From NCBI RefSeq assembly GCF_045037415.1, contig NZ_CP173440.1: a DNA stretch of 64,000 nt; one strand, given 5' to 3'. This stretch comes from Escherichia coli (GTDB lineage: Bacteria > Pseudomonadota > Gammaproteobacteria > Enterobacterales > Enterobacteriaceae). How positions within the stretch are numbered: position 1 is the stretch's first letter; the number at the start of each line of letters is the position of its first letter. Under the pieces are notes generated by a model. The model was not told the origin of the DNA. It did not search any database and worked only from the letters and a program-made list of their open reading frames with translations. A program made the position numbers and the translations under genes. Positions 1 through 64,000 of this stretch are shown in pieces.

Positions 1-1
1 A

Positions 2-1873
2 GGCGATGAAGCACCTCCGGAGAAGTTTTCACCCGAACGTGGAGAGGGGCTGAAATACCATCTGAATTTACTGCGACCGCCACGGAAAGTCAGAGAGCCT
101 GCACTGACCTGGACTGAGGCTGTCACACGTTTTGAACAGGCACAGGCGGTGGAGGAAGCCGAGCGTCAGCAACTGGTCGCCAGTTCAGGGCTAACGCATA
201 AAATTGAGTGGCTCGAAGAACAACGAAGAGTGTGGGAAGAAAGGAAGCAAACCGCAACGCTTCAGATTGAGGAATGCCGGAACGCGCTACAGGCGCTCTC
301 TGACAGACTCGCCGCGATGGAAATGACCCTGACCCTGTCCAGTGGAGATCGGGACGAACTCGATCAGCGCATCCACCAGCATGAAAAAAATAAACCCGGC
401 CTTCTGGCTAATCTCTTTTCGCTGGGGAGGATATCGAAGGCATGGTGGGATCGTTATCAACGGCTGACAGACGAATCAGATTCTTTGCGGGCGACGTTGA
501 CTCAGCAACGGCAGGAACTGCAGCTGGCGCAATCAGAAAAACATAATGCAGACAATGAACTCAGGAGCCTTGAGCGTGAGCTCACTCAGGTGATCAGCAA
601 CGGTCAGGCGGTCTGTAAAGAGCAGGAACAGAATAATACCTTGCTGAAGCAGGCTATATCCGATCTGGGAGCCTCCTGGCCGGAGCGGACTGCAACAGAT
701 GAACGAAGGGAGTTGTCAGCACCATGGCTTCATGAGCGCTGGAGAAAGGCGAGGGAAGATGTGTTTATCGCAGCATTAGACGTTCACCGGGCGTTTATTG
801 AAAATAATCCTGTAAAAATGGCCGCTAATATAGGGCTTGCAATGGACTGGTTAAAAGGGCGAAAACTGACCGAAAAACAGGCGGGTCTGGCTCTCGACTC
901 CTTATCTCTGGTCGTCCCGGTTATATCAAGCACCTTTGCGTCCATGCCCCGGATGTTCAGGGATACAGGTCAGGAAGCGATAGGCTGGTTGCTGATTGAT
1001 GAAGCCGGACAGGCACAACCTCAGCATGCGATTGGGGCTATCTGGAGAGCAAAACGCACGGTTCTGGTAGGTGACCCAAAACAACTGGAGCCGGTCAGCG
1101 GTATTCCGTCCACTGTAGAGGGGGCGCTGGGAAAACATTATAAGATCCCGTCCTGCTGGTGGCCCGGAAAAGTCTCAGCACAGATACTGGCAGACCAGAC
1201 GATGAACGTTGGCCCCTATCTGCCCGACCCGGAGTCAGAACAGATTTGGGTGGGCTGTCCGTTACGGGTTCACCGGCGCTGTGATGACCCAATGTTCAGT
1301 ATCAGTAACCATATTGCCTATGACGGGCTCATGGTCCACGGGAAAAAGCCGGGCCTGGTGGATTTCCCTGAAAGCGGATGGCTGGATGTGAAAGGGAGGA
1401 CATGCGAGGGAAACTGGGTAGTGGAGGAAGGGGCGGCAGTGGAAAAGTTACTTTTGGCGTTGCGTCACCAGTATTCACTCACACCTGACGACGTGTTTCT
1501 GATCTCGCCATTCAAGGACTGCGCTAAGCAGCTTAACCGGATCGCAAAGAGGCTGGGATTCAGGATGGACAGAACGGGGACCGTACATAAAACACAGGGC
1601 AAGGAAGCTACTGTGGTTATCCTCGTGCTGGGAGGCAACATAAAAAGTCAGGGGGCGAAAGCCTGGGCGGCGGAAAAACCCAATCTTCTGAACGTCGCGG
1701 TAAGCAGGGCGAAACAACGCATTTATGTCATCGGCGAGCGTGCATTATGGGAGAAGCAACCTTACTTTTCCACGCTGTCCCGGGCACTGGGAAGGCTGGA
1801 TGTGCCGGTGAGCAACAGCAACCCGCGTGCGATGTCATATATGGAAGAGTACTTAACCACTGAATGGCGCTGA
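2..1873 (+). CDS. SF1 (UvrD/Upf1-like) helicase-family protein, C-terminal part; 5' end lies outside the window
   Basis: Reading frame is open from nt 2 to the stop at 1873 (listed ORF 149..1873 is only the first in-window ATG). Motifs LIDEAGQ, VLVGDPKQL, TVHKTQGKE, NVAVSRAKQ match the SF1 helicase C-terminal core; coiled-coil-like region precedes it. Confidence 0.6.
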   Translation, partial: GDEAPPEKFSPERGEGLKYHLNLLRPPRKVREPALTWTEAVTRFEQAQAVEEAERQQLVASSGLTHKIEWLEEQRRVWEERKQTATLQIEECRNALQALSDRLAAMEMTLTLSSGDRDELDQRIHQHEKNKPGLLANLFSLGRISKAWWDRYQRLTDESDSLRATLTQQRQELQLAQSEKHNADNELRSLERELTQVISNGQAVCKEQEQNNTLLKQAISDLGASWPERTATDERRELSAPWLHERWRKAREDVFIAALDVHRAFIENNPVKMAANIGLAMDWLKGRKLTEKQAGLALDSLSLVVPVISSTFASMPRMFRDTGQEAIGWLLIDEAGQAQPQHAIGAIWRAKRTVLVGDPKQLEPVSGIPSTVEGALGKHYKIPSCWWPGKVSAQILADQTMNVGPYLPDPESEQIWVGCPLRVHRRCDDPMFSISNHIAYDGLMVHGKKPGLVDFPESGWLDVKGRTCEGNWVVEEGAAVEKLLLALRHQYSLTPDDVFLISPFKDCAKQLNRIAKRLGFRMDRTGTVHKTQGKEATVVILVLGGNIKSQGAKAWAAEKPNLLNVAVSRAKQRIYVIGERALWEKQPYFSTLSRALGRLDVPVSNSNPRAMSYMEEYLTTEWR

Positions 1874-2140
1874 TAAGCGCCAGGTCTGCCAGCTGTCTAA
1901 TGCGGTATCGACCGCAATACCGGGTGACTATGACATGCCTGAGGGATGATAATCAGTCGGATATCTGCCTCTAATCTTTTCCTGATATTCCCTGCCGGAC
2001 CATCAGCGTATGCAGGTGAGGCAGGGAGGTCTTCCCTCTGGTTTAGCAAGTTACTCATAAACGCTCGCCGACTTGTGAACTGGACACCAAAAGTTGGACC
2101 CTCACCAGGGCAACCAGCGAAGGTGCAGTAAAAGTTACTT

Positions 2141-2755
2141 TTATCTATAGGATTGCCAGGATTGCTGATGAGAGTTGTTAGCGAGCTTACCTGTTACCTC
2201 GGGAGGATTCTGCTTTACACGATCAAGACCGGTCCATGCATTGAGCTGCATCATTTTGCCGTTACGCTGCAGACGCCGGTTATAACGTTCCATAAATTTG
2301 AAAATATAGTTGGCTCTTACGCGAGGCGTTTTACTGTTGTAGTCAGCAATACCTTCAAACACGTTCCCTTTACGGTCAATAATTTTCCGGTGCAGCCACC
2401 ATGTCCCAACCCAAAAAGAAGCACAGGCGTCATAAGCGAGCTCACGCCAGGTAATTGCGGGGAAGTGGGATTTCACCTCAGCCAGATTTGATGAGTTAAT
2501 CTGCATTGGGCCAATATCCCATGTGCCATTGGTGTTAAGGACGAAAGAGCCAATCTTTCCACCTTCGTTATCAAAAAGAGTAAAGACAAGGTCACGGTCA
2601 ATCCCGAAGAAACGCGCGGCGTCAGTTAAACATTCGTTTTTAACCGTTTCGGGTACATTTTGGGGCTTCGGTCGATCCGGTGGGGGATTGAATGCTGCAT
2701 TTGCATTGACGGTTAAAGTGGCGAACAGCACCGCTCCAAAAAATAATCTAGTCAT
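2141..2755 (-). CDS. secreted lytic transglycosylase-like protein (SLT domain)
   Basis: Signal peptide MTRLFFGAVLFATLTVNANA and GPMQIN motif. Start is probably the ATG at 2753-2755, not the upstream TTG used by the ORF track. Confidence 0.55.
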   Translation of the reverse strand: MTRLFFGAVLFATLTVNANAAFNPPPDRPKPQNVPETVKNECLTDAARFFGIDRDLVFTLFDNEGGKIGSFVLNTNGTWDIGPMQINSSNLAEVKSHFPAITWRELAYDACASFWVGTWWLHRKIIDRKGNVFEGIADYNSKTPRVRANYIFKFMERYNRRLQRNGKMMQLNAWTGLDRVKQNPPEVTGKLANNSHQQSWQSYR

Positions 2756-2888
2756 TAACCAGCTCCTCAAAAGTAACTTTTACAGGTTACACGACAACAA
2801 AAAATTTTTTTTCCTATACCGGGGGGAAATGCCTCCTGGTCGGAAAAATATTTTTTTTTGTTTGATACAGTATTTAAGGAGGTAGGAC

Positions 2889-3617
2889 ATGATTAAACCC
2901 ATTGCAGTTGCTCTGATATTGTTAACTCCATCGGCCTATGCTGATGTTGATTTACCTGCAGAATTAAAGGACAAAATTGAAGCCGTTGGTATCAACCCCG
3001 TCTCTGCAGAGAAATCTCCGGTAAGTGGTATTTACTCAGTCTTTTCAAAAGAAGGGACGAGTTACGTCACGTCTGACGGTGAATACATCTTCACCGGAAA
3101 TTTATTCAAAGTGAAAGGGACAGAAGTGGAAAACACCACGGACGAGTTTATCAGTAAAGGGATGCGATCCTATATTGAGAAGCTCGATACTATCACCTAC
3201 AAAGCACCAGATGAGAAATATGTCATCGGTGTTTTTACTGATATCACCTGTGGCTTTTGCCAGAAACTACATAGCGACCTGCAATCCTATCTGGATAAAG
3301 GCATCACTATTAAATTCATCGCATACCCACGTGCCGGGATGAACTCCATGATAGCCCGAAACATGGCATCTGTCTGGTGTGCAGATGACAAACCTGCAGC
3401 TTTAACCAGAGCAATGAAAGGGGATGGTTTGCCTGAAAAGCAACCGACAAAGACCTGCATGGACTCCATTCAGAGCCAATTTAATGCAGGGAACATGTTC
3501 AAACTCTCAGGCACGCCTAGCGGTTTAAGCCTGAAAGGTGAGCCGATGGTATTTGCGGGGTTACGTGACCCTGACCAGATGCTGAACAGCCTGAAAACGG
3601 CCAATCAGAAAAAATAA
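2889..3617 (+). CDS. DsbC-like periplasmic thiol:disulfide isomerase
   Basis: Signal peptide, CGFC thioredoxin-type active site, AAGGAGG ribosome-binding site 7 nt upstream of the ATG. Confidence 0.6.
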   Translation: MIKPIAVALILLTPSAYADVDLPAELKDKIEAVGINPVSAEKSPVSGIYSVFSKEGTSYVTSDGEYIFTGNLFKVKGTEVENTTDEFISKGMRSYIEKLDTITYKAPDEKYVIGVFTDITCGFCQKLHSDLQSYLDKGITIKFIAYPRAGMNSMIARNMASVWCADDKPAALTRAMKGDGLPEKQPTKTCMDSIQSQFNAGNMFKLSGTPSGLSLKGEPMVFAGLRDPDQMLNSLKTANQKK

Positions 3618-3633
3618 CTCTCCGGGAGCAACA

Positions 3634-3945
3634 ATGAAGAAATTAATTGCAGTGGCAGCGGTAGTGGTTGTTTCATTTGCCGCCCAATCCAGCGTTTGCG
3701 GGCCAGTTGCGTGCAAAGTTACTTTCGTCGATGTCGACGGCTCGCAAAAGCCGATCATGCTTCTCGATGACAAAGTTTCAACGCGGAAGAGCTCAATGAA
3801 CCGTGTATTTGATGATGTGTACTCGCACGGCCGTAAGGTCCAGACTGACCTGAAATCAACCACTCCAGCTGCCGGGCATCCTGATAAATCATCACCCGTG
3901 CAAATGAGCAGGGAATTAAGTCCTGTGGTCATCTACAGCGCATAA
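3634..3945 (+). CDS. small secreted protein, unknown function
   Basis: N-terminal signal peptide MKKLIAVAAVVVVSFAAQS; 17-bp gap after the upstream gene. Confidence 0.4.
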   Translation: MKKLIAVAAVVVVSFAAQSSVCGPVACKVTFVDVDGSQKPIMLLDDKVSTRKSSMNRVFDDVYSHGRKVQTDLKSTTPAAGHPDKSSPVQMSRELSPVVIYSA

Positions 3946-3958
3946 AACGGAGTCTCTC

Positions 3959-4300
3959 ATGGGATTAATCAGAACAGTGGTATACGTGGGTATCATTGGA
4001 GGCATCTTTGCCTATACACAAACAAAAGATAGCCTTGAAAATATTTCGGTTCCGGATGCGGAGTTTCCATCGTCAATCTCCAGGAATAACTTTATACAAT
4101 CGACATGGGTGAACGAGCATTACACTTCACTGAAGAATGGCCCGATTGCTGACGGTATATCCAGTATTCTGGATGATGCTCAGGATATCAGGGGGTCTGT
4201 CAATAATGTTGTCATGACGGCCGGTAATGTCGATATCCAGAAGGCTATTCAGGATGCAGTGGATGAACTAGACAGCAATAGCCGTAAATCCAGTAAGTAA
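3959..4300 (+). CDS. hypothetical protein with N-terminal transmembrane helix
   Basis: ORF in an operon-like array with the Dsb genes; hydrophobic N-terminus. Confidence 0.35.
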   Translation: MGLIRTVVYVGIIGGIFAYTQTKDSLENISVPDAEFPSSISRNNFIQSTWVNEHYTSLKNGPIADGISSILDDAQDIRGSVNNVVMTAGNVDIQKAIQDAVDELDSNSRKSSK

Positions 4301-4359
4301 AATGGCTCTCAGAACCATCAGATACGCCTGTTTAAAATAAAATAACTCAGAGATAAATC

Positions 4360-5316
4360 ATGGAAAATAAACAAAGCACTAAAAAACAAACTCTGATTCA
4401 CATCGCCTTGGTAGTAGGTGGTTTTGTTGCTGGTTCGGTAATTTGGGGGAATGGCAGTAATATTATGAACTCAAATGACTCGGCTAATGAGTCTGTCAAA
4501 AAACAGCAAATCGAACTGGCAAATAGATTCAATGCATTAGCTCAAACAGCGAACCAGGTAAATAAGCCAGCCGGTTTAGTCCTGACTGAGCAGGACAAGG
4601 AACTTATTGGAAAAACTGCGGCACAGTATTTGATCGAACATCCAGAGAACCTGGTGGAAGCTGGTAAGCGCCTTGAAGCCAACCGAGATGGTGAAAAAAC
4701 CTCAGACGTTGTGAATACAAAAGACGTATTGCTTGAAACAAAATTCACGCCAAACTACGGCCCAGATAACGCAGATGTAGCTGTTATTGAATTTTTCGAT
4801 TACATGTGTCATTTCTGTCAGCAGTCCAGTCCCGTGCTTGAAAAGGCGATTGCAGAAAATAAAAATGTTCGGACTTTCTTTAAAGACTTCACCATTTTTG
4901 CTGACCGCACACCTATCTCCGGGATGGGGGCAAAAATTGGTCTCTACATCTTTAATAAGTACGGGCAGGAAAAATACTACGAGTTCCATAATAAGCTCAT
5001 GAGTGAAGCGGGTAGGGCAATGAAGGACAGGAAGGACTATACACCTTCTAATCTGGCGGCCCTGGTCAATGGTTTAGGATATAAAGAAATACTGGATCAG
5101 CAAGGTAACTTCTTGCTTACTGTCGAAATGCGCGATCAGCTTCAGAATGTTCTTGATGCAAATATGATGCTGGCGGATAAACTCAATTATAGCGGCACGC
5201 CAGTGTTTATTGTTATGAACATGAAGAACCCGCAAAACAAAACCACAACCATTATGCCCGGTGCGCCTGATTTTTATCGCTTGCAACAGGCAATTGATAA
5301 GGCAAAAGGGAACTAA
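4360..5316 (+). CDS. membrane-anchored thioredoxin-fold thiol-disulfide oxidoreductase (DsbA/DsbG-like)
   Basis: N-terminal TM helix; CHFC (CxxC) motif in the sequence FFDYMCHFCQ. Confidence 0.5.
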   Translation: MENKQSTKKQTLIHIALVVGGFVAGSVIWGNGSNIMNSNDSANESVKKQQIELANRFNALAQTANQVNKPAGLVLTEQDKELIGKTAAQYLIEHPENLVEAGKRLEANRDGEKTSDVVNTKDVLLETKFTPNYGPDNADVAVIEFFDYMCHFCQQSSPVLEKAIAENKNVRTFFKDFTIFADRTPISGMGAKIGLYIFNKYGQEKYYEFHNKLMSEAGRAMKDRKDYTPSNLAALVNGLGYKEILDQQGNFLLTVEMRDQLQNVLDANMMLADKLNYSGTPVFIVMNMKNPQNKTTTIMPGAPDFYRLQQAIDKAKGN

Positions 5317-5413
5317 ACATAGCCCTCCCTTACATAGAAATATAAGCGGAGTGTTTAATTCATTGGCAAAATTCTAGGAGTATGTATGTCGGAGGCTTTC
5401 TTGACAGTTTTCG

Positions 5414-6502
5414 TTGGTGGCGTCGTTTTTGCTGACGTTGTTAGTGTTTAGCGTCATACGAGTACGTAAATGGAAATGCGTCAAAGAAACACTAGCTATA
5501 GTATCTTTTGTATACTTACTTAACTTTATAAAAGGTTACCTGAAAATGAACACCAATGTACATCATGTCCAAGAAAATTTTTATATATCATTGCAGGATT
5601 GTATAAATAAAGAAGAGAAAACAAAAAAAACATGCATTGAGTACTGGCGACGTGAAGCTGAGAGGGCGAAGGAAGAAAGCGCAAGACGTAGAGCACTGTC
5701 TATAAAGATAATTACCGAAAAAAGCATGATTCTTGAAACGTTATTTCTAAATATACAAAAAACAAATGCGCTCAAAGAACAGTATGAAAGAAACCTGATA
5801 GCTAAATGGGGTGGCGTTATTGATGACGATAAGACAAAGGATTATGGTATATTCCTCCCTAGTTTGGAACATTTATCTGCTTATGTATCATGTGCAAAGA
5901 ACGATGAATATAGCAGGGAAGTGCTTTATAACAGACCCGAATTATCAAGGGGTATCAAGTATGACAATAGTTATTACTGCCCGCAGGAAAAAAAATTCAT
6001 CTATATGAGGAATGACAAATTTCGTCCAGATCTTGAACTTCTGACAAATCCTCCTTATCCTGATTTTTGTAAGAATTTACTTTACTTTTATGTCAGGTCA
6101 TTTTCGCTGCATCTCAAAAAAGGAGAGCCTGGGAAACCATTGGAGATAGGTATTCGCAATTCAGTGAGCAAAAACACTTATGAAGACTTGTGTATAGGTC
6201 TGGAAATACTTATGCCATACATGTGCAAAACTGAAAGCGGCAAAGTGATTATTAATGATGAAGGATACTTATCATGTGATAGCTATTATAGAAGCATACT
6301 GGTTAACCCGAAAACAGGGGGGGCTGAGTTAGTTATATACAGAAAGGGGCGCTTTGACCATCGACAGAAACCGAATACACGAGAACCTCGTAAGTGGTTG
6401 AATGAAGATATAATAATTAAAGAATTTCCTAACATACGAATTGTTTTTCTATATATCATATCGTGTCGGTATCAGCAGCACTTCAAAAACAGGGATATAT
6501 AG
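5414..6502 (+). CDS. hypothetical protein
   Basis: Long ORF in low-GC DNA; start uncertain (in-frame ATGs at 5414 and 5546). No recognisable motif. Confidence 0.3.
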   Translation: MVASFLLTLLVFSVIRVRKWKCVKETLAIVSFVYLLNFIKGYLKMNTNVHHVQENFYISLQDCINKEEKTKKTCIEYWRREAERAKEESARRRALSIKIITEKSMILETLFLNIQKTNALKEQYERNLIAKWGGVIDDDKTKDYGIFLPSLEHLSAYVSCAKNDEYSREVLYNRPELSRGIKYDNSYYCPQEKKFIYMRNDKFRPDLELLTNPPYPDFCKNLLYFYVRSFSLHLKKGEPGKPLEIGIRNSVSKNTYEDLCIGLEILMPYMCKTESGKVIINDEGYLSCDSYYRSILVNPKTGGAELVIYRKGRFDHRQKPNTREPRKWLNEDIIIKEFPNIRIVFLYIISCRYQQHFKNRDI

Positions 6503-6607
6503 TAAATGCCTCGTAAAACGTGACCCAGTGGGCATGGAGATAATGAGGTTAATAATAAATGAATTTTACATTTGAACGATGTAAATTTCACTAAACATTA
6601 AATATTT

Positions 6608-7135
6608 ATGGCGGTTTCTATGTTCGAACATAACATTGCTTTTAACGGCATGATGATTGTGATTGTTATCTTATCTTATCTGCTATTTAAAAGTCTTAAG
6701 TCAAAGAAAAGGCTTCAGCATAAGTATGATGAGGTGTTTAAGGCTTTTCATATTGCGAATTCAGAGTACACCGGCGGCCTAAAAGAAGTTTACAAAAACT
6801 TATCTTTAAGCAATGCTCAGTTGCAGTTCCTTGCTGTTTACTTAAATCAAGACACTGTCCAGTTTGATGGCAGAAATATTGTGTGCGAAAAAGAGGATGA
6901 TGTTCAGTATATTCTTTCACTTATATCAGACAGCCATTTTTGGTTGGACAAATCCATGAAAGGAATAAATGAAGTGGTAAATAATACGGACGTAATAAAA
7001 GATATTAAATTATCTCTATCACCGTTCGCTTCGTTGGGTGAGCTGAATGTTATAGATGATGAGTTTAAACTGAAAAATAAAGAGTTTGATGGGTTTGCTA
7101 AACTTAAAGTTAAGTATGATGTAAAAAGGGGGTGA
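6608..7135 (+). CDS. hypothetical membrane-anchored protein
   Basis: ORF with N-terminal hydrophobic segment; stop overlaps the start of the next ORF. Confidence 0.35.
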   Translation: MAVSMFEHNIAFNGMMIVIVILSYLLFKSLKSKKRLQHKYDEVFKAFHIANSEYTGGLKEVYKNLSLSNAQLQFLAVYLNQDTVQFDGRNIVCEKEDDVQYILSLISDSHFWLDKSMKGINEVVNNTDVIKDIKLSLSPFASLGELNVIDDEFKLKNKEFDGFAKLKVKYDVKRG

Positions 7136-7740
7136 AAATGGCAGGGGCATTGTTTTCACTTTCTGCTGGTGGGGTGATGTTTGCAACAGCTGTTGTTATT
7201 ATCATCTTTAGTGCTATGCTATATGACAGTATAGTTAAAAGACGTTCTAAAAATATTAACCCACCAGAGTTTACAGGATCACCTCAACTAGCATCTTGCA
7301 ATTGTTCAGGTGGTACTGTCCTGCTTTATCTTGATTTTGATGGAGTCCTCCATCGAAGGATGAATGAGACATTTGAAAGAATGCCTCTACTGGAAAAAAT
7401 TTTAAAACAATGTCCAGAATTACATATAGTCGTGTCCAGCAGTTGGAGGGAAACAATGACTTTAGAAGGGCTTAAATACCTTTTTCCAGTAGCATTCAGA
7501 CACAGAATAATAGGTGTTACACCTTCACTTCAGGAAGTAAAGGATACCGAATATGTTCGGTACAGAGAGTGCCTTTTACATGCCAGACATATGGGGGTCA
7601 ACAAGTTTATTATCATTGATGATGAATCACACCGTTTTCCACCTGGGTGCGAAAATCTGGTGTCAACGAATTACAGTGAGGGGATGACTGACCAAACAGT
7701 AGCATCTGTCATTATGAAATATTGTCAGTACTTAACATGA
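7132..7740 (+). CDS. membrane-anchored HAD-like hydrolase-family protein
   Basis: ATGA start/stop overlap with the upstream ORF; LYLDFDGVLH resembles HAD motif I (DxDG). Confidence 0.4.
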   Translation: MKMAGALFSLSAGGVMFATAVVIIIFSAMLYDSIVKRRSKNINPPEFTGSPQLASCNCSGGTVLLYLDFDGVLHRRMNETFERMPLLEKILKQCPELHIVVSSSWRETMTLEGLKYLFPVAFRHRIIGVTPSLQEVKDTEYVRYRECLLHARHMGVNKFIIIDDESHRFPPGCENLVSTNYSEGMTDQTVASVIMKYCQYLT

Positions 7741-8013
7741 AGGGATGAATTAAAATGTTAAATATAAGTTTTTTTTGTGGGCGATGAACAGAGAATTAAA
7801 GCCGGTTATTCAGGCAGGGCAGGAACAACCACCATGGATAATCGGCTCCCGGACATGTCCGGGCAAAGAAATCGTAGAACTAGCGCATGACAGTAAGGCG
7901 GGGTAATCGAGGCAATATCTCAACAGTACAAATGAAATAATGCGTTGCTGGGTGGGCACCGGCAGTCAGAGCCAGCGTTCTGCAGCTGCATCAAAGGCTA
8001 AGTGTACCTGCCA

Positions 8014-8670
8014 TTACTCCAGCTCATGAATCAGCATGCCAGCATGTTTAATGTTTAGAGTCGTCATGTTTGCATTAAGGTCTTTCATCATTCTGGTTCC
8101 GCCGCATCGCACATATTCTCTTAATCTTCCATTGTAGGCAGCGCTGGAAGCGATTTTAAGCTGCTTTATCGGACAGGGAAGATAAGCCACTCCTTTAACG
8201 AGATCGTCCTCAACAGCGTTCAGGTAAACGGGAGAGGCCGCAATGATAAAGATATCATGCCGGTACATACTAAACAGTTCCGCAAGGGAAGGGACTTTTC
8301 CAGGCAGTATGGGGTCAGAAGTCAGCATACCCCATATGCTGGCGCTCTTTCTTCCTATCTTTGTAAACGTAGCATCATAAGGGATCGCGGGGTCAGAACT
8401 GTGTCGTAGGCCCAGACCTGCAGAAATAACCCATAAACAGATATGAGAATTAGAGTTTGCAATAGACTTAGCTGTACTCCAGTGAGCACTACAGTATATG
8501 TTTTCCGTTTCCTTAATATCATCATTACATGTAGTGAATCGGGACTGCACAAGACTTTTCCATTGCTGATAGGCAATCTCAGTATCTGTCGTATGGTAGG
8601 GAAACACAGTGTCATGTACAGGTCCTGCTTTCTTTTTCGCGCATGTTGTAATGAGATGAATAGTCGACAT
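8014..8670 (-). CDS. hypothetical protein (gene 4 of a 4-gene minus-strand operon)
   Basis: Co-directional, tightly spaced ORF; no recognisable motif. Confidence 0.35.
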   Translation of the reverse strand: MSTIHLITTCAKKKAGPVHDTVFPYHTTDTEIAYQQWKSLVQSRFTTCNDDIKETENIYCSAHWSTAKSIANSNSHICLWVISAGLGLRHSSDPAIPYDATFTKIGRKSASIWGMLTSDPILPGKVPSLAELFSMYRHDIFIIAASPVYLNAVEDDLVKGVAYLPCPIKQLKIASSAAYNGRLREYVRCGGTRMMKDLNANMTTLNIKHAGMLIHELE

Positions 8671-8699
8671 TATTCAGAGCCTATAAAGAGTATTTATTA

Positions 8700-9140
8700 T
8701 CAATAAGGTAGTGTATTTAAAGATGGGTATACTGGATCATCTTCAGGCACCCAATAACCAGACCCGCACTCCCATTCTTCTCCAATGAATACGAACATTT
8801 GCCTGGCAAGATATCTCCTGAGTTCCTGAGAGATTACGCTCTCAATTTTTAACAGGTAACTCTTGTTCTTACAATGGGCTTTTAAGTGAGAAAGAAGTGT
8901 ACTGAAGCAGCCTTGATTAGTGATAAATACAGAAACTGATGAAACAACCAGAACAGGTTTACCCAGCAAAGATGCATGTTTGCTACGTGCACGTATATAC
9001 ATGTTTTCGAACAAGGCCAAGCCATCAACATGTCTGGATTTTACTGGTATAATACTTTTATTACTTTCATCCATTAGCCTTTCAAATGTATTGATTATAT
9101 TTGTAATATCAGCCTCTAATATTTTTTGATTAATTATCAT
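8700..9140 (-). CDS. hypothetical protein (gene 3 of operon)
   Basis: ORF 8700..9182; start moved to the internal ATG (MIINQK...) to limit overlap with the upstream gene. Confidence 0.3.
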   Translation of the reverse strand: MIINQKILEADITNIINTFERLMDESNKSIIPVKSRHVDGLALFENMYIRARSKHASLLGKPVLVVSSVSVFITNQGCFSTLLSHLKAHCKNKSYLLKIESVISQELRRYLARQMFVFIGEEWECGSGYWVPEDDPVYPSLNTLPY

Positions 9141-9639
9141 TGTACTCTGCAACCCCGGTGTTTGTAACATTCTTAACATCACTGATTAAACTAATATCTA
9201 CAGAATGTGCCAGTGTTGTTAGCTCGGTAAAGTTAATTTTTTCGTAATAACCATCACTGATTAAGTTTAATAAATTAAAGTCCAGGGCAGGTGGTGGGCA
9301 AATGCTTCCAGAAGTGTAAAGATACTCAAGCCCACGCGCATCAAATATGCCGTGAGGGGCACCCTCTGATAGTTTTCCACCTGAATATAACTCAACCCAT
9401 ATCCTGAGTCGGTAATCCAGAGTGAATTCACCTATCTCAATCCAGAAATGTGGATATAACTCAAAATACGTTTTGGGGTTTTTAACTACCCCGCACATTC
9501 GTTGATGAGAAATGCCTGCATGATTTAGAGCACTGCTTATCATTAATGTATGACCATCGCACTCAACGGGTGCATTCTCAATAGCCTGTAAGAGATTGTT
9601 TAACTTCACAAGACAATCGGGCATAAGGATATTGGCCAT
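9130..9639 (-). CDS. hypothetical protein (gene 2 of operon)
   Basis: ORF, 8-bp gap to the upstream gene. Confidence 0.35.
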   Translation of the reverse strand: MANILMPDCLVKLNNLLQAIENAPVECDGHTLMISSALNHAGISHQRMCGVVKNPKTYFELYPHFWIEIGEFTLDYRLRIWVELYSGGKLSEGAPHGIFDARGLEYLYTSGSICPPPALDFNLLNLISDGYYEKINFTELTTLAHSVDISLISDVKNVTNTGVAEYNDN

Positions 9640-9647
9640 ATAAATAC

Positions 9648-10061
9648 CTATTCCGGAATTTCTGAGAGGAATTCATTAAAGAGATTATCATCGTACAGTG
9701 GGTATAATTGCTTCATCATACCAAAACCGGACATAGCTGCACTTCGCAAGTCGGGATAAAAAGTAGGCTTAGTGATAAGATCGCATTCATTCTTCAGCAC
9801 ACCTTCGAAGCAGCCGTAATCTTCCCCAAACTCCTGAACTATCATCCAACGGCCATCCTTGCATTCAACTACCATAATAGCAGACTTGGGGTAGTCGCCA
9901 GCTGGGGTCAACCAATCAAAATGGTAGTGGGTGATAGTTTGATAACTCTTATGGACATTCATAGCATTAACCCTAATGCAAGACTTACAACGTGAGAGGT
10001 TAGTGTCTGATAAAGCACTGTATATATATGGGTCTTCCCTTGTTGTGGTGGCTGAAGGCAT
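9648..10061 (-). CDS. hypothetical protein (gene 1 of operon); 5' end runs into the ISL3 inverted repeat
   Basis: The first ~14 codons (…EDPYIYSAL…) are encoded by the 23-bp terminal inverted repeat of the adjacent ISL3 element, so the native 5' end is probably disrupted or replaced. Confidence 0.3.
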   Translation of the reverse strand: MPSATTTREDPYIYSALSDTNLSRCKSCIRVNAMNVHKSYQTITHYHFDWLTPAGDYPKSAIMVVECKDGRWMIVQEFGEDYGCFEGVLKNECDLITKPTFYPDLRSAAMSGFGMMKQLYPLYDDNLFNEFLSEIPE

Positions 10062-21333: not shown

Positions 21334-22263
21334 TCAGGCAATAGCGCCTTTACCCACTCCCTCAAAGGCATGGACTTCTATTTTCGCTGCGGGTAAACCG
21401 TGCTCAATTGATTGCCTGATAAATAAAGCCAGTGACTCAACCGTGGTATCACACGGCAGAATATCTACTACCTCAGAACAAAGCATGATTTCAAAGTATC
21501 CCTGAGAACTTCGCCAGGAAGAACATGTCAGCCCCTTATGCCAGTATGTAACGGCACGCGGTGAAAGTGTTGTCACTGTAACGACATCTTCCCGGCTTAA
21601 CAGATAAGCGTTATTCCATCGCGTTGCCCACTCCTGTTCCCACATATGGCTTCGCTCACCATCCACAAAAATTCTGATCGCAGAGCGATGCCCATGCGCT
21701 ATTCTCTGGCAATTTCCGCGGTGTTTTTTCAGTCCATGCGAGTAATGATAACTGTCACCACTAATACTTTCCGGCCGTAACGTTATCGTTATGTCTTTTA
21801 CTCCCTGCGGCAAACACGCCAGTAAATGTTTTTCTATTTGGGATTCAAGGCAACGGGAAGTAATATTATCTGCCTGGACCAGCCAGAAACTCTCCTGCGG
21901 CCCGGAAATAAAACACTGGGTCTCCCCATTCTTACGCAGCATGGCGACTTCCGTCGTAGTCCCCGCATGACTAACAATAATATGACTATTTTGTTCCGGC
22001 ACAATCAGGACATGATCGGCCAGTTTATCAATTTCATGTTTGATACTTTTTTTTGCATGTGAGAAATCCATTACCATTGATTCAGCATTCAGATCCCCTT
22101 CAAGAATAATATCAACGATAAGGCTATCGCCAATCAGTCCGGCCTCCGCATCAAGGAAACTAAAATCCATGACCGTCAGATCATTAATAAAAAGTTTCAC
22201 CGCTACCTCTTTAGTAAAACAGAAAAGCCTCCTCCGCAAAAGGATTGATGAGGCAAGTATCAT
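21334..22263 (-). CDS. T-fold protein with PTPS/QueD-like C-x4-HGH motif
   Basis: NCQRIAHGH resembles the 6-pyruvoyl-tetrahydropterin synthase / QueD metal motif. Start uncertain. Confidence 0.35.
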   Translation of the reverse strand: MILASSILLRRRLFCFTKEVAVKLFINDLTVMDFSFLDAEAGLIGDSLIVDIILEGDLNAESMVMDFSHAKKSIKHEIDKLADHVLIVPEQNSHIIVSHAGTTTEVAMLRKNGETQCFISGPQESFWLVQADNITSRCLESQIEKHLLACLPQGVKDITITLRPESISGDSYHYSHGLKKHRGNCQRIAHGHRSAIRIFVDGERSHMWEQEWATRWNNAYLLSREDVVTVTTLSPRAVTYWHKGLTCSSWRSSQGYFEIMLCSEVVDILPCDTTVESLALFIRQSIEHGLPAAKIEVHAFEGVGKGAIA

Positions 22264-22329
22264 TTTGCTACATTAATAACAAATCGTTAATAATACGGTG
22301 TTATGTTAACGACACCAGCCGAGCCATAC

Positions 22330-22890
22330 TCAGAATTCATTTCGCAACAGCTGATAACCTTCCACCAGTTTGACATTAGTGCTGGCGACTTCTTCTGAAA
22401 ATTGTAAAGAAGCGGGATCCACTTTCGAATAACTTTTAAGATCGGAATCTGGCCCCACGCGTTCCGTTGATGGAATATAGGTGTTCTCAGGCAAGGTAAC
22501 GCCATCCACAACTGCATTATAGCGAATAACACAACCCGTCTGAATATGACAGTTAAACAACACACTGTTGAATCCAATAAATACCCGCTCGTCAACCTGA
22601 CAGGGGCCATGCACTATTGCACGGTGGGCAATAGATGTTCCGCTTCCTATCGTCACTGGCGCGCCGCTTTTTGAGTGAATAACCACTCCGTCCTGAATAT
22701 TAGAGTGGGAATGGATAATGATAGGATCCATATCCCCGTCTGCATTTAGCTCGTCAGCACGGATAACCGCATAGGGTCCGACGTAAACATAATCATGAAT
22801 AATGACACGTCCACAAATTACCGCGGTGGGATCGATATAGGCCTTTGTTGACACCACTGGGGTATGACCTGATGGGTTTTTACGTAACAT
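22330..22890 (-). CDS. gamma-carbonic-anhydrase-like hexapeptide-repeat protein
   Basis: Left-handed beta-helix repeat pattern (…AVICGRVIIHDYVYVGPYAVIRAD…). Start set at the internal ATG (MLRKNPSG) to avoid a large overlap with the upstream gene. Confidence 0.6.
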   Translation of the reverse strand: MLRKNPSGHTPVVSTKAYIDPTAVICGRVIIHDYVYVGPYAVIRADELNADGDMDPIIIHSHSNIQDGVVIHSKSGAPVTIGSGTSIAHRAIVHGPCQVDERVFIGFNSVLFNCHIQTGCVIRYNAVVDGVTLPENTYIPSTERVGPDSDLKSYSKVDPASLQFSEEVASTNVKLVEGYQLLRNEF

Positions 22891-23815
22891 TTTTACTTCC
22901 TTTCCAGTGAATACGGGCAACGGCATTATGGGGATGCAGGCTTTCCTGATGTTCAACCCTGATATCAAATGCTTCACAAAAGGGTGCACAACGAAAAACG
23001 TTATTGAGCCGACGGGCAGCATCTTCGCAAAACATCAGATTCTGACCGTTAGCCACCGCAAAAGCCTGTTCGTCGCTCCGCTTGACAACCGTTTGCACGG
23101 CTGTCCCGAGAGCAACTTCAGCATAATCAATCAGTTCAATCACAGGCAGTGATTTTGCTTCAGGATTAAGACGGATACTCACCCATGCCCAGCTTCGCTG
23201 GCTGTGCGGGGTTGCCGGCATTCCTTTCTCAACAAGCCAGTCGGCTATTTCTGCTGCCGGGAGCCTGTCGATCCTGTTACCAAAGTCTTTGCTAAACTGC
23301 AAACCCGCGACGTGGCGGCTAAGTGCAGCGGAAGCCGGGCAGGTGGACGAATAAGGGATACCCACTTTGAGGGTAACCGTAAAAGATTGCCTGAGTTCGG
23401 CGCTCAGAGTCAGAGGATAAGCTTTCCAGCCGGAGTGATTAGAATTTAACGACTTACGCGACAGTAACAAATCCCCTGAAATCTCAATACTGGCTTCATC
23501 ACTACGTCCCTGATGAGATACCAGAAATGCTTTCAACACATGTTGCAATAATGCCGGTGTGATTTCCCCTTGTGTCAGTTCGTCCAGAAGAAGATAAAGA
23601 CGAGACATATGGATCCCCTTTTCAGCTTCAGGTGAACTGAGAAGGTTTATGCCAGCATTGACCTTTGCTGATACCGGCCTGCCTGCGATGTCTATCGGCA
23701 GGTCAATTTGTTCCATGCCAACCCAGGATAATGACTCGCCCTCACCGTCACCCTTAGTGGACTGAATATCCGGTAGCATTCCGGGGCATAAGGTTTGTTT
23801 GGCTGCAATACTCAT
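22880..23815 (-). CDS. folE2: GTP cyclohydrolase FolE2-like (type IB)
   Basis: LPDIQ… and GIHMSRLY motifs resemble the FolE2/MptA family. Confidence 0.5.
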   Translation of the reverse strand: MSIAAKQTLCPGMLPDIQSTKGDGEGESLSWVGMEQIDLPIDIAGRPVSAKVNAGINLLSSPEAEKGIHMSRLYLLLDELTQGEITPALLQHVLKAFLVSHQGRSDEASIEISGDLLLSRKSLNSNHSGWKAYPLTLSAELRQSFTVTLKVGIPYSSTCPASAALSRHVAGLQFSKDFGNRIDRLPAAEIADWLVEKGMPATPHSQRSWAWVSIRLNPEAKSLPVIELIDYAEVALGTAVQTVVKRSDEQAFAVANGQNLMFCEDAARRLNNVFRCAPFCEAFDIRVEHQESLHPHNAVARIHWKGSKNVT

Positions 23816-23878
23816 ATATACCTGCCTGATCTGATATTTACTCTCATCCCTACCCTGCCCCCTGCCTGAGCCACCGCT

Positions 23879-24301
23879 TTATTTCTTTCGGTACTGAATC
23901 TCAACTTTTTCCTCCTTTGTTTTGGCTTCAATACTTAATTCTGCGGTGGGCCTGAGTAGCAGGCGTTGCAGACCGATAGGTTCGCCTGTATCCCGGCAGA
24001 AGCCATATTCTCCTTTTTCAAGCCGCATAAGCGCTGCATCATATTTCGGCAACAGGCGGCTTTCTCTGTCTATCTGTCTGAACAGCAGACGTAACTGCTC
24101 TTCACGAATGGCGATGTCACCTTCGTCACCCGTTTCTGGATTATCCTGCAGTTGTTGCTTCATCTGGTCTATATGATCAAGCACCTCCTGCCTTTCGTGG
24201 CGGATAAGCCGCCGGAAGTAGTCCTGTTGCACAGGATTCATGTAATCTTCTGGCAGCATCGCCAGGATTTTTTCTCGTTCAGCGCGGGTAGGTTTAGTCA
24301 T
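23879..24301 (-). CDS. dksA2: DksA-like protein lacking the Cys4 zinc finger (DksA2-like)
   Basis: DksA/TraR C-terminal region is present, but only one of the four zinc-finger cysteines remains (GFCRDTG…ELSIEAK). Confidence 0.7.
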   Translation of the reverse strand: MTKPTRAEREKILAMLPEDYMNPVQQDYFRRLIRHERQEVLDHIDQMKQQLQDNPETGDEGDIAIREEQLRLLFRQIDRESRLLPKYDAALMRLEKGEYGFCRDTGEPIGLQRLLLRPTAELSIEAKTKEEKVEIQYRKK

Positions 24302-24329
24302 GTCCTGTACCGATAAAATTGCGTAATGA

Positions 24330-24348
24330 AACGTTATAACATAACATT
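24330..24348. promoter_or_regulatory. Zur-box-like operator upstream of the dksA2-like operon
   Basis: AACGTTATAACATAACATT (reverse complement AATGTTATGTTATAACGTT), about 29 bp upstream of the start codon. Confidence 0.55.
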
Positions 24349-24371
24349 AACTGCCGCTGCAAAATAACCTG

Positions 24372-25571
24372 TTAAGCCAGCCGGGCCACTTTCGTGGGCC
24401 AGGGATCGTGGAAAATCCCCCCCTGCTGCCACCAGAGAATTTCCTCTTCAGTGAGTAAACACTGGCGCAATGCGAGGGCAAAATCGTCAATTTCGCCGCT
24501 CTCGCCAATAACAGTCAGGCGGCAGCGCCGGTCACCAAATCTGCCAGGCATTTTTGCCAGTTGCTGACGGATAGCTGCGCGTTCTTCCTTTGTCAATGAA
24601 TTATCAGTGTGAGTCAGGACCCCGGCTTTCCAGTAGCTTATGAATTCGAGATTGATGCTCCCTGCTGCCTGGTTCCACAATAATGCCAGGTCATCCCTTC
24701 CCGGTAGCCAGAAAAACCCCTTGCTGCGGTAAACGCCTGCGCCCATGAAGCGATGGCAGGTATCCCACAGCCGCTGCGGATGAAATGGACGGTCATCCTC
24801 AATGACCCTCCACGAAATATCGTATTTTTTATCGGTTTCATCCGGCAAAACTGCGTCAATGGCATCCTGAAGCTCATCGATAAGTAACGCCACCCGATGA
24901 AAATCGTAATCCGGCATGGAAAGCAATTCATCCAGCTGTAAATTTCCCCAGGGCACGGCCATAATTGCAACCTGGGGATTAAGGGGATGTATGGCTCTGG
25001 CTACCTCAGTAACCACATAGAAGGGTAACCGGTCGTTTTTGGTTAATAAGAGCTTATTACAGAACATAATCTGTTCTGCCAGCAGGCTTTCCACTCCCCG
25101 GGTTCCTTTATTGAGGTGCTCCTGGAAAACCGGAATAAGCTTCTTTCCACCGTCGTAGTCATCATTAAGCATGACCGTATCAACAAGAGACAAAAATGCT
25201 TTGAGACTTACCTGGGTATGTTCTCGCAGATAGCGGACCAGGGGAAGAGGATGGCTGCTACCTGAGGTTTCCAGTAAAATAAAATCCGCAGACCGTTTTT
25301 CGAGCAGGTTTTTCAGCGCGGAATCCAGCTTCTGGATCCCGCTTCTGCTGCTGATACTGTCTGCTGAAATACTCACAAAATTGTTACTGGCTGCATCAAC
25401 GATTTCTGTGTTGGCTATCAGGACGCCATCCACATCAAGTTCACTCATGTCATTAACGATGACGGATACAGTCATTCGCCGTTTGTGTGCCTGTGTAAGA
25501 AGGTTTTTTAGCAGAGTAGTTTTCCCTGCCCCCAGAAAACCATTAAGGATAATGAGCGGTGTTCTTTTCAT
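24372..25571 (-). CDS. COG0523 (CobW/ZigA/YeiR-like) GTPase paralog with SxSA in place of the CxCC motif
   Basis: P-loop [11 protein letters not shown]. Where family members have GCICC this protein has VSISADS. Start set at MKRTPL. Confidence 0.8.
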   Translation of the reverse strand: MKRTPLIILNGFLGAGKTTLLKNLLTQAHKRRMTVSVIVNDMSELDVDGVLIANTEIVDAASNNFVSISADSISSRSGIQKLDSALKNLLEKRSADFILLETSGSSHPLPLVRYLREHTQVSLKAFLSLVDTVMLNDDYDGGKKLIPVFQEHLNKGTRGVESLLAEQIMFCNKLLLTKNDRLPFYVVTEVARAIHPLNPQVAIMAVPWGNLQLDELLSMPDYDFHRVALLIDELQDAIDAVLPDETDKKYDISWRVIEDDRPFHPQRLWDTCHRFMGAGVYRSKGFFWLPGRDDLALLWNQAAGSINLEFISYWKAGVLTHTDNSLTKEERAAIRQQLAKMPGRFGDRRCRLTVIGESGEIDDFALALRQCLLTEEEILWWQQGGIFHDPWPTKVARLA

Positions 25572-25668
25572 AGCATCCAGCCTTATGCCGCTAAACGTTA
25601 ATGCAATCAAGTTGCAATAATACCGGCTTCCTGCCAAAATTCAAATGACATGACTCGGAGGGGGAAAT

Positions 25669-26121
25669 ATGACAACACCAGTAGCCAAAACGTATGACTG
25701 GAAGCAAACGTTGCGCACACATGGTTTGCGGGCAACGCCATCCACCCTTGCTACACTGCAGTGCCTTGAACATGCCAGCCAGGCCATGAGCCATGACGAT
25801 TTAACTCAGCAACTGGGCGAGCAGGCTCCCGATCGTGTGACCCTTTACCGAATACTGGAACGGCTAATGCAGGTCAGTATTGTCCAGCGTTATACCGACT
25901 CGGCAAGAACTCAGCGTTTCGCTCTGACCCAACGGGCTGCCGTAGGACTTTTTGAATGCGATAACTGCCATCATGTTATTCCTATTGAGCAGGATCCAGC
26001 CCTGGAAGCGGCCATTGAATTGGTAAAATCACATCTCACTGGACATGGTATGACCGAACGGGAAATTACCCTTTCCAGTCATGGTATCTGTCCGGACTGT
26101 AATCGTACTATCACCAAATAA
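25669..26121 (+). CDS. zur: Fur-family metalloregulator, probable Zur
   Basis: CDNCHH…CPDC motifs of the Fur family; divergent from a COG0523 gene and co-directional with the CysRS paralog. Confidence 0.7.
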   Translation: MTTPVAKTYDWKQTLRTHGLRATPSTLATLQCLEHASQAMSHDDLTQQLGEQAPDRVTLYRILERLMQVSIVQRYTDSARTQRFALTQRAAVGLFECDNCHHVIPIEQDPALEAAIELVKSHLTGHGMTEREITLSSHGICPDCNRTITK

Positions 26122-26202
26122 TTTTTTTCTTATTCCGGACGACTGTTAATTAGCGCCAGGCGTGTTCGTGTGCTGCTATCTAAAAATAATGAGGTAAACG
26201 TA

Positions 26203-27585
26203 ATGATTAAACTAACAAACACGCTTGGTATGCAAAAGGAGCTATTAGTTCCGGTTAAAGAGAGCAAAATCGGCATGTATGTATGCGGCGTGACGGTTTA
26301 TGACCTTTGCCATCTTGGGCACGCCAGAACCTTTGTAGCTTTTGATATGATTGTCCGCTATCTGCGTTTTCGCGGATACGATGTGACTTTCGTGCGTAAC
26401 ATTACTGATATAGATGATAAAATTATTCAGCGCGCCCGTGATACGGGAGAGGACTGGCGCAGCCTGACAGAGCGGATGGTGCATGAAATGCACATTGATT
26501 TTGCAAAGTTAGGCATCCTGCCGCCAAACATCGAACCTCGTCCCACAGAGCACATCCCACAAATCATCAGTATGATCGAACGACTTCTGCATCGACAATT
26601 TGCTTACATTGCAGAGAATGGTGACGTCATGTTCTCCACTGCATCGGCAAAAGGCTATGGAAAGCTTTCGGGACAGGATATTACCATGCTTCGTGCCGGG
26701 ACCCGCATCGAAGTGAATGAGTATAAACGCGATCCGCTGGATTTTGTTCTCTGGAAGCGGGCAAAACCCGGCGAGCCCGTCTGGCCATCACCCTGGGGTG
26801 AAGGGAGACCTGGCTGGCATATTGAATGTTCCGCAATGAACTGCCATTACCTTGGTACCCATTTCGACATTCATGGCGGTGGTTCTGACCTGATATTTCC
26901 CCATCATGAAAATGAGATTGCCCAATCCACCTCCGCCAATGATGGCCCTTACGTAAATTACTGGCTTCACACCGGCATGGTGACGGTGAATAAAGAGAAG
27001 ATGTCGAAATCGCTGAATAACTTTTTTACCCTGCGCGATATTCTGAATCGGTTCGATGCCCAGAGTGTGCGCTTCTTCCTGCTAAGCGCACATTATCGTA
27101 AGCCGCTGAATTATAGCGAGGAGAATATTCACCTCGCGCGCGCCTCGCTGACACGGCTCTACACCGCATGCCAGTTCGCTGACGGGTCTCGATCTGAACA
27201 GCACGATGCATGGCGGGCCAGATTCTGTGAGGCAATGGATGATGATTTCAATACACCCCAGGCGCTTGCCATTTTATTTGAACTGACAAGAGAGATTAAC
27301 AGGCTTTGCGGAACGAATGATGATGAAGCCGCAGCACTTGCCACCACGCTGAAAGACCTGGGGAATGTGCTGGGTTTGCTTGAACAATCAGCGGATGCCT
27401 TTTTGAAAAACCGCAGTGATCTTCATCCTGCAGAACTGCAACTTATTGAAAAGTTAATTCACCAACGCAGTGAGGCACGACGTATGGGCAAGTGGGACAA
27501 GGCCGATCGTTTAAGAAATGAATTAGCGGAGCAAGGCATTGATCTTGAAGATGTCGGCGAAAATACCTCATGGCGTATCCGATAA
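26203..27585 (+). CDS. cysS: cysteinyl-tRNA synthetase paralog
   Basis: Full-length class I CysRS similarity (GMYVCG…HLGH, KMSKS). Zinc-ligand positions are conserved ([25 protein letters not shown]). Confidence 0.85.
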
Positions 27586-27620
27586 GTTGTCCCTCTGGAT
27601 GTAAAAAATTTCAATATCAA

Positions 27621-27639
27621 TTGTTATGTTATAACGTAA
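27621..27639. promoter_or_regulatory. Zur-box-like operator
   Basis: TTGTTATGTTATAACGTAA, 17 bp upstream of the flavoprotein start codon. Confidence 0.55.
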
Positions 27640-27655
27640 TGCAAAGGGTAATTTT

Positions 27656-28786
27656 ATGAACCAACCACGCGAAGTCGTTATTGTCGGTGCGGGTCCGGCC
27701 GGGGTGGGTATGGCGGCGCTTCTTCGTCGTAGTGCCATACAGGATATCCTGGTCGTTGACAGTCACGAAGTAGGTGCCTCCTTTATGCGCTGGCCGGAAG
27801 AAACCCGTTTTATTACTCCTTCTTTTTTTTCCAATCCGTTTGGACAACCAGACCTGAACTCTGTGACCCCTGACAGTTCATTGGCGCTTTTCTGCGGTGA
27901 AGAACATCCTGGGGGGAAAACTTATGCCAGTTACCTTAAGGCCGTACTGGATGAGTATCAGATACCCGTCATGGCTCCCGCCAGGATTGCAAAGGTTGCG
28001 TTGCTCAGTTCCGGTAATTTTATACTGATAACAGAAGCAGGAGAGAAGCTGGAAACACGCTCTTTAATATGGGCTACAGGCGAATTCCAGTTCCCAGACC
28101 GGCAGATTTTTCCTGGAGCAGATATTTGTTGCCATTACGGTGATGTGACCAGCTGGAAGGATTTCAGGAAAGGTGAATACATTGTTATAGGCGGCTATGA
28201 AAGCGCGGTGGATGCCGCTGTAAACCTGCTGGAAAATGGCTCATCGGTAAAAATGTTAACCCGCTCAGCCCCTTGGTCAACTAACCACATCAGCGATCCC
28301 AGTCTATCGCTTTCCCCTTATACCCGTGAGCGTTTGAACAGAGTGATGAATCACCGTCTTTTCGAAATTTATGAAGATGCGGATGTCTGTGAAGTAATCA
28401 GAATGCCCGGCCCGGGAAGTTCGTACAAAGTCCATACCACAAACGGACGCGCCTGGGCTACTGACGAGGTGCCTGTGCTTGCTACCGGCTTCCAGTGTGG
28501 CGGAGGAGCAAGGCAACTGGCTGCTTTTTTTGAATGGAATGATGATGGCTATCCGGTCTTAACGGACGAAGACTGCTCAACCCTTTTTCCTGGTTTGTAC
28601 CTTGTCGGCCCTCATGTGCGGCATGCCGGTAATATTTATTGCTTTATCTATAAGTTCCGTCAGCGCTTTCCCGTCGTGGCAGAAAGTATCACGCGTCATC
28701 TGGGCCTGTCCTCTGAAGGAGTACGGGACTGGTGGGTTCTGCCTTCAGAGCCTGACTGCTGTGCCGATGAGGACTGTGCGTGCTGA
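27656..28786 (+). CDS. FAD/NAD(P)-binding flavoprotein (flavin-monooxygenase or thioredoxin-reductase-like) with Cys-rich C-terminus
   Basis: VVIVGAGPAGVG FAD-binding fold, second GG…AVDAA dinucleotide motif, LATGFQ motif, C-terminal CCADEDCAC. Confidence 0.6.
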   Translation: MNQPREVVIVGAGPAGVGMAALLRRSAIQDILVVDSHEVGASFMRWPEETRFITPSFFSNPFGQPDLNSVTPDSSLALFCGEEHPGGKTYASYLKAVLDEYQIPVMAPARIAKVALLSSGNFILITEAGEKLETRSLIWATGEFQFPDRQIFPGADICCHYGDVTSWKDFRKGEYIVIGGYESAVDAAVNLLENGSSVKMLTRSAPWSTNHISDPSLSLSPYTRERLNRVMNHRLFEIYEDADVCEVIRMPGPGSSYKVHTTNGRAWATDEVPVLATGFQCGGGARQLAAFFEWNDDGYPVLTDEDCSTLFPGLYLVGPHVRHAGNIYCFIYKFRQRFPVVAESITRHLGLSSEGVRDWWVLPSEPDCCADEDCAC

Positions 28787-30447
28787 GGTCCGTGTTTATG
28801 CAATCATTCGTTTTAATGGGATTAGAAAGTGCAGGAAAATCTACCCTGTTTAATATCCTGACGGAAAGTGCTGCCAGTGATGAGCGTAATTTCAGGGGAT
28901 CGACCGTTGTATGTCGGGAAGGTCTCATTAATGATGCAGGGATCTGCCTGGTTGATACGCCAGGCATACGTTTTCAGAGCGACAGTGAAACCACAAAACT
29001 CGCCCTTGATGCGCTAAATCAGCATGATGGCATTCTGGTGGTTCTGCGGGCCACGCACGCTCAGCAGGAGTGGCAAACGCTCTGTCACCTCATACCGCCA
29101 CAGGCAAAACACGTTGTTATACTCCTGACCTTTGCTGATAAGATCAGAAAGGGCCTTCTGGAAGTGACTGAATACCTGAGTGAAACATCAGGTGCGCCGG
29201 TACTGGCAGTCAATGCCCGGGAAGCTGGCAGCAATGTTCGCCAGGGAATAGTGCAGTTGCTGTTGCAGGATAAACCTGCACCCTCCGCTGTCTCTTTACC
29301 CCGTCAAAAGATACCGGTAATTAATCTGCTGGCTGAATTTCCTCAACAAACGATATTTGAACATCGTTGGTGTGGAAAAGTTGCTGCAATAGTATGCCTT
29401 TTCCTGCTGTTTGCCGTTCCGGTATGGGGGGCATGGCTGCTGTCAGATTTTATTCAGCCTGTCATTGACAGTGCGGTTATTCAGCCGCTTAAGAATATAA
29501 CGACGAGCTGGCCCGACGTTCTGAAGACACTATTTGTCGGCAATTACGGTCTTTTTAGTCTGGGACTTTATTCGTTTGTATGGGCATTTCCTGTGGTGGT
29601 ACTGATAGGGTTGTCTCTTTCGCTGACTGACGACAGTGGACTTAAGGAAAGAATTACAGCGACGCTGGATCCCTGGTTGAGAAAACTCGGCCTCAGCGGT
29701 CAGGACCTTATTCCTGTATTAAGCGGTTTCGGCTGTAATGTCGTGGCGGTTTTTCAGAGCCGTTCGTGTTCGCGATGCACCCGGCATGCTTGTATAAGTA
29801 TGATTAGCTTTGGGTCCGCTTGCAGCTATCAGACGGGGGCGACGCTTTCTCTTTTTAATGCCGCCCATCAACCATGGCTCTTTATCCCCTATCTCAGTCT
29901 GCTGTTTTTCACAGGCGCAATACATACGCGCCTCTGGAACGGGTCGTTGAAGCCTGGCCAAAACCAGCGTCTGACAGAGATCACCTGGCTACAATGGCCA
30001 CGCTGGCGAAATGTGACATGGATGCTGAAAAATATCCTCCGTCAGTTCATTACGCAAGCCATGCCGTTATTCCTGATTATCTGCATTGTTGCGGGGATGC
30101 TTGATTACGCAGGGATCACTCGCTGGCTGAGTGAAACGACGGCACCTTTACTTCATCTTTTTAAACTGCCAGCAGAACTGATGCCCGGGATCATTTTTTC
30201 ACTGCTAAGGAAAGATGGTTTGATGGTGCTCAATCAGGATGGCGGCAGCTTAATACAGTCTCTCAGCACATCTCAGTTACTGCTACTTGTCTGGCTCGCC
30301 TCTACGTTGATGGCCTGCCTTGTCACGGTATTTACCATCGCCCGGGAAATAAACTGGCGGTTTGCAGCAGCAGTGGCGGGAAAACAGGTATTAAGTTCTC
30401 TGGTGGTGGCTCTGGTGATATCCCAGTTATTTATTCATGAGGCATAA
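28780..30447 (+). CDS. FeoB-family transporter with a divergent G-domain
   Basis: G1 GLESAGKSTLFN and G3 DTPG; membrane domain with LSGFGCNVVAV gate-like motif; shorter than canonical FeoB. Confidence 0.6.
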   Translation: MLRSVFMQSFVLMGLESAGKSTLFNILTESAASDERNFRGSTVVCREGLINDAGICLVDTPGIRFQSDSETTKLALDALNQHDGILVVLRATHAQQEWQTLCHLIPPQAKHVVILLTFADKIRKGLLEVTEYLSETSGAPVLAVNAREAGSNVRQGIVQLLLQDKPAPSAVSLPRQKIPVINLLAEFPQQTIFEHRWCGKVAAIVCLFLLFAVPVWGAWLLSDFIQPVIDSAVIQPLKNITTSWPDVLKTLFVGNYGLFSLGLYSFVWAFPVVVLIGLSLSLTDDSGLKERITATLDPWLRKLGLSGQDLIPVLSGFGCNVVAVFQSRSCSRCTRHACISMISFGSACSYQTGATLSLFNAAHQPWLFIPYLSLLFFTGAIHTRLWNGSLKPGQNQRLTEITWLQWPRWRNVTWMLKNILRQFITQAMPLFLIICIVAGMLDYAGITRWLSETTAPLLHLFKLPAELMPGIIFSLLRKDGLMVLNQDGGSLIQSLSTSQLLLLVWLASTLMACLVTVFTIAREINWRFAAAVAGKQVLSSLVVALVISQLFIHEA

Positions 30448-30449
30448 GT

Positions 30450-30656
30450 ATGATCCCCAAGACTTACCAGCAATGGTACCGGTGCATCACAGAAGAATGT
30501 GGAATTCCCTTGACGCAGGCATTTATTGCATCCCGTCTGGCAGTCCTTGAGTCCCAAGATCATCAGGAAACCAGACGTTTTGTCTCGCTATATGGGCAAC
30601 AACATCTGAATAGTGTTGTACAGTGGTTCAAAAAAGCTGGGGAAGAATTGTTGTAA
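30450..30656 (+). CDS. small hypothetical protein, translationally coupled to the FeoB-like gene
   Basis: 68-aa ORF starting 3 nt after the FeoB-like stop. Confidence 0.35.
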   Translation: MIPKTYQQWYRCITEECGIPLTQAFIASRLAVLESQDHQETRRFVSLYGQQHLNSVVQWFKKAGEELL

Positions 30657-30681
30657 ATCTGCCCCCTTTTCGCTTTCATAC

Positions 30682-30710
30682 GAAGGCACCCGACAAATGC
30701 GGGTGCCTTC
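30682..30710. terminator. perfect 11-bp stem hairpin between convergent genes
   Basis: GAAGGCACCCG-acaaatg-CGGGTGCCTTC. A near-identical hairpin recurs at 61555-61585. Confidence 0.4.
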
Positions 30711-30713
30711 GAT

Positions 30714-31937
30714 TCATTCTTCGAACCAGGGCTCAACAGGATCGGAATAATGCCGCCACTTTTGAGGCCCTTCTGCCATTTCTGCATCCGTTAACAGGGC
30801 GGAATCCAGTCTGTTGCGCAGTTCTGATTCATTCATATCCATTCCAATAAAAACGAGTTCCTGACGGGCATCACCAATGCCATCTATCCAGTTAGACATG
30901 ATGAACTTCAGTGACTCAGCATCCTCTGGCCAACGTCCTTTCGGCACACTAGCCCACCACATGCCCCCCAGCCCCTGGCGCGCAATGCCACCTGCCTGCG
31001 ACCATGAACCTGCGAATTCCGGACGGCTGGCCAGCCAGAAGTAACCTTTTGATCTGACGACTCCATCCAGCTCATTTTCCATCACCTGCCAGAAACGGGT
31101 CGGATGAAAAGGCCGGCGGGCGCGAAAGACAAAGCTGGTGATCCCATATTCTTCTGTCTCCGGCGTATGTTCGCCCCGGAGTTCTTTAAGCCAGCCGGGT
31201 GCCTGAGCGGCCTGCTCGAAATCAAACAGCCCGGTATTAAGTATGTTGCCCAGCGGAACCTGTCCAAACTGTGAAACAACGATTCTGGCCCGTGGATTAA
31301 GCGAACGTAAAATCGCCATCAGTTTTTCTTTTTGCGCTTCACTGATAAGGTCAACTTTATTAAGGACCAGCACATCACAGAATTCAATCTGATCGATCAG
31401 CAAGTCAACAACGCTCCTTTCATCACCTTCACCTAACGATTCTCCGCGTGACTGAATGCTGTCTTCCGAACCGTAGTCTTTCAGAAAATTGTACGCATCC
31501 ACCACAGTGACCATGGTGTCAAGGCGGGCCACCGTCGAAAGGCTTTCACCGTCATCGCCCGCAAAGGTAAATGTTTCAGCAACAGGCAGAGGCTCAGATA
31601 TACCGGTGGACTCAATGACAAGCTGATCAAAACGCCCTTCTTTTGCCAGACGATTAACTTCGAGAAGAAGATCTTCGCGCAATGTGCAGCAAATGCAACC
31701 GTTGCTCATTTCTACCAGTTTTTCATCAGTCCGGGAGAGTTCTGCACCACCTTCCCTCACAAGGGCAGCATCAATATTCACCTCAGACATATCATTAACA
31801 ATGACAGCAACACGACGGCCTTCCCGGTTGTTCAGAATATGGTTAAGCAGTGTCGTTTTCCCTGCTCCCAAAAATCCCGAAAGTACGGTAACCGGCAGGC
31901 GTTTATCGCCATGAAAATTTGCACTGACTTCGGACAT
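30714..31937 (-). CDS. COG0523 GTPase with canonical CxCC motif
   Basis: P-loop [11 protein letters not shown] and GCICCTL metal motif, followed by a CobW_C-like C-terminal domain. Confidence 0.8.
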
Positions 31938-31973
31938 TACCTTACATCTCCTCAGATATTCGTTGTGTTCGGA

Positions 31974-32381
31974 TTAACCAGGATCGTTGAGCACGGTTAG
32001 CTCATCGCCTTTAATGGCGTTGTAAAAACAACTCCGCCGACCTGTGTGGCAGGCTCCACCTTTTTGATCCACTAGCAGTAGCACCGCATCTCCGTCACAA
32101 TCCAGACGGATATCATGTACTTGCTGAACGCAGCCGGAGGTCTCACCTTTTCGCCAAAGGCATGATCGGGATCGCGACCAGTAACAGGCTCTGCCAGTCA
32201 ATAAGGTTTCATCAAGAGCCTGTTGATTCATCCAGGCAAGCATCAACACCTCTCCAGTGTCATATTGCTGTGCAATCGCAGCGATCAAACCATGAGAATC
32301 CCAGGGTATTGACGGCAGGATATCCTCAAGCTGAAACACTGCTCCTGCATGGGCTTTTTCCAGTAACAGAAACATTGGCAC
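31974..32381 (-). CDS. hisI: phosphoribosyl-AMP cyclohydrolase paralog (HisI-like)
   Basis: 135 aa with HisI-like core (…WSRSRS…[28 protein letters not shown]); Cys/His ligand positions appear retained. Confidence 0.65.
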
Positions 32382-32393
32382 CCCACCTTTTTG

Positions 32394-32411
32394 ATGTTAC
32401 GTTATAACATA
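32394..32411. promoter_or_regulatory. Zur-box-like operator
   Basis: ATGTTACGTTATAACATA, 13 bp upstream of the hisI-like start, in the divergent region with a Fur-family regulator gene. Confidence 0.55.
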
Positions 32412-32519
32412 TCAAACATAATTGCCAGTTATCACGATTTCACAGGCACTGTACTTCTTGGGTAACATCTGACCGGAAAAAGAAACAAAGCAAATGTGAT
32501 AGAGGCAGCAGGAGGCAAG

Positions 32520-33020
32520 ATGAATAACAAACTACATTCTGAATTGATTAAGAAAGCTATGTTCCCGGATCTAGGCTGTTCAGAATTTAGGGAACTGACT
32601 GCCCGTAAGGCGATGCGAATTACTCCGATGCGGATGATGGTGTATCACTTCATCAGGTGTGCTGAAGACAAAGGTATCAGTGCATACCAAATCCTTGACC
32701 AGTTAAAATCATATAACCCAAATGCAAAACCAACTACTGTTTATCGTACTCTGGATTATCTACAACAGGCTGGAGTCATTGTAAAAATAGAAAGCTGTAG
32801 CAAGTTTGTAAAAAAGAATAGCTTTCCCCATGAAGGATTAACACTTTTTATGATTTGTTCAAACTGCGGTACAATCATTCAGCATACAGACAGCAAAATA
32901 CAATATTACGTTGAGGATAAATCACATGAATATGGGTATATTATGCAAAGAAAGGACATAGAAATCAGTATAATTTGTCCCGGTTGTCAGGCTAATGAAA
33001 AAATGGCGCAATCTGGGTGA
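32520..33020 (+). CDS. second Fur-family regulator (low-GC, divergent from the hisI-COG0523 operon)
   Basis: Winged-helix region and CSNCG…CPGC structural-zinc-type motifs. Start set at MNNKLH. Confidence 0.6.
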   Translation: MNNKLHSELIKKAMFPDLGCSEFRELTARKAMRITPMRMMVYHFIRCAEDKGISAYQILDQLKSYNPNAKPTTVYRTLDYLQQAGVIVKIESCSKFVKKNSFPHEGLTLFMICSNCGTIIQHTDSKIQYYVEDKSHEYGYIMQRKDIEISIICPGCQANEKMAQSG

Positions 33021-33395
33021 ATTGTGCTCAATAAGCATACGATTAGTAACTTCCCATATTATATGTGAAACAGAAAAAATATTATTACGGTCGATAAAAT
33101 TAAGAATAATATAAATTAGCACTCCCACAAATATTGATTGAAATAATGCTGAATTATTTTCAATAAATAATACAAATAATGCAATTTGAAAAATACCTAC
33201 CTATCATGTTTAGCAAAGCATGACTATTTAGGATCATAAAAACAAAAAAGGAAATTTATAATTTATTTATTTTAACCGTTTTATTTGCACTCCATGTAAA
33301 TGCATGCTTAAATTCCCATGCATTTCCTAAACAATATTACTAATGACCTTTATATACAATAATACAGAAATCCTAAATAACTGATCCTAATACCG

Positions 33396-34390
33396 CTACA
33401 GTTTAGCCAACCCATGTTTTCCACCGGGGAATGGGCTGACGGTATTCATAAAGTGACGAACCTTTTTCAACAGTTTCCACATTGAGTGGCACTGATGATT
33501 TCGGGTTATTGTCTCGTGAAGCGCCTGCCACAACCGTTCGACATGATTGACCCGCGGCGAGTAAACCGGCTGATAAATTACCCTGAACTTCGGGTTTGCT
33601 TTCAGCCAACGCAACGTTTCACGGCTTTTGTGGATGATGTGGTTATCGACAATGAGCGTAATCGTTTTTGCCCGCCGGTATGTCGCCTTCAGATGTTTTA
33701 AGTCTGATAAATAAGGAAGAACCTTTACTGTTTCCACTAACGTAGCTGGCTTTTCCTGTATCGCTGTGCAGCGCACCGGCAAGATAGTACTTTTCATTCT
33801 GGCCCAGCGTGACTACGCGCTTTTGCTGCCCGCGCAGATGCCAGTCAGCACCAATTTTGGGATTGAGGTGAATATCCACTTCATCTTCGTAAAATACGGG
33901 GTTTTCCGCACTGCATTCGCCAGTGCTTCATGGATAGCGACCATTTTTTCTTCTTTGTGTGGGGCACGGATACGCAGTGTCGGCGCTGCTCTCCGCCATA
34001 CCAGTCCGGCAGCAGGTAACCATCGCCGGATGGTTGAAGCATGTAGCGGACAACCGATAACATCACGGACTTTTATCGCCAGCAGTTCGGTGCTCCAGCG
34101 GGAACGCTGATAACTGAAATCGCCGGGAGAATGCTTAACAAGCTCAAGCAGCAATGCGCAAATATGTTCGAACGGCCAGCGCCTCCCACGTCCTGACGGC
34201 AATGATTTCAGGCCTTCAGTACCAGACAGCGTGAACCAGTTAATCTAGCGACCAATCGATGAGCGGGCACAGCAGAGCGTTCTGGCAACATGACTGACGG
34301 TGTCACCATGATGCAGCATCAGCATGGCGGTGAGCCGCCGGGCGAGGTTTTTGTCCTTTGTTTTATTGATATTTTTATCCATCAGGCGTC
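33396..34390 (-). pseudogene. IS630-family transposase, broken into three or more frames
   Basis: ORFs 33396..33797 (DDE C-terminus, …YQPVYSPRVNHVERLW…) and 33813..34202 (N-terminal part), plus an HTH piece near 34250-34390. Confidence 0.55.
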
Positions 34391-34478
34391 ACTGGCTCTT
34401 GCCCGCATATCAGCTGCATTATAGTACGGCATCAGGTAATTCCTTGATGGTTGTTATCCGCGATATCAGACCTGACGT

Positions 34479-35460
34479 CTATTTATTGGGCTGAATTTCC
34501 CGGATGCTGCTTAAATCACGGTGACGTGAACTCCAGACGCCGCTTCCGACCGCGGCACCGGTGGATTTTCTGAAGCGCAGGCCGCACTCACTGACCCACT
34601 GGGAACTGGTTTCCCGCAGCCTGACTAAACGGGGTTGGTAGCATTCAGTAACGGTCCCGGTGTGAGTCATCTTCTTCTGCTTTTTCGTTTCATGGACATG
34701 GGTGACCTTATCTGACGAACCATTCACCGCCCGGTCACGGTATTCAGTAGGGATCTCCATAGACAGGCGCAGAGGCAGGGCCCTGCCCTGCCCCGGGACG
34801 GGTAACAGACTGTCCGCCGTGGCTTTCAGCCAGCCATACAGCTTATGACCATTACCCGGAATGCCATCAAGCGTCAGTTTACGCGCGGTGAAGCTCCCGT
34901 CCTGCCTTCGGACCTTCCGCAGGAAGGTACCCAGAGGCTTACCAGACTCAACCGGCTCCGCCACAATCTAGTCATACCCTGGAAACTGATCGAGCATCAG
35001 GTCGATATACTCCCAGTCGAGGACGACAATGACGTGGCCATGAATGTCAGGGCCGTCATTCCACTGTATGGCAATGACATAAGGGAACAGCATGTCGTCG
35101 TGAACTCAGAGATACTGAACTAGGCTCTAGCTGGCCAGTTCACAACTGCCGGCCGGAAATGGCTTCAGCCAGTCACGCCAGAGGGAAGGTACCGGCTCAC
35201 CGGACCGTTCTCCGGCGGCCAGCTCCAGCGCCCGACGGAAGGCCTTCACACGGGCCCAGGTTTCCGCATTCATTTCTTTGCCTTCCCATCAGCACGCGCT
35301 AGGATCAGCAGGCTGAACGCGTCACGAATAACAACTCACTAGATACCATAGCCACCTGACTGCACAGGTAAATCAATGAATTCTGGCGGCCCGGCCAGTA
35401 CCTTTGTCAGATCCAGCGGTAGATGTATGACATTGGTCATTCACCGGCTAGGTTCACAAA
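34479..35460 (-). pseudogene. degraded gene of unknown family with several in-frame TAG stops
   Basis: Consecutive minus-strand coding-like segments are interrupted by stops, several in CTAG context. Confidence 0.3.
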
Positions 35461-35611
35461 GGTGATCTGGTGTGGGAAAGCGGAGCGTTTTACCAGAAAA
35501 TCAAATATAGTTGACAGGCAGGATATTACATATGGTCAACTCATGTGATCTGTATCTTATTATACGAAAAATGGAACTCATCTTAATATGTTGATATAAA
35601 ATCACTTTATA

Positions 35612-36175
35612 TTGAAAACCTCATATTATGGCACACTGCCTGCGGTAGATAGTGCTAACGAAAAGCAGCCACTGATGATTGGCTCCCATATTGACACCGT
35701 TGTAAACGCCGGCGCTTTCGATGGTTGTTACGGTGTCCTGTCCGGCCTGGCTGTCGTCAGGGCTTTCAGAAAAGCCGGGATCAAACCTTCCCGCCCGATT
35801 ACTGTCGGCGCATTCACAAACGAAGAGGGTATCCGTTATCAACCCGATATGATGGGATCGCTCGTCTATGCAGGGGGGATCTCGCTGAAGAAAATCCTGG
35901 ACACTGTCGGCACTGATGGCACACGTCTGGGTGATGAGCTGCAGCGTATTGGCTATGCGGGAAACCTGGAGCCCGGCTCGATCGTCCCTCATGAATACAT
36001 TGAACTGCACATCGAACAGGGACCTGTTCTTGAAGCCGAAGGGATCCAGATCGGTGCTGTCGAAAATCTTCAGGGAATTTCCTGGCAGGAAATCACCATC
36101 AAAGGCACGGCAAACCATGCAGGCACCACGCCGACACGGCTACCCGTTCTTACGATCCGGCAGTCTAGGAAATGC
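35612..36175 (+). pseudogene. fragment of an M20-family amidohydrolase (allantoate/N-carbamoyl-amino-acid amidohydrolase-like)
   Basis: Internal region only (…GSHIDTVVNAGAFDGCYGV…GTANHAGTTP…); N- and C-termini are missing. Confidence 0.5.
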
Positions 36176-36533
36176 TTGAAAAACGGATGCGTGTTATCTG
36201 TAATTCTGTTTGCGCAATGCACGAAGCAGAATGTGAATTCATTTACACACATGAGTTTTCACCTACAGTCGATCATCCGCGGGAAACTGCATATGCAATT
36301 GACGCAGCGGTTCGCGTATTCGGCGAAAAAAATGTGGATTCCACGGTGACGTGTTCATACTCAAATCTCCTGCAATATGGGAGATTTGAGTATGGTTGTA
36401 CCTTGTGAGCGAACAGCGGGAATTCGCAAATGTTTCACATCTGATCAAGGCATTACTTAAAGGATGCTGTGGTAGCCAACGGGGAGCAGGTCAAAGCAAT
36501 TACAAATTGGTTTGAATTGCAACATCATGCAAA

Positions 36534-36553
36534 TAAATGTTATGTTATCACAT
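36534..36553. promoter_or_regulatory. Zur-box-like operator (one mismatch to the window consensus)
   Basis: AAATGTTATGTTATCACATT, about 25 bp upstream of the probable ATPase start. Confidence 0.45.
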
Positions 36554-36577
36554 TACTTAAGTGGCATATACAGTGAC

Positions 36578-37387
36578 ATGAACAACAATCTTCCTTATCC
36601 AATACCTGTGCTTGATGTTAAAAGCGTCAGCATTTCTACGGGCCATTCTGCTCTGGTTAGCGATGTCAGCTTTCGGCTCCAACAAGGCGAGCGGGTCTGT
36701 ATTATCGGCTCATCAGGGTCAGGTAAGTCTCTGACGGCAAAAGCCATTATAGGTACATTGTCTGCCGGGCTGTTATTACAAGGAAGCATTCGTATAAACG
36801 GTGCGGATGTCGTTGGCCTTCATCCCACCCGGCGCCCTCAGCATGCGCTGGTATCCGCCATCTTTCAGGACTCTTCCACCGCGCTGAACCCGCTGATGCC
36901 GGTGGGGCGACAGCTTGCTCTGGCGTTGAAAACAGGTGATAACGCGATGCTGGGCTCTTTGCTGGATGCGCTACAGCTCAGCGATATCCCTCAATTGCTC
37001 TCCCGCTACCCGGCAGAGCTTTCCGGTGGGCAGCGTCAGCGGATTTGCATCGCGCTGGCGTTGCTGGGGAATAATCGCCTGCTGGTTGCTGATGAACCGA
37101 CGACGGCACTGGATGTGATTAGCCAGCAGCAGGTTTTGCAGATATTAGTTCAGGGTTCCACGATGAGAGCTCCGCCTGCGTTGCTCTTCATCACACATGA
37201 TATTGCCGTTGCCACACAGTTGTGCCAGCGAGGTATCGTGGTGGAAAAAGGCAGGATTGTGGAGTCAGGCACAATGGACCAGCTCCTGAACGAGCCGGAG
37301 CATCCTTACACCCGCAAATTGGTACGGGCCGCGCGAGCCGCTGAACAGACGTTGTTAACACACACCCGTGAGGTGCTCGCCGGATGA
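36578..37387 (+). CDS. ABC transporter ATP-binding protein (Nik/Dpp/Opp-type, D-like)
   Basis: Walker A GSSGSGKS, signature LSGGQRQR, Walker B LLVADEPT. Confidence 0.8.
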   Translation: MNNNLPYPIPVLDVKSVSISTGHSALVSDVSFRLQQGERVCIIGSSGSGKSLTAKAIIGTLSAGLLLQGSIRINGADVVGLHPTRRPQHALVSAIFQDSSTALNPLMPVGRQLALALKTGDNAMLGSLLDALQLSDIPQLLSRYPAELSGGQRQRICIALALLGNNRLLVADEPTTALDVISQQQVLQILVQGSTMRAPPALLFITHDIAVATQLCQRGIVVEKGRIVESGTMDQLLNEPEHPYTRKLVRAARAAEQTLLTHTREVLAG

Positions 37388-38217
37388 GTATTCCCCTGCA
37401 GATGGCATCCGACTCCTTCATTCAGGTCGACAGGATTTCCCGCTACCGGAGTCACCCCGGACTCCCTTGGCAGAAGACCCTGCCAGTGAATGCCATTCTT
37501 AAAGATTTTTCGCTCACACTGCGTCAGCATGAGCGTGTTGGCCTGTTAGGATGTTCGGGCTGTGGAAAATCGACGTTACTGAAAGCTATCTTGGCCCTCG
37601 ACCCGGTAGATGACGGTGAGGTGTATTGTGATGGAAAGGTGGTCAGGCCCGGCTCTGCCCGAATATTGCGCTGGTATCGCCGCAGGGTTCAGTACCTTCC
37701 TCAGGAACCCGCCAGTACGTTGCCGCCGTCAATGCGTGTCAGAGAGATTCTCAACGAGCCGCTAAGACATTTAGGCTGCAACCGTGATGCGTCACCTAAT
37801 CTTGCCGCCGCGCTTGAACAGGTCGAACTCAGCGCAAAAGTTCTCGATCAGCGTGCAGGCTCGCTTTCAGGGGGGCAGGCTCAGCGCGTTGCGCTGGCAA
37901 GAGCGCTGATCATACAGCCCGATTTTTTGCTGGCCGATGAGCCGGTCAGCGGGCTGGATCTTCCCCTGCGTGAGCAAATCAAATTGCTACTTTTGCGTAT
38001 AGCAGAAGAAAACCGCATGGGGCTGCTGATTGTCTCTCATGACATTTCTATGCTGGCAGGGTTGTGCGACAGAACGCTGGTCATGGTGGCTGGAAAAATC
38101 ATTGAAGATCGCCCGACGTTTGAAATGTTGCATTTACCTCATCATCCGCATACGCGTCAGCTTCTGGACGCGGTACCGGCTCTTGTAACTCATGCCCCGT
38201 CGCTGGCACGTGGCTGA
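37384..38217 (+). CDS. ABC transporter ATP-binding protein (F-like)
   Basis: GCSGCGKST, LSGGQAQR, LLADEP; ATGA overlap with the upstream gene. Confidence 0.8.
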   Translation: MSIPLQMASDSFIQVDRISRYRSHPGLPWQKTLPVNAILKDFSLTLRQHERVGLLGCSGCGKSTLLKAILALDPVDDGEVYCDGKVVRPGSARILRWYRRRVQYLPQEPASTLPPSMRVREILNEPLRHLGCNRDASPNLAAALEQVELSAKVLDQRAGSLSGGQAQRVALARALIIQPDFLLADEPVSGLDLPLREQIKLLLLRIAEENRMGLLIVSHDISMLAGLCDRTLVMVAGKIIEDRPTFEMLHLPHHPHTRQLLDAVPALVTHAPSLARG

Positions 38218-38243
38218 ATACACTTTTAACGAATAATCTCATT

Positions 38244-39488
38244 ATGACTGAATTGATTTCAGGGAAGAAAGCGAACACCTCCCCTTCATTGCTGCTTGTC
38301 AGCCAGTTTATTTTTAATACCGGTTTTTATGCGGTAGTGCCTTTTCTCGCTATTTTTCTGCGCGATGACATGCTGTTGTCCGGTGCCGCGATTGGCCTGG
38401 TGCTCGGTCTCAGGACCTTCTCGCAGCAGGGTATGTTTCTGGTTGGAGGGGCACTGACTGACAGGTTTGGCGGACGTGCCATCATTCTGTGCGGCTGCGT
38501 GGTCCGAATCAGTGGCTACCTGCTGCTCGCCATCAGCGCCTCGTTATGGGGCGTTATTCTGGGAGCCTGCCTGACAGGGATTGGCGGTGCGCTCTTCTCG
38601 CCTGCAATCGAGTCGCTGATGGCTCAGGCGGGGACGCAAAGTGAAAGGGAAGGCAAGCGCAGCCGTTCAGAATGGTTCGCGTTGTTCTCTGTTTGTGGTG
38701 AGCTGGGTTCAGTCATCGGTCCTTTGCTGGGAGCATTGCTGACAGGGTACAGCTTTCAGAGTGTGGCCCTTGGCGGGGCAGGCGTCTTCTTGTTTGCGCT
38801 GATTATGCTCTATTTCATGCTACCGACAGGCACCAGCCATCATGGCACGCTTAAAATTTCCCCTTGGTGGACGGCATTTCACCAGCGCCGCTTTGTTGCC
38901 TTTATCGTTGCTTACAGCGCGTATTTATTCAGCTATAACCAGCTCTATCTGGCGTTACCCGTTGAACTACGCCGCTCCGGGGGAAGTGAGGCCGAGCTCG
39001 GCCCGCTGTTTATGCTGGCCTCAGTCATGATCATTTTCCTGCAATTGCCTCTGGCACGGTTTGCCCGAAAACGCGGCGCATCACAGATTTTGCCTGTGGG
39101 ATTTTTGCTGCTGGCACTGTCATTCTTTAGCGTCGCTCTGTTCGCCGGTACCACAGCGCCAGACACTCTGTGGCGGCTGCTTCCCGCGGTTTCACTAGTC
39201 ACGCTGCTGACGCTTGGCCAGATGCTTATTGTGCCTGTGGGCATGGACATGATCCCTGTTTTTGCCCGGGATAAAAATCTTGGGGCGCACTACGGAGCAC
39301 TCTCCTCCATGGGCGGCGCCACCGTGCTGGCCGGCAATTTTGCCCTCGGCGGGCTGCTGGATCGCGCACTCATCCCTTCTTCGCAGGCTTTTGTGCCATG
39401 GCTACTTATGGGCTGCATTCCGTTATGCAGCGCGGTTGCCATGCTGTTTATTTTACGATCGTTTAAAACGACCTCTGGAAATCAATAA
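38244..39488 (+). CDS. MFS transporter embedded in the ABC operon
   Basis: About 12 predicted TM helices; MFS-like signature GGALTDRFGGR. Confidence 0.65.
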   Translation: MTELISGKKANTSPSLLLVSQFIFNTGFYAVVPFLAIFLRDDMLLSGAAIGLVLGLRTFSQQGMFLVGGALTDRFGGRAIILCGCVVRISGYLLLAISASLWGVILGACLTGIGGALFSPAIESLMAQAGTQSEREGKRSRSEWFALFSVCGELGSVIGPLLGALLTGYSFQSVALGGAGVFLFALIMLYFMLPTGTSHHGTLKISPWWTAFHQRRFVAFIVAYSAYLFSYNQLYLALPVELRRSGGSEAELGPLFMLASVMIIFLQLPLARFARKRGASQILPVGFLLLALSFFSVALFAGTTAPDTLWRLLPAVSLVTLLTLGQMLIVPVGMDMIPVFARDKNLGAHYGALSSMGGATVLAGNFALGGLLDRALIPSSQAFVPWLLMGCIPLCSAVAMLFILRSFKTTSGNQ

Positions 39489-39498
39489 GGACAGATAA

Positions 39499-41025
39499 AT
39501 GAATACGGGTAAATCATTATGGCCTGTTTATGGGCTCTTGTCAGCCACCTTATTACTGACTGGCTGCTTTAATGAACCGCAGGACGAATCGGTCAGCGCC
39601 AGCGAGGGCAGAATTAAAGTGGCGCACCTTCTTCCACCGCGTTCCGGCCTGACGCCGCTCAGTGATGATGCATTTAAATTATCGCGCTGGAGCACGGCTG
39701 AAACCCTGGTCGTACTCAACAGCGCCAGTGATGCACAGCCTGCGCTGGCAACCAGCTGGGAGCAAATCAATGACACAACCTGGCGTTTTGAATTGCGCCC
39801 GAACGTCAAGTTTCATGACAATACCGATCTAACCGCGCAGTCGGTGGTTAACGCGCTGAGCGTTGCCGCTAGCGCCAAACCAAAGCCCCGTATTCTGGAT
39901 GGCATAACGCTCACAGCCAAAGTAGACGGCGATAATGCCGTACTGATCACGACTGAAAAACGCGATCCTCTTCTGCCTCAGCGTCTTTCCAGCCCTCAGC
40001 TGGCCATTTTGTCGCTGAATGCTTACAAAGAAAATGGCGTGGTGAACCCAGTTAATGCAGGAACCGGGCCATTCATTCTGCGCAGCGTGAATGGCACCAG
40101 CAGTGCCGCGCTCGATCGCTTTGATGGCTACTGGGGCGAGAAGGCGAAAGCTAGCGGTATTGACGCAAGCTTTGTTCCGGACGGGGCCGCGCGCGCAGCC
40201 GCATTACGTACTGGCACGGCGGATATCATTGAGGCAATTCCTGTGTCTCAGGCCCCGCTTCTGGATCAATCACTGGTTCATGAAGTCCCGATGCCGAGAA
40301 CCAATACGCTTTATCTCAATACGGCGCAGGGCGTGATGAAAGATCCAGCTATGCGAGCCGCAGTCCGTGACGTGATTAATCGTCAGCAGATTGTTGATAA
40401 TGTCTATGAGAAACGTGCCGACGTCGCGCAGGGGCTTCTGGGGCCAGCCTTGCCATGGGCCGCACCACTGCGCAAACCGGTGACCAACCCCGTTGCAGCG
40501 GGAAAACCAGACGGGGCCACAATCACTCTGGCAACGTTCAGCGATCGTGCGGAATTGCCTGAAGTCGCGGTCTATCTTGCACAGCAGCTCATTGCCGCCG
40601 GGTTTACCGTGAAACAAGTGGTCCGCGAGTATTCGCAGATTGAAGCTGATGCGCTGGCCGGAAAGTTTGATGCCTTTATTCTGTCGCGTGCAACCGTGCT
40701 GGATTCCGGTGACCCGGTTGCCTACATGTACAGCGATTTCGCCTGCGAAGGGTCGTTCAATATATCCCAGCTGTGCCGCCCGGAAATTGATGCAGCGCTG
40801 AAAAAAGCCCGTGAAACGCCAGCGGGTGAAACCCGACGTCAGGCCATTATGGACGCTGAAAACATGATCCTTGCCAGTGATGCTGCGATCCCAATACTAC
40901 ATGAGCGCGTCATTCAGGGAGAAAGTGCGGTAGTGAAAAATGCGCTCCGTGACCCTCGCGAGCGCACGCTCATCGACAGCCAGACCCAATTAGTCGCTGG
41001 CGAACATACTACTGCTGCGCAGTAA
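39499..41025 (+). CDS. family-5 (NikA/OppA/CntA-like) substrate-binding lipoprotein
   Basis: Lipoprotein signal (LLLTGC); size and composition of family-5 solute-binding proteins. Confidence 0.7.
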   Translation: MNTGKSLWPVYGLLSATLLLTGCFNEPQDESVSASEGRIKVAHLLPPRSGLTPLSDDAFKLSRWSTAETLVVLNSASDAQPALATSWEQINDTTWRFELRPNVKFHDNTDLTAQSVVNALSVAASAKPKPRILDGITLTAKVDGDNAVLITTEKRDPLLPQRLSSPQLAILSLNAYKENGVVNPVNAGTGPFILRSVNGTSSAALDRFDGYWGEKAKASGIDASFVPDGAARAAALRTGTADIIEAIPVSQAPLLDQSLVHEVPMPRTNTLYLNTAQGVMKDPAMRAAVRDVINRQQIVDNVYEKRADVAQGLLGPALPWAAPLRKPVTNPVAAGKPDGATITLATFSDRAELPEVAVYLAQQLIAAGFTVKQVVREYSQIEADALAGKFDAFILSRATVLDSGDPVAYMYSDFACEGSFNISQLCRPEIDAALKKARETPAGETRRQAIMDAENMILASDAAIPILHERVIQGESAVVKNALRDPRERTLIDSQTQLVAGEHTTAAQ

Positions 41026-41043
41026 AACAGGGGTTATTGATCA

Positions 41044-42819
41044 ATGAGCGAATCGCTGTACTGCCGGACCTGCGCCAGGATCCATCGGGCAGGTAACCTG
41101 CCAAAAGGCTTAGTGGCAACGTTGCTGTCGCGGATAATTACGCTGACCGGTATTGTCGTGCTGATCGGGATGCTGCCTTGGGTATCGGGCCAGGATCCCG
41201 CCATGGCGCTGCTGAGAGCGCGTTCTGCCGAACAGGAAGCAACCCCGGAAGCATTAGCAGCGATTCGCCAGTCGCTGGGGTTCGATCAGGGCCCTGTGCA
41301 ACTCCTGCTGCACTGGCTCAGCGGCCTCTTGCAGGGGGATGCAGGTAACTCTTGGATATCAGGGCGCCCGGTGCTGCCTGACATGATCCAGGCAGCCCAG
41401 GTGTCACTGACGCTGATGCTGATGTCCGCCGTGGTGGCACTGCTGCTGGCGGCGATGATTTGCCTGCCGACATTCCGACGAGGCCTGCAGGGGCGGTCGT
41501 TTCGTTCGACGGGCTTTTTCGCGTCAGTATTCACCGCATTACCTGAATTTCTTCTGGCGTCATTCTTACTGGTCGTTGGGGCCGTCTGGCTGGAGTGGTT
41601 TCCTCCTTACGGCTGGAACGGCCTGCACTATGCGGTGCTGCCCGCGCTGGCAATGGGGATCCCGGCAGGTGGCTATCTGGGGCGGATATTCTCGGATGCT
41701 TTAGCGGCAACCTTTAGTGAAAACTGGATAATCACCTGGACCGTCTCCGGGATATCGCGTTGGCACATTACCTGCGCGGTACTTAAGCGAACGCTCTCCA
41801 CCGTTATGCCGTTAATTGGCCTGGTTTTGGTGTCATTGACGGGCAGTGCAGTGGCCGTGGAAAAGGTCTTCGCCATTCCGGGGCTCGGCAGGGCAACGCT
41901 CGGTGCCGTAGTTGCACAGGATCTTCCGGCGCTGCAAATGGGCGTGCTCTTCCTGCTCATCATTGCATTTATGTTCGGAATGCTGTGTGCGGGGATCAGA
42001 TACCTCATTCTGGGGCGGGCGTTACGCACGTCCTCTCTGCCGGTCACCAATGAACCTGACGGAAAAAGCGGGAAATTGTCGCTGTTGCTTCCGTTCGCCT
42101 GTGGCGTTGCGTTGGTCGTGCTTCTGCTTATTGGTCTGCCCCGTGATCCTTACTCGTCTGAGTTTATGCGACTGGCTCATCCTTCCTTTTCGCTGCCCTT
42201 TGGGGCCGATGCCATGGGGCGTGATTTGCTGGCCAGAGTGGCCTACGGCACAGTGCATACCTGCATGCTGGCGCTGATGGTGTCGCTTATTTGTCTGCTA
42301 CTGGGGCTGGTTATTGGTCTTTTCCCCAGGGTATTTGTGGGACCGACAGAGATGGCAAATGCGCTGCCTCCGGTGATTGCGGGCTTACTGGTGGTTTCCA
42401 TCAGTGGCCCCGGCAGTTTAGGTGCGGCCATTGCGATTGCAGCAGTAGGCTGGGCGCCTCTTGCCACACATACCGCGGCGCTGGCGACAGAAATTCGCGC
42501 CAGACCTTATATCAACATGCTTCCTGTTCTGGGGGTTGGCTGGCTACGTCAGAATCTGTTTTACATTTTTCCGGCACTAATTGGCCCTCTCTTTCGTCAT
42601 GCTATGCTGCGCTTACCGGGGATCGCCCTAGCTTTGGCTTCACTGGGTTTTCTCGGGCTGGGCGCATCACCGCCGGAGCCGGAATGGGGAAGGGTACTTG
42701 CGGAAGGAATGCCTTATCTGGAGCGCGCCTATTGGGTCGTTCTGGCACCTGCAGTCGCCCTTGCCGTTTTGTCGGTGATGGGCGTGAGTCTGGCCGGTCT
42801 GACGGGTCAAAAAAAGTAA
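41044..42819 (+). CDS. fused ABC permease (NikB/NikC-like double transmembrane domain)
   Basis: 591 aa with two permease-like halves. Confidence 0.65.
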   Translation: MSESLYCRTCARIHRAGNLPKGLVATLLSRIITLTGIVVLIGMLPWVSGQDPAMALLRARSAEQEATPEALAAIRQSLGFDQGPVQLLLHWLSGLLQGDAGNSWISGRPVLPDMIQAAQVSLTLMLMSAVVALLLAAMICLPTFRRGLQGRSFRSTGFFASVFTALPEFLLASFLLVVGAVWLEWFPPYGWNGLHYAVLPALAMGIPAGGYLGRIFSDALAATFSENWIITWTVSGISRWHITCAVLKRTLSTVMPLIGLVLVSLTGSAVAVEKVFAIPGLGRATLGAVVAQDLPALQMGVLFLLIIAFMFGMLCAGIRYLILGRALRTSSLPVTNEPDGKSGKLSLLLPFACGVALVVLLLIGLPRDPYSSEFMRLAHPSFSLPFGADAMGRDLLARVAYGTVHTCMLALMVSLICLLLGLVIGLFPRVFVGPTEMANALPPVIAGLLVVSISGPGSLGAAIAIAAVGWAPLATHTAALATEIRARPYINMLPVLGVGWLRQNLFYIFPALIGPLFRHAMLRLPGIALALASLGFLGLGASPPEPEWGRVLAEGMPYLERAYWVVLAPAVALAVLSVMGVSLAGLTGQKK

Positions 42820-43004
42820 AAGCGTTCCATACGTTGCTATCACTATGACTGCAATGTCGAACACCTTTAAACACGTGATTCTGTTACCAGGATTAAGTCG
42901 AGATTATTTTGAAATAACTCTGCACACTTTTTCACCGAAATTATGCTGGTGCCCATCGTCGGGCGAAGTTAGACTGAAATGTTGAGTTAAACAAGGGGGC
43001 AAAA

Positions 43005-43235
43005 ATGAAAGTGTTAAGTATTGTCGGGGCAACGCTGTTGGTCACGTCATTCCATGCTGCCGCATTTGTTTCTGTATCGCCGGTGCCTGCGGGGCAAAAT
43101 GCGAACGTCAGTCCTGCTGCAAACAACGGACACGCTATTCCTTCTGAAGCGGTCAATGCTGACATAACAAAGATCATTCCGATCGCTGGCTGTCACTGCG
43201 CTTTCTGCAACTCGTTGCGCGCCGCTAACCTTTGA
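43005..43235 (+). CDS. small secreted protein with C-terminal CHCAFC motif
   Basis: AAGGGGG ribosome-binding site; signal peptide MKVLSIVGATLLVTSFHAAAF; His/Cys cluster near the C-terminus. Confidence 0.4.
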   Translation: MKVLSIVGATLLVTSFHAAAFVSVSPVPAGQNANVSPAANNGHAIPSEAVNADITKIIPIAGCHCAFCNSLRAANL

Positions 43236-43819
43236 CCCCTTCTTCAGGCCTGGGTTTATCAACATTCAGGCCCTGAGTCCGCTCCTGACGTGCCGTAGGC
43301 CATGAGTATGATGGCCTGCTCCTGCCTTTCACCTGTACCCCACCTTACCGCCCAGTCGTTTATTTCACCCTTTACGGGCTGACTTGCCGCGAAAAAGCTT
43401 CCCGTACATTCCATTAACACATCCCACGCAGCGTAGATTCAAAGAGAACTCTGTAGGAGATGTTAACAATGCCATATAAGAAAGCCTCTGTATTTGAAGA
43501 TCCCCGTTTACCTGTCCCCGCTCTCTGATTTCACCCAGTCGGCGGATAAAGACTGCACGCGCAAGGGCATTGCGGGCCTCACCTTTATTCAACCCTGCCT
43601 GTACGCGTCGACGCAGGGAAGGCTCCCGGAACCAGTAATGGCCGTGAAGCGACTGTGCAATGCGCTGTTTGGCAGAACGGGCAGCCAGTGGCTGATTGTG
43701 GAAGTTTTTGGGGAGAAAGGGCGACAGCACCGCAGTACGGACAGTAACCCGGAGGCCGTTGAAAAGATGGTCAGGCATGTGATAAACCCAGTAACACCTG
43801 ATAATCTGGAGGATACAGG

Positions 43820-44299
43820 ATGAAAAAATATAAAGTTGTCACTGCAGGACTTCTCCTGGCAGGCCTTATTGCTACCGGTATCACCTGGGCAGCAGGCCAG
43901 TCCAACGGAGAGAAGAATGCGCAATGGCGAAAACCCCTGAACGAGAGCATCACGCTTCGGTTCGGTGAAAAAGCCTATAGCGTGGATTTGTATGATAATC
44001 CCACGACTCACGACCTGCTAAAAAAGCTGCCCCTTAACGTTCAGGCCACGGATTACCCGGGGTATGACGAGAAAGTGTTGCGCTTAGCAACACCATTATC
44101 GATGGAAAATGCGCCGCGGGGTGATGAACCAGAAATTCCTGAAGTGGGCTACTATGCTCCCGGGCAGTGGATTGCTGTTTACTTCGGTCCTATTGGTTAC
44201 TGGTCTGGTAAGGTGCCGCTTGGCCGTATTCATGCTTCAGTCGATGAAATCAGTGCCATTCCGGAGAATACGCCAGTCACCATTGAGAAAGCGAAATGA
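43820..44299 (+). CDS. secreted hypothetical protein (possibly cyclophilin-like fold)
   Basis: Signal peptide; stop overlaps the start of the downstream reductase gene. Fold assignment is tentative. Confidence 0.35.
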
Positions 44300-45135
44300 C
44301 CACTGACAGCATACTGCTTAACGACGGCTATTATATGCCCCGGCCAGGTTGTGGCCTCTGGCTGATTGACAACAGGGACGTTGACTCTCTGATCCGACAG
44401 GCATTGAAAGCAGGCTTCCGGCACTTTGACACGGCCCAGGCATATTTTAATGAAGATGGGGTAGGCCGTGCGTTACGGTATACCGAAGTACCGCGTGAGC
44501 AGTTGTTTATTACTTCTAAAATTCGCGGCAGGGATATGGGCTATGCACGTACGCTTGTCTCCTTTAACGAAACACTGGAGCGTCTGGGCGTCGAATACCT
44601 TGAGCTTTTTCTCATTCACTGGCCGATACCCGCAAAAAATTTGTATGTGGAAACCTGGGAAGCATCAATCGAGCTGGAGGCCAGCGGTCTGATTCGTTCC
44701 ATTGGTGTGTCCAATTTCACCTGCCAGCATATAGAGCGGCTTATAGAGGATACTGGTGTGGTGCCGGCTGTGAATCAGCTTGAACTGCATCCGCATTTTC
44801 AACAGTGTGATGTCCGTGATTATCATCATGAAGCCGGAATAGCCATTCAGAGTTACAGCCCTTTTGGTAGTAATGGTGCAGCAGTTTTACGCAATGCGGT
44901 GGTAATGGTTTTGGCAAGACGACATGACCATTCACCGGCTCAGATTGTACTTCGCTGGCATCTTCAACAAGGACTCACGCCTCTGCCCAGAACAACCAAT
45001 GGTGCACGATTTAGTGAAAACGTTGATGTCTGGGATTTTGAACTTTCAGAGGAAGAAATGAAACTTCTGGCGAGCCTCAACACACGAACCGGTAATACTC
45101 AACCCCTGCCCGATGCTATGAATATGTCGTTCTGA
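44296..45135 (+). CDS. aldo/keto reductase
   Basis: AKR hallmarks (…FDTAQAY…, LIHWP). Confidence 0.8.
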   Translation: MTTDSILLNDGYYMPRPGCGLWLIDNRDVDSLIRQALKAGFRHFDTAQAYFNEDGVGRALRYTEVPREQLFITSKIRGRDMGYARTLVSFNETLERLGVEYLELFLIHWPIPAKNLYVETWEASIELEASGLIRSIGVSNFTCQHIERLIEDTGVVPAVNQLELHPHFQQCDVRDYHHEAGIAIQSYSPFGSNGAAVLRNAVVMVLARRHDHSPAQIVLRWHLQQGLTPLPRTTNGARFSENVDVWDFELSEEEMKLLASLNTRTGNTQPLPDAMNMSF

Positions 45136-45328
45136 TGCTGAATGTATTACCACCGCTGAAGTAGTTTGTAGAGGGGCGCTAATGTCATTGGCATTACGTC
45201 CGCTCTTCGTTCACAGCGGACCGTCATGCCAGCTCAAAAAACAGGCTTAACGTAGGATATTTAATGAGATGGTCACTCCCTCCTTCCCGGTACTATGCTG
45301 AGGACAGGCTTTCATTCGGAGAACTATC

Positions 45329-46333
45329 ATGGAAAACATTGCGCTCATTGGTATCGATCTGGGTAAAAACTCTTTCCATATTCATTGCCAGGATCGTCGC
45401 GGGAAGGCTGTTTACCGTAAAAAATTTACCCGGCCAAAGTTGATCGAATTTTTGGCGACATGCCCCGCTACAACCATCGCAATGGAAGCCTGTGGCGGTT
45501 CTCACTTTATGGCACGCAAGTTGGAAGAGTTGGGGCATTCCCCAAAGCTGATATCACCACAATTTGTCCGCCCGTTCGTTAAAAGCAATAAAAACGACTT
45601 TGTCGACGCCGAAGCTATTTGTGAAGCTGCATCGCGTCCGTCTATGCGTTTTGTGCAGCCCAGAACGGAATCTCAGCAGGCAATGCGGGCTCTGCATCGT
45701 GTCCGTGAATCCCTGGTTCAGGATAAGGTAAAAACAACCAATCAAATGCATGCTTTTCTGCTGGAATTTGGCATTAGCGTTCCCCGAGGAGCTGCCGTTA
45801 TTAGCCGACTGAGTACCATTCTTGAGGATAATAGTTTGCCTCTTTACCTCAGCCAGTTATTGCTGAAATTACAACAGCATTATCACTATCTTGTTGAGCA
45901 GATTAAAGATTTGGAATCCCAGTTGAAACGAAAGTTGGACGAAGATGAGGTTGGACAGCGCTTGCTGAGCATTCCCTGCGTCGGAACACTGACAGCGAGT
46001 ACTATTTCAACTGAGATTGGCGACGGGAAGCAGTACGCCAGCAGCCGTGACTTTGCGGCGGCAACAGGGCTTGTACCTCGGCAGTACAGCACGGGAGGTA
46101 GGACGACATTGCTGGGAATTAGTAAGCGAGGTAATAAAAAGATCCGAACTTTGTTGGTTCAATGTGCCAGGGTATTCATACAAAAACTGGAACACCAGTC
46201 TGGCAAATTGGCCGATTGGGTCAGGGATTTACTGTGCCGGAAAAGCAACTTTGTCGTCACTTGTGCTCTGGCAAACAAGCTGGCCAGAATAGCCTGGGCC
46301 CTAACGGCACGACAGCAAACTTATGTAGCATAA
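45329..46333 (+). CDS. IS110-family transposase
   Basis: N-terminal IGIDLGKNSFH (DEDD-type) and C-terminal region typical of IS110 family. Confidence 0.75.
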   Translation: MENIALIGIDLGKNSFHIHCQDRRGKAVYRKKFTRPKLIEFLATCPATTIAMEACGGSHFMARKLEELGHSPKLISPQFVRPFVKSNKNDFVDAEAICEAASRPSMRFVQPRTESQQAMRALHRVRESLVQDKVKTTNQMHAFLLEFGISVPRGAAVISRLSTILEDNSLPLYLSQLLLKLQQHYHYLVEQIKDLESQLKRKLDEDEVGQRLLSIPCVGTLTASTISTEIGDGKQYASSRDFAAATGLVPRQYSTGGRTTLLGISKRGNKKIRTLLVQCARVFIQKLEHQSGKLADWVRDLLCRKSNFVVTCALANKLARIAWALTARQQTYVA

Positions 46334-46728
46334 CGGCAGAAATACACCGGTTTAAAGAATTACTGATCTGGTTTTGCGAATACTGATATTGATGATACTA
46401 ACGGCCCACCGGCCTGTTGAGGAACCTGTAAAACGGAAAGGCTCATTGAAGCCGTATATTTTCTGGAGGTTCATCAGGCGCGGAACTCATCAAGGCGCGG
46501 GAATAAAATCCCATTCAGACGCCGGATAGATTCAAGCAAGCCAACTTGTCGTCAAAATCGGTGTTGCAAAAACGGGAGTGACCATAGATTCCGTTTTCCA
46601 AGCGGACCCCTTACTATAAATTTTAAGCGATCACCTGACCTTCCCTGCTGCGGACTAAGTTCTAAGTGAAGAAATCCTTGTGATCTTTTTATCTACTGTC
46701 AGACGAACCACGATAATGCGTGTCGATG

Positions 46729-46755
46729 AGAAAAAAAAACACCTTATAAAGGTGG
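46729..46755 (-). terminator. rho-independent terminator of the H-NS-like gene
   Basis: Hairpin CACCTT-TATA-AAGGTG followed by T9 on the minus strand. Confidence 0.5.
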
Positions 46756-46779
46756 TTTTATATAGCTACGGAAAATTGT

Positions 46780-47178
46780 TTAGATCAGGAAATCTTCGAG
46801 AGTTTTTCCTGAATCCAACTGAGCTTTAATTGGTGCCGGGGTACGACCCTGACCTGTCCAAGTTTTTTGCTCACCAGCTTCGTCTATATAAGCATATTTC
46901 GCCGGACGAGGTTCACGCTTTTTTCGTACTTTAATGTTAACGGCCGCGTCCATCAGTTCATTCGGATCTATACCATCAGCGATTATCATTTCCCGGTACT
47001 GAGAGAGTTTTTCTAAACGCTCTCGATTAGCTGCTTCGGCCGCCTTTTCTTCTTCACTGCGTTCAGTGACTACAACAGTGAACTTTTCTAATACTTCTTC
47101 GAGCACTTCTAATGGCAGCTCTCGTGCCTGAGCGCGAAGTGTACGGATGTTATTGAGAACCTGTAATGTCTCGCTCAT
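46780..47178 (-). CDS. H-NS-family nucleoid-associated protein
   Basis: [20 protein letters not shown]…[16 protein letters not shown]…TWTGQGRTP matches H-NS/StpA along its length. Confidence 0.85.
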
Positions 47179-47514
47179 AGTTACCTCTTTAAGCACATTG
47201 TTATGCAGTTACATAACAACATTAAATTAATTAAAAATTTTCAGCAAGTGGCTTCGCAAGTTAAATTATTTCAATCGAAAAACATCTTAAAAAGGAATAG
47301 CTCTCATGCTGATTCTATCTTCCTTAGACAGGATACTTCCCAGTTTGTAAATTCACAATCTTGAAAAAAACACCTCAAAAAATCTGTCTCTTTGGTTATG
47401 AATTAATCGTTGAATTCAATGTAAAGAGGTGTTGTAATTGTAAAAGTCACCAGGCAAATAATCAATACAATTTAGTTCGATATAGTGAAGATCTAAATGT
47501 CATTCCTTATGTAT

Positions 47515-47994
47515 TTATTTATTCGCTTTGCGCCATTGACGTGGTTCAATCGAGTTCGGGTCCGACCACAGACCTTTACCTGCATTGCGAGCGTTCTGCT
47601 CAAGAGTCCCATATTCAGGTACAGTTAATCGACCCTGATAGCGATATGCCCAGGCCATGCCTTCTGCAACCATGATGGAATTAATATCCTGGCTTTTAAG
47701 ATAGATTGTACCAAGCATACGTCCATAGGCGTCCTGCCCATGGTCCTGAATATTTACAATCTGGTTTGCGACCAACTGGATCATTGTCTGCTTAGCCTTC
47801 TGCCCGAAGGCTTGCTTACTTTCAGGGGCATCAATTCCATAGAGCCGTATTCTTGTATTTATTGCACCGTCATAAGCCTGTACAGTATCACCATCAATTA
47901 CTCTGACAACTTTTGCCGAGAAAGTTTTGGCAATTGAAGTCAGCGGTGTTGTTAAAAGAAAAACAGCCAGCGGGAAAATGGCTAACTTGGTCAT
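47515..47994 (-). CDS. secreted thermonuclease (staphylococcal-nuclease-like) family protein
   Basis: Signal peptide and SNase-like motifs (VIDGDT…RLYGIDAPE…). Confidence 0.7.
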   Translation of the reverse strand: MTKLAIFPLAVFLLTTPLTSIAKTFSAKVVRVIDGDTVQAYDGAINTRIRLYGIDAPESKQAFGQKAKQTMIQLVANQIVNIQDHGQDAYGRMLGTIYLKSQDINSIMVAEGMAWAYRYQGRLTVPEYGTLEQNARNAGKGLWSDPNSIEPRQWRKANK

Positions 47995-48177
47995 CCGGAT
48001 GTTTATCATTGGTTGTCTCTGGGTGATAATCATAAAATGTGAGTTGAGGGTGAAATCACAACGATTTTGAAAATTTACTTTCAAAGTATTTGTTACTTTA
48101 TTAACTACATGCTATTGTGTCAATGTATATGAAAATTATTGCCAGAGGTGAATGACAACGCATCTCAGCTCAGTAAA

Positions 48178-48186
48178 GGGGGGGGG
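48178..48186. repeat. G9 homopolymer immediately 5' of an ATG
   Basis: GGGGGGGGG directly precedes the ATG at 48187. Confidence 0.9.
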
Positions 48187-49136
48187 ATGTCGACTGTTAA
48201 TGATGTGATTATATCTTTTGGGGATGACAGTAAAAGGTACTCAAGAGACTTCCAGACAAAAGACGAATTTAAAAAGAGCTGGTACGCAGTTTTGTCCCGG
48301 GCGCATGCTTCTGTAGAAGCTAAGGTTAGCTGCTCGTGTAAAGGCAAAGGACAGAAATCACTTTCCGTAAAATATAACTCTGGCGGTGATACTTATTTCT
48401 TGGCACGGTACCCAAATACGGGTAGTCAACATTCTCCCGACTCATGTATTTAATTGTAGGTGCATACCCTTCAACACCTCAGGTGATGAAAAATATAAAA
48501 ATGACATCAGATGCTCTGAAGAAAAAGGAGAGTTTGATTTGTCTCAATGTTCTATCGAAATACAACCCTGAAAAACATTCGAATACATCAAAACGACTTC
48601 CTGTCAAGTTCTTTTCTGGTGTTCTGATCGTGCTGATGAATACTGATAACTGGGCATCACTGGAGAAGAGATTCAGCTCTGAAATAGCAAATTGGCGTTC
48701 AGGAGGCAACGTCATCTGTATTGCTATAGGCGAGCTAGGTAAATTTAAGGGGAATGATATATACTATCTTAAAACACTTCAGATTGCTTTGATGAATGTT
48801 GATGATAACTAGATCCCGGCAGACTCGAGCTATGAACTGACCATGCTAAATTATCTTCATAAGCATGAGCGATCATTTATAAAACCTCTGAGATATGATG
48901 CTTCTAATAATGATGTATTCCCGGATTTCTGCCTGACGGATATAGGGAGTACTGAACTTTTTCCTATTGAGGTATTTGGTATGGATACTGCTTCATATTT
49001 GGCACGTAAGGTGATCAAAGAAAGTTACTATAATGAACGATATGGAAAGGATGGTTGGGCTTCATGGGAAGCACCGGCTGGCCCCCTCCCCATCTGCCCG
49101 ATAAGGCCAGCAGTTAACTACCAAATGCTTCTGTAA
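48187..49136 (+). pseudogene. possible single gene broken by one frameshift and one in-frame stop
   Basis: ORF 48139..48453 is in frame 1; ORFs 48444..48812 and 48843..49136 are both in frame 3, separated by a TAG at 48813. Confidence 0.25.
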
Positions 49137-49673
49137 GGGCTTCGGCCCTATTAAAAATATCAGCCATTTTTTAACACATAGTAATAGAATCCGATTCAAA
49201 GTGATTCTCACATGGTCTCAGAAAGTAACTTTTTTAGGTTAATCTTTGTTATAGAGCTATTAAACCATAACTTCTGAAAATATCTTTTATTCTTATCTTT
49301 CAGTTATCATAATGACTTTTTAGATTAAGCCCCTAGTTTGAATGTGTTTGTTTGAAAAAATATTTTATAAAACATATTATGGTTAATTATTTGGTTGATG
49401 TTTTATTTCAAACATATCTACTTTACTCCTGCATGGATAGGTCTGCACATCTTGCCGCAAGATCATAAAATAAAAGTACAATTATGCGTTCTATTGAAAA
49501 CAGGACCTGATATCATGGACGATTCCACTCCCCTGCTCGTTCCCCCAACCAAAAGATAAAAGTAACTTTTGAGGCTTAAAGGGTTTCATCCCTGATGTTC
49601 TTCATCCAGCGATTTTAATACTGCCCCATTAACCGGACAGAAATCATCCGAATATTTTCTTTTACATTGCCGC

Positions 49674-49732
49674 GCGCTACGTGAAATCTGACGTACTCAC
49701 CCCTCCGATTTTCTTCAGATTTCGCGTAGCGC
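49674..49732. repeat. 18-bp inverted repeat (one mismatch) with 23-nt spacer in an AT-rich non-coding region
   Basis: GCGCTACGTGAAATCTGA … TCAGATTTCGCGTAGCGC. Confidence 0.8.
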
Positions 49733-50521
49733 AACCTGGGCGGAAACCACTCGAAAAGTAACTTTTGGACAGATTTAGAAGCCGGTTACCCCCACTATTG
49801 TTATTAACATAATATTAACACAAGGAATAATCGTTATTATTCGAACTGTAACTAGGATGTTGCATACCTCTTGAAGCGATGAAAATATGAGCATATTTCT
49901 CATTATTCCTGAATCCATACATTTTTATTGTTTTTATAGCGACATATTGAAACTCTGTTTTATTTAATAAGTATCAATTTTATAATCAATTTCTGTTATT
50001 TTATCGCTATTGACATTTACTATTGTGACTATATCCAATGATATTAGATCACTTACATCTGAAAGTGACAGTGTCACGGATTGTGCACCCAGAGAGACCC
50101 TTTTCGTGAAAAAAGTAGTTCACTCCCATAACGAAACGTGGGCTTCTTTTTTGCAGATCGTATGTGGATGTCTTCAGGTAGCAGGAAGGAAAGTGATGCA
50201 GGCATGAAAGGATGACAAACCGGCAAAGGGGCTGCTACTGCTCCATATTCAACAAACCACCCCTGGTTAGTTGAATCCTTTGCCGGTTTTCCTGACAATA
50301 CCAGACAGGTAAACTTTTTCCATCAGATTTTCTCGTCAACATGTTGCATTCATAGTTTTTCCATAATTGGATGCTTTTGCAGGACAACTACGGTTTTTAT
50401 CCTTTCGTGCCCGGTAAAAAAAATAGTTAAATAGCGATTTCACCCTTTTAAAGGAAAAATTGTCCTCAGGCTCACAGTACTATAAAAGTATCAATAATCA
50501 GGAGCCGGTAATGACTCCAAC

Positions 50522-51025
50522 TTATTGATAGTGTTTTATGTTCAGATAATGCCCGATGACTTTGTCATGCAGCTCCACCGATTTTGAGAACGACAGCGAC
50601 TTCCGTCCCAGCCGTGCCAGGTGCTGCCTCAGATTCAGGTTAAGCCGCTCAATTCGCTGCGTATATCGCTTGCTGATTACGTGCAGCTTTCCCTTCAGGC
50701 GGGATTCATACAGCGGCCAGCCATCCGTCATCCATATCACCACGTCAAAGGGTGACAGCAGGCTCATAAGACGCCCCAGCGTCGCCATAGTGCGTTCACC
50801 GAATACGTGCGCAACAACCGTCTTCCGGAGCCTGTCATACGCGTAAAACAGCCAGCGCTGGCGCGATTTAGCCCCGACATAGCCCCACTGTTCGTCCATT
50901 TCCGCGCAGACGATGACGTCACTGCCCGGCTGTATGCGCGAGGTTACCGACTGCGGCCTGAGTTTTTTAAGTGACGTAAAATCGTGTTGAGGCCAACGCC
51001 CATAATGCGGGCGGTTGCCCGACAT
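50522..51025 (-). CDS. insB: IS1 InsB
   Basis: 167-aa product matches IS1 InsB. Confidence 0.9.
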
Positions 51026-51219
51026 CCAACGCCATTCATGGCCATATCAATGATTTTCTGGTGCGTACCGGGCTGAGAAGCGGTGTAAGTGAACTGCAGT
51101 TGCCATGTTTTACGGCAGTGAGAGCAGAGATAGCGCTGATGTCCGGCAGTGCTTTTGCCGTTACGCACCACCCCGTCAGTAGCTGAACAGGAGGGACAGC
51201 TGATAGAAACAGAAGCCAC
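50944..51219 (-). CDS. insA: IS1 InsA
   Basis: 91-aa product matches IS1 InsA (…[32 protein letters not shown]…). Confidence 0.9.
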
Positions 51220-51252
51220 TGGAGCACCTCAAAAACACCATCATACACTAAA

Positions 51253-51843
51253 TCAGTAAGTTGGCAGCATCACCAACCTTATGTACCTTTTGCAGCCAAA
51301 TTTTCTTGTTATTTTGCTTTGGTAGCATGATAGCATTTTTTCTTCAATTTTTAGTTGACTTTTTATTTCATTAATGCCCCCATTTTTCAGTAGGCATTGC
51401 AGCACTGCTTGTTCCTTTTTTGTTAGCCGTGGATAATGGTTTACAATTCGGCTAACATTTTTCTTTAAGAATGCAAAATATAGTTTTTCAATATTATTTT
51501 TTACATTTCCTTGCATGTTAACATAGATGTCATAATCACACCCTTTAGGATAAAACCGCCCCCCCCCCGAAACGTCAAGCCACATCCATTGGCTTATCAT
51601 ATTTAATGATCCCCTTAACATTTTGTACCCTCCCCATTTCCCTGAATAAAAAATCCTGCTGTCAACCAATACTCTTATGTTTCTTTTGTGCTTAATTGCT
51701 ATTGATTTATTAACTACTCCTTCATATGTAATATGAAACAGAGGTAGTCCAGTTAACTGCTTTAGGCCATAATAAAAAAAATAATCATCAGTCAACACTA
51801 TGTTTACATCCTTGTTACATATAAAGTAAATATATTTTTCCAT
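51253..51843 (-). CDS. LuxR-type HTH regulator, 3' end fused to the IS1 terminus, with internal G10 tract
   Basis: C-terminal LuxR-like HTH (LTKKEQAVLQCLLKNG…KITRKFG). The last ~7 codons come from IS1. The C10 run at 51559-51568 encodes GGG within the ORF. Confidence 0.45.
   Translation of the reverse strand: MEKYIYFICNKDVNIVLTDDYFFYYGLKQLTGLPLFHITYEGVVNKSIAIKHKRNIRVLVDSRIFYSGKWGGYKMLRGSLNMISQWMWLDVSGGGRFYPKGCDYDIYVNMQGNVKNNIEKLYFAFLKKNVSRIVNHYPRLTKKEQAVLQCLLKNGGINEIKSQLKIEEKMLSCYQSKITRKFGCKRYIRLVMLPTY
51559..51568. repeat. C10 homopolymer (G10 on the coding strand) inside the LuxR-type ORF
   Basis: Ten consecutive C at 51559-51568. Confidence 0.9.
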
Positions 51844-52376
51844 AGAAACAGTAACTTTGATCCATCAATATTCATCCAAAAATATTTTATAAGCATTAAA
51901 AAAAAAAACAACAGAGAATCATTTCTCTTGAAAGTCGTTGGTTACAATTTTTAATGAATAAAAATTCAATCAATCACGGTAAATAGTCATTTTTTTTGTC
52001 TTTGCGTGTTTGCAATTAATTGATCTTTTTTTTTAACCCGCCCCCCTTTATTTTGTCAGTTTGCTTAATAATTCACGATTAAAGATGTGTGGGGAGGGGC
52101 GAGTTTAGGACTTATTTTAAAATCCTTATCAAATAAATACTTTCGCAAAAAACAATTCGCTTAGTAATACTGTCTGTTTCTATAATAACCATGGTAATTA
52201 GATTTCTGAAAAATATGTTCAGATTACCACTAGTGTAACAGTTGGTGCTTGGGAGTTATTTGGCGATTGATCCGACCACATGATCCAGGCTAAATACCCT
52301 CAAAGTAAATTAATATATTGTTCTCCTTGATATCCGGCCCATTTTTTGATTTAATTTCAAATGATAACTGTATAAG

Positions 52377-53039
52377 GTGCAATCAATGAGTAATACTGAT
52401 AACGGGACGAAGATCTACACTCCATTAACTCTGAAACTATATGACTGGTGGGTGCTTTGCATTTCGAATAGTTACGCATGGAATTGTTCAACAAAGGATA
52501 TTTTAATTCCTTATTTTTTACAAAACTTAAGTCCTAACCACCTAGATATTGGCGTTGGTACTGGTTATTATCTCACTAAAATCCCTGCTCACTATAATAT
52601 ATCCCTCATGGATCTTAACCCTGCCAGCTTGAAAGCTGCATCGGCAAGAGTAGGGGAAGATAGAATACACTATAAAGTTAGGCATGATGTATTTGAATCT
52701 TACCCAGAGGAACTTCATGGAAAATTTGATTCCATATCAATGTATTACCTCATCCATTGTCTACCAGGAACAATGGAAGATAAAAGAATTGTCATAAAAA
52801 ACGCGAAGGCCGCCTTAACTAAAGGTGGAATACTTTACGGAGCAACCATACTTGGTGATAAGGTAAGGCATAATAGTTTTGCGTTAAAACTGTTGCAAAT
52901 TTATAACAAAAAAGGTATTTTTTCTAATTTTAGTGATTCAGAAGAAGAACTAAAAAAAATGCTTTCTCATTATTTTAAAAATATTGATGTCATTGTGAAA
53001 GGTGCTGTCGCAATGTTCTCTGCGCATGGAAAAAAATAG
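52377..53039 (+). CDS. class I SAM-dependent methyltransferase
   Basis: DIGVGTGYY (motif I). Paralog of the ORF at 61472..62179. Confidence 0.55.
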   Translation: MQSMSNTDNGTKIYTPLTLKLYDWWVLCISNSYAWNCSTKDILIPYFLQNLSPNHLDIGVGTGYYLTKIPAHYNISLMDLNPASLKAASARVGEDRIHYKVRHDVFESYPEELHGKFDSISMYYLIHCLPGTMEDKRIVIKNAKAALTKGGILYGATILGDKVRHNSFALKLLQIYNKKGIFSNFSDSEEELKKMLSHYFKNIDVIVKGAVAMFSAHGKK

Positions 53040-53399
53040 CTATTTATCATTTTTTCCTGGATTTATCTTTTTTAAAAACACCTTGTGAACTGATCCCATA
53101 GTTTATATTAAGCGACTAACAGGGCTTGGGTTCGGTCCTCTACCGGACTCAGGCCTTTTTGTTTTATTCTTTCATGGTTGTAATAGTGGATGTACTCATC
53201 TATAGCCATGCGCAACTAGCTGATATTCTTATGTTCCTTCAGGTAAAAACATTCAATCTTTAGCGTACCGAAGAAGCTTTCCATTACTGCATTGTCGTGA
53301 CATTTTCTCTTTCTTGACATGCTCTGTTTCAGGCCGCTGCCCTTAAGTCGCTTCTGATAATACGCCATCTGGTAGTGCATCTAATTAGTAGAACATGTA

Positions 53400-54110
53400 T
53401 TTTTCAATGAAGGCCCCGATGACTTTTTCATGCAGCTCAACAGAGCGTGAGAAACAGACGGTCGGCGAGCCAGGCGTTTGATTCGGGTTCTCAGCGTCAG
53501 ATTGTTTCGCTCAATGCGCTGAGTAGAGATTTTGCCGGTCAGATGCTTATCCTTCGGCACCTCTCTGGCGTAACTTCCCAGTCATCGCTGGTTATTATGC
53601 TGATATTAAACGGTGTGAGCAGAGCCAGCAGCGCACTGCAGGTTGCATCGGTCCGTGGCCCAAAAGTATAGGCCAGCACACCACCTGTTTTCGTGTTGTA
53701 CGCGTACCAGAGCCAGTGCTACCGGGCTTTGCTGCCGACCTCCATTGCTCGTGGAGTTCGCAGATGAGCGCCACATCGGCATGAGCAACCGGAGATGTGG
53801 TTACTCGTCGTGGCGCGAGTTTTTTAAAGTGCGAATAACGGTGTTAATGCCGATTTTGAGTGTCCTTGCGGTATCACAGACGCCGGCTCCGTTGAATGCC
53901 ATTTCGGTAATTTTCTCTTTGACGCCGTGCTTGCGTGCTTCATAAGTATAAGTGAGCAGAAACACGCGGTAGCAATCGCGGCAGCGAAACCGGTCACGGC
54001 CTTTAGGGCTCTGCCTGTGGCGGAAAACTTGGTCAGACTGACAACGGGGGCAATGAACGGTAACGCTGGTCATGAACAAACCTCAAAAGCACGCATCATA
54101 CATCAATTCA
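53400..54110 (-). mobile_element. degraded IS1-family element (divergent isoform) next to an IS3-family fragment
   Basis: InsA-like ORF 53801..54079 (…CPRCQSDQVFRHRQSPKGRDRFRCRDC…); InsB-like region 53430-53800 is frameshifted; IS3-type OrfB piece at 53200-53400. Confidence 0.55.
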
Positions 54111-54221
54111 ATTAATTAGAGGCATTGATCTCCTCCCTGAAAACAGTGCCGTCTCCTCGCCTCGTGAGCTCACACCAACAGAAGCACCGGCAGAAATAAG
54201 AATCCCTGGTTTCTCCTGATA

Positions 54222-55651
54222 CTATTTAATAATTTCTGACAGGGCCTGACCTGCTTTCTGAATATAAACTGGTTGCGAGACCTCACCCAGCTGATTGGCA
54301 ACCATCCGGGTTTCATAATGACTGGCAGTTAATACCAGAGCTGGCCCGTGAATACAGGACAGTTGTTCAACTACTGCCTTTAACCATTGACCTGAAAATA
54401 TCTGTTCTTTCGGGTCATCGAACACCTTTGGAAAATCAGCACCGGCGATGGTCAGCTTCATTGAGCCATAGACGTCTGGGGAGAATATTTTCCTGATTGA
54501 AATCGTATCGCTGGTTAACCCCAGAGCTTTACATAACCACTCCATTCCGGTCTCTGGGGTACTGGTAATAGAGAGGGTAGCCGACGTCAGTAACGCACTA
54601 CGCCACTGAGTGCAGTATCTGCCCACATTCATCCCGATAAACGGGTTTACAGCGATCAGGGCTGGTTCACGACGTTTATTGGAAACGCCTACGCCCTTTT
54701 GCCCCCGGACAATCCGAGCATATCCCTGCTGTAGATACAGTCAAAGAAAGCTTTCCGGGCCGCTTCATTTTTTATTTTCCGCCCTACCTTTGATAAGGCG
54801 TTAAAGCTATTGTCAAACAAGGCAACCGCTGCAGGCGTACTACAAAAATGCAGATCGCCCGCTATCGAAGTCACGTCGTTCATTAACTGGTCGATGACAT
54901 GCACGCCATTACGTGGAATATGTTCATTGAACGCACTAGTCAACTCTCTGAGGTTGAAGCGCCGCTGTTTCCAGACCTCAAGCATATCTACAAAAATGTC
55001 TGCCTCATCAATAATGAGGTACATATTTTCTTTGTCACCGAGGATGCGGTGATTACACATACAGTCGACCATTACCATCGCATGGGTCGTAACAATAAAG
55101 TTAGCACTGAGAGCATTCAGGCGAATATCATCAATGTCCTGTATATCATCCCAGATGGAGTAGGTGACCATCTCTGGCGTGATCTGCGCTGGCAGTTCAC
55201 CATACTCTTCTTCAAACTCAACCAGAGGTTTTGACCAGTTAGCGAGTTTTTCAAGGACCTTAACCGTATCCAGATCGGTAAATTCGTCCATGAGTAACAG
55301 TCCACGTACTTTCTCCAGGGATACGTAATTTACTTTCCCCATAAGCCGGGAAAAAGTAACTTTTATGCCGCATTGTTCAGCTATCTGTTCAAGGAGAGGA
55401 CGATCGCTTCTGAATATCTGGTGCATCAGTGCATGAGAATTCGTGGCAATCACAAATTTTGCCTCAGGGTTTTTCAGCAGAATCAGAAGCGCCGGTACCA
55501 GATAGCCCAGCGTTTTTCCTACACCTGTTTCAGCACTAATCAGTGCAACTTTATGATCCTGAGTCAGTGCACCAGCTGCAGCCTCGATATAATCCTGTTG
55601 GACCTTACGTAACGACAATCCGGCAGACTCAAATACCGCTGATGTATTCAT
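54222..55651 (-). pseudogene. DinG/Rad3-like SF2 helicase, frameshifted and C-terminally truncated
   Basis: Walker A ETGVGKT and LIIDEAD in ORF 54689..55684; LLTSATLS in ORF 54222..54632 in a different frame. The gene ends against IS-derived DNA. Confidence 0.5.
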
Positions 55652-55653
55652 GA

Positions 55654-56220
55654 CTACTGCCCCGCCAGATGCATGAAACCGCAACCAAATACGCGTTTAG
55701 GGCCTACGCCATAAACGATTCCCACTTCAGCTTCCTGTTGATTGCTGATTATGGCGGTACCCTGTACCGTGAATACGGGTAGCGTAAAACCACGTCCAGC
55801 ATTTCCTTTGTCGATATGGACGAATTTCGGGCCACTGACGACGATTTGACCGGGTTTAAACCCAGCCTTCGCTAATTTGGTGAGGGCCAACTGATAACTA
55901 GCCTCTTCAGATGGAGCAAACTGGCGTCGGCCACGGCCTTCTGACTTTGTTCCTTTATGAAAGATGGCCATTAACGTAATGAACTTGATTTCATGGCCCT
56001 CAGAGAGAATAAGCTCTCTTTTTTTCTCCCCAGGCAACTCCAGAGCTGTAGCTGTGCGGACCAGGAGTAACGAATCATCCCCGGTACCGGGAAAAATTTT
56101 AAAAGAGTACGGCAGCTTCTCTCCCTTACGTTCCTGCATGAAAAAATCCAGGTGCTGGTGGATCTGGTAAACACTTGTGTGACGGATACGCAACCGAAAC
56201 GCATTATCGTAGTAAATCAT
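55654..56220 (-). CDS. hypothetical protein, translationally coupled upstream of the helicase gene
   Basis: 188-aa ORF; stop overlaps the probable helicase start (ATGA). Confidence 0.35.
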   Translation of the reverse strand: MIYYDNAFRLRIRHTSVYQIHQHLDFFMQERKGEKLPYSFKIFPGTGDDSLLLVRTATALELPGEKKRELILSEGHEIKFITLMAIFHKGTKSEGRGRRQFAPSEEASYQLALTKLAKAGFKPGQIVVSGPKFVHIDKGNAGRGFTLPVFTVQGTAIISNQQEAEVGIVYGVGPKRVFGCGFMHLAGQ

Positions 56221-56276
56221 GGTTATACCTTTTTCAAGAGGTGCAAAATGCTCAGGCGTTGATGGGGATCAGTCGG

Positions 56277-57332
56277 GGCTTTGTTGAATAAATAAGATTT
56301 CGTGCGAACGACCCTGTAGCTGGCTGGATTTTCAGGCAATACGCACGCTTTCTGGCATCCCAGCCTTTGTCATCCTGTTCAACGCACGCACCATGGCCAT
56401 AGCTTCCGCTACCTGACCATCGTAGTCACGCAGCGTCAGTGAATCTCCCAACAACTGCTTCATTCTGTACATTGCCGTTTCCGCTATCGAGCGACGGTTA
56501 TATTCCGTTGTCCATTTCCACCGTGCATTGCTTCCGCTCAGCCGCTGATTAGCAACGGCACGGTTGCGGTCTGCGTACTCACCGGGCCAGTAACCTGCTC
56601 CTTTTCGGGGAGGAATAAGCGCGCTGATTTTTTTGCGGCGCATTTCATCGTGACAAAGCCGTGTATCGTAAGCCCCGTCTGCCGCGGCTGCCCTGATTTT
56701 TCTGTGAGTCTGCCGGATAAGGCCCGGGAAGGCTTCTGAGTCCGTGACGTTATTCAGCGACAGGTCTGCACAGACAACTTCATGTGTGTTGCTGTCAACA
56801 GCAAGATGCAACTTTCGCCAGATACGACGGCGCTCTTTGCCGTGCTTTCTGACTTTCCATTCGCCTTCACCAAAGACCTTCAGCCCGGTGGAATCAATCA
56901 CCAGGTGTGCGATTTCACCCCGGGTGGACGTTTTGAAACTGACATTAACCGACTTTGCCCGCTTACTGACACTGGTGTAATCCGGGCAGCGCAACGGAAC
57001 GTTCATCAGGGCAAAAATGGAATCAATAAAACCCTGCGCAGCCCGCAGGGTCAGCCGGAATACGCGTTTAATCACCAGAACGGTGGTGATGGCGAGATCA
57101 GAATAGCGCTGGGGCCTTCCTCGTGATGAAGGCGTTGCCGACTCATACCAGGCCTGAATCGCCTCATCATCCAGCCAGAAAGTGAGGGAGCCACGGTTGA
57201 TGAGAGCTTTGTTGTAAGTGGACCAGTTGGTGATTCTGAACTTTTGCTTTGCCACGGAATGGTCTGAGTTGTCGGGAGGATGCGTGATCTGATCCTTCAA
57301 CTCAGCAAAAGTTCGATTTATTCAACAAAGCC
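56277..57332 (-). mobile_element. IS903 (IS5 family), 1056 bp, no target-site duplication
   Basis: Terminal inverted repeats GGCTTTGTTGAATAAAT at both ends; flanking 9-mers differ. Confidence 0.95.
56332..57300 (-). CDS. IS903 transposase
   Basis: Near-identical to IS903/IS102 transposase (…KFRITNWSTYNKALINRGSLTFWLDDEAIQAWY…). Confidence 0.95.
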   Translation of the reverse strand: MKDQITHPPDNSDHSVAKQKFRITNWSTYNKALINRGSLTFWLDDEAIQAWYESATPSSRGRPQRYSDLAITTVLVIKRVFRLTLRAAQGFIDSIFALMNVPLRCPDYTSVSKRAKSVNVSFKTSTRGEIAHLVIDSTGLKVFGEGEWKVRKHGKERRRIWRKLHLAVDSNTHEVVCADLSLNNVTDSEAFPGLIRQTHRKIRAAAADGAYDTRLCHDEMRRKKISALIPPRKGAGYWPGEYADRNRAVANQRLSGSNARWKWTTEYNRRSIAETAMYRMKQLLGDSLTLRDYDGQVAEAMAMVRALNRMTKAGMPESVRIA

Positions 57333-57543
57333 CTTTGACATGCACAATTATTGTCTGCCCAATAGTCCGATAGTTAGCCTGTTTACAAAAACTGTTGCTG
57401 GTCATACTGGTGCTTTATTCCCGGTTAAGCGGGCTAGTTAACCCAGAGTGATGAACCATCCTGGAGTGGCAGATAAAGCAGAAAGAATGGATTTGTTGCC
57501 CTGATTTTTTCCGAATCTAAATAAAGATTAGCTTAATCACTCG

Positions 57544-57561
57544 TTGTTATGTTATAACATT
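57544..57561. promoter_or_regulatory. Zur-box-like operator
   Basis: TTGTTATGTTATAACATT, the best match to the window consensus. Confidence 0.55.
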
Positions 57562-57565
57562 AAAT

Positions 57566-57817
57566 TAGCAATATTCTCAGCCAGCAGCACGGCCTGTGGG
57601 GGGCGGTTATTGAGAACGAATTCGGTGAAATCTGTATAGATGATGCATTGGTTATCAATGCAGATGAAGAAGTCTTCGAGATGAATAATGGCTGCATCTG
57701 CTGCACGGTGCGAGGAGATTTGATTCATATCCTGAGTCGTCTGATGTACCGCCGCGATAAATTTGACCGTATTCTGATCGAATTCCACCGGGATGGCCAA
57801 TCTACTGAGTGAAGCAA
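57566..57817 (+). pseudogene. COG0523 GTPase fragment (CxCC region only)
   Basis: Unannotated plus-strand frame reads …VIENEFGEICIDDALV…EEVFEMNNGCICCTVRGDL… The P-loop N-terminus and the C-terminal domain are absent. Confidence 0.5.
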
Positions 57818-57999
57818 ATGAAGAGAGAGCCGCTAACGATCCTGAATGGTTTTCTTAGTCCTAGTAAAAACATGCGGTTAAAAATTTGTTAATGCAGACA
57901 CCTCAACCACAATTTCGATGTGCGTCATCGTGAACGATTTGAGCGGACAGGATGTCGGCGGCGTCCTGATTGCCAGTATAGAAATCAAGAAGGAACACC

Positions 58000-58827
58000 A
58001 TGAAGCGCAATACCGTAAGTAATCTGACAGAAAAAGATGATTTTGATACGCTGGAAAGTATTCTCAGCGTTAATATTCATTCTCTGTTGCGGCCAGACGG
58101 CGGGACGTTGCTTTCTGACGTCCATTTTGCGGTCAAAGCAGGAGAATGTCTGGCCATTATCGGGCCTAACGGCAGCGGTAAAACTTCCCTCGTGAGAGCG
58201 ATTAGTCAGGAACTGACCCATCTAAAGGGGGACATTCTTCTGCGGGGCCGTTCTATGTCTGCTTTATCCCGTCAACAGCGAGCCCGGCTGGTTGCTGTTT
58301 TGGCCCAGAATGATACACCTGATACGAGATTATCCCTTGAGGATTATGTAGCGCTGGGGCGTATCCCTCATGCCGGGGATGTACCGCGTAATGTACATGA
58401 CGCGATTGTAGCAAATGCCATTAAAGAAACCGGATTACAACGGCTACGCAGGCGGTCACTTTTATCGCTTTCCGGCGGCGAAAGACAACGAGCGGCGCTG
58501 GCACGGGTACTGGCACAGACGCCCGACCTGGTATTGCTTGATGAACCCACCAATCATCTCGATCCTCCCGGGCGCGAGGAACTGCTTTCCCTTGTAAAAA
58601 ACAAGGGGATTGCCGTCGTGGCGGTGTTGCACGATCTGACACTGACAGAATCATTTGCTGACCGTGTTCTCCTCTTGTCGCAGGGGCAATCAGTGATCTG
58701 TGACACACCGGAGAAGGTATTGGTATCAGAATACCTTTATCCCGTTTTTGGCTTGACCAGTTTTACCGTACCGCATCCCCATACAGGAAAGGCGTTGCGT
58801 ATTTTTGAAGTTCCGCATTATGTATAA
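58000..58827 (+). CDS. ABC transporter ATP-binding protein (FecE/FhuC/BtuD-like)
   Basis: GPNGSGKTS, LSGGERQR, LLDEPT. Confidence 0.8.
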   Translation: MKRNTVSNLTEKDDFDTLESILSVNIHSLLRPDGGTLLSDVHFAVKAGECLAIIGPNGSGKTSLVRAISQELTHLKGDILLRGRSMSALSRQQRARLVAVLAQNDTPDTRLSLEDYVALGRIPHAGDVPRNVHDAIVANAIKETGLQRLRRRSLLSLSGGERQRAALARVLAQTPDLVLLDEPTNHLDPPGREELLSLVKNKGIAVVAVLHDLTLTESFADRVLLLSQGQSVICDTPEKVLVSEYLYPVFGLTSFTVPHPHTGKALRIFEVPHYV

Positions 58828-58845
58828 ATTACTTTCCGAGAGTCA

Positions 58846-59805
58846 GTGATGAAAAAATTGTTTATATCCCTGCTGTCGGTACTGTCTGCTTCAGTAGCCA
58901 GTGCTGCCGATTTTCCTGTTACTATTGAAAGTTGTGGGACTCCTGTAACATTCTCCGGCCCGCCGAAAAGGGCTGTGATCAACGACCTTAATATGGCAGA
59001 GATGGCGTTTGCACTGGATTTGCAGGATCGTATTGTTGGGCTGACCGGTATTAGTGGCTGGTACAAAATGACGCCGGAATTTAAAAAGGCGATGGGCTCG
59101 ATCCCTGAACTGGCACCCAAATATCCCACCCTGGAAACATTGCTGGCAGCCGAGCCTGATTTCTTTTTCGCTGGCTGGAACTATGGAATGAAAGTAGGCG
59201 GCGAAGTGACGCCGGATACGTTAAGCAAATATGGCATCAAGACTTTCGTTCTGAGTGAAAGCTGTGTGTTCACCACTGCGCACAAAAATAAAGCCACGAT
59301 GGATCTGCTGTATAACGATATCCTCACGCTGGGTAAGATTTTTGGCAAGCGCAATGACGCACTGTCCCTAGTCAGCGGCTGGCAAAAGAGGCTGAGTGAA
59401 CTGCCGAAGCCAGCGGCAGGTACCCGTCCTTTAAAGGTGTTCGTCTACGACTCAGGTGAGGATAAACCGTTTACCAGTGGTAAATATGCGATGCCTACGG
59501 CCATGATTGAGGCGGCTGGTGGTAAAAATGCAATGGAGGCGCTGGATACCAGTTGGGGAACGACGTCTTGGGAAAGCGTGGCCGCTACTGAGCCGGACTT
59601 CATTATTTTGTTAGATTACCAGACGGGCAGCGGTGCGGATACACTGCGTCATTTTCTTGAGAATCATCCGTTAATGAAACTGACTCCGGCTGTTCAGCAT
59701 CATCGATACCTGAAATTACAATATGCTGAACTGACGCCGGGACCAGCTAATGTTGGTGCGGTGGAAAAACTCGCGTGGGCAATGTACCCGACAGAAGCGA
59801 AGTGA
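58846..59805 (+). CDS. class III periplasmic binding protein (FecB/FhuD/BtuF-like)
   Basis: Signal peptide; size and pattern of chelate/cobalamin-type binding proteins. Confidence 0.65.
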   Translation: MMKKLFISLLSVLSASVASAADFPVTIESCGTPVTFSGPPKRAVINDLNMAEMAFALDLQDRIVGLTGISGWYKMTPEFKKAMGSIPELAPKYPTLETLLAAEPDFFFAGWNYGMKVGGEVTPDTLSKYGIKTFVLSESCVFTTAHKNKATMDLLYNDILTLGKIFGKRNDALSLVSGWQKRLSELPKPAAGTRPLKVFVYDSGEDKPFTSGKYAMPTAMIEAAGGKNAMEALDTSWGTTSWESVAATEPDFIILLDYQTGSGADTLRHFLENHPLMKLTPAVQHHRYLKLQYAELTPGPANVGAVEKLAWAMYPTEAK

Positions 59806-60809
59806 TGCTCATGTCGTACCGTTATCACTGGGTGATGTGGGGATCGATGGTCGTGCTGATTGGGTTAATGTTATTCAGCATAACCAGAGGGACAGTCTCA
59901 CTGTCGCTAATGCAGGTGCTGGGTGCACTGAAGATTGTGGATGAGCCGGTATCTGCCATGGTCAGCAGAATTGTGACGGATTTACGCGTACCGAGGATGT
60001 TGCTCTCTGTGCTGACAGGGGCGGGACTGGCAATGGTAGGGGCATTGTTACAAACTACCACCCGTAACGATCTGGCTGATCCTTTTTTATTCGGGTTATC
60101 CTCCGGTGCGTCAGCAGGAGCGGTGCTGGTGATCACCCGTTTTGGTGATCGACTAGGAGTATTAACGCTCCCCGTATCGGCGTTTGTTGGTGGTGTGTGT
60201 TCCGCCATAGCAGTAATGCTGTTATTTCATTTTAAAAAGCAACGCGGAGCTGAGCATCTAATTCTCTGCGGTCTTGCCATCTCTTTTTTGTTCGGGGCGC
60301 TGACTAGTTATTTTATTTTTTCGGGCGATCAGCGAGCCGCCAGCTCAGTGCTTTTCTGGTCACTGGGTGGCCTGGGATTAGCCACCTGGAATAATTTGCC
60401 TTTTGCAGTGTTCAGCCTGGTATTGCTGTTTGCCTTTGTCCTGTTGCGGTGGCGCTCTCTGGATGGTGTGCTGGCAGGAGAACAAACAGCGTTGTCGCTG
60501 GGGATTAACGTGAGTCGTCTGCGCATCGAGATTTTTCTTTGTTGTGCACTGGCAACATCGTTGATGGTGGCATTAACCGGCGTGATTGGATTTGTTGGCT
60601 TAATGGTGCCTCATCTGTGTCGGCATTTTGCAGGAGTTAAGCATCTGTTGTTGTTACCTCTGTGTGGCGTCTGGGGTGCAATATTACTGTGTGTCGGCGA
60701 TATAGTCAGCCGGACGATACTGGCACCACAGGAACTACCAATTGGCATTATTACGGCGGGCATTGGAGGGTTGTTTATTATCATGTTACTCGCGCGAAAC
60801 TCGCCCTAG
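59805..60809 (+). CDS. FecCD-family ABC permease
   Basis: Multi-TM protein with FecCD-like motifs; TGATG stop/start overlap with the binding-protein gene. Confidence 0.7.
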   Translation: MLMSYRYHWVMWGSMVVLIGLMLFSITRGTVSLSLMQVLGALKIVDEPVSAMVSRIVTDLRVPRMLLSVLTGAGLAMVGALLQTTTRNDLADPFLFGLSSGASAGAVLVITRFGDRLGVLTLPVSAFVGGVCSAIAVMLLFHFKKQRGAEHLILCGLAISFLFGALTSYFIFSGDQRAASSVLFWSLGGLGLATWNNLPFAVFSLVLLFAFVLLRWRSLDGVLAGEQTALSLGINVSRLRIEIFLCCALATSLMVALTGVIGFVGLMVPHLCRHFAGVKHLLLLPLCGVWGAILLCVGDIVSRTILAPQELPIGIITAGIGGLFIIMLLARNSP

Positions 60810-61129
60810 AGAATATGGGCGATTACTCGCCGGGCCTCCTGTAATTTTCAAGCGATGTTATGAAACGATGGTAATCTAACTGATGGTTTGAGCGTGCCAT
60901 GTAAGTAAAGAAGAACTGGCAAACCTTAATGTTGCATTATATCATAACAAATGATAAGTGAGGCCCAATGTTTCTCTTACTGGTCGTGCTCCCAAGCATG
61001 CCTTTGGCGAAAAGGTTAGACCTCAGGCTGCGTTCAGCAACTACATGATATCTGTCTGGATTGTGACGGAGATGCGGTACTACTGCTTGTGGTTCAAAAA
61101 GGTGAAGCCTGCCACACAAGTCGGCGGAG

Positions 61130-61552
61130 TTGTTTTTACAACGCTACCGCCGGCCTTTTCATCCGACCCGTTTCTGGCAGGTGATGGAAAATGAGCTGGA
61201 TGAAGTCGTCAGATCAAAAGGTTACTTCTGGCTGGCCAGCCGTCCGGAATTCGCAGGTTCATGGTCACAGGCTGGTGGCATTGCGCGCCAGGCGCTGGGG
61301 GGCATGTGGTGGGCGAGTGTGCCGAAAGAACGTTGGCTAGAGGATGCTGAGTCACTGAAGTTCATCATGTCTAACTGGATAGATGGCATTGGTGATGCCC
61401 GTCAGGAACTCGTTTTTATTGGAATGGATATGAATGAATCAAAACTGCGCAACAGACTGGATTCCGCCCTGTTAACGGATGCAGAAATGGCTGAAGGGCC
61501 TCAAAATTGGCGGCATTATCCCGATCCTGTTGAGCCTTGGTTCGAAGAATGA
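61130..61552 (+). pseudogene. C-terminal fragment of a COG0523 gene (about 95% identical to the C-terminus of the 30714..31937 product)
   Basis: …[18 protein letters not shown]…PVEPWFEE aligns to the C-terminus of the 30714..31937 protein; no N-terminal GTPase domain. Confidence 0.6.
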
Positions 61553-62179
61553 ATCGAAGGCACCCGTATTTGTCGGGTGCCTTCGTATGAGGGCGAAAAA
61601 GGGGCCATTTTTTAGCCCTTCTTCAGAATCACTCATATTAGAAAAAATACCTTTGTGATTATAAATCCTCATTAGTTTTGATGTGAAACTATTATGCATT
61701 ACCCCATCGCCAAGTATGGTTGCCCCGTAAAGTATTCCGTCCTTAGTTAAAGCAGCTTTCACGTTTTTTATGACAACACCTTTATCCACCATCGCCCCAG
61801 GAAGACAATGTAAGAGATAATACATTGATATAGAATCGAATTTACCATGTAGTTCCTCTGGATAAGATTCAAATACATTATGCTGAACTTCATACCGTAT
61901 TCTGGCTTTCCCTATCCTTGCTGATGCCGTTTTCAAACTAGCCTTATTGAGATCCATAAGTGAGATATTGTAATTTGCAGGAGCTTTGGCAAGATAATAC
62001 CCAGTTCCAACGCCAATATCTAAATGGTTAGGTCTTAAATTTTGTAAAAAATAAGGGAGCAAAATCTCTTTTGTCGGACAATGCCAAGCGTAACTGTTGG
62101 AAATGCTCAGCACCCACCAGTCATAAAGCTTCAAAGTGAATGGTGTGTAGATCTTCGTTCCTTCATCAACATTACTCAT
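61472..62179 (-). CDS. class I SAM-dependent methyltransferase paralog; 3' end altered by a junction with the COG0523 fragment
   Basis: Matches the 52377..53039 product for about 190 aa (…DIGVGTGYY…) and then diverges into sequence antisense to the COG0523 fragment. Confidence 0.45.
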   Translation of the reverse strand: MSNVDEGTKIYTPFTLKLYDWWVLSISNSYAWHCPTKEILLPYFLQNLRPNHLDIGVGTGYYLAKAPANYNISLMDLNKASLKTASARIGKARIRYEVQHNVFESYPEELHGKFDSISMYYLLHCLPGAMVDKGVVIKNVKAALTKDGILYGATILGDGVMHNSFTSKLMRIYNHKGIFSNMSDSEEGLKNGPFFALIRRHPTNTGAFDSFFEPRLNRIGIMPPILRPFSHFCIR

Positions 62180-62404
62180 TAGTTATACCTTGCAACAGTC
62201 AATGTGGATAAGCAGAGCATATAGCAATATGCTCAATATCTCCTTTCTATTTTATCACGATTTTTTCCACTACTTACCAAGATTTACAACAAACAACATA
62301 TTATTGCAATGCATTGCCATTTTGTTCACATACTTGGCAATTTATAAGTATATTGCATAAATATAAAGTTGACTTTTAGAGTTCTTTTTTGTAGATAAAC
62401 TCTC

Positions 62405-62540
62405 ATGGAAATATGGAAATATGGAAATATGGAAATATGGAAATATGGAAATATGGAAATATGGAAATATGGAAATATGGAAATATGGAAATATGGAAAT
62501 ATGGAAATATGGAAATATGGAAATATGGAAATATGGAAAT
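62405..62540. repeat. 17 perfect tandem copies of the 8-bp unit ATGGAAAT
   Basis: 136 bp of uninterrupted ATGGAAAT repeats in the intergenic region. Confidence 0.95.
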
Positions 62541-62665
62541 GAGGTAAGAAACAGAAGACTATAAAATTTGAAGTCAAAAATGGTAACTGAGCTCCTCCTC
62601 GTTTGGGTGCTTAGGAGATATAACTAGTGGAGAATGAAATATAACTATTACTGCAAAATAACCTG

Positions 62666-63865
62666 TTAAGCCAGCCGGGCCACTTTCGTGGGCCAGGGAT
62701 CGTGGAAAATCCCCCCCTGCTGCCACCAGAGAATTTCCTCTTCAGTGAGTAAACACTGGCGCAATGCGAGGGCAAAATCGTCAATTTCGCCGCTCTCGCC
62801 AATAACAGTCAGGCGGCAGCGCCGGTCACCAAATCTGCCCGGCATTTTTGCCAGTTGCTGACGGATAGCTGCGCGTTCTTCCTTTGTCAATGAATTATCA
62901 GTGTGAGTCAGGACCCCGGCTTTCCAGTAGCTTATGAATTCGAGATTGATGCTCCCTGCTGCCTGGTTCCACAATAATGCCAGGTCATCCCTTCCCGGTA
63001 GCCAGAAAAAACCCTTGCTGCGGTAAACGCCTGCGCCCATGAAGCGATGGCAGGTATCCCACAGCCGCTGCGGATGAAATGGGCGGTCATCCTCAATGAC
63101 CCGCCACGAAATATCATATTTTTTGTCGGGTTCATCCGACAAAACTGCATCAATTGCATCCTGAAGCTCATCGATAAGTAACGCCACCCGATGAAAATCG
63201 TAATCCGGCATGGAAAGCAATTCATCCAGCTGTAAATTTCCCCAGGGCACGGCCATAATTGCAACCTGCGGATTAAGGGGATGTATGGCTCTGGCTACCT
63301 CAGTAACAACATAGAAGGGTAATCTGTCGTTTTTGGTTAACAAGAGCTTATTACAGAACATAATCTGTTCTGCCAGCAGGCTTTCCACTCCCCGGGTCCC
63401 TCTGTTGAGGTGCTCCTGGAAAACCGGAATAAGTTTCTTTCCACCGTCGTAGTCATCATTAAGCATGACCGTATCTACAAGCGACAAAAATGCTTTAAGA
63501 CTTACCTGGGGGTGTTCTCGCAGATAGCGGACCAGGGGAAGAGGATGGCTGCTGCCTGACGTTTCCAGTAAAATAAAATCCGGAGACCGTTTTTCGAGCA
63601 GGTTTTTCAGCGCGGAATCCAGCTTCTGGATCCCACTTCTGCTGCTGATACTGTCTGCTGAAATACTCACAAAATTGTTACTGGCTGCATCAACGATTTC
63701 TGTGTTGGCTATCAGGACGCCATCCACATCAAGTTCACTCATGTCATTAACGATGACGGATACAGCCATTCGCCGTTTGTGTGCCTGTGTAAGAAGGTTT
63801 TTTAGCAGAGTAGTTTTTCCTGCTCCCAGAAAACCATTAAGGATAATGAGCGGTGTTCTTTTCAT
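62666..63865 (-). CDS. second copy of the SxSA-type COG0523 GTPase paralog
   Basis: Protein differs from the 24372..25571 product at only a handful of positions; DNA identity begins right after the stop codon (24357 / 62652). Confidence 0.8.
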   Translation of the reverse strand: MKRTPLIILNGFLGAGKTTLLKNLLTQAHKRRMAVSVIVNDMSELDVDGVLIANTEIVDAASNNFVSISADSISSRSGIQKLDSALKNLLEKRSPDFILLETSGSSHPLPLVRYLREHPQVSLKAFLSLVDTVMLNDDYDGGKKLIPVFQEHLNRGTRGVESLLAEQIMFCNKLLLTKNDRLPFYVVTEVARAIHPLNPQVAIMAVPWGNLQLDELLSMPDYDFHRVALLIDELQDAIDAVLSDEPDKKYDISWRVIEDDRPFHPQRLWDTCHRFMGAGVYRSKGFFWLPGRDDLALLWNQAAGSINLEFISYWKAGVLTHTDNSLTKEERAAIRQQLAKMPGRFGDRRCRLTVIGESGEIDDFALALRQCLLTEEEILWWQQGGIFHDPWPTKVARLA

Positions 63866-63961
63866 AGCATCCAGCCTTATGCCGCTAAACGTTAATGCAA
63901 TCAAGTTGCAATAATACCGGCTTCCTGCCAGAATTCAAATGACATGACTCGGAGGGGGAAA

Positions 63962-64000
63962 TATGGCAACACCAGTAGCCAAAACGTATGACTGGAAGCA
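63962..64000 (+). CDS. zur: second copy of the Zur-like regulator gene, 5' end only (runs off the window)
   Basis: ATGGCAACACCAGTAGCCAAAACGTATGACTGGAAGCA matches the start of the 25669 gene with one substitution. Confidence 0.55.

Follow-up and report, generated by a model that had tools for sequence, protein, structure and literature searches.

The DNA analysed here is a stretch of 64,000 nucleotides (the window) and is the sequence of a Klebsiella pneumoniae pLVPK-type/IncHI1B-IncFIB virulence plasmid. A mobile zinc-starvation island occupies 15.8-33.0 kb of the window and ends in a 2.3-kb module of three genes. Two of the three genes lie on the minus strand. The first gene of the operon, hisI2 (31974-32375, -), encodes a monofunctional phosphoribosyl-AMP cyclohydrolase paralog which scores 171.5 bits against NF000768 (cut-off 126) and matches 1ZPS with E=2e-40, its DCDGDAV and GGACHTGxRSCFY motifs being kept. 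It is followed, after a gap of 36 nt, by zigA (30714-31937, -; zigA also in the RefSeq annotation), which encodes a 407-residue COG0523 zinc metallochaperone GTPase scoring 702.2 bits against NCBIfam NF038288 over residues 14-401 (cut-off 600). Its translation contains the P-loop GFLGAGKTT and the CxCC motif GCICC (in SNGCICCTL); the COG0523 paralog encoded at 24372-25571 has SISS where ZigA has CICC. In 30500-33400, a single terminator-like hairpin was found, beyond zigA at 30681-30711; it is GC-rich, has 12 pairs and is located between the convergent orf68 and zigA genes, for which it is likely a shared terminator. The third gene, reg2 (32520-33020, +), is divergent from hisI2-zigA, encodes 166 residues and has AGGAGG 5 nt upstream of its ATG. 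The original prediction had a HisI paralog and a CxCC COG0523 gene forming an operon on the minus strand, preceded by a Zur box, and a low-GC Fur-family gene transcribed divergently. All of these elements are present, and the Fur-family gene is intact.

The Zur box, TGTTACGTTATAACATATCA, is a 10+10 palindrome at 32395-32414; it lies just upstream of the hisI2 RBS, 19 nt before the start codon. It fits the motif derived from the EcZur structure, TGWNAYRWTATAWYRTNWCA, with 0 mismatches, and a Zur box is found at the same position by the hisI RBS in 10 other loci (L002-L005, L007-L012). With up to 2 mismatches allowed, the window contains 6 sites against 0.19 expected, a number reached in 0 of 100 shuffles. 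A second perfect box (24327-24346, 0 mismatches) lies upstream of the dksA2-folE2-cam operon, and a box with 2 mismatches (27622-27641) upstream of the FAD-oxidoreductase/FeoB-like/orf68 operon. A search for features by which reg2 operators could be told apart from those of host Zur found none, all sites being of one box type, and the hisI2 box is the only operator-like site near reg2. For reg2 itself, a consensus scan returned the promoter-like site TTCACA-18-TAACAT (32439-32468, +), a weak prediction (9/12) with no overlap with the Zur box. An Rfam scan of the whole window gave zero RNA families, and hence no riboswitch or sRNA explanation. From the sequence, we consider it very probable that hisI2-zigA is a single transcription unit, the core promoter and 5' end of which lie under a canonical enterobacterial Zur operator.

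The reg2 product belongs to the Fur superfamily (PF01475), with a winged helix and a dimerisation domain, and C113/C116/C153/C156 are invariant in its clade. Against the Zur family PRK11639 it scores 84.8 bits, under the cut-off of 167, yet Zur is still the top family by 45 bits. phmmer matched reg2 to 19 PDB Fur-family sequences, with 71.4 bits for EcZur, 54.5 for XcZur, 36.8 for Fur, 32.9 for PerR and 23.9 for Mur (5FD6), and no match for Nur; the E-values are 9e-19 for 4MTD (EcZur) and 1.5e-13 for XcZur. An AF2 model of reg2 (pLDDT 83) was matched by Foldseek to DNA-bound EcZur 4MTD (TMt 0.84, rmsd ~2 A) and to holo XcZur 7DH8 (TMt 0.86), although the holo-like form of the model may reflect training bias alone. 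Neighbour-joining (NJ) trees computed from capped distances with 500 bootstraps place reg2 within the Zur cluster and EcFur together with reg1, the second Fur-family regulator of the island, on the other side (489/500). Thus, reg2 does not cluster with iron or manganese sensors: its best PDB matches are Zur proteins and it lies inside the Zur cluster. It resembles EcZur (4MTD) and XcZur (7DH7/7DH8), its best matches in both sequence and fold, in its Cys4 site and in its DNA-reading and backbone-contact residues, and the adjoining operator fits the EcZur motif perfectly. Unlike them, it has a longer N-terminus and a replaced site B, shares just 28-30% identity with them, falls under the NCBIfam Zur cut-off and, as an accessory gene on a mobile element, adds a second copy to the core-genome zur.

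The replaced site is the regulatory zinc site, which every characterised proteobacterial Zur uses for zinc sensing. Site B consists of H77/C88/H96/E111 in EcZur (PMC4219657), equivalent to H99/C110/H118/E133 in XcZur (PMC8216289). At these positions reg2 has V/K/G-or-L/Q, the third lying in a loop where the assignment depends on the alignment. H77, C88 and H96 are missing from reg2 and from every hisI/zigA-linked relative, the loss being seen in 14/14 clade members, whereas the ~35 next-nearest Zur relatives keep H/C/H/E at site B. The otherwise universal acidic ligand Glu111 is also replaced in the Klebsiella family (by Gln in reg2). In contrast, reg2 retains the structural Cys4 zinc site as well as the Zur-specific pair for reading DNA (Y56/R76, equivalent to Tyr45/Arg65), which is invariant in the clade; the DNA contacts R23, T25, R28, Y45, Y64 and R65 (EcZur numbering) are essentially invariant across it. 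The Asp49/Arg52-type dimer-dimer salt bridge is D-K in reg2 and mostly D/E-K/R in the clade. Within the Klebsiella-type family (55-64% identity), Cys93 is invariant, His122 nearly so, and there is usually an N-terminal Cys; the wider clade has Lys/Gln and Tyr at the Cys93 and His122 positions, respectively, and contains no clade-wide conserved His or extra Cys. Asp124 is a conserved acidic residue specific to the clade.

The 14 proteins lacking site B are monophyletic (NJ bootstrap 497/500), and a reg2-type gene is divergent to zigA or hisI-zigA in 13 of the 16 clade-member loci. Synteny with hisI2-zigA or zigA is observed in Klebsiella, Phytobacter, Superficieibacter, Tatumella, a genome labelled Martelella alba and metagenomic contigs. 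We therefore assign reg2, with high confidence and on the basis of alignments and trees, to a distinct monophyletic proteobacterial Zur branch, which is tied genetically to zigA and in which the fold, Cys4, Tyr45/Arg65 and Arg23/Thr25/Arg28/Tyr64 are kept and His77/Cys88/His96 are replaced. The GC content of reg2 is 37.5%, against 50% for zigA and hisI2, a difference that might suggest a separate, recent origin. That reading does not hold: reg2-type genes of 37-43% GC stand beside hisI/zigA genes of 47-53% in 10/10 loci, from Klebsiella to Tatumella, despite saturated synonymous divergence, so low GC is no mark of recent foreign origin. The dN/dS of reg2 is 0.21-0.25, i.e. the gene is under purifying selection, and it is monomorphic on 506 plasmid records; hence it is not a decaying gene.

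A six-frame phmmer search identified exactly two Fur-family ORFs in the window, 25669-26121 and 32520-33020. The former, reg1 (25669-26121, +; 150 residues, followed by cysS2), is not of Zur type. Its NCBIfam scores are 34.7 bits for Fur, 31.6 for Zur and 30.5 for PerR, all far under cut-off, and its top PDB matches are PerR and Fur (E ~1e-6). It carries Asp at the Tyr45 position, Q/F/A/P at site B and Pro at the universal acidic regulatory position, with the Cys4 site present; it is a Fur-superfamily member of no assignable subfamily. It lies between the COG0523 paralog gene (cog0523#1) and cysS2 in L027, L028 and L029, and beside cog0523#1 in L012. A third intact regulator was sought, and only a degraded second copy of reg1 is present, which starts at 63963, runs off the window and bears a 32-aa deletion and a frameshift. 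The expectation of two or three Zur-like regulators therefore stands in that there is more than one Fur-family regulator; it does not stand as to their type and number, since reg1, which has no Tyr45, falls together with Fur and not in the Zur cluster, and the third is the degraded copy.

The two regulators appear to be associated with different operators. There is no Zur box in the reg1 promoter region (25572-25668); a conserved GCAAY-N3-RTTGC is found there instead, and the sequence GCAATCAAGTTGC at 25603-25615, in the cog0523#1/reg1 intergenic region, is the candidate reg1 operator. Exact GCAAY-N3-RTTGC sites number 4 in the window, against 0.6 expected. The site upstream of reg1 is kept in L012 and L026-L029. 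Two further sites (20096-20108 and 20127-20139) lie upstream of the thrS2'-M14-pyrC2-hemB2 operon, and L026-L029 have thrS2-adjacent sites in the equivalent place. The question of which regulator controls which operon, raised in the original prediction, can thus be divided by predicted operator type: the predicted wiring has Zur-type boxes at dksA2, the FAD-oxidoreductase operon and hisI2-zigA, and GCAAY-N3-RTTGC sites at cog0523#1/reg1-cysS2 and thrS2-...-hemB2.

The zinc-paralog island itself is already published. Haas et al. 2009 (PMC2770081) described, in the accessible part of that paper, islands with the same families (hisI, pyrC, cam, hemB, cysS, thrS, queD and dksA paralogs, folE2, COG0523) and predicted Zur boxes, with the pLVPK cluster marked explicitly; there, regulation is treated as Zur-dependent, and the same text makes no mention of island Fur-family paralogs, missing sensor sites or a second operator type. 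The island is also related to KpZM, the Zn/Mn metabolism module upstream of ICEKp (Lam et al. 2018, 10.1101/098178), which has the same FeoB-like/orf68/zigA/hisI/regulator/FecCD-type ABC order (L002, L009) and which the accessible portion of 10.1101/098178 describes just as a module, without discussing regulators. The KpZM regulator allele shares ~56% protein identity with plasmid reg2 (dS ~1.3), and one KpZM copy has a nonsense mutation in hisI. Literature searches on a second or paralogous Zur, on pLVPK with zinc and on Klebsiella with zigA returned just Haas 2009 and the KpZM naming. Thus, the structural genes and Zur boxes are known and the operon is ordinary; the regulator reg2 is what appears undescribed, so that the novelty in an otherwise known system lies with the regulator variant, the mechanism of which we infer. 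In Acinetobacter baumannii, zigA is regulated by Zur. The gene studied here is an NCBIfam ZigA equivalog that likewise has a Zur box upstream but, unlike A. baumannii ZigA, it is predicted to be cotranscribed with a hisI paralog and is paired with a divergent Zur-derived regulator.

Because a canonical Zur operator lies over the hisI2 promoter, host chromosomal Zur-Zn is expected to repress hisI2-zigA. The operon would be repressed in zinc sufficiency and released in zinc starvation, and the other Zur-boxed island operons would be under the same host-Zur control. In the model that we propose, reg2 would occupy the same box as Zur and serve the ZigA operon as an additional, local repressor or gatekeeper; it would bind DNA independently of zinc at the canonical sensing site, and its activity would be set by abundance, by Cys4-site occupancy or oxidation, or by another signal, so that the release threshold of hisI2-zigA would be unlike that of the rest of the Zur regulon. 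A graded response is known from Bacillus subtilis, where derepression of the Zur regulon proceeds with operons released at different thresholds (Shin and Helmann 2016, PMC5007448, in the part accessible); there, one Zur fills its sites sequentially, whereas here, we hypothesise, a second protein without the sensing site would supply an extra tier. As a whole, a host-Zur-boxed operon with reg2 as a gatekeeper from the site-B-less Zur branch is our best explanation, held at slightly less than even confidence. That reg2 jointly binds the Zur box, acts as a second repressor and does so without zinc dependence at the canonical site is a somewhat more tentative proposition. The widest version, in which a zinc-blind Zur branch on the virulence plasmid and KpZM has retained the DNA specificity of Zur and gates the ZigA operon via Cys4 or another signal, reg1 has independently lost the acidic ligand, and two-tier control operates without classical metal sensing, is rather unlikely to be right in all its parts.

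Several observations weigh against the gatekeeper model. In EcZur and XcZur, according to the accessible text of both reports, mutations of site B ligands abolish or greatly weaken DNA binding (PMC4219657, PMC8216289), so the affinity of reg2 for DNA might be low unless its active conformation is maintained by other contacts. The reg2 promoter prediction is weak and its relation to the Zur box uncertain. A repressor without an input signal has no obvious selective value, and so some signal must exist. Cys93, His122 and the usual N-terminal Cys of the Klebsiella-type family could, moreover, form a replacement site. On this last point rests an alternative, which we regard as unlikely, that reg2 is a true zinc sensor whose regulatory site has been rebuilt from other residues (the three just named, or the clade-wide carboxylates Glu91/Asp124/Glu148) and which would be a dedicated zinc-responsive repressor freeing the module from host Zur. 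The conservation of Cys93 and His122 in the 55-64% identity family and of Asp124 in the clade would fit, as would the known variation of Fur-family sensing sites among lineages (PMC4219657, PMC8216289) and the zinc-starvation neighbours (zigA, hisI2-zigA, zinT) found wherever the context is readable, with the exception of L013, where no neighbour was identified. However, Cys93 and His122 are not kept in the wider clade, and Cys93 appears from alignment to lie at the tip of the wing hairpin (the EcZur T82/N83 region), off the hinge. The other conserved candidates are all carboxylates, and the universal acidic ligand is Gln in reg2. By general coordination chemistry, carboxylates are poor ligands for femtomolar zinc sensing.

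If host Zur alone controlled hisI2-zigA, reg2 would have other targets or be a nearly neutral linked passenger. The box is of the perfect EcZur type, the same kind as at island operons without their own regulator; Zur-regulated hisI and COG0523 paralogs are reported without a local regulator in Pseudomonas fluorescens and Cupriavidus metallidurans (PMC2770081, accessible part); and nonsynonymous evolution of reg2 is 4-5 times faster than that of zigA, a degraded second copy within the window having reg2 deleted. Yet reg2-type genes remain divergently linked to zigA in different genera and at identities as low as 33-38%, the DNA-reading residues do not vary, dN/dS is well away from 1, and reg2 has the hisI2 box as its sole nearby operator-like site, and we judge this account distinctly improbable. 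Least probable is that reg2 opposes Zur and raises expression of the chaperone operon on the mobile element, be it as an anti-repressor competing for the box while sparing RNA polymerase, through Zur-poisoning heterodimers, or as an activator. The dimerisation domain and Cys4 site are kept, a zinc-blind protein could remain on the DNA once Zur leaves, and Zur can activate transcription in Streptomyces coelicolor (accessible parts of PMC5472717 and PMC11077047). On the other hand, the box covers the likely -10/TSS at a distance of 19 nt from the start codon, a placement typical of repressors; there is no sign of heterodimerisation, and reg2, with 28-30% identity to EcZur, seems unlikely to form stable mixed dimers.

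Calprotectin-mediated zinc starvation is one of the main host defences, and the island is carried by the plasmid and the ICE that define hypervirulent K. pneumoniae. The new point is that the island has two Fur-family regulators without the canonical sensing site, one of them derived from Zur and in strict linkage with zigA. If reg2 binds the Zur box but does not sense zinc at site 2, it would illustrate the conversion of a metalloregulator fold into a differently controlled repressor, and would represent a second tier of control over a COG0523 metallochaperone, the clients of which are still under debate. The predicted operator partition offers a concrete wiring diagram.

As to the plasmid setting, PADLOC gave no defence-system match for the regulators or small ORFs, and no array was detected by a search for tandem repeats around the cas6/dinG-like genes (54.7-56.2 kb). 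The module itself is mosaic. Positions 29042-32041 of the window match the chromosomal KpZM copy (L002) with 100% identity; from ~31950 rightwards, reg2 included, the window is 100% identical to classical pLVPK-type plasmids, with which zigA shares just 88-90% identity. Comparison with KpZM and pLVPK-type sequences places a homologous-recombination crossover inside hisI2, at ~31950-32240. Import of the reg2 allele into the plasmid was considered and is ruled out: from these identities, it is zigA that this plasmid lineage acquired from elsewhere, reg2 being native relative to classical pLVPK-type plasmids and the zigA side having been replaced from KpZM.

The original prediction described a hisI-like gene and a COG0523 gene forming a minus-strand operon behind a Zur box (Zur operator), with a Fur-family gene transcribed divergently, and the gene models bear this arrangement out. 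Against the ZigA equivalog model, zigA (30714-31937, -) reaches 702 bits, where the cut-off is 600, and it contains the GCICC motif. For the hisI paralog hisI2 (31974-32375, -), the monofunctional PRA-CH model gives 171.5 bits (cut-off 126), and the DCDGD and ACHTG..SC motifs known from the HisI structure 1ZPS are conserved. A gap of 36 nt separates zigA from hisI2, and the only terminator-like hairpin within 30500-33400 lies past zigA. Between hisI2 and the divergent gene, reg2, is the box TGTTACGTTATAACATATCA (32395-32414), which shows no mismatch to the structure-based E. coli Zur (EcZur) operator TGWNAYRWTATAWYRTNWCA used as reference (PMC4219657). Six sites with at most two mismatches occur in the window against 0.19 expected, three of which (24327, 27622 and 32395) precede island operons. 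The box ends 19 nt from the hisI2 start codon, immediately 5' of the RBS. TATAAC inside it is likely the -10 of the hisI2 promoter; a consensus scan called no promoter over the box. Together, these features support hisI2-zigA as a putative Zur-box-controlled zinc-starvation operon, which host Zur should repress because its operator is a perfect EcZur-type site.

reg2 (32520-33020, +) is intact and has a good RBS. Its best family is Zur (PRK11639), at 84.8 bits for a cut-off of 167, with the Fur and PerR models below 40 bits. Among proteins of solved structure, E. coli Zur (E=9e-19) and Xanthomonas Zur (XcZur; 1.5e-13) match it best, with Fur, PerR and Mur far behind and Nur absent. Its AlphaFold model (pLDDT 83) aligns with DNA-bound EcZur and holo XcZur at ~2 A, versus only ~10 A for apo XcZur. 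Thus, by family score, solved relatives and model fit, reg2 groups with neither iron nor manganese sensors; such grouping was one half of what would have counted against the original prediction.

In EcZur, the regulatory zinc (site B, or site 2) is bound by H77, C88, H96 and E111 (PMC4219657), equivalent to H99, C110, H118 and E133 in XcZur, where H99A and C110S abolish DNA binding; the acidic regulatory ligand is described as universal in active Fur-family structures (PMC8216289). In reg2, the four positions are instead V, K, G or L, and Q, the G-or-L position lying in a loop where the choice varies with the alignment. Like EcZur, however, reg2 keeps the structural Cys4 zinc site, Tyr45/Arg65, Arg23/Thr25/Arg28/Tyr64 and the dimer-dimer salt bridge (D/E-K).

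Thousands of Zur-like proteins emerged from a profile search over 1.84 billion representatives. Nearly all of the nearest ~45 relatives have H/C/H/E, except for the family of reg2 itself and a few more distant relatives. Neighbour-joining analysis of 79 sequences places the 14 proteins that lack H77/C88/H96 in a single clade (497/500 bootstraps), within which reg2's own family is recovered in 478/500. Among clade members with readable context, the reg2-type gene is divergent to hisI2-zigA in two K. pneumoniae KpZM loci (the Zn/Mn metabolism module upstream of ICEKp), Phytobacter, Tatumella, two Superficieibacter, a genome labelled Martelella alba and two metagenomic contigs. It is divergent to zigA directly in three further loci (L005, L030, L033) and adjoins zinT in another (L031), whereas in Siccibacter neither hisI nor zigA lies near it. 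Each reg2-type locus has one TGTTAYGTTATAACRTAACA-type box per intergenic region.

Since reg2 has every Zur DNA-reading residue and a single adjacent operator, it most likely binds that box; since it lacks the ligands that EcZur and XcZur need for DNA binding, its active conformation would be independent of site-2 zinc. We therefore tentatively favour, at somewhat less than even odds, a reg2 that binds Zur's box as a local second repressor of hisI2-zigA and is not zinc-dependent at the canonical site. Its activity might be set by abundance, by zinc occupancy or oxidation of the Cys4 site, or by another signal, and the chaperone operon would in this way have a threshold of its own.

A possible but less probable reading is that reg2 senses zinc through a rebuilt, non-canonical site. 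Cys93 and His122 are additionally conserved in the narrower Klebsiella-type family, which leaves room for such a site; across the whole site-B-less clade, no conserved His or extra Cys was found, the only conserved candidates being the carboxylates E91, D124 and E148, plus Cys4. It is unlikely that reg2 is a passenger without a role at the hisI2-zigA promoter. reg2 is under purifying selection, yet evolves faster than its neighbour zigA (dN/dS 0.21-0.25 versus 0.05), and is monomorphic across 506 plasmid records. That reg2 acts as an anti-repressor is quite improbable.

The low GC of reg2 (37.5%) might suggest recent import, a view that did not hold up. In all 10 loci measured, the reg2-type gene has 37-43% GC versus 47-53% for hisI/zigA, although synonymous sites between alleles are saturated; low GC is therefore a family trait and no mark of recent import. 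The locus is nevertheless mosaic. Window 29042-32041 (FeoB-like gene, orf68, zigA, hisI2 3' end) is 100% identical to a chromosomal ICEKp-linked KpZM (L002), past which identity collapses across the hisI2 5' end, promoter and reg2. Against a classical pLVPK-type plasmid, identity is 100% from ~31950 to 36400 and 88-90% over zigA. A homologous-recombination crossover thus sits within hisI2. This plasmid lineage carries its native reg2 opposite a zigA allele of ICE origin, a mosaic that is sequence-level evidence that ICE and plasmid have exchanged island DNA. When the two "native" sets are compared, the regulator (dS 1.27) is again much more diverged than zigA (0.55) or hisI (0.12). In the KpZM of K. 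pneumoniae GCA_900493035 (L002, ~3113), hisI has a TGG-to-TGA nonsense change, with zigA and the regulator intact.

Two or three Zur-like regulators had been proposed for the window, of which only reg2 is Zur-like. reg1 (25669-26121, +), a Fur-superfamily protein with Cys4, without a Tyr45 equivalent and with Pro at the universal acidic position, belongs to no clear subfamily; in the tree it falls beside EcFur, outside the Zur cluster (489/500). The third is a degraded reg1 copy (32-aa deletion and frameshift) that starts at 63963, where it borders a decayed second module. In islands of Pantoea, K. variicola and one metagenome contig, reg1 is flanked by a COG0523 gene and cysS2; it adjoins the COG0523 gene in the Martelella-labelled genome and follows folE2 instead in an Erwiniaceae locus. 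No Zur box was found 5' of reg1. Upstream of it is a conserved palindrome, GCAAY-N3-RTTGC, with four exact copies in the window against 0.6 expected: 25603-25615 (reg1), 20096 and 20127 (span 20096-20139, upstream of thrS2'-M14-pyrC2-hemB2) and 63897-63909 (duplicate module copy). Four other loci carry it ahead of reg1 and also ahead of thrS2, making five independent islands with the window, and is a candidate operator of the non-Zur regulator reg1. Zur-type boxes are predicted to control dksA2-folE2-cam, the oxidoreductase/FeoB-like operon and hisI2-zigA, and candidate reg1-type sites cog0523#1/reg1-cysS2 and the thrS2 operon. The operator types, sorted by operon, therefore give a computational answer to which regulator controls which operon.

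The COG0523 paralog cog0523#1 (24372-25571, -) has SISS in place of ZigA's metal-binding CICC (29% identity to ZigA), odd for a COG0523 GTPase inside a zinc island, and appears to belong to the reg1 regulon, not the Zur regulon. The thrS paralog (19062-20063, -; ~333 aa) matches the catalytic and anticodon half (TIGR00418 positions 319-562); ThrRS2 in homologous islands has 650-682 aa, and the window gene may be a truncated one retaining reg1-type operator sites.

Many large K. pneumoniae IncHI1B/IncFIB virulence/hybrid plasmids, e.g. NZ_CP072809.1, match window 30600-33100 at 100% identity; RefSeq annotates zigA, hisI and a "transcriptional repressor" there. The operon, island and Zur boxes were already known, all three genes carrying RefSeq annotation; the searchable literature yielded no description of the site-B-less zigA-linked Zur clade, the reg1 operator/regulon split or the hisI crossover. 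The island (15789-33020) comprises hemB, pyrC, an M14 peptidase, a short thrS, DUF1460, QueD-like, gamma-carbonic anhydrase, folE2, dksA, the COG0523 gene, reg1, cysS, an FAD oxidoreductase, the FeoB-like protein, a 68-aa ORF and, at its right end, zigA, hisI and reg2, flanked by ISKpn21 and IS630 remnants. Haas et al. 2009 (PMC2770081) had previously noted this island, and Lam et al. 2018 (10.1101/098178) gave the name KpZM to a related ICEKp-adjacent module.

The decayed second copy (57545-64000) has a Zur box at 57545, a FecCD-type ABC importer (58000-60809), a KpZM-type promoter remnant with the first codons of its regulator (60807-60983), a hisI fragment (60974-61144), a zigA 3' fragment (61147-61605) and a cog0523#1 copy (97.6% identity) with the reg1 start (62651-64000); its reg2-type gene is deleted. 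Directly 3' of reg2, ahead of the IS630 remnants, lie 375 bp of 25% GC (33021-33395), which with reg2 form an AT-rich block that is a plausible H-NS target; an H-NS family gene is at 46780-47178. In 36538-42819, a Zur-type box (2 mismatches) stands just 5' of an ABC importer of Nik/Cnt-like (opine-metallophore) type, within which an MFS gene is embedded; this is a possible virulence-plasmid system for zinc-metallophore uptake. At 54689-56220 (-), genes for a Cas6/CasE-like protein and a DinG/Csf4-like helicase beside an IS5 suggest a type IV CRISPR-Cas remnant; a tandem-repeat search of 46-58 kb found no repeat array. Just past the window's right end, in NZ_CP072809.1 (L034, 12097-13473), the degraded reg1 copy is followed by genes for a c-type lysozyme inhibitor and a second peptide deformylase (a paralog), both of which could be further zinc-starvation paralogs of the island.

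Follow-up and report, generated by a model that had tools for sequence, protein, structure and literature searches.

The segment from 33,396 to 36,400 is, with a probability of about 0.88, a recombination and insertion scar in a mosaic pLVPK-type plasmid, whose in-frame stop codons come from ordinary decay and involve no recoding. The window, that is, the whole 64,000-nucleotide stretch analysed here (from contig NZ_CP173440.1), is a pLVPK-type Klebsiella pneumoniae virulence plasmid sequence. The segment is found at 100% identity on about 500 virulence plasmids of K. pneumoniae, pLVPK itself (NC_005249) among them. The preliminary description had called the segment a junkyard of pseudogenes, and this was confirmed. 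Alignment to intact homologues revealed at least six dead gene or sequence remnants, and every remnant and every lesion could be assigned. The phenomenon is ordinary and already known, and two of the pseudogenes are already flagged by RefSeq. A literature search found nothing specific on this region of pLVPK. The features are as follows.

33373–34391, minus strand: remnant of an IS630/ISSpu2-family insertion sequence (Pfam, alignment to intact copies, PGAP)
between 33701 and 33702, minus strand: 2-bp deletion (TG), the second IS630 frameshift, where the original frame is regained (alignment columns 837–838)
between 33917 and 33918, minus strand: loss of 1 bp from a run of A (AAA>AA), the first IS630 frameshift (alignment column 620)
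34245–34247, minus strand: IS630 transposase interrupted by an in-frame TAG, TGG (Trp60)>TAG by G>A at 34246; TGG in both intact homologues
34479–35273, minus strand: kfrA-adjacent pseudogene for a plasmid-backbone protein of ~268 aa (alignment to the Citrobacter freundii homologue)
34968–34970, minus strand: in-frame TAG at residue 102 of the kfrA-adjacent gene, beside a one-codon deletion, TGG (Trp)>TAG; TGG in C. freundii
35106–35108, minus strand: in-frame TGA at residue 56 of the same gene (frame translation), probably from CGA (Arg)
35120–35123, minus strand: CTAG that is not a stop, from a synonymous Leu CTG>CTA inside the same gene; CTGG in C. freundii
35127–35129, minus strand: in-frame TAG at Gln49 of the same gene, CAG>TAG (GCCAGA to GCTAGA); CAG in C. 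freundii
35273–35314, minus strand: 3' end of a kfrA-like gene, of which the final 14 codons are left and the remainder is deleted (tblastn, 11/14 identical)
35458–35597, plus strand: residue of the intergenic DNA that preceded an ancestral catabolic operon, 76% identical to positions 339–478 of the intact locus L007
35629–36141, plus strand: internal fragment (codons ~71–246) of a Zn-dependent M20 hydrolase gene, with 92% and 89% nucleotide identity to the intact genes of loci L007 and L009
36138–36343, plus strand: fragment from the C-terminal part of an M20 aminoacylase gene, 95% identical to L007 5315–5520
36166–36168, plus strand: aminoacylase fragment interrupted by an in-frame TAG, CAG (Gln)>TAG by C>T at 36166; CAG in L007 and L009
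36339–36419, no strand assigned: 80-bp piece of an integrase gene, 89–94% identical in several plasmids

The first remnant had been recognized as a broken IS630-family transposase, and this identification holds. Its frame-corrected translation matches PF13358 (DDE_3) at 5.4e-19. Among the N-terminal helix-turn-helix domains, HTH_23 passes the Pfam threshold, and HTH_32 and HTH_29 fall below it. This domain composition is that of the IS630 family (ISSpu2 group), and the nucleotide identity to intact copies on Pantoea stewartii and K. pneumoniae plasmids is 93.5% and 91.1%. The right end is intact (...CAGTTATTTAG), with a CTA target half-site. The target of the IS630 family is TA/CTAG, and both the end sequence and the C-TA half-site are consistent with it. 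Unrelated sequence stands in place of the left ~145 bp, which comprised the inverted repeat and the first 13 codons. The structure of an intact element, two terminal inverted repeats flanked by duplicated TA, is thus reduced to the right end starting at 33373. Neither is the transposase frame unbroken, as it contains the TAG and the 1-bp and 2-bp deletions. Because the left end is lost and the gene carries a nonsense codon and two frameshifting deletions, this copy cannot transpose. It has 47 window-specific substitutions (13, 12, and 22 at the three codon positions) of an ordinary spectrum, and 22 private amino-acid changes, compared with 2 and 6 in the two intact copies. PGAP annotates it as a pseudogene, "frameshifted; internal stop".

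The second remnant was described as a degraded gene of unknown family, which is accurate, as there is no Pfam match. In its intact relatives, this gene lies downstream of kfrA. The pseudogene retains 264 codons in one frame, free of frameshifts but interrupted by three nonsense codons and shortened by deletions of 3 bp (34970/34971) and 9 bp (34777/34778), both in frame. It shows 72.7% nucleotide and 62% amino-acid identity to C. freundii WP_233609723. A search of 5.8 billion proteins yielded 130 homologues, and no intact relative by which changes could be polarized exceeds 68% identity. Eight private replacements fall at columns invariant in 23 relatives, one of them within the GCCELAS motif; intact members have 0–5 (median 1). 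The Gln49 column is Gln in all 23 core family members aligned, and His or Asn in three distant members. Residue 56 is Arg in several members, and residue 102 is Trp or Arg. PGAP annotates only the 161-aa tail ORF of the gene (34479–34964). The combination of three nonsense codons with no frameshift and with both deletions in frame is mildly unusual under random decay. A fold search with the family returned weak vasohibin-like and thiol-protease-like matches (best E = 2.6e-3), which are a lead only.

Upstream of this gene, only the end of kfrA survives. The C. freundii kfrA homologue has the KfrA_N domain (3.6e-20), which is absent from the window, where the last 14 codons alone remain. This tail carries a synonymous CTG>CTA that makes a CTAG at 35299 (CCTGG in C. 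freundii, CCTAG in the window). A frameshift between 35273 and 35340 was considered and rejected; kfrA naturally overlaps the gene after it by ATGA, and this is the change of frame seen there.

The remnants on the plus strand belong to one catabolic operon. The region of L007 that corresponds to 35458–35597 is located upstream of a PAS_6/HTH_22 regulator gene, and the M20 hydrolase and aminoacylase genes are neighbours in three loci (L006, L007, and L009). In L007 and L009, both belong to an intact operon of five or six genes. The "M20 fragment" of the preliminary description therefore needs correction: M20 remnants do occupy 35629–36343, but they are pieces of two adjacent genes. The alternative of a single M20 gene with a frameshift was rejected. 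The two pieces are joined by a ~1.36-kb deletion with a possible microhomology of 1–2 bp, and large deletions are the dominant lesions in this area. The hydrolase piece has no start codon, internal stop, or indel, is gap-free against L007 and L009, and carries 14 of its 18 window-specific changes at third codon positions. PGAP annotates it as a pseudogene, "incomplete; missing N- and C-terminus". The aminoacylase piece keeps ~68 codons including one TAG, and is unannotated in RefSeq. A protein search with it returned only three matches, and it was identified through the neighbour of the hydrolase homologue. No complete ORF contains both the catalytic and the dimerisation domains of an M20 enzyme; PF01546 matches part of the domain only. 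The 80-bp piece that follows matches the 5' end and the upstream region of a plasmid site-specific integrase gene, and contains a perfect 15-bp hairpin.

Five nonsense codons are observed in the segment: four TAGs and one TGA. All four TAGs lie within CTAG, as had been noticed for several of the disruptions. Wherever a homologue could be used, the stop traces back to one G:C>A:T transition at CCAG or CTGG. In the IS630 transposase, CTGG became CTAG outside any CCWGG site. In the aminoacylase, GTCCAGGAA became GTCTAGGAA at a Dcm CCAGG site, and a K. pneumoniae paralogue also has Gln at this position. All five nonsense codons can be explained by single G:C>A:T transitions, with the ancestral codon seen in a homologue for four of them. 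The preliminary description had contrasted these stops with frameshifts and had named a random mix of lesion types, on alignment to intact homologues, as the outcome that goes against its pattern. The TAGs are real. However, the IS630 copy also has two small deletions and a 5' truncation, one of the stops is TGA, and the alignment essentially gave such a mix.

These observations are consistent with a simple history. At least four unrelated acquisitions would have left remnants: an IS630/ISSpu2 element, an IncF-type backbone piece (kfrA with its downstream neighbour), a catabolic operon of chromosomal type (coding for a regulator, RidA, a PLP enzyme, the Zn hydrolase, and the M20 aminoacylase), and the start of an integrase gene. 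Most of the damage probably came from large deletions and truncations, followed by neutral drift of the remnants. Each TAG stop arose from a CAG or TGG codon by one G:C>A:T transition. In these GC3-rich frames such transitions give TAG in ~60% of cases, with C as the preceding base in ~45%, and CCAG>CTAG is therefore the commonest single route to a stop. Living enterobacterial genes strongly avoid CTAG, as an in-frame TAG is impossible there, the codon CTA is rare, and CTAG is removed by very-short-patch repair. Dead DNA rich in CCAG/CTGG regains CTAG, hence the apparent clustering.

CTAG is enriched locally. The whole window has 49 CTAGs against ~249 expected from base composition, and its long ORFs are the most depleted (0.48/kb, against 1.25/kb in the other non-ORF DNA of the window). 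The 3.0-kb segment has eight CTAGs, seven of them in a 1.3-kb core, whose density of 5.4/kb exceeds even the mononucleotide expectation of 3.9/kb. This speaks against plain decay, although the counts are small. CTAG is rare in enterics, and VSP repair and codon bias have been offered as explanations (PMC5337935, which discusses the under-representation in Enterobacteriaceae reported by Bhagwat & McClelland 1992). The window shows the same depletion, but the segment is a local reversal in dead DNA, where CTAG is regained by drift, in the direction opposite to VSP repair.

The best surviving alternative is a context-specific process that hits the second C of CCAG beyond the Dcm site CCWGG and leaves CTAG scars in the segment. 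Another m5C methyltransferase, Dcm of relaxed specificity, or a cytosine deaminase could be responsible. Such a process is unlikely, and slightly less likely still is the reading that this plasmid undergoes C>T more often at the second C of CCAG, also off CCWGG, through extra or relaxed cytosine-5 methylation or a context-specific deaminase. If it were true, amber stops in CTAG context would be a recognizable mutational signature of pseudogene birth in Klebsiella. Besides the context of the four TAGs, several counts point towards it. In the kfrA tail and the adjacent gene, all five CTAGs that can be placed on C. freundii face CCAG or CTGG (the alignment at 35339 is weak), and the CTAGs in IS630 and the aminoacylase derive from CTGG and CCAG; the CTAG at 35448 has no homologue. 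CCWGG-derived sites account for only about half of the CTAGs. The ratio CTAG/(CCAG+CTGG) is 0.205 in the segment and 0.053 in the rest of the window, a ~4-fold difference (Fisher p = 0.0035).

The conversion rate itself argues against such a process. In the alignment of the kfrA-adjacent gene with C. freundii, 3–4 of 19 CCAG/CTGG sites are now CTAG, and 72 of all 503 G/C sites (14%) have undergone G/C>A/T change. The CCAG/CTGG conversion rate equals the background transition rate, and a CCAG hotspot was rejected. The ordinary spectrum of the 47 IS630 substitutions speaks in the same direction. The mutational bias raised in the preliminary description is thus present in the ordinary sense only, as G:C>A:T transitions along the commonest routes to a stop, and no additional CCAG-specific hotspot is needed.

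The contexts of the stops leave somewhat more room. In the null model, 75 transitions in these frames can create a nonsense codon; 61% of them give TAG, and 46% of the TAG-making ones follow C. Elsewhere on the plasmid, only three of six TAG stops are in CTAG, a count that goes against such a process. Two of the three are CTAGG; the others are GTAG, TTAG, and ATAG, and there is one TGA. Pooled plasmid-wide, seven of eight transition-type TAG stops follow C, and four of these seven lie off CCWGG. The four flagged TAGs were chosen because of the pattern, and the p-values that include them look too significant: P ~0.04 for 4/4 TAGs in CTAG, and for 7/7 in the pooled set p = 0.0004–0.003 under a uniform null of 0.32–0.43 per site, or p = 0.03–0.065 if Dcm sites are modelled as a 10-fold hotspot. 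CCAG>CTAG may thus be modestly preferred. As a further sample of internal stops, pO157 (NC_002128.1) was inspected, but its old annotation has no pseudogene notes.

Dcm methylation may have contributed to one of the stops. All 14 K. pneumoniae strains in one study carry dcm and methylate CCWGG (10.1101/2020.12.04.409839). In lacI, CCAGG amber hotspots were ~10-fold overrepresented (PMC12606429, which reviews the amber hotspots of Dcm 5-methylcytosine deamination described by Coulondre, Miller et al. 1978). The stop at 36166 is of the same kind, C>T at the second C of CCAGG (L007 and L009) changing CAG to TAG, and two CTAGG TAGs are found elsewhere. The rate at 36166 was probably raised because it is a Dcm CCAGG, the classical amber hotspot of 5-methylcytosine deamination. 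The non-stop change at 35299 also corresponds to the second C of an ancestral CCWGG. In contrast to the lacI hotspots, three of the four TAGs in the segment (34246, 35129, and 34969) come from CCAG/CTGG outside CCWGG. No excess rate was detectable in the comparison of 3–4/19 with 72/503, which pools CCWGG and non-CCWGG sites and has low power. An explanation by Dcm alone was rejected: four of the eight CTAGs are CTAGG/CCTAG, which is the chance level, and the partner products CTTGG/CCAAG are absent from the segment.

Stop-codon suppression, the other possibility raised in the preliminary description, is not supported. That the kfrA-adjacent gene is still expressed at full length by readthrough or suppression is very improbable. 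Such expression would account for the preserved frame, which runs through 264 codons without a frameshift and in which both indels are multiples of three. The likeness to programmed readthrough is superficial, however, and goes no further than in-frame stops in a frame that is open apart from them. Two kinds of stop, two TAGs and one TGA, break this frame, where recoding would use one type of stop, reassigned or read through. As a terminator TAG is ordinary here and ends 8 of the 51 long ORFs of the window, and no tRNA gene, suppressor or other, was found in the window with ARAGORN. Nor are the host genes otherwise intact under purifying selection: IS630 and the M20 genes are truncated or frameshifted, and the kfrA-adjacent gene carries its eight replacements at otherwise invariant columns, while kfrA and the promoter upstream of it are gone. 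Among the 5.8 billion proteins, the only form on record close to the pseudogene is the 161-aa tail ORF.

That the stops are sequencing or assembly errors of a single record has a negligible probability and is already refuted: the ~3 kb are identical base for base (100%) across about 500 plasmid assemblies produced independently in many laboratories and on many platforms, the stops are therefore genuine and not read errors, the sole private base of the window in the segment (G>A at 35963) creates no stop, and no point in favour of errors was found.

The reading as a decayed recombination and insertion scar has little significance beyond annotation. There, it has three consequences: the 161-aa WP_011154565 represents the end of a dead 268-aa gene, the M20 pieces remain from a catabolic operon of six genes, and the M20 aminoacylase fragment at 36138–36343 is missing from the annotation. 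The segment is also a worked example of how amber stops in CTAG context cluster in decaying enterobacterial DNA without recoding, and it may help against over-reading similar patterns elsewhere. Mosaic virulence plasmids of the pLVPK/pK2044 type are likewise full of IS fragments and partial genes, and there is no essential difference here; what is added is where each fragment came from, together with two remnants missed by annotation. On NZ_CP083611.1, a 255-kb fusion-plasmid record that is mostly but not wholly pLVPK-derived, PGAP annotates at least 40 pseudogene features.

The description of 33396-36400 as a pseudogene region with TAG stops in CTAG context is largely correct. The features in this region are listed below, with matches to L007, a Logan contig that has an intact M20 operon homologue.

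33373-34391, minus strand, IS630/ISSpu2-family element with the Pfam DDE_3 and HTH domains
34479-35273, minus strand, homologue of a ~268-aa hypothetical protein encoded 3' of a kfrA-like gene in IncF-type plasmids
35273-35314, 3'-terminal 14 codons of kfrA, with an ATGA overlap into the next gene that intact plasmids share
35458-35597, remnant of the upstream intergenic region of the M20 operon (L007 match 76%)
35629-36141, codons ~71-246 of the M20 hydrolase (L007 match 92%)
36138-36343, ~68 codons of the M20 aminoacylase (L007 match 95%)
36339-36419, 80 bp matching the 5' end and upstream sequence of a plasmid site-specific integrase gene (89-94% identity to other enterobacterial plasmids)

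The IS630-family transposase is broken, as first described. The intact copies from Pantoea stewartii and a K. pneumoniae plasmid are 93.5% and 91.1% identical to it. Their alignment showed that the right end is intact, while the left ~145 bp, including the inverted repeat and 13 codons, is lost. The same alignment revealed TGG>TAG at 34246 and two frameshifting deletions, 1 bp in an A run (33917/33918) and 2 bp (33701/33702). The 47 private substitutions (32 transitions and 15 transversions) show an ordinary spectrum. They are distributed over the three codon positions as 13/12/22. At the protein level this copy has 22 private changes, versus 2 and 6 for the intact ones, so it has been under neutral drift for some time.

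The degraded gene of unknown family is the kfrA-adjacent gene. The ~268-aa family to which it belongs lacks a Pfam domain; 130 members are detectable, all of them in Enterobacterales. pO157 also has the pair of kfrA-like and ~268-aa genes. At the DNA level, a plasmid of C. freundii is closest (72.7%), and no intact relative over 68% identical was found in the protein database, where the gene is represented by a 161-aa tail ORF alone. One frame is kept over 264 codons, interrupted by two TAGs, which replace Gln49 and Trp102, and by one TGA at residue 56; there are also two in-frame deletions, of 3 bp and 9 bp. At columns invariant in 23 relatives, there are 8 private replacements, against 0-5 (median 1) in intact members. 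A frameshift at the boundary with kfrA was considered and rejected, as the ATGA overlap is also present in intact plasmids. Cys44, His80 and Asp91 are invariant in the family alignment. When an AlphaFold model of the N-terminal ~155 residues was searched with Foldseek, vasohibin and other folds resembling thiol proteases matched weakly (best E=2.6e-3). These proteins may represent an uncharacterised type of cysteine hydrolase carried by IncF-type backbones, pO157 among them.

The intact operon in L007 encodes a PAS_6/HTH_22 regulator, RidA, a PLP enzyme, a Zn-dependent M20 hydrolase and an M20 aminoacylase; in Enterobacter hormaechei, a Na/Ala symporter follows. M20 remnants are present, as described, but the presumed single amidohydrolase fragment consists of pieces of two genes fused through a ~1.36-kb deletion. 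The hydrolase piece is free of internal lesions, and third codon positions account for 14 of its 18 private changes, so its death is recent relative to its divergence. The aminoacylase piece carries CAG>TAG at 36166 (GTCCAGGAA to GTCTAGGAA). The integrase piece contains a perfect hairpin, CATACTCAAATCTCC...GGAGATTTGAGTATG. Directly downstream, at 36512-42819, lies an intact operon that encodes two ABC ATPases, an MFS transporter, a substrate-binding protein and a fused permease; in intact relatives it is unlinked to the M20 operon.

The feature is ordinary and in part already annotated. In RefSeq (PGAP), the IS630 copy is marked as "frameshifted; internal stop" and the fragment of the hydrolase as "incomplete"; the aminoacylase fragment is left unannotated, and for the kfrA-adjacent gene only the 161-aa ORF is given. 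All four TAG stops are in CTAG context, as described; the claim that several disruptions are TAG stops rather than frameshifts holds only in part. After alignment to intact homologues, the lesions are a mix of types, the result that the preliminary description had named as counting against its reading.

In total, the region has 5 nonsense codons (4 TAG and 1 TGA), 2 small deletions that shift the frame, both in the IS630 copy, and 2 that keep it, both in the kfrA-adjacent gene. To these come no fewer than 5 large truncations or deletions: one at the left end of IS630, one in kfrA and three in the M20 operon.

Around 500 large virulence plasmids of K. pneumoniae, including pLVPK (NC_005249), match the 3.2-kb stretch around these features at 100% identity, so the window belongs to a pLVPK-type plasmid. 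Cross-assembly identity serves here as a substitute for read-level support. The stops are real and predate the spread of these plasmids. Compared with the other plasmids checked, the only window-private base of 32-45 kb falling inside the region is G>A at 35963, which changes Asp to Asn in the dead hydrolase fragment and is not a stop. At 51275, the window lacks ~6.5 kb that is present in an E. coli fusion-plasmid record (L012, 1281-7838) and holds an iroN-like fragment, peg-344, rmpC and rmpD; the virulence plasmid varies structurally at this point.

The local enrichment of CTAG is real. The whole window is strongly depleted of CTAG (49 observed versus ~249 expected from base composition). 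CTAG density rises from 0.48/kb in long ORFs and 1.25/kb in other non-ORF DNA to 2.7/kb for the region and 5.4/kb for its 1.3-kb core. The ratio CTAG/(CCAG+CTGG) is 0.205 in the region versus 0.053 elsewhere (Fisher p=0.0035). That CTAG is rare in enterics, and that codon bias and very-short-patch repair are held responsible, is established (PMC5337935). All stop-forming CTAGs with a homologue arose from CCAG or CTGG by a single G:C>A:T transition, and so did two non-stop CTAGs (synonymous CTG>CTA).

A special mutation rate is not needed for the CTAG-context stops. In the alignment with C. freundii, the window has CTAG at 3-4 of the 19 CCAG/CTGG sites, against 72/503 (14%) for the same kind of transition over all G/C sites. 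When all 75 stop-creating transitions in four frames were enumerated as a null model, 61% gave TAG and C preceded 46% of these. The probability of 4 of 4 in CTAG is ≈0.04, for a pattern noticed post hoc. Mosaic assembly and deletions probably inactivated the genes first; ordinary G:C>A:T drift at CCAG/CTGG, which are very abundant, then restored CTAG in dead DNA freed from the need to avoid it.

Other PGAP "internal stop" pseudogenes on NZ_CP083611.1, a RefSeq record with the same plasmid, provided an independent sample.

15582-15585 (window), minus strand, GGC TAG GTT, in CTAG, IS3-family transposase fragment 15219-15614
53216-53219 (window), minus strand, AGC TAG TTG, in CTAG, IS3-family transposase fragment 53108-53374
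CGC TAG GCA, in CTAG, umuC-like fragment
GCG TAG, outside CTAG, IS5 family, Leu>stop
GGT TAG ACC, outside CTAG, hisI fragment, Glu>stop, transversion
GAA TAG, outside CTAG, IS5 family, Trp>stop
GAC TGA, IS21 istA, Trp>stop

Here, 3 of 6 TAGs are in CTAG. Among the pooled transition-type TAGs, C precedes 7 of 8. For 7 of 7 after C, p is 0.0004-0.003 under a uniform null and 0.03-0.065 with a 10-fold Dcm hotspot. A slight preference for CCAG>CTAG may remain, resting mostly on lesions selected post hoc. The hisI fragment belongs to a second, decayed copy of the pair of hisI and GTPase genes elsewhere on the plasmid (L014 4563-5137; NZ_CP083611.1 162650-163224).

Dcm is present in K. pneumoniae (10.1101/2020.12.04.409839), and CCAGG sites in lacI are roughly 10-fold amber hotspots (PMC12606429). 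The stop at 36166 lies at such a CCAGG site, a textbook case, and 5-methylcytosine deamination probably aided at least one site. Dcm alone does not explain the pattern: of the 8 CTAGs, 4 are CTAGG or CCTAG, a chance level, and the partner products CTTGG and CCAAG are absent.

Stop-codon suppression, also raised in the preliminary description, is neither supported nor needed: there are two kinds of stop, TAG is a normal terminator (8 of 51 long ORFs), no tRNA gene lies within the window, and the host genes are damaged, three of the four being truncated fragments or frameshifted and the fourth, the kfrA-adjacent gene, being without its former promoter and upstream gene and altered at invariant residues.

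The region adjoins the right edge of a long run, at ~15800-33020, of paralogues of zinc-dependent housekeeping enzymes and their regulators (by PGAP names hemB, dihydroorotase, M14 peptidase, thrS-like fragments, carbonic anhydrase, folE2, dksA, a CobW-family GTPase, two Fur-family regulators, cysS, zigA and hisI). The run resembles a Zur-type zinc-starvation island on the virulence plasmid. At 54690-56221, genes named by PGAP as a DEAD/DEAH-box helicase and Cas6e (type I-E) lie between IS remnants and appear to be what is left of a CRISPR-Cas system carried by the plasmid.

Follow-up and report, generated by a model that had tools for sequence, protein, structure and literature searches.

Gene content of the operon

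The stretch of DNA analysed here (64,000 nucleotides, hereafter the window) is part of a K. pneumoniae pLVPK-type virulence (hypervirulence) plasmid. Positions 36534-42819 carry five intact genes, which encode a NikD-like ATPase, a NikE-like ATPase, an MFS transporter, a family-5 lipoprotein and a fused NikB+NikC-like permease (Table 1). All elements of the gene order that had been proposed in a previous sequence-only reading were found in place. Intergenic gaps of 10-26 nt indicate that the genes form one operon, and a 4-nt ATGA start/stop overlap suggests that ATPase 2 is translationally coupled to ATPase 1. The start of ATPase 1 was taken from RefSeq (ATG 36578), while the mechanical open reading frame begins at TTG 36512. 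A truncated M20 peptidase gene is located directly upstream of the operon.

Table 1. Features of the operon and of the surrounding zinc-related island
Feature	Position	Strand	Basis or remark
Zur-type operator TAAATGTTATGTTATCACATTAC	36534..36556	.	ends 22 nt before ATG 36578
ABC ATPase 1, NikD/CntD-like, 269 aa	36578..37387	+	NCBIfam scores, motifs
ABC ATPase 2, NikE-like, 277 aa	37384..38217	+	NCBIfam NikE models
MFS transporter, EitD family, 414 aa	38244..39488	+	EitD identity, motifs A and C
Family-5 (cluster C) substrate-binding lipoprotein, 508 aa	39499..41025	+	Pfam SBP_bac_5, lipobox LLTGC
Fused permease, 591 aa	41044..42819	+	NikB/CntB-like residues 27-314, NikC-like residues 367-585
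Box ahead of dksA2-folE2-carbonic anhydrase	24332
Box ahead of FAD-oxidoreductase/FeoB-like pair	27622
Boxes between divergent hisI-zigA and Zur-like gene	32395-32414
Zur-like Fur-family regulator	32520..33020	+	NCBIfam Zur model; annotated Fur-family regulator
Box ahead of COG0523-fragment/ABC operon	57545

The highest-scoring NCBIfam models for ATPase 1 were nikD (185 bits), CntD (180 bits) and CntF (180 bits), each below its cut-off; the translation shows a Walker A (GSSGSGKS), a signature (LSGGQRQR) and a Walker B (LLVADEP) motif. ATPase 2 scored 187.6 and 175.5 bits against the NikE models, both also below the cut-off. The N-terminal half of the permease matched Opp1B (156 bits), Opp2B (143 bits) and nikB, and the C-terminal half matched Opp2C (131 bits) and nikC. 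All of the 84 related loci have the permease fusion, whose median length is 592 aa. Across the ABC components, nickel, cobalt or staphylopine (Nik/Cnt) models outscored the Opp/Dpp models, which, of the opine-metallophore, nickel and peptide importers that the sequence-only reading had named, favours the Nik/Cnt type over the Opp/Dpp type.

The binding protein

Among the NCBIfam models, the binding protein was best matched by S. aureus Opp5A/NikA (193.1 bits, cut-off 600); it scored 94.1 bits against TIGR02294 nikA (cut-off 393), 61.6 bits against the CntA model NF047575 (cut-off 800), 62.5 bits against DppA (cut-off 1005) and 26.7 bits against OppA (cut-off 947). In this profile comparison, which had been suggested earlier, the protein thus did not cluster firmly with OppA or DppA (26.7 and 62.5 against 193 bits), and assignment to either was rejected because the scores fall far below the cut-offs. 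The proposed resemblance to NikA and CntA held in so far as the best scores are of the Nik/Cnt type, but it did not extend to membership of either family. CntA was rejected on its score, and NikA was rejected because the model scores are below the cut-offs and the NikA ligand residues are absent. Specifically, hhalign aligned R137, W398 and Y402 of E. coli NikA with Q167, V400 and G404, and the His416 loop is deleted; the binding mode can therefore not be transferred from known structures. The closest PDB entries are 3T66 and 5U4O, both uncharacterised, and then SaNikA, all with no more than 25% identity; SaNikA holds Ni-(His)2 without touching the metal (bioRxiv 10.1101/2022.10.03.510666), and this proximity to Ni-binding structures agrees with a transporter of the metal or metal-chelate class. 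The AF2 model of the protein has a pLDDT of 93.7. Judged by its sequence, the binding protein founds a distinct family-5 subfamily.

Within this subfamily, conservation is high. Members from Gram-negative and from Gram-positive bacteria alike have the lipobox L-x-G-C-F, 188 near-invariant positions are common to three phyla, and D56, D57, R131, R162, R350, R397, D402, D405, S412-D413-F414 and H468 are invariant down to approximately 30% identity. The protein is 63-83% identical across Enterobacterales, Halomonas, Rhizobium, Streptomyces and Arthrobacter, and the ATPases are less conserved across the same taxa (35-66% identity). We take the conservation of the binding protein as a sign that the ligand may be conserved and specific.

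The Zur box and its conservation

The box upstream of the operon contains the core palindrome TGTTATGTTATCACA at 36538-36552, which has one mismatch to TGTTAT-N3-ATAACA, confirming the one-mismatch Zur-like box that had been reported from the sequence; the full 23-mer gammaproteobacterial consensus differs from the box at 4 positions. With up to 2 mismatches allowed, the window has 14 strand-hits, whereas 1.78 would be expected and no more than 6 were obtained in any of 100 shuffles; the occurrence of the box thus exceeds chance. A consensus scan for a sigma-70 promoter over the box found none; read by eye, a promoter may be formed by TTGCAA (36517), an 18-nt spacer and TATGTT (36541), and the box probably overlaps the -10 region.

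An island of zinc-sparing paralogues, with the operon at its edge, carries at least 4 further copies of the box, and the good copies in the window all precede zinc-related operons (Table 1). The island also encodes a Zur-like regulator, which scored 84.5 bits against the NCBIfam Zur model (cut-off 167). Its own promoter region, common to the divergent hisI-zigA, has boxes as well, and the protein may act as a further repressor of the operon.

The binding protein has relatives in 470 species, and 84 loci from 31 genera of Gamma- and Alphaproteobacteria and Actinobacteria were examined. The core operon is conserved in these loci, and nearly all of those with usable upstream sequence have a phylum-matched Zur box 16-80 nt upstream of the first gene, usually as the sole strong site within the 21-kb locus. 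Matching boxes precede the orthologous operons, at -16 to -60, in Pectobacterium, Rahnella, Serratia, Dickeya, Vibrio, Halomonas and others. Across the loci, the box occurs in gammaproteobacterial, Halomonas, alphaproteobacterial and actinobacterial variants. In Streptomyces and Lentzea, sites of the actinobacterial type, TGAAAA(C/T)GATTGTCA, were found, in agreement with the motif tGaNNatSatNNtCa derived from ChIP of S. coelicolor Zur (PMC5472717). The zinc control that the sequence-only reading had suggested for the operon is thus well supported by the phylum-appropriate box ahead of the operon in nearly all loci, and the box also precedes classical Zur-regulon genes in the window as well as the orthologous operons in approximately 30 genera.

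The MFS transporter and its relationship to EitD

The best NCBIfam match of the MFS protein is MdtH (134.9 bits, below the cut-off). Motif A (GGALTDRFGGR) and, at residue 155, the antiporter motif C (G-x-x-x-G-P-x-x-G-G, TM5; here GSVIGPLLGALL) are both conserved in 10 genera. Since motif C is a mark of MFS antiporters, the protein is a probable H+ antiporter of the DHA type and hence a probable exporter, which fits the export function proposed before. Over 96-97% of its length, the protein shares 65.6-66.7% identity with EitD, the product of the fourth gene of eitABCD cassettes; EitA and EitC of these cassettes exceed their curated cut-offs (EitA, 690 and 696 bits, cut-off 640; EitC, 530 and 519 bits, cut-off 485). 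In a neighbour-joining tree, the EitD clade nests among the MFS proteins of the enterobacterial operons. By sequence identity, the MFS protein is an EitD homologue, with EitD as the closest of its named relatives.

The MFS gene is the only recurrent non-ABC neighbour (28 of the 84 loci, 10 genera), and Arthrobacter and a 41%-identical actinobacterial relative have it embedded at the same operon position, which we read as a sign of a functional link between the MFS protein and the importer. As two thirds of the loci do not have the gene, the MFS protein cannot be essential to the import mechanism.

Genes for chelator biosynthesis

The statement that the window has no metallophore biosynthesis genes was borne out and can be extended to the 84 related loci. 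The annotation of the matching plasmid record lists neither a nicotianamine synthase nor an opine dehydrogenase gene; for cntM (opine dehydrogenase), absence rests on annotation. For nicotianamine synthase, tblastn gave no match in the window or in any locus examined except one (L098), and a search of all Klebsiella and E. coli plasmids in PLSDB gave no match. Moreover, clustering of the neighbours of the 84 loci revealed no recurrent biosynthesis gene. Taking the 84 close loci together with approximately 15 further relatives, no chelator biosynthesis gene was found beside the operon, with one exception. The 41%-identical actinobacterial relative, which has the same gene order and is preceded by a Zur-box-like site, adjoins a nicotianamine synthase gene (Pfam NAS, E=8e-70) and a GNAT gene. 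With no chelator biosynthesis gene accompanying the operon, the chelator is hypothetical, and this distant relative provides the sole direct support for the idea that a chelate made elsewhere may be imported.

Comparison with known systems

Like the operon described here, S. aureus CntABCDF-CntE (Opp1), which imports and exports staphylopine, brings together an Opp/Nik-class importer, a lipoprotein, two ATPases and an MFS protein. Cnt is under Zur control and supplies zinc in starvation, a theme shared with the operon, and the permease and ATPase halves of the operon score about equally on Cnt and Nik models. In contrast to Cnt, the operon has no cntK, cntL or cntM, and it has a single fused permease, an EitD-family MFS gene in mid-operon and a family that extends over three phyla. 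NikABCDE of E. coli and NikA/Opp2 of S. aureus consist of the same domain families with short NikD/NikE-type ATPases; unlike NikABCDE, the operon has no nikR but has a Zur box, a fused permease and an MFS gene.

EitABCD, a putative metal-chelate ABC system (PMC3251573), is found on ColV-type E. coli plasmids and also in Enterobacter, Serratia and Raoultella. Both EitABCD and the operon are compact, mobile importer-plus-MFS cassettes on virulence plasmids, and neither has biosynthesis genes. However, EitABCD has a Peripla_BP_2 binding protein and a FecCD-type permease instead of the family-5/Nik type, and its promoters have no Zur box but a different conserved AT-rich site that resembles a Fur box. 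In P. aeruginosa, the Zur-controlled importer PA2911-2914, which takes up pyochelin-cobalt, is paired with a dedicated pyochelin-cobalt exporter (PA4063-4066) and the biosynthesis genes are located elsewhere (PMC11481552). This system differs from the operon in that import runs through a TonB receptor and an ABC importer of the FecCD type and export through MacB, and in that its chelator, pyochelin, is known.

Proposed function and alternative explanations

With moderate confidence, we propose that the operon encodes an ABC importer of the Nik/Cnt (nickel/metallophore) class that is repressed by Zur and induced by zinc starvation, and in which the MFS protein recycles or secretes a chelator. 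With ample zinc, Zur would bind the palindrome over the promoter and block transcription; this role could fall to the chromosomal Zur, to the Zur-like protein whose gene is located 3.5 kb upstream, or to the two together. Zinc shortage would lead to transcription of all five genes in a single unit. In the periplasm, the lipid-anchored binding protein would capture its ligand, most likely Zn(II) on a small, widely available chelator of the aminocarboxylate or amino-acid type, and would deliver it to the fused NikBC-like permease, with uptake powered by the NikD/NikE-like ATPases. The EitD-type MFS protein, acting as a proton antiporter, would send the chelator or the emptied ligand out, for secretion or recycling. 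As the conserved regulator site is that of Zur in every phylum, zinc is the simplest cargo, and a zinc chelate is our best guess for the substrate.

It is conceivable, although unlikely, that the binding protein takes bare Zn(II) through Asp, His and Glu residues (candidates D56/D57 and H468/E469), with no chelator and with the MFS protein in an accessory, unrelated or safety-valve role. To our knowledge, no family-5 protein binds zinc directly, which we count against this explanation. NikZ-type family-5 proteins take Ni(II) without a chelator via a C-terminal His-His prong (bioRxiv 10.1101/2022.10.03.510666), and the invariant H468-E469-R470 is located at a similar distance from the C-terminus; the lack of biosynthesis genes near the operon, the loci without the MFS gene and a cross-phylum conservation so extreme that it would fit a ligand as universal as the ion itself all agree with uptake of the bare ion. 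However, the invariant R48, R63, R131, R162, R350, R397 and R470 resemble the carboxylate-binding residues of SaNikA, NikA and NikZ (bioRxiv 10.1101/2022.10.03.510666); moreover, the MFS protein recurs in two different chelate-type importer cassettes. We regard it as rather unlikely that cobalt or nickel, free or chelated, is imported in zinc starvation to replace zinc in enzymes. The ABC components are most like nickel/cobalt transporters, and Cnt of S. aureus was originally reported as a cobalt/nickel transporter. That a Zur-regulated importer can carry cobalt is illustrated by PA2911-2914, where cobalt lowers the demand for zinc (PMC11481552). Against such a cargo stand the Zur site in every phylum and the lack of linkage to genes for NikR, urease, hydrogenase or cobalamin, none of which is annotated in the record of the window or recurrent in the 84 loci.

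Import of a non-metal nutrient, such as a peptide, an amino acid or a cofactor precursor, to offset the failure of zinc-dependent enzymes in zinc starvation appears improbable. Family-5 proteins do bind peptides, opines, glutathione and sugars, the surrounding island spares zinc rather than acquiring it, and the gene directly upstream is the M20 peptidase remnant. On the other hand, the peptide-binding models score far below the nickel models, the ATPases belong to the short Nik type, the operon and the Eit metal-chelate cassette have the MFS protein in common, and one relative adjoins nicotianamine synthase. There is very little likelihood that the box does not work as an operator and that the operon is constitutive or otherwise regulated. 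The 4 mismatches to the 23-mer consensus and the negative promoter scan would agree with this, but the site is kept at the same position across approximately 30 genera, its motif becomes the actinobacterial type in Streptomyces and Lentzea, and classical Zur targets in the window have the same box ahead of them.

Implications

No experimental data on any member of this transporter family were found in the literature searched. The family is unstudied. As a Zur site precedes it in approximately 30 genera from three bacterial phyla, the operon most likely serves to take up a metal complex in zinc starvation. A more speculative extension of the proposed Zur-repressed importer, possible but doubtful in our view, is "zincophore piracy" without biosynthesis, in which zinc-nicotianamine or a similar ubiquitous aminocarboxylate complex would be bound and the emptied ligand would be expelled by the EitD-type MFS protein; the chelator would come from plants, the diet or neighbouring microbes. 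If true, piracy would explain why the operon is enriched in plant-associated Enterobacterales, Streptomyces and Rhizobium, why one relative encodes a nicotianamine synthase of its own, and why hypervirulent Klebsiella carry the operon in zinc-island modules, and it would give the long-unexplained eitABCD cassette a parallel role.

Operon organization and replicon

The operon at 36578-42819 consists of five intact, closely packed ORFs, which bears out the gene order of the sequence-only reading (ATPase, ATPase, MFS, family-5 lipoprotein, fused permease). The best NCBIfam matches of all ABC components are models for transporters of nickel, cobalt or staphylopine, with every score below the curated cut-off. 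The permease is a NikB-NikC fusion, since its N-terminal half gives NikB-type and its C-terminal half NikC-type matches; the fusion was found in all 84 loci compared (80 from a scan for relatives, three others and the window itself). A consensus scan found no clear terminator after 42819, and an Rfam search of 33000-44000 yielded neither a riboswitch nor a member of any other RNA family. ZniCBA was considered for both ABC systems of the window and rejected, being a core chromosomal cluster A-I system.

Features of the operon, other Zur boxes and the second Zur-boxed transporter (window positions)
Feature	Position	Strand	Remarks
ATPase 1	36578-37387	+	intact ORF; NCBIfam nikD 185 bits, CntD 180 bits
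ATPase 2	37384-38217	+	intact ORF; ATGA overlap with ATPase 1; NikE 188 bits
MFS	38244-39488	+	intact ORF
Binding protein	39499-41025	+	intact ORF; lipobox LLTGC
Permease	41044-42819	+	intact ORF; N-half Opp1B 156, Opp2B 143, NikB 133 bits; C-half Opp2C 131, NikC 94 bits
Zur box	24332		before dksA2-folE2-carbonic anhydrase
Zur box	27622		before FAD-oxidoreductase/FeoB-like pair
Zur box	32395		at divergent hisI-zigA genes and Zur-like regulator
Zur box, perfect	57545		before COG0523 fragment, then FecCD-type ABC system
ATPase, second transporter	58000-58827
Peripla_BP_2 binding protein, second transporter	58846-59805
FecCD-type permease, second transporter	59775-60809

The segment 36400-42900 is 100% identical to 18 plasmids of E. 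coli transconjugants or clinical isolates and occurs at at least 99% identity in 499 PLSDB plasmids, 479 of them from Klebsiella; rmpA and rmpD are annotated downstream of the operon in a matching plasmid record. Given the mostly Klebsiella matches and rmpA/rmpD, the window is therefore a K. pneumoniae virulence plasmid of the pLVPK/pK2044 type. An identical binding protein is also encoded on Klebsiella chromosomes of 5.2-5.5 Mb; the flanks there match those of the plasmid copy, and one of these copies has an integrase nearby. Lam et al. described a Zn/Mn module, "KpZM", beside ICEKp (PMC6202445), and we infer that the chromosomal copies probably represent this module.

The operon is immediately preceded by a truncated pseudogene for an M20/M25/M40 metallo-hydrolase (35612-36349), which adjoins an IS630 remnant; near an operon relative of 46% identity (locus L097) there is likewise an M20 peptidase, in intact form, which may be coincidence. 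Downstream, after a Tn3 fragment, a cyclophilin-like-fold protein and a DkgA-like aldo/keto reductase form a pair (43820-45135) that the chromosomal copies (L001-L006) retain as well. At 54689-56220, the plasmid carries a Cas6/CasE gene of type I-E together with a fragment of a DEAD/DEAH helicase, and no further cas genes are annotated nearby.

The Zur box and its conservation

The box upstream of the operon, TAAATGTTATGTTATCACATTAC at 36534-36556, has one mismatch to TGTTAT-N3-ATAACA in its core, confirming the one-mismatch Zur-like box reported from sequence alone, and four mismatches to the 23-mer consensus over its whole length. Detection of boxes in the window required the 15-mer core, as the full 23-mer with up to three mismatches gave no match there. 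Allowing up to two mismatches, the core gave 14 strand-hits against 1.8 expected, and according to the annotation of the matching record the good copies precede typical Zur targets. A consensus scan found no promoter at the operon's box.

The 17 kb upstream of the operon form a "zinc-sparing" island (16400-33020) in the annotation of the matching record. It includes paralogues or fragments of hemB, pyrC, thrS and cysS, two genes each for COG0523 GTPases and Fur-family regulators, and one for an M14 peptidase. In detail, hemB and pyrC (frameshifted) are accompanied by genes for an M14 carboxypeptidase, DUF1460, carbonic anhydrase and a COG0523 GTPase, by fragments of ThrRS, by folE2, dksA2, cysS, zigA and hisI, and by a Fur-family and a Zur-like gene; we take it to resemble the PA5532-5541 cluster of P. 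aeruginosa. The Zur-boxed operon at 27656-30447 combines the gene for an FAD/NAD(P) oxidoreductase, a weak match to YpdA, with one for a FeoB-like membrane protein, an odd pair for a zinc regulon. In the second Zur-boxed transporter (57545-60809), a perfect box and a COG0523 fragment are followed by ABC genes that match "F420-0 ABC" models best and EitA weakly; P. aeruginosa PA2912-2914, which is Zur-regulated, belongs to the same transporter class.

A scan of about 100,000 genomes, one per species, showed that 470 species encode relatives of the binding protein. When the 300 nt preceding each operon's first gene were scored in the 84 loci, gammaproteobacterial operons showed (A/T)TGTTATGTTAT(A/T/C)ACAT at -16 to -60, Halomonas operons ACGTTATATCATAACGA, mostly at -40 (range -38 to -61), and the three alphaproteobacterial loci related palindromes. 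Streptomyces and Lentzea operons carry TGAAAA(C/T)GATTGTCA or TGCAAATGATTGTCA at -60 to -78, sites that fit the S. coelicolor Zur motif tGaNNatSatNNtCa (PMC5472717). In three loci scanned whole, the upstream site was the only strong one. That the site sequence tracks the host phylum while its position is kept provides strong evidence for predicted Zur control, and the family appears to belong to the Zur regulons of both Proteobacteria and Actinobacteria. The zinc control first suggested from the box is likewise supported by the box excess, the other Zur targets in the window and the retention of the box across phyla.

The binding protein

Across Enterobacterales (Pectobacterium, Brenneria, Rahnella, Dickeya, Serratia, Erwinia, Pantoea and Tatumella), Vibrio, Halomonas/Vreelandella, Rhizobium, Pseudoroseomonas, Streptomyces, Lentzea and Arthrobacter, the binding proteins share 63-83% identity and are more conserved than either the ATPases (35-66%) or the permease (46-84%) over the 84 loci. 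The binding protein is the most conserved component of the operon (loci L008-L090), with 63-69% identity between Klebsiella and Streptomyces against only 34-37% for the ATPases. This high identity and the kept lipobox point to an unusually constrained binding protein and to extensive horizontal transfer.

In the profile comparison with CntA, NikA and Opp families proposed in the sequence-only reading, a nickel-type affinity was seen in that S. aureus Opp5A/NikA scored nearest (193 bits, cut-off 600), followed by E. coli-type NikA (94), CntA and DppA (62 each) and OppA (27); all these scores are below cut-off, so that membership of the CntA or NikA family did not stand. Firm clustering with the peptide-binding OppA or DppA, which would have spoken against a metal importer, was not seen. 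In a profile alignment with E. coli NikA (30% identity), the NikA ligand residues are not retained: R137 is replaced by Q167, W398 by V400 and Y402 by G404, and the His416 loop is deleted. A first AF2 model from 11 close sequences was unusable (pLDDT 57.8); a second, from 79 sequences, was good (pLDDT 93.7, pTM 0.89) and has a cluster C fold. The nearest solved structures, all at most 25% identical, are B. halodurans 3T66, B. anthracis 5U4O, S. aureus NikA (3RQT, 4XKR), GsiB/YliB and Brucella NikA. Lacking the NikA ligand residues and standing this far from solved structures, the binding protein therefore founds its own subfamily.

A 43-sequence cross-phylum alignment has 188 near-invariant positions, including the lipobox with Phe at +2, which is kept in Gram-negative and Gram-positive hosts. 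The signature D56-D57, R131, R162, R350, R397, D402, D405, S412-D413-F/Y414, C416...C426 and H468 is retained in relatives with as little as about 30% identity and is absent from generic family-5 proteins. The abundance of invariant arginines suggests a carboxylate-bearing ligand; a parallel may be offered by S. aureus NikA, whose Arg and aromatic residues hold Ni-(His)2 and leave the metal untouched.

The MFS protein and eitABCD

In all-against-all ORF clustering of the 84 loci, the MFS gene was the sole recurrent non-ABC neighbour (28 loci, 10 genera); all other clusters could be put down to artefacts from antisense ORFs, to synteny specific to a lineage (PrkA/YeaH) or to ABC genes without relation to the operon. 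It lies between ATPase 2 and the binding protein gene in the Klebsiella plasmid, Pectobacterium, Samsonia, Brenneria, Rahnella and Arthrobacter, upstream and outside the Zur box in one Enterobacter, and nearby in several actinobacterial relatives. Because the protein carries motif A and antiporter motif C, it is likely an exporter.

The MFS is 65.6-66.7% identical to the fourth gene product of eitABCD cassettes from E. coli ColV-type plasmids, Enterobacter, Serratia and Raoultella, in which EitA and EitC exceed the NCBIfam cut-offs, and the EitD clade nests among the enterobacterial operon MFSs (NJ tree, no bootstrap). The same MFS family thus accompanies two classes of chelate-type ABC importers, Opp-type and FecCD-type, the same two classes that accompany opine zincophore clusters (PMC7438024). 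In contrast to the Zur-boxed operon, eit promoters lack a Zur box and share a different AT-rich site resembling a Fur box: in four cassette loci (L093, L094, L095 at 3030-3200, and L096), TTGACA-17-TATAAA is followed by AATAATGAGTTTCATTTGCAT, maybe a Fur box. In Raoultella, the four-gene cassette is apparently inserted within an opp-like operon, and in Serratia it adjoins a phage-type integrase island. The function of eit has never been demonstrated (PMC3251573).

Chelator biosynthesis genes and alternative explanations

The absence of metallophore biosynthesis genes from the window was confirmed by annotation and by a search for nicotianamine synthase (NAS). Neighbour clustering found no recurrent biosynthesis gene in the 84 loci, and NAS was found neither in these nor in about 15 metagenome relatives with enough flank; only about 15 of the 80 metagenome loci were true relatives because generic family-5 peptide patterns were used. 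Among plasmids, NAS was found only in those of one archaeon, and in none from Klebsiella or E. coli. One relative of 41% identity, from an actinobacterial assembly of high GC content (L098), shows the operon's gene order without change and has, divergent upstream of it (909-2325), a GNAT gene and a full-length NAS (Pfam NAS, E=8e-70), with a site like the Streptomyces operon boxes 18 nt before the GNAT gene. This single case is a lead to a nicotianamine-type ligand, not proof. Both Lentzea and Kineococcus have homologues of the GNAT near family operons (L081, 7011-21220; L079, 3297-3764); in Lentzea, the gene is within a second Nik-like ABC operon, beside a heavy-metal P-type ATPase and with a ZigA-like GTPase upstream.

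The best-supported reading, which we consider reasonably probable, is that the Zur-repressed operon would import zinc in chelated form, with the MFS exporting or recycling the ligand. Direct binding of bare zinc, against which the invariant arginines and the recurrent MFS speak, appears unlikely. Import of cobalt or nickel as a substitute for zinc has a precedent in the Zur-regulated PA2911-2914 of P. aeruginosa (PMC11481552), and the ABC components score nearest to such transporters, at sub-threshold scores; we judge it somewhat less likely still. A non-metal nutrient is improbable as substrate, given a binding protein far from OppA, and a non-functional box is the least credible explanation of all, as the excess of copies, their positions at Zur targets and the conservation in relatives argue that the box is meaningful.

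We regard the operon as encoding a metal importer of the Nik/Cnt class under Zur control, equipped with an exporter but lacking a chelator pathway of its own. No paper on this family was found by protein accession or under Zur-regulated Opp/Nik-type systems, in a search of incomplete coverage that leaves an earlier description possible, and published work on Klebsiella zinc uptake (ZnuCBA, ZniCBA) does not mention the operon. The family could thus represent a Zur-regulon member not previously studied, built around a binding-protein subfamily without a solved structure or known ligand, and the kinship with EitD ties it to eitABCD, a widely used yet functionally unexplained plasmid marker of APEC. 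Hundreds of sequenced virulence plasmids of K. pneumoniae carry the operon, which also occurs in chromosomal copies; if it is a third, mobile route of zinc acquisition, it would bear on the resistance of hypervirulent strains to calprotectin-type zinc withholding.

Follow-up and report, generated by a model that had tools for sequence, protein, structure and literature searches.

A small exported cysteine-motif protein of Enterobacterales linked to the Zur regulon: a candidate periplasmic zinc-binding peptide

The window analyzed here, that is, the whole stretch of 64,000 nucleotides, represents a pLVPK-type Klebsiella pneumoniae virulence plasmid and carries the known Zur island of pLVPK, which comprises hemB2, pyrC2, a gamma-CA gene, folE2, dksA2, cobW, zigA, hisI2, cysS2 and the genes for two Fur-family regulators. 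It contains 10 matches to the Zur box against 1.8 expected, among them the two sites published for pLVPK; the training sites of the Zur PWM coincide with published pLVPK Zur sites, and in the background such boxes occur at a rate of 0.0008 per kb. Zur islands also hold genes for envelope enzymes, namely an M14 peptidase and a DUF1460 protein.

On the plus strand, positions 36578..42819 are occupied by a five-gene operon that, according to Pfam and NCBIfam matches, encodes two ATPases of the ABC type, an MFS transporter, an SBP_bac_5 binding protein (39499-41025) and a double permease fused into one protein. A Zur box (TGTTATGTTATCACATTACT, 36538..36557, no strand assigned; pattern and PWM match, 24.3 bits) sits 26-40 nt ahead of the ATPase start at 36578, and orthologous boxes are found at the corresponding operons of K. 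variicola (L004, position 3537) and Serratia (L006, position 1103), which have the same gene order at 81-90% identity and are each followed by the small gene described below after 168-169 nt. The best NCBIfam matches of the operon are to the Staphylococcus aureus families NikA/Opp5A, Opp1B/Opp2B and NikB/C, none of them reaching the curated cut-off (193 bits against 600 for the binding protein and NikA/Opp5A), with weaker matches to the Cnt families (CntA, 61.6 bits against a cut-off of 800; CntC, 49.7 against 440, not reached). With the staphylopine/Cnt and Nik importers the operon shares an SBP_bac_5 binding protein, Opp-type permeases and ATPases and, like Cnt with its cntE, it includes an MFS exporter gene; its control by Zur is predicted. 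It differs from these systems in that its permease is a single fused protein and in the small secreted-peptide gene that follows it, an arrangement foreign to Cnt and Nik loci; its matches all fall far below the cut-offs, and CntL/CntM-type genes of metallophore synthesis are absent from the annotation of the operon and of the equivalent plasmid stretch. The putative metal importer of the preliminary description therefore stays plausible given these sub-threshold Nik/Opp matches and the Zur box, and we read the operon as plausibly encoding a Nik/Cnt-like importer of a metal or metal chelate together with an exporter.

The small gene (43005..43235, plus strand, ATG start) begins 185 nt past the stop codon of the fused permease gene at 42819, with no strong terminator in between, and encodes a 76-aa protein, MKVLSIVGATLLVTSFHAAAFVSVSPVPAGQNANVSPAANNGHAIPSEAVNADITKIIPIAGCHCAFCNSLRAANL, annotated in RefSeq as a 'hypothetical protein' (WP_011154571.1). 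It is preceded, 5 nt ahead of the ATG, by the Shine-Dalgarno sequence AAGGGGG (42993..42999, plus strand), and a purine-rich element occupies the equivalent position in all homologs; the good ribosome-binding site and the typical signal peptide originally attributed to this ORF are both borne out. The length of the ORF does not by itself exceed chance expectation, given that 111 ORFs of at least 40 aa overlap a 14-kb stretch. Conservation in related genomes, the lack of which, together with a lack of expression, had been named in advance as grounds for dismissing the ORF, is readily observed: 14 full-length homologs with 66-88% identity were detected (66-87% for those of K. variicola, Serratia, Cedecea and Enterobacter), synonymous sites are saturated (pS 0.63-0.80), dN/dS, where computable, is about 0.04-0.15, and third-position changes dominate (254, 297 and 882 differences at codon positions 1, 2 and 3, respectively). 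It is this full-length conservation over saturated synonymous divergence, and not the length of the frame, that identifies the ORF as a genuine conserved gene under purifying selection. The 499 plasmid copies, all at least 99% identical, are for that reason uninformative on selection; some plasmid copies are truncated by frameshifts (P0017-P0020; a 1-nt indel in NZ_CP031258.1), so that the gene is dispensable in some hosts.

Searches of Pfam, NCBIfam, PADLOC and Rfam, together with PDB profile and motif searches, returned no match for this protein or its gene, the Pfam thresholds being E<=0.01 for the ORF and E<=1 for its remote homologs; nor did Rfam report any known RNA element within 42600-43850 at E<=1. 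In the literature we encountered no mention of WP_011154571 or of a Zur-regulated peptide of such kind. Two sets of candidate relatives were discarded: a planctomycete match (L031) is spurious, having no signal peptide and a different cysteine pattern, and two large repeat proteins from the profile search (P0023 and P0024) owe their matches to low-complexity sequence in the linker and signal region. The 76-aa protein belongs to a narrow, undescribed family within Enterobacterales.

The DNA that flanks the small gene is conserved as well. Upstream, the region 42907..42980 (plus strand) comprises a box, TTTTGAAATAACTCTGCACACTTTTTCA, with a -35-like hexamer, followed by CTGGTG and, further on, TTAGACTGA; it is kept in copies that have no flanking genes in common, namely those of pLVPK, K. 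variicola, Serratia, the IncFII plasmid, L009 and Cedecea, and probably represents the gene's own promoter and 5' UTR. A sigma-70 promoter scan around the ORF called no consensus pair, and an intrinsic terminator scan of the same region returned nothing relevant. Comparison by eye with the patterns of PhoB, CpxR, MerR-type, sigma-E and Fur sites led us to reject each of these assignments for the conserved box. A Zur box immediately 5' of the pLVPK copy was likewise rejected, as neither of the two candidates, GAAATGTT at 42975, which resembles a half-site, and the conserved box at 42907, qualifies; the best Zur PWM score in this upstream region is -0.6, compared with 24-32 for true boxes. Downstream, a GC-rich, terminator-like stem-loop (43244..43276, plus strand), folded with a 12-bp stem, lies 9 nt past the stop codon. 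It has no U-tract here. Almost every family member has a hairpin of differing sequence at the equivalent position, and those of L006 and L017 do have a U-tract. Homology to the K. variicola island ends just past this hairpin, and the conserved region is closed by a fragment of a Tn3-family transposase gene (43458..43688, minus strand; a RefSeq pseudogene). With its ribosome-binding site, upstream box and post-stop hairpin retained in unrelated contexts, the small gene is a self-contained cassette.

The first 20 residues of the protein (43005..43064, plus strand) form a predicted Sec-type signal peptide, with an MK n-region, a 14-residue hydrophobic core and a predicted cleavage site between HAAA and FVS that follows the -3/-1 rule. 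The call is supported by the pattern of variation around the cleavage site, which holds throughout the subfamilies: Ala occupies position -1 without exception, position -3 is Ala, Cys, Val, Thr or Ser, and the +1 Phe is invariant. At the amino-acid level this segment is the most constrained of the protein (pN/pS 0.077, with synonymous sites saturated); the Serratia and Mangrovibacter members have a Lys within its hydrophobic stretch. Export via Sec is accordingly predicted from the residue pattern, with cleavage probably after Ala20. The N-terminal part of the mature chain (43065..43178, plus strand) consists of a variable linker rich in Ser, Pro, Asn and Ala (aa 24-41), which is relaxed (pN/pS 0.48), and of a constrained middle segment (0.18) with the clade-conserved GHAIPSE that contains His43. 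This His is invariant in the three-Cys enterobacterial clade; the four-Cys Yokenella homolog has Gln instead, and the four-Cys members P0022, P0026 and P0029 have Gln or Tyr in the same alignment column.

The C-terminal part bears the family signature P-x-x-G-C-x-C-x-F-C-x-x-L-R (aa 59-72; 43179..43220, plus strand), delineated from the alignment of subfamilies, in which P59, G62, C63, C65, F67, C68 and R72 are invariant in all subfamilies, down to 32% identity. In the pLVPK protein the segment contains GCHCAFC, and the three cysteines (Cys63, Cys65 and Cys68) are the constant element. The His of CHC is replaced by Asn, Gln, Ser or Val in most homologs, so that the label of a 'His/Cys cluster' given earlier to CHCAFC fits the pLVPK-proximal clade only. 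Members of the pLVPK clade and of Mangrovibacter have three cysteines, an odd number; the Yokenella member, which is devoid of the conserved His, has a fourth Cys, and in other subfamilies a fourth Cys is located 8 residues upstream. This pattern of a 'fourth ligand', either His or an additional Cys, is drawn from about 6 subfamilies only. An AF2 model built from a 19-sequence alignment has a mean pLDDT of 52.9, with values below 50 for residues 22-46; only the signature segment, which contains a helix at 66-75, reaches about 70. The mature peptide of approximately 56 residues is thus predicted to be largely disordered, and we take the low AF2 confidence to be what is expected of a peptide that becomes ordered around a ligand.

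The contexts in which the family occurs link it to the zinc-starvation response. In K. variicola, the operon and the peptide gene are located inside the same Zur island. A dksA2-folE2-gammaCA-queD-thrS2-pyrC2-hemB2 operon, beside cobW and a Fur-family gene, ends with the gene for the remote homolog P0029. Homologs from the Serratia marcescens complex each have a Zur box (13.4-21.5 bits) that overlaps the -10 element some 40 nt ahead of the start codon, and this promoter box is usually the sole one in the respective 20-kb locus, with one locus showing a second, distant match. The Mangrovibacter homolog, situated between dksA2 and cobW/zigA/hisI2, has a box of 20.2 bits 33-52 nt upstream. On the negative side, none of five contexts of the pLVPK subfamily shows a Zur box belonging to the cassette itself (scores of at most 5.2), no such box lies within 20 kb of the Cedecea and Enterobacter copies, and P0026, which represents a subfamily from Klebsiella mobile elements, lacks a zinc context. 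Zinc control of the pLVPK subfamily is therefore indirect at best, and the predicted zinc control of the pLVPK copy would depend on read-through from the operon. In L017 a family member follows hemB2; a second member at the corresponding place in the window was sought and is absent, hemB2 being followed there by an IS fragment. The connection to metal proposed in the preliminary description is supported by these recurrent Zur-regulon genes and by the Zur boxes of distant homologs, and the tie of the family to zinc starvation is supported by several of its remote members, with zinc control of the pLVPK copy itself as a further prediction. The link to the ABC/MFS importer is clade-specific. Homologs next to transporters are found in K. 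variicola and Serratia but not on the Cedecea and Enterobacter chromosomes, where the copies have no transporter within 10 kb, and we accordingly rejected adjacency to a transporter as a rule for the family. The Serratia binding protein encoded beside P0027 likewise speaks against such a rule, being only 24% identical to that of pLVPK and absent from most Serratia loci. The same cassette stands alone in Cedecea and Enterobacter chromosomes and is also located on an IncFII plasmid, where it adjoins a gene for a ScsC/DsbA-like oxidoreductase, and elsewhere; several copies are single genes amid unrelated housekeeping genes.

Several explanations of this constellation deserve consideration. A non-functional or hitch-hiking ORF, be it a chance frame or a remnant beside the Tn3 fragment, has next to no standing: random ORFs of such length are frequent, the near-identical plasmid copies carry no selection signal and a few of them are frameshifted, but the notion is effectively refuted by the full-length conservation over saturated synonymous divergence at low dN/dS, by the signals retained around the gene in unrelated contexts and by remote homologs with their own predicted Zur-controlled promoters. 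More serious, although in our estimate still unlikely, is a small periplasmic or membrane-associated regulator, either cleaved or uncleaved and anchored by its N-terminus, that would carry no metal itself and would modulate a transporter, a sensor kinase or an envelope enzyme through its Cys motif, in the manner in which MgrB acts on PhoQ. The constraint on the N-terminal hydrophobic region, the strongest in the protein and unusual for a mere export signal, speaks for such a role, as do the movement of a self-contained cassette between contexts, the combination of a disordered mature part with a short conserved C-terminal helix, and the envelope enzymes encoded in Zur islands; conversely, the -3/-1 pattern and, in Serratia and Mangrovibacter, the Lys within the hydrophobic stretch favor a cleaved signal over a membrane anchor, no partner gene is conserved across contexts, and three invariant cysteines with a wandering fourth ligand are more typical of a metal site.

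The layout of a signal, a relaxed variable region and a conserved Cys-containing C-terminus of about 20 residues would also suit a disulfide-stabilized secreted bioactive peptide (a toxin, signal or antimicrobial) made as a pre-pro-peptide, which we regard as improbable. The closest parallel is with the precursors of heat-stable enterotoxins, which are 72 aa long, are encoded on plasmids or transposons and contain six (STa) or four (STb) cysteines; the resemblance extends to size (about 72-76 aa), a signal, a variable pro-region, a conserved Cys-containing C-terminus and carriage on mobile DNA, here the virulence plasmid, the IncFII plasmid and a Klebsiella mobile element. The four cysteines of remote homologs could form two disulfides, and the oxidoreductase gene next to the IncFII copy fits the same picture. 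Against this stand the three cysteines of the pLVPK clade and Mangrovibacter, an odd number that is hard to reconcile with structural disulfides in an exported peptide, the lack of similarity to the STa/STb sequences or to any enterotoxin or bacteriocin family in Pfam, NCBIfam and PDB searches, the lack of a linked outer-membrane route, the presence of the family in non-pathogens, including environmental and insect-associated Cedecea, Enterobacter and Serratia, and the zinc-regulon linkage, that is, the recurrent Zur boxes and Zur-island contexts that this explanation leaves unaccounted for. Less probable still is a RiPP precursor, the modified-peptide alternative of the preliminary description, in which the cysteines would be modified enzymatically before Sec export to yield a metallophore, as in bufferins. 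Bufferins (BufA) are Sec-exported RiPP metallophores of the DUF2282/BUF families (BUF_6/12Cys) that require an MNIO (DUF692) enzyme and a DUF2063 partner encoded in the same operon, have their cysteines converted to thiooxazoles (5-thiooxazoles), fold as small proteins, are induced by copper and protect against it by buffering its excess (PMC11626156). The combination of a Sec signal with conserved cysteines, three of them invariant here, in a small precursor matches the bufferin layout (PMC11626156), the N-terminal region is strongly conserved in the way of leader peptides, and a periplasmic metal-binding role (predicted here) and a metal-responsive regulon are shared features. Yet no gene for an MNIO/DUF692, DUF2063, radical-SAM, YcaO, lanthionine synthetase or other maturase-type protein adjoins the small gene in about 8 different contexts, MNIO (DUF692) and DUF2063 being absent both from the Pfam lists of neighbors (L002-L018) and from the RefSeq annotation of the plasmid; several copies are lone genes; the 76-aa protein has no Pfam match to DUF2282, BUF or other precursor families; its model is disordered; and the regulatory sites are Zur boxes, which respond to zinc starvation and not to copper. 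A trans-encoded enzyme, which this alternative would need, is conceivable.

We tentatively favor the explanation that the family consists of exported peptides of the Zur regulon that bind zinc in the periplasm through a Cys3(+His/Cys) site. The pLVPK gene would probably be expressed in a dual manner: the conserved region upstream would serve as its own promoter, and transcripts of the Zur-boxed operon would read through into it. Following Sec export, cleavage by signal peptidase after Ala20 would release the largely disordered peptide of about 56 residues, with the C-terminal P-x-x-G-C-x-C-x-F-C-x-x-L-R motif as its functional end. The three invariant thiolates, together with a fourth ligand, would bind Zn(II) or another thiophilic divalent metal; the fourth ligand would be His43 in the pLVPK clade and the additional Cys in others. 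This reading of the site is suggested by the fact that the three-Cys members keep a conserved His whereas others gain a fourth Cys. The peptide may then help to pick up metal when it is scarce and hand it on to importers, in the manner of ZinT-like periplasmic accessory proteins. ZinT (YodA) is a folded, lipocalin-like protein of about 200 aa that binds zinc mainly through His. It resembles the peptide in its signal-peptide export to the periplasm, its place in or next to the Zur regulon and the proposed capture of zinc in support of an ABC importer; the peptide, in contrast, is Cys-based, far smaller and predicted to be disordered, the pLVPK copy lacks its own Zur box, and no homology to the lipocalin-like domain of ZinT was detected in Pfam, NCBIfam and PDB sequence searches. 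The redox-switch domain of Hsp33 and metallothionein-like CxCxxC clusters likewise have CxC and CxxC thiolates in close spacing, able to make up a tetrahedral zinc site with a fourth Cys or His, but these proteins are cytoplasmic and have larger domains or many more cysteines; the exported peptide has a single merged C-x-C-x-x-C, and PDB profile and motif searches revealed no homology. It counts against the zinc-binding explanation that thiolate metal sites are unusual in the oxidizing periplasm, where DsbA could simply oxidize the cysteines of the peptide.

A bolder version, which we consider a long shot, is that of an unmodified ribosomal 'periplasmic zincophore', whose Cys3(+His) tail would be a chelator of zinc with very high affinity. 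The complex would be recognized by the binding protein, of oligopeptide/nickel type, that belongs to the adjacent Zur-controlled ABC system, and would be imported whole or stripped of its metal. If true, this would amount to a metallophore pathway without biosynthetic enzymes, borne on a hypervirulence plasmid. The withholding of zinc by the host through calprotectin is a major barrier for Klebsiella. To our knowledge, the Zur island of the pLVPK-type plasmid, which defines hypervirulent strains, has so far attracted almost no experimental attention.

Should the peptide not bind zinc, a well-conserved small protein of unknown role would remain, and the gain would be limited to better annotation. 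As a member of the zinc-starvation response, it would add to that response a previously undescribed component, a tiny exported thiolate peptide present in several Enterobacterales, with the Serratia and Mangrovibacter members under their own predicted Zur-controlled promoters. If the peptide does bind zinc, it would constitute a periplasmic metal carrier that is based on Cys and independent of modifying enzymes, a simple counterpart to ZinT and bufferins and, on a plasmid of clinical importance, a candidate fitness factor.

The ORF at 43005-43235 (plus strand, ATG start, 76 codons, Shine-Dalgarno AAGGGGG 5 nt before the ATG) agrees with the preliminary description in both its limits and its ribosome-binding site; it starts 185 nt past the stop codon of the fused ABC permease gene, and RefSeq labels its product hypothetical protein WP_011154571.1. 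The window is of the pLVPK-type Klebsiella pneumoniae virulence plasmid: identical sequence is found in pLVPK itself (NC_005249.1), and matching sequence in 499 PLSDB plasmids, all at least 99 % identical. Because these copies are clonal, they are uninformative on selection, and ORFs of this length are frequent by chance, as the ORF listing of a 14-kb stretch shows. A search of 5.8 billion proteins recovered full-length homologs (66-88 % identity) from Serratia bockelmannii, K. variicola, Cedecea spp., and Enterobacter spp. In a codon-level comparison of seven copies drawn from different contexts, synonymous sites are saturated (pS 0.63-0.80), dN is 0.04-0.27, dN/dS is 0.04-0.15 wherever dS is computable (one close pair excepted), and differences at the three codon positions number 254/297/882. 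Strong purifying selection thus acts on the frame, which excludes a chance ORF and refutes the reading of the ORF as non-functional. That the ORF is a real gene and that its product is exported are, taken jointly, very likely. The copy on plasmid NZ_CP031258.1 (K. quasipneumoniae) carries a 1-nt indel, and four shortened versions of the protein (P0017-P0020) have only 47-53 aa; hence, the gene is not maintained in every host.

The signal peptide call is supported by a Sec pattern kept in all subfamilies, including those that are 32-41 % identical. In the alignments, the segment MKVLSIVGATLLVTSFHAAA has an n-region followed by a hydrophobic core of 14 residues and a c-region of the A-x-A type; Ala always occupies position -1, position -3 is A/C/V/T/S, and the +1 Phe is invariant. 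Together these features mark a cleaved Sec signal peptide, with the cut probably after Ala20. Unusually, this segment is the most constrained part at the amino-acid level (pN/pS 0.077); in the codon comparison, the Ser/Pro/Asn/Ala-rich linker is relaxed (pN/pS 0.48). The alignments further delineate GHAIPSE with His43, kept in the close clade, and the C-terminal part IIPIAGC-x-C-x-F-C-x-x-L-R. M1, K2, A20, F21, P59, G62, C63, C65, F67, C68, and R72 are invariant family-wide. In the proposed "CHC" His/Cys cluster the Cys residues are invariant, whereas the His is confined to the pLVPK-proximal clade and is elsewhere Asn, Gln, Ser, or Val. The AF2 model (19-sequence alignment, mean pLDDT 52.9) is disordered except for a short helix at residues 66-75, so the peptide is predicted to lack an autonomous fold. 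Two Asn-rich proteins of ~610-630 aa from ~2-kb metagenomic contigs (P0028 and P0030), with eukaryote-like composition and a ubiquitin-like N-terminus, contain 4-5 repeats P-[IL]-P-G-C-N-C-P-K-C-T-x-L-R nearly identical to the C-terminal mini-motif of the peptide; they match no Pfam family, and their motif could have arisen by convergence or could represent a small Cys module that has gone unrecognised.

Among copies without common neighbours, DNA conservation starts ~100-125 nt 5' of the ATG, covers a box TTTTGAAATAACTCTGCACACTTTTTCA with a -35-like hexamer followed by CTGGTG...TTAGACTGA, and stops at a GC-rich stem-loop right behind the stop codon (43244-43276); a hairpin differing in sequence occupies the same position in nearly all family members. 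The peptide gene is, accordingly, a self-contained cassette; an Rfam search around the ORF gave no family match. When 1.84 billion representatives were searched exhaustively with a profile, only 12 matches emerged, including remote homologs of 76-85 aa from Yokenella (P0022), a Klebsiella mobile element (P0026), the Serratia marcescens complex (P0027), and a metagenomic enterobacterial contig (P0029), and a one-genome-per-species scan added homologs from Serratia spp. and Mangrovibacter. The family is therefore narrow, restricted to Enterobacterales, and its linkage to the SBP_bac_5 importer is clade-specific. Homologs beside transporters, as envisaged in the preliminary description, occur in pLVPK, K. 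variicola, and S. bockelmannii, where the close subfamily lies 3' of the same five-gene operon (ATPase, ATPase, MFS, SBP_bac_5, fused permease), but not in variable chromosomal regions of Cedecea, Enterobacter spp., and Enterobacteriaceae RIT693, where it stands without partner genes, nor on an IncFII plasmid, where it is flanked by a TacAT module and a ScsC/DsbA-like gene. The Serratia SBP beside P0027 is only 24 % identical to that of pLVPK and is missing from most Serratia loci.

The ScsC/DsbA-like gene of the IncFII loci (L007/L008, 10293-11075), encoding a periplasmic thiol-disulfide oxidoreductase, is convergent with the peptide cassette, and thioredoxin-fold and DsbA-family genes also occur in the window (~5834-7982, reference-record coordinates); such an oxidoreductase is a possible redox partner of the peptide. 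S. bockelmannii holds both subfamilies, a 3-Cys copy behind the ABC/MFS operon on an 8-kb contig (L006) and a chromosomal 4-Cys, Zur-boxed copy adjoining an AlaX-like tRNA-editing gene and a LysR regulator (L025), and these paralogs may have separate roles. At the Serratia loci L024-L029 and L015, a gene for a 209-aa AlaXM-like alanyl-tRNA editing-domain protein is always convergent with the Zur-boxed peptide gene; AlaXM-like proteins being a zinc-dependent type, this may be a further zinc-related pairing.

Zinc starvation is the recurring theme of the contexts of the peptide family. The ABC/MFS operon (36578-42819, plus strand) has a Zur box at 36538-36557 (24.3 bits), 26-40 nt 5' of its first gene, and this box is kept in K. 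variicola and Serratia; Zur control of the putative metal importer is thus predicted. The families closest to this importer, all sub-threshold, are nickel/metallophore importers (NikA/Opp5A, Opp1B/Opp2B, NikB/C, with CntA/C weak). In K. variicola, operon and peptide gene lie inside the same Zur island as is carried by the window. The P0029 gene is the last in a dksA2-folE2-gammaCA-queD-thrS2-X-pyrC2-hemB2 operon, 64 nt past hemB2, convergent with cobW and adjoining a Fur-family gene and Zur boxes. In the S. marcescens complex, a Zur box (13.4-21.5 bits) precedes the ATG of every homolog by ~40 nt and overlaps the -10 of a TTGGCA-N15/16-TATAAC promoter; this is the sole box at most loci, with a second, distant match in one. 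The Mangrovibacter homolog, between dksA2 and cobW/zigA/hisI2, has a 20.2-bit box 33-52 nt upstream, and the close-subfamily copy at locus L009 is 5 kb away from a Zur-boxed znuABC-like operon. The false-positive rate of such boxes is ~0.0008 per kb. The cassette of the pLVPK subfamily has no Zur box of its own (PWM scores of at most 5.2 bits), and the pLVPK copy could therefore be under zinc control only if transcription reads through from the Zur-boxed operon; a terminator scan and folding revealed no strong terminator in between. Taken together, a link of the family to the zinc response is probable.

The virulence plasmid carries a complete Zur (zinc-starvation) island at 15789-33020, with hemB2 (15789-16811), pyrC2 (16875-18221), folE2 (22880-23815), dksA2 (23879-24301), cobW (24372-25637), zigA (30714-31937), and hisI2 (31974-32381), all on the minus strand, together with genes for a Fur-family regulator (25669-26121), cysS2 (26170-27585), and a Zur-like regulator (32520-33020). 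An M14 peptidase, a thrS fragment, DUF1460, and a gamma-carbonic anhydrase are listed between pyrC2 and folE2, and an FAD oxidoreductase and a FeoB-like protein between cysS2 and zigA. Zur is the best match, below cut-off, of one of the two Fur-family regulators. Coordinates are from the window's own ORF list and gene names from the annotated record NZ_CP083992.1, which is offset by ~5 nt before ~30.7 kb, differs at the 3' end, and has hemB2 and cysS2, intact in the window, disrupted. The Zur-regulated cluster on pLVPK had already been flagged (Haas et al., 2009; PMC2770081), with sites 5' of hisI2-yciC and of dksA2-folE2-cam that are identical to our boxes at 32395 and 24327; of the three strong island boxes (24327, 27622, and 32395), only these two are in that list. 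The window holds 10 Zur-box-like palindromes vs 1.8 expected. Compared with K. variicola (L004), the island is partly decayed and rearranged. An M20/M25/M40 metallo-hydrolase pseudogene fragment (35612-36349) lies between an IS630 remnant and the Zur-boxed ABC/MFS operon. Directly past an IS5 copy, a strong box (57545-57564, 27.8 bits, TGTTATGTTATAACATTAAA) precedes a unit (57648-58827) of a CobW-like N-terminal fragment (57648-57812) and an ABC ATPase gene (58000-58827), which looks like a second, IS-truncated zinc-regulated unit. The near-palindrome TGTTATGCAGTTACATAACA (47199-47218, 15.2 bits on the Zur PWM), directly 5' of an H-NS-family gene (46780-47196, minus strand), could serve as a weak Zur site or as an operator for a different regulator.

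[quoted passage not shown] The 3-Cys members (pLVPK clade and Mangrovibacter) keep a conserved His. In the Yokenella member, Gln takes the place of His43 and a fourth Cys directly follows Cys68; the fourth Cys of the Serratia, P0026, and P0029 subfamilies lies eight residues upstream. As judged from the alignments, three fixed thiolates and a wandering fourth ligand would be better explained by a tetrahedral metal site than by structural disulfides, in which an odd number of Cys cannot all be paired, and the predicted disorder would suit a peptide that becomes ordered upon binding. Given mainly the genomic context and the ligand count, we infer that the peptide might bind Zn(II) in the periplasm, and, by analogy with ZinT, it could capture zinc there and relay it to an importer, which would be ZnuABC or the Nik/Cnt-like system next to the gene. 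Direct metal binding has close to an even chance of being correct; the entire reading, of a zinc-binding, scavenging, and relaying peptide of the Zur response, is more tentative, and that the peptide specifically passes its metal to the adjacent transporter, or is imported by it, is improbable.

A rival reading, a small envelope regulator with MgrB-like logic, would explain the unusually constrained N-terminus. Another rival, a disulfide-stabilised bioactive pre-pro-peptide, draws on an architecture like that of heat-stable enterotoxin precursors and on the plasmid or mobile-element location; the odd Cys count of the pLVPK clade and Mangrovibacter speaks against it. The suggestion of a precursor of a modified peptide, that is, a bufferin-like RiPP, fails on its defining feature: none of the contexts surveyed contains a linked gene for MNIO/DUF692, DUF2063, or another maturase, and the peptide matches no precursor family.

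The family has no match in Pfam, NCBIfam, PADLOC, or PDB, and we found no paper mentioning the ORF. In its proposed action the peptide would most resemble ZinT, the Zur-regulated periplasmic zinc accessory, and in kind the bufferins, Sec-exported Cys-peptide metallophores, but it is a member of neither. The pLVPK copy without its own Zur operator, the frameshifted plasmid copies, and the putative function lower the interest of the finding; a new family on a hypervirulence plasmid, easy to test, raises it. We rate the peptide as a putative, previously undescribed, enzyme-independent, thiolate-based small periplasmic component of the zinc-starvation response.

Follow-up and report, generated by a model that had tools for sequence, protein, structure and literature searches.

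The 64,000-nucleotide stretch of DNA analyzed here (the window) contains the sequence cagtaaaGGGGGGGGGatgtcgactg, in which nine consecutive G residues (positions 48178 to 48186, plus strand) run directly into an ATG (48187 to 48189). What does such a tract do in front of a gene, and can changes in its length switch that gene? A sequence-only reading, whose span of 48178 to 48189 covered tract and ATG together, had placed the run in a ribosome-binding site or an N-terminal extension, expected length changes to alter translation initiation or frame, and suggested a silenced contingency locus. The nine-G run (G9) does abut the start codon as described. From the window sequence, the position of the tract relative to orthologs, its predicted duplex with the anti-Shine-Dalgarno sequence, and its length variants in public records, we conclude with considerable confidence that the tract is the Shine-Dalgarno (SD) region of a DUF1173 gene that became, in the course of evolution, a homopolymeric slippage hot spot, and that in the window it is a slippage-prone, functionless relic before a gene that died from lesions independent of the tract.

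The replicon can be recognized from its relatives. A 1.5-kb query around the tract matched 960 plasmid records, 479 of them with at least 99% identity. Nearly all of the latter are large Klebsiella pneumoniae virulence plasmids or virulence-resistance hybrids (pLVPK, pK2044, and pKpvST147B_virulence among them), and the E. coli set contributes 19 records at the same level of identity, the majority of which are described as derivatives of conjugation assays or bear the names of laboratory strains. Judged by these matches, the window is K. pneumoniae virulence-plasmid backbone. Its gene neighbors, following the annotation of a near-identical record, are an aldo/keto reductase gene, IS4321, an H-NS-family gene, a thermonuclease gene on the minus strand, two fragments named “DUF1173 family protein,” IS1, and peg-344. 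The thermonuclease (SNase) gene, at 47515 to 48009 (minus strand), is also recognized by Pfam PF00565 (92 bits) and is transcribed divergently. A GerE/LuxR Pfam match at 51253 to 51843 on the minus strand corresponds to rmpA. Between IS4321 and the H-NS-family gene lies a run of nine A residues (46731 to 46739) that reads A8 plus C in 416 plasmid records and A9 in 50. The C>A substitution that lengthened this run is specific to the ST147-type hybrid-plasmid lineage, and the A9 allele therefore assigns the window to that lineage.

The ATG at 48187 to 48189 is the conserved DUF1173 start, being the start that PGAP assigns to all intact 1272-bp (423-aa) orthologs. The orthologs come from plasmids of Klebsiella, Raoultella, and E. 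coli, several with a conjugative typing (MOBH/MPF_F), and are divergent from the nuclease gene, as in the window. The closest intact gene (locus L005, on NZ_CP024497) matches PF06666 (DUF1173) at residues 27 to 384 with 155 bits against a cut-off of 25, a significant Pfam match over the approximately 360 positions by which we judged family membership. The family is widespread: tblastn located it in 3,485 plasmid records, and typing assigns 2,558 of these to conjugative plasmids. Alignments to many of the distant homologs begin at residue 1, and the N-terminus MST(V/I)NDVI is conserved among the orthologs. Pairs of intact genes have dN/dS values of 0.05 to 0.10. The intact orthologs are under strong purifying selection, and it follows from these values that the gene is functional where it is intact.

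The literature on DUF1173 consists of a single 2010 prediction, which describes a protein of about 400 aa whose N-terminus bears a CxC...Hx3-5C zinc motif and whose C-terminus would adopt a degenerate PD-(D/E)XK-like fold that lacks the catalytic signature (PMC3045609). Our searches for a function found neither a PDB relative by sequence nor a PADLOC model nor an NCBIfam match. The genes around the family members, including those at 1687 to 2505 of L002, offer some hints. On IncHI2- and IncHI1-like plasmids (L015 and L016), a distant DUF1173 gene is located just 3′ of a DNA cytosine methyltransferase gene and a small ORF. On the Klebsiella plasmids, DUF1173 is found near an H-NS-family gene, a phospholipase-D-family gene, and psiA, with the SNase nuclease gene divergent. 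Such DNA-handling or plasmid-entry neighborhoods may hint at what DUF1173 does.

In the window, the homologous region (48187 to 49136, plus strand) is 98.9% identical over aligned columns to the intact NZ_CP024497 gene, and its reading frame is broken. The ORF that begins at ATG 48187 comprises 88 codons and ends with a stop at 48451 to 48453; the remaining homologous sequence lies in other frames, and the copy is split into pieces of 88, 108, and 97 codons. Three lesions were found. The first, evident from the alignment to L005, is a 340-bp internal deletion with its junction at 48442/48443. Its length (3 × 113 + 1) makes it frameshifting, and it takes out codons from about 85 to 198, starting at the last Cys of the N-terminal CxC...HxxxC zinc motif. 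Since the 1501-nt query aligns without gaps to the plasmid records at 99% identity or more (roughly 480), the deletion is common to all of them. Microhomology was considered as its cause and rejected: the 5-bp motif ACTGT occurs near both ends but predicts another junction. The second lesion is a TAG stop (48810 to 48812) that arose by G>A at 48811, where all compared records have TGG (Trp). None of the near-identical records compared has this TAG, and neither PLSDB nor the E. coli set holds a perfect 1501-nt match; the substitution is either a very recent mutation or an error of the source sequence. The third lesion, again relative to L005, is a 1-bp deletion at 49087/49088, where an A was lost from CCCCCTACCCC and the last 11 or so codons are altered.

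Compared with L005, the copy has accumulated 7 non-synonymous changes, 3 synonymous changes, and 1 nonsense change. The resulting dN/dS of 0.64 comes from small numbers and is in keeping with relaxed constraint. With its split ORF and a deletion at the zinc-motif Cys, the window copy does not pass as a full-length DUF1173 protein, although the 216-aa C-terminal fragment of the near-identical records is still recorded as PF06666. By alignment, it is a pseudogene of the DUF1173 family and no functional member. None of the three lesions involves the tract: in every G9 record, and in those with G10, the ORF from the ATG ends at codon 88, and no tract length that we tried in silico restores the gene. 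The sequence-only reading was thus correct that the downstream frame is broken, as the 88-codon stop and the alignment to L005 confirm. Its idea of a silenced contingency locus goes too far: the silencing came from the 340-bp deletion, the nonsense codon, and the 1-bp deletion. A second, independent pseudogene allele of DUF1173 encodes the 163-aa product P0006, which is found on 176 contigs of an L002-like lineage with G6CTT before the start and carries a frameshift near codon 150. On Klebsiella plasmids, DUF1173 was thus lost at least twice, although intact copies are under strong purifying selection.

The relatives of the window show what the tract was before the gene decayed. Upstream of the ATG, an IncHI2 homolog (42% amino acid identity) carries TAGGAGACTACT and an IncHI1-like homolog (41%) carries AGGAGGTCCC, the SD position of distant homologs being occupied by AGGAGG or TAGGAG. 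Relatives at 87 to 92% have AAAAGGGGG-CCT or AAGGGGGG-CTT, that is, G5-6 followed by CCT or CTT. The closest intact clade has AAAG8-T (L007 and L008), AAAG9-T (L005 and 11 further records), or AAAG10-T (L006), and the virulence-plasmid pseudogene has AAAG9, within the context CTCAGCTCAGTAAA-GGGGGGGGG-ATGTCGACTG. The tract aligns column for column with the SD of orthologs and distant homologs, directly before the conserved start.

Pairing energies agree with this placement. We used RNAduplex against the 3′ end of 16S rRNA, with the standard anti-SD sequence, and obtained −10.7 to −11.9 kcal/mol for every variant; the window tract reaches −11.2 kcal/mol versus −11.5 kcal/mol for the canonical AGGAGG homolog (L016). 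With the most favorable register, 3 nt remain before the AUG. Pairing prefers to anchor at the AAAGGGGG end, so every further G adds 1 nt to the spacer. The run is complementary to 16S rRNA, lies a few nucleotides 5′ of the start, and holds a position conserved in orthologs. We infer from position and thermodynamics that it is the SD element of the DUF1173 gene, and the proposal of a ribosome-binding site is upheld by both the ortholog series and the anti-SD duplex. Like other G-rich non-canonical SD sequences, it is complementary to the CCUCC anti-SD core with one G:U pair, equals the AGGAGG of a homolog in duplex energy, and stands where orthologs have their SD before the ATG. Unlike them, it is a 9-nt homopolymer that reaches the start codon, which makes its pairing register ambiguous and the element mutable.

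The ortholog series suggests how an SD could become a homopolymer. Ancestral related plasmids would have had a G-rich SD with a short spacer before the start (AAGGGGGG-CTT-ATG). In one clade, the spacer was probably converted to G, first as G8T, giving a run long enough to slip to G9T and G10T; in the virulence-plasmid lineage, the last T would then have been lost or changed to G, leaving the run against the ATG. The first G lies nine bases from the ATG in G6CTT, in G8T, and in the G9 of the window, and because this span is shared, spacer-to-G substitutions can explain much of the run; for G9T and G10T, slippage is needed as well. The nearest relatives of the window are L005 and L006 (98.8%), and the G9 of the window may descend from G8T through a T>G change or from G9T through the T dropping out. 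Since the tract is a long G:C homopolymer, single-base gains and losses would follow by slipped-strand mispairing, a mechanism suggested by the observed polymorphism. As any five of the G residues could pair with CCUCC of 16S rRNA, a change of length would shift the SD-AUG spacing by about one nucleotide and leave the DUF1173 frame untouched. The decay of the gene would have begun with the fixed 340-bp frameshifting deletion, with the nonsense codon, the 1-bp deletion, and the mostly non-synonymous substitutions coming later. With the gene already inactivated and drifting neutrally, tract length would change without consequence in the window.

The tract does vary in length among public records. 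We counted lengths by exact matches to 80- to 82-nt probes in 508 plasmid records and found G9 in 423, G10 in 29, and G8 in 19. The other records (about 37) include G9T (12 records), G8T, G10T, and two 83-base spans, which would need a still longer allele. Because G9 is the modal length and is also the length in the reference plasmids pLVPK (NC_005249) and pK2044 (NC_006625), the tract is no error of the window. Some of the differences are cleanly isolated. Between L005 (K. pneumoniae, Australia) and L006 (K. variicola, Japan), all 1469 aligned bases match, yet one has G9T and the other G10T. Similarly, the ST147 plasmids pKP88_vir (CP137424) and pKP86_vir (CP137363), from one UK study, differ over 39.3 kb in the tract only, and their A9, A8, and G8 runs agree. 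Products annotated on contigs give a further view: a 100-aa product that only G10 can yield is present on 64 contigs, among which are numerous short draft contigs and a record from the 2013 era, while products compatible with G9 are present on at least 999, on 367, and on 7 contigs. We confirmed G10 on five contigs, among them a draft TPA assembly and HG518478. The latter record (HG518478.1, locus L020 at 3623909 to 3625011) is chromosome-sized, at 5.49 Mb, and carries the nuclease/DUF1173 segment with a second DUF1173 fragment called as 230 aa rather than 216 aa; it could represent chromosomal integration of virulence-plasmid DNA or another lesion pattern.

In principle, miscalling of homopolymers in long-read sequencing or assembly could account for the whole polymorphism around a stable G9. 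Part of the deposited variation certainly is artefactual. The assembly of L009 (NZ_CP068016.1) is noisy, with G5 at the tract and bases lost from other A/T runs nearby, and NZ_CP137386.1 departs from its siblings at two homopolymers, with G10 at the tract and A9>A8 1.45 kb away. Because of such assemblies, surveys of the tract from assemblies alone overestimate its variation. G9 and G10 calls are also mixed among near-identical plasmids of one study, and all 19 near-identical records from E. coli transconjugants have G9, which indicates that the tract is not wildly unstable. Artefact as the whole explanation nevertheless seems improbable to us. G9T recurs in its 12 records under several unrelated accession series; G8T, G9T, and G10T tell lineages apart; and the G10-dependent product on 64 contigs includes the draft and older records named above. 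A further argument comes from the A run 1.45 kb away in the same assemblies (mostly A8, and A9 in the window lineage), which is unchanged in 466 of 507 records. The remainder are mostly divergent lineages, and indels amount to about 2% or fewer, so the tract varies at least 5 times more than this nearby A8/A9 run. For the G10 run of rmpA, used as another control, we obtained 361 exact and 73 near matches, and length heterogeneity is about 10% at the tract versus at most 17% at rmpA.

A second possibility is that selection shaped the poly-G into a reversible switch for DUF1173 expression, by way of either the SD-AUG spacing or the frame of an upstream ATG, and that the virulence plasmid carries a dead copy of it; in intact orthologs, the switch might still be active. 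Several observations favor it. With nine bases, the tract reaches the homopolymer cut-off of at least nine used for phase-variable repeats (bioRxiv 10.1101/2025.09.12.675794, section 10), and intact genes that are otherwise 100% identical differ in tract length alone. Moreover, an 18-codon ORF that passes through the tract (48152 to 48208, plus strand) starts from an ATG at 48152, which is preceded by GAGG at a distance of 3 nt. One extra base (G10 or G9T) puts this ATG in frame with DUF1173, and the fusion product is 435 aa with G9T or 100 aa with G10; PGAP indeed uses it as the start in the G10 record NZ_CP137363. Poly-G phase variation also operates at rmpA on the same plasmid (bioRxiv 10.1101/2025.09.12.675794).

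Against a switch stands the position of the tract: it lies upstream of the conserved start and cannot frameshift DUF1173. The expectation that length changes would alter the frame therefore holds only for ATG 48152, and this ATG is not conserved. L013 and L014 lack it, its SD is too close (1 to 3 nt), and we consider it probably fortuitous and its short ORF probably not functional. Two further codons, TTG 48139 and GTG 48148, are in frame with G9 and served as starts in old annotations (104 aa in pK2044 and 101 aa in pLVPK). We also considered an N-terminal extension or an upstream ORF as the real start; it is unlikely, given a 5-bp insertion in L002 that breaks the frame and the loss of ATG 48152 in L013 and L014.

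Nor do the data point to control of initiation or transcription by tract length. Every tract length leaves a strong SD and a usable spacer a few nucleotides long, so that switching of initiation is not borne out, and any effect of length is predicted to be small and at most graded. A sigma-70 scan predicted no plus-strand promoter upstream near the tract. The best promoter-like site, TTGACA-17-TAAAGT at 48123 to 48095, is on the minus strand about 55 nt from the tract and serves the divergent nuclease gene. We rejected a promoter-spacer role because this only good sigma-70 site is on the opposite strand and excludes the tract. A known RNA element in the 5′ UTR was rejected as well, as an Rfam E-value scan of 46400 to 49600 gave only a chance snoRNA match inside an ORF.

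The distribution of the tract also speaks against a switch. A long run is confined to one small, shallow clade, with stable G5-6 plus CTT in its relatives and AGGAGG in distant homologs, and hence we see no sign of selection keeping a switch. In the window itself, the gene was killed by lesions that no tract length can repair. With a contingency locus, the tract shares repeat length and polymorphism among isolates; a switching position, rescue by repeat number, and conservation across the family are what it lacks. Both features on which the sequence-only reading had staked its case exist: intact homologs at L002, L005 to L008, and L012 to L014, and length variation, with G8 to G10 between isolates and G8T to G10T in intact genes. 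Overall, we think that selection for a switch is unlikely, and we retain the reading of the tract as a homopolymer-evolved SD.

A chance homopolymer is the weakest alternative. No other G run in the window reaches eight bases (G7 at 6317 comes next), and the only longer G/C run is C10 at 51559 to 51568, within rmpA; on composition alone, G9 is unusual yet far from wildly improbable. Although the 0.12 (iid) to 0.14 (first-order Markov) runs of nine or more G expected in the window are not negligible, a chance run unrelated to translation initiation is very improbable in view of the alignment with ortholog SDs directly before the conserved start and of the stepwise path from G6CTT that can be read in extant sequences.

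Homopolymers in comparable positions are known from classical contingency loci, in which the poly-G of Moraxella catarrhalis uspA1 and the poly-G/C of Neisseria porA and opc lie upstream of start codons. Like G9, these are G/C homopolymers of about 9 to 11 bases outside the coding region, where length could grade expression. They differ in that they occupy the promoter spacer or 5′ UTR of intact surface-protein genes and have a measured length effect, whereas G9 overlaps no predicted promoter, precedes a pseudogene, and has a small predicted effect on the SD.

A closer comparison is offered by rmpA, for whose poly-G reversible high-frequency slippage has been demonstrated experimentally in a survey limited to the rmp locus (bioRxiv 10.1101/2025.09.12.675794). 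The rmpA G10 (51559 to 51568) lies on the same KpVP-1-type plasmid 3.4 kb from G9, is the same type of repeat, and has nearly the same length. The two tracts have a similar spread of non-modal lengths in public plasmids, presumably by slipped-strand mispairing in both. The rmpA tract, however, is inside the ORF (bases 276 to 285), where a one-base change toggles a full-length regulator with a strong phenotype, while G9 is in the 5′ UTR of a dead gene. The rmpA tract is also reported in all rmp lineages (bioRxiv 10.1101/2025.09.12.675794), and G9 is not conserved across the DUF1173 family.

The rmpA copy of the window has peculiarities of its own. Its ORF (51253 to 51843, minus strand) runs into the inverted repeat of IS1 (GGTGATGCTGCCAACTTACTGA), the end of IS1 being at 51274; the last codons, VMLPTY*, derive from IS1, and the 3′ truncation falls at about codon 190. 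We did not see rmpD or rmpC downstream of rmpA in the window. The longest homopolymer in the window is a run of 11 A residues at 51898 to 51908 (T11 on the rmpA strand), which lies 55 to 65 nt upstream of the rmpA start codon and may correspond to the promoter poly-T with a reported influence on mucoidy (cited in bioRxiv 10.1101/2025.09.12.675794).

On its own, G9 matters little, being a mutable homopolymer before a pseudogene with no plausible phenotype in this plasmid. It does call for caution with annotation: start and product calls (88, 100, 101, and 104 aa) flip with tract length and gene caller and lead to spurious “DUF1173 family protein” entries. Because a near-neutral G9 and rmpA show similar heterogeneity, the tract can act as an internal control that separates mutational input and sequencing noise from selection when rmp phase variation is studied. 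Less probably, on the intact genes of Klebsiella IncFIB/MOBH conjugative plasmids, G8T, G9T, and G10T might form a slippage-driven rheostat or a three-state switch of DUF1173, with G9T giving a 435-aa isoform; we hold this to be a long shot. If it were true, the plasmid family would have a second SSR-controlled locus beside rmp, and the dead virulence-plasmid copy would serve as a neutral yardstick for poly-G slippage when selection on the rmpA tract is gauged. Should the tract of the intact orthologs modulate DUF1173, it would offer an initial way to approach what this widespread plasmid gene does.

Follow-up and report, generated by a model that had tools for sequence, protein, structure and literature searches.

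The window analyzed here is a 64,000-nucleotide stretch of DNA from Escherichia coli, and the question it raised was what function is served by a block at positions 49140-50010 in which no gene could be recognized. The first-pass annotation had described this block as AT-rich and free of a convincing open reading frame (ORF), with three palindrome copies and an 18-bp inverted repeat with a 23-nt spacer. This description was confirmed. The G+C content of the block is 33.6%, compared with 36.3% for the whole intergenic region and 47.4% for the window, and the longest ORF within the block comprises 54 aa. All three palindromes and the inverted repeat were recovered, the first palindrome with one mismatch at its outermost base and the repeat with arms that are 94% complementary. 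The right boundary of the block proved arbitrary, as the non-coding DNA reaches position 50506, with another conserved and structured element at 50213-50291. From the interpretation that had accompanied the description, functional cis-acting non-coding DNA with palindromes of the protein-binding type was retained; an origin of transfer (oriT), a replication or partition site, a structured RNA and an island origin were not.

The longest ORF of the full intergenic region comprises 65 aa (50010-50207). It was considered as a hidden small gene and rejected, since it is frameshifted or truncated in 4 of the 5 close relatives that retain it, and it has no counterpart in two distant relatives. This ORF stops 6 nt before a hairpin, named island B below. 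No conserved ORF was found in the non-coding region among the relatives.

Comparison of the whole window identified it as a pK2044/pLVPK-like virulence plasmid of Klebsiella pneumoniae. The block is 100% identical to positions 32885-33755 (minus strand) of pK2044 (NC_006625.1) and also to about 470 other Klebsiella plasmids. E. coli transconjugants with such plasmids contain it as well, and its location was in every case a plasmid and never a chromosome. Two differences from pK2044 were present in the window, an IS5075 inserted at 45263-46588 and a 20.3-kb IS1-flanked deletion truncating rmpA. The approximately 470 identical copies on virulence plasmids reflect clonal descent and not selection. 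In conjugative IncHI1B/IncFIB relatives (MOBH/MPF_F) the block is 80 to 92% identical. The block is plasmid backbone common to the conjugative IncHI1B/IncFIB plasmids; the island origin proposed earlier was not borne out.

The annotated gene order in pK2044 is H-NS, thermonuclease, a split DUF1173 gene, the block (unannotated) and IS1. The complete non-coding region of 1.37 kb is homologous to the intergenic region between the DUF1173 gene and the 200-aa gene-psiA pair of conjugative IncHI1B/IncFIB plasmids. These genes, all on one strand, flank the region in four conjugative MOBH/MPF_F relatives. The order there is hns, pld, nuc, an intact DUF1173 gene, the non-coding region, the 200-aa gene, psiA (PF06952), two uncharacterized genes and a HAD hydrolase gene, and the genes are co-directional from DUF1173 onward. 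The product of the 200-aa gene is a membrane-type protein, and psiA encodes a plasmid SOS-inhibition protein. The corresponding features of the window are the following; here and below, relatives' loci carry L numbers, and features listed without a strand are unstranded.

48139-49136, + strand: DUF1173 pseudogene, split into three ORF fragments; conjugative relatives have an intact gene of 423 aa
49137-50506: whole non-coding region, putatively a control region, stretching from the DUF1173 pseudogene stop to the end of IS1
50500-50504, + strand: retained Shine-Dalgarno sequence (AGGAG) of the 200-aa gene, from the L003/L012 alignment (CAGGAGCCTTACTATGACT)
50507-51274, - strand: IS1, which separates the region from the operon; its far side is the 20.3-kb deletion relative to pK2044, with rmpA truncated

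According to the alignment, the IS1 end at 50507 lies about 5 bp before the position of the ATG of the 200-aa gene, so that the ATG was displaced and the Shine-Dalgarno sequence was kept. Since IS1 is inserted this close to the operon ATG, the region is orphaned and the genes once downstream of it are lost. The region is also a mosaic. Locus L003 is devoid of window positions 49171-49564, and in L012 an additional 1.2 kb, in which a 161-aa gene is located, separates window positions 49273 and 49332; this gene is deleted in the window.

For L011 and L013, which at about 75-80% identity are the most distant relatives, alignment was still possible in two islands only, and the 350 nt separating them gave no alignment.

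49671-49849: island A, containing the inverted repeat (IR1) including its spacer, palindrome copy 3, a promoter-like site and a dyad at the -10 hexamer
50199-50291: island B, a nested hairpin, almost invariant in eight sequences

The three copies of the palindrome (A/G)AAAGTAACTTTT in the block are non-random. When the window was scanned for AAAGTAACTTTT with at most one mismatch, 15 strand-matches were obtained versus 0.53 expected, a number reached by 0 of 100 shuffles. The copies are as follows.

49221-49233: copy 1, GAAAGTAACTTTT, one mismatch at the outermost base; its orthologue in L012 lies about 190 bp upstream of the 161-aa gene
49558-49570: copy 2, AAAAGTAACTTTT, present in L011 and L012 and absent from L003, which lacks 49171-49564
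49754-49766: copy 3, AAAAGTAACTTTT, 22 bp to the right of IR1; present in 8 of 8 aligned relatives, in one of them with a single mismatch
2130-2142 and 2769-2781: further exact copies, flanking the lytic-transglycosylase gene of a transfer-region remnant
1443-1455 and 55352-55364, and the weaker 3714-3726: other copies from the window scan

Across IncHI1B/IncFIB(K) plasmids the region carries one to four copies of the form (A/G)AAAGTWACTTT(T/C). The sequence AAAGTWACTTT occurs 12 times in pK2044 (0.12 expected); the iuc, iro, rmp, sil, pco and fec cargo is free of it, and all 12 copies belong to backbone-derived segments. The first 200,000 bp of the conjugative plasmid NZ_CP137411.1 (200,428 bp) contain 78 copies (0.27 expected). 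Forty-seven of these (60%) are intergenic, compared with 22% non-coding DNA (p = 3.6e-13), which corresponds to 1.07 copies per kb of intergenic and 0.20 per kb of coding DNA; seven more sites lie at most 20 bp from a CDS end. Clusters were found upstream of both mobI and the traL-E-K-B pilus operon, downstream of the IncHI1B repB, around the lytic transglycosylase gene and in the counterpart of the block. Near parAB of a conjugative relative there is a single copy, about 475 bp downstream.

Paralogous palindrome sites have no flanking sequence in common, and orthologous sites are kept while their flanks diverge. The absence of common flanks indicates a binding-type site and not a repeated element, and a repeated mobile element was ruled out on this ground. 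A promoter-proximal operator was also considered. Within 150 bp of a start codon lay 49% of the palindromes versus 40% of random intergenic positions, and as the two distributions were not clearly different this assignment was rejected. Since the palindromes are no nearer to start codons than random positions, a simple promoter-proximal repressor does not explain everything. The palindrome is probably the binding site of a plasmid-encoded protein. We infer that this putative binder is abundant and dimeric, and more like KorB or a nucleoid-associated protein than like a simple local repressor. NCBIfam searches of ten neighboring or cluster-adjacent proteins, together with precomputed Pfam matches, yielded no candidate for it. 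To our knowledge, the consensus sequences of LexA, CRP, Fis, IHF, ArgR, Tus/Ter, sigma-32 and sigma-E give no convincing fit to the motif.

Broad-host-range plasmids have global operator networks of the KorA/KorB type, and RK2 (IncP) has twelve 13-bp palindromic KorB operators. The palindrome described here resembles such operators in being a short, perfect 13-bp palindrome that is dispersed over the backbone and strongly enriched in intergenic DNA. Its sites may be promoter-proximal, distal or intragenic, and they front genes for transfer, establishment and maintenance. Three marks of a KorA/KorB-like network were thus found, namely the shortness of the palindrome, its many copies in the backbone and its intergenic enrichment. 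The palindrome (AAAAGTWACTTTT) and the KorB operator (TTTAGCSGCTAAA) are, however, unrelated sequences, and the sites are far more numerous than in the KorA/KorB networks (78 per 200 kb). The literature searched describes no regulator of the KorA/KorB kind in IncHI1B/IncFIB(K), MOBH plasmids.

The second prominent feature of island A is the inverted repeat.

49674-49732: IR1, 18-bp arms GCGCTACGTGAAATCTGA and TCAGATTTCGCGTAGCGC with a 23-nt spacer; a dyad of a cre-lox-associated family

The 18-nt arms of IR1 occupy 49674-49691 and 49715-49732, and the whole element measures 59 bp. As single-stranded DNA it folds with -18.4 kcal/mol (z = -6.2 versus shuffles). A sensitive search with island A matched P1-like phage-plasmids and a Pantoea plasmid in the repeat portion only. 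The family pattern consists of the arms CGCTACGNNAANTCTG and CAGANTTNNNGTAGCG with a 25-26-nt spacer, and it is matched by window positions 49675-49731. Scanning with this pattern gave 58 loci in representative genomes and 107 viral loci, the latter mostly P1-like; the genomes include Pantoea, Erwinia, Rahnella, Citrobacter, Buttiauxella, Kluyvera, Serratia, Alteromonas and Acinetobacter. Throughout the family the spacer is fixed at 25-26 nt between 16-bp consensus arms. A Cre homologue was encoded within 2.5 kb of the element in 33 of 67 distinct contexts outside the window. In 31 of these 33 it reads away from the element, and the median distance is 35 bp. Most of the cre-adjacent loci have a lox-like site (ACTTCGTATAA-type arms) 56-140 bp away on the opposite side. 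The resulting order, lox -(56-140 bp)- IR1 -(35-36 bp)- cre, was found in about 25 loci and in P1.

In P1 the element of this family is located at nt 116-174, between loxP and cra-cre. IR1 and the P1 element are alike in the arm consensus CGCTACG(Y)(R)AAATCTG and in their spacers (23 nt between 18-bp arms, or 25 nt between the 16-bp consensus cores), and the right arm of IR1 corresponds to the cre-proximal arm of P1. The annotated P1 promoter P3cre has its -10 hexamer (TAAAAT) in the distal arm of the element and Dam sites at -35. Unlike P1 and the approximately 25 loci of Pantoea, Erwinia and others, IR1 of the window has no lox site at 56-140 bp and no cre or cra-cre at 35 bp. In fact, no cre, cra or lox-shaped dyad was found beside IR1 in the window or in the relatives; a Cra homologue near IR1, considered separately, was not found either. 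IR1 is single-copy in IncHI1B plasmids. A Cre homologue with 29% identity to P1 Cre (E = 3e-28) is encoded on these plasmids; its gene, which is preceded by a perfect LexA box, is about 35 kb from the region in a relative and has no IR1 beside it.

One compensatory change was observed in the arms of IR1 (terminal pair, L005), no more than is expected from shuffled sequences. In the family as a whole the variable arm positions do not covary, and at one position pairing is rarer (22 of 82) than the 37 predicted under independence. The spacer was found inverted between orthologous loci. The lack of arm covariation and the inverted spacer argue for a sequence-specific dyad of the Cre-lox module and not for a selected RNA hairpin. 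By its genomic distribution, IR1 is a conserved companion of Cre-family recombinase genes in Enterobacterales, Alteromonas and phage P1. Judged by the alignments it is under constraint within the plasmid family, and in IncHI1B plasmids it may be co-opted or a relic.

Three further features are located to the right of IR1.

49804-49831, + strand: putative sigma-70-like promoter, TTAACA-16 nt-AATAAT, 10 of 12 consensus matches, reading towards the lost operon
49825-49842: dyad GAATAAT-CGTT-ATTATTC, overlapping the -10 hexamer and operator-like
50213-50291, + strand: island B, a 79-nt nested hairpin with outer arms AAACCGGCAAAGG and CCTTTGCCGGTTT and inner core ATTCAACAAACCA-CCCC-TGGTTAGTTGAAT, followed by TTTT

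The core bases of the promoter-like site are invariant in 8 relatives, and the site is located about 670 nt from the operon ATG. The region as a whole contains four promoter-like sites versus 6.3 in shuffles, i.e. fewer than expected by chance. In the 7-4-7 dyad the arms are conserved (invariant GGAATAA ... TTATTC) and the spacer varies among the relatives. The island B hairpin is nearly invariant even in relatives that are about 75% identical overall, and its folding is far stronger than that of shuffles (z = -8.7). On the + strand the stem CCGGCAAAGG/CCTTTGCCGG is conserved together with the TTTT after it; 53 nt separate the 10-bp stems (47 nt if the full 13-bp arms are counted), and a terminator scan with loops of 3-8 nt made no call. 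The outer stem at 50201-50411, which would close a 210-nt structure, is not conserved in relatives. Neither the IR1 hairpin nor that of island B showed covariation above shuffled controls; both are conserved as sequence.

The explanation we favor, with a probability of about 60%, is that the block is the larger part of a 1.37-kb transcription-control region (49137-50506) that belongs to the backbone of IncHI1B/IncFIB(K) plasmids and is now orphaned. Four elements would make up this region. The palindrome copies would be bound by a plasmid-encoded dimeric protein that marks most of the intergenic regions of the backbone. IR1 would contribute a 59-bp dyad of the family normally found between lox and cre. 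The sigma-70-like promoter with its overlapping 7-4-7 operator dyad would be directed at the operon, and the conserved 79-nt hairpin in the presumed leader would be terminator- or attenuator-like on the + strand. In established cells the plasmid-wide binder and a local repressor would silence the operon of the 200-aa gene and psiA, and entry of the plasmid into a cell lacking both would lead to a burst of operon expression. In the non-conjugative virulence plasmid the insertion of IS1 would have left the control region as a relic that is carried clonally. We infer protein binding, promoter activity and the repression logic from the sequence. The region is ordinary in kind; its palindrome and IR1 motifs appear to be undescribed, as string searches for both and a topic search of the literature found neither.

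Several other explanations were weighed against this one. An origin of transfer or an auxiliary relaxosome site, one of the possibilities named in the first-pass annotation, seems very improbable. Inverted repeats and AT-rich DNA are generally oriT-like, and the block shares these features and repeated sites of the protein-binding type with the IncF-like oriT of pK2044 and the mobI-adjacent oriTs of MOBH elements (IncA/C, SXT). A fragment with the oriT of pK2044 has been shown experimentally to mobilize, and the oriT-F/R primers published with it (PMC9359173) map to pK2044 188092-188401, a position 155 kb away from the block that the window does not include. In BLAST comparisons of the block with this fragment only chance 9-12-mers were obtained. 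The conjugative relatives carry their MOBH relaxase and mobI genes 27 kb from the region. Three palindrome copies are present upstream of mobI in a conjugative relative, but the likeness of the block to that region is confined to this dispersed motif. No F-type or MOBQ/P-type nic cores were present in the block. The neighbors of the block are the DUF1173 pseudogene and IS1, with no relaxase or mobI gene nearby. The oriT reading was rejected on the location of the active oriT, the absence of nic motifs of these types and the lack of an adjacent relaxosome gene. A replication or partition site found no more favor. The comparison with oriT and iteron regions that had been suggested was carried out and revealed no hallmarks of either in the block; direct repeats were weak and limited to two or three copies, no DnaA box with at most one mismatch was present, and no rep or par gene is adjacent. 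In pK2044 the rep genes are about 95 kb or more from the block, and the par and sop genes are at 117-132 kb. An rfsF-like 28-bp fusion site (PMC8299605) was sought as well and is absent from the window. It is also unlikely, though somewhat less so than an oriT, that the region gives rise to a non-coding RNA some 300-450 nt long, starting at 49804-49831 and ending at a hairpin at 50125-50150 or 50213-50293, as a regulatory RNA or attenuating leader. The promoter-like site, a canonical terminator-like site at 50125-50142 followed by CTTCTTTTTT, the end of island B in CCGGTTTTCC on the + strand and the lack of a conserved ORF between the promoter-like and terminator-like sites would suit such an RNA. 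Against it stand the 350 nt between the islands, which cannot be aligned with distant relatives, and the result of the covariance-model search that had been proposed. Searching 46000-53000 on both strands with cmscan (Rfam, E <= 1) gave as its sole match a chance snoRNA outside the block. With no Rfam match and no covariation in either hairpin that would support an RNA structure, the structured-RNA option was left unsupported.

The hairpins could also act in single-stranded DNA during conjugation, as a Frpo/ssi-like single-strand promoter or priming signal for early expression of psiA and the genes next to it. As with the Frpo/ssi elements of F and ColIb-P9, a hairpin-forming non-coding region precedes psiA, a typical leading-region gene, and both hairpins surpass shuffles as single-stranded DNA on either strand (z -4.8 to -8.7). 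Single-stranded DNA promoters lie upstream of such genes on many plasmids, and similarity to known Frpo/ssi elements served as the identification criterion in that work (PMC11541004). We searched the loci L001-L019 and the window (blastn, word size 7, E <= 1) with five representative sequences, namely four of the five known elements (all except Frpo3 of ColIb-P9) and one published candidate, and found no similarity in the region. The hairpins of the known Frpo elements are G+C-rich, measure about 330 nt and have -35 and -10 hexamers in the stem, whereas those described here are much shorter and AT-rich. No long stem with both hexamers was present, as the 18-bp stem of IR1 is too short for both, the conserved part of island B contains no hexamers, and the outer stem at 50201-50411 is not conserved. 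The orientation does not fit either: the predicted MOBH oriT is next to mobI 27 kb away, and psiA would have to be the last to enter for the entering strand to serve as its template. We therefore regard a role in single-stranded DNA as quite unlikely. IR1 and island B might instead be a remnant or a working module of site-specific recombination for multimer resolution, with the 13-4-13 core of island B as a lox/rox-like site of the Cre homologue encoded by the plasmid and IR1 as the usual companion of that site. The order lox-IR1-cre of the IR1 family, the Cre homologue encoded by IncHI1B plasmids and the fact that the nearly invariant core ATTCAACAAACCA-CCCC-TGGTTAGTTGAAT is the only lox/rox-shaped dyad of the region speak for this. 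The gene of the Cre homologue is, however, remote from the region and without IR1 alongside, and island B lies 515 bp from IR1 and not 56-140 bp. Judged by arm asymmetry, island B is on the gene-proximal side of IR1 whereas lox sites are distal. Island B is also unlike the ACTTCGTATA-type lox arms, and no recombination junction was seen at it. On balance we think a recombination module rather improbable.

The region is thus best considered an orphaned control region that matters little to the virulence plasmid in which it is found, and it should not be annotated as an oriT. Beyond the locus we tentatively propose, at somewhat less than even odds, that the approximately 80 palindromes (one per 2.6 kb) are occupied by one plasmid-encoded protein and form a KorB/Noc-like network coordinating or silencing transfer, establishment and maintenance genes, and that IR1 is an unrecognized regulatory component of Cre-lox systems including that of P1, which was co-opted or left behind in these plasmids. 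IR1 suggests that the natural regulation of the widely used Cre-lox system includes an element we have not found described. The plasmid family with the putative palindrome network carries hypervirulence genes and NDM/OXA carbapenemase genes in Klebsiella, and its conjugative IncHI1B/IncFIB(K) members disseminate carbapenemase genes and combine with virulence plasmids into hybrids. If it is true that one plasmid protein reads about 80 palindromes, this protein would be a candidate master switch for transfer and establishment and a possible target against the spread of these plasmids.

The following features were located in the window, inside and beyond the AT-rich non-coding block (49140-50010):

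Window 1443, 2130, 2769, 3714, 49221, 49558, 49754 and 55352: copies of a 13-bp palindrome, (A/G)AAAGTWACTTT(T/C).
Window 49674-49732: inverted repeat IR1, with a counterpart in phage P1 (NC_005856, nt 116-174; L018) and also in the stretches L017 and L020-L077.
Window 50213-50291: nested hairpin of 79 nt, just beyond the edge of the block.
Window 50507-51843: IS1 and a truncated rmpA.

IR1 belongs to a family of conserved dyads. In P1 and in many Enterobacterales and Alteromonas replicons the dyad sits between a lox-like site and the gene of a Cre-family recombinase, 35 bp from the recombinase ATG. The orientation of its spacer is reversed from one orthologous locus to another. The Cre homologue of the 200-kb conjugative IncHI1B/IncFIB plasmid NZ_CP137411.1, which is 29% identical to P1 Cre, is the tyrosine recombinase encoded next to hha. 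As a perfect LexA box (TACTGGTTATAAAAACAGTA) precedes this gene, in the upstream stretch 98100-98165 (L186), the sequence suggests that the homologue may be under SOS control. A LexA site is likewise annotated in P1, between loxP and cre.

The 79-nt hairpin was almost unchanged across relatives whose identity in other parts was no more than about 75%. On the + strand it resembles a terminator, and its 13-4-13 core is shaped like a rox site. On the far side of IS1, rmpA has lost its 3' end and encodes 196 aa with the new C-terminus LVMLPTY. Compared with pK2044, 20.3 kb (pK2044 11270-31613) is absent from the window, and the genes lost with it include rmpD, rmpC, peg-344, iroBCDN, fecIRA and a RES-Xre toxin-antitoxin pair. 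To the left of the block, an IS5075 element (IS110 family) that is not present in pK2044 was inserted at 45263-46588, between an aldo/keto reductase gene and an H-NS-family gene. The DUF1173 gene (48139-49136) is split into three ORF fragments; in the conjugative relatives it is intact (423 aa).

The pK2044 fragment that was published as a mobilisable oriT (188092-188401, L009) falls within an annotated Tn3-family transposase CDS (187416-190373). In NZ_CP137411.1, the region upstream of mobI (35106-35704, L185) is expected to be the MOBH oriT. This region contains three palindromes and four direct repeats, AAAAG-NNN-C-N-AATGA, each of which has a half-site in common with the palindrome.

The palindrome occurred 78 times in NZ_CP137411.1 (L185-L188), versus 0.27 copies expected, and 60% of these copies were intergenic. 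Clusters were found upstream of mobI, upstream of the pilus operon and downstream of repB. The palindrome is a plasmid-wide motif and a putative protein-binding site.
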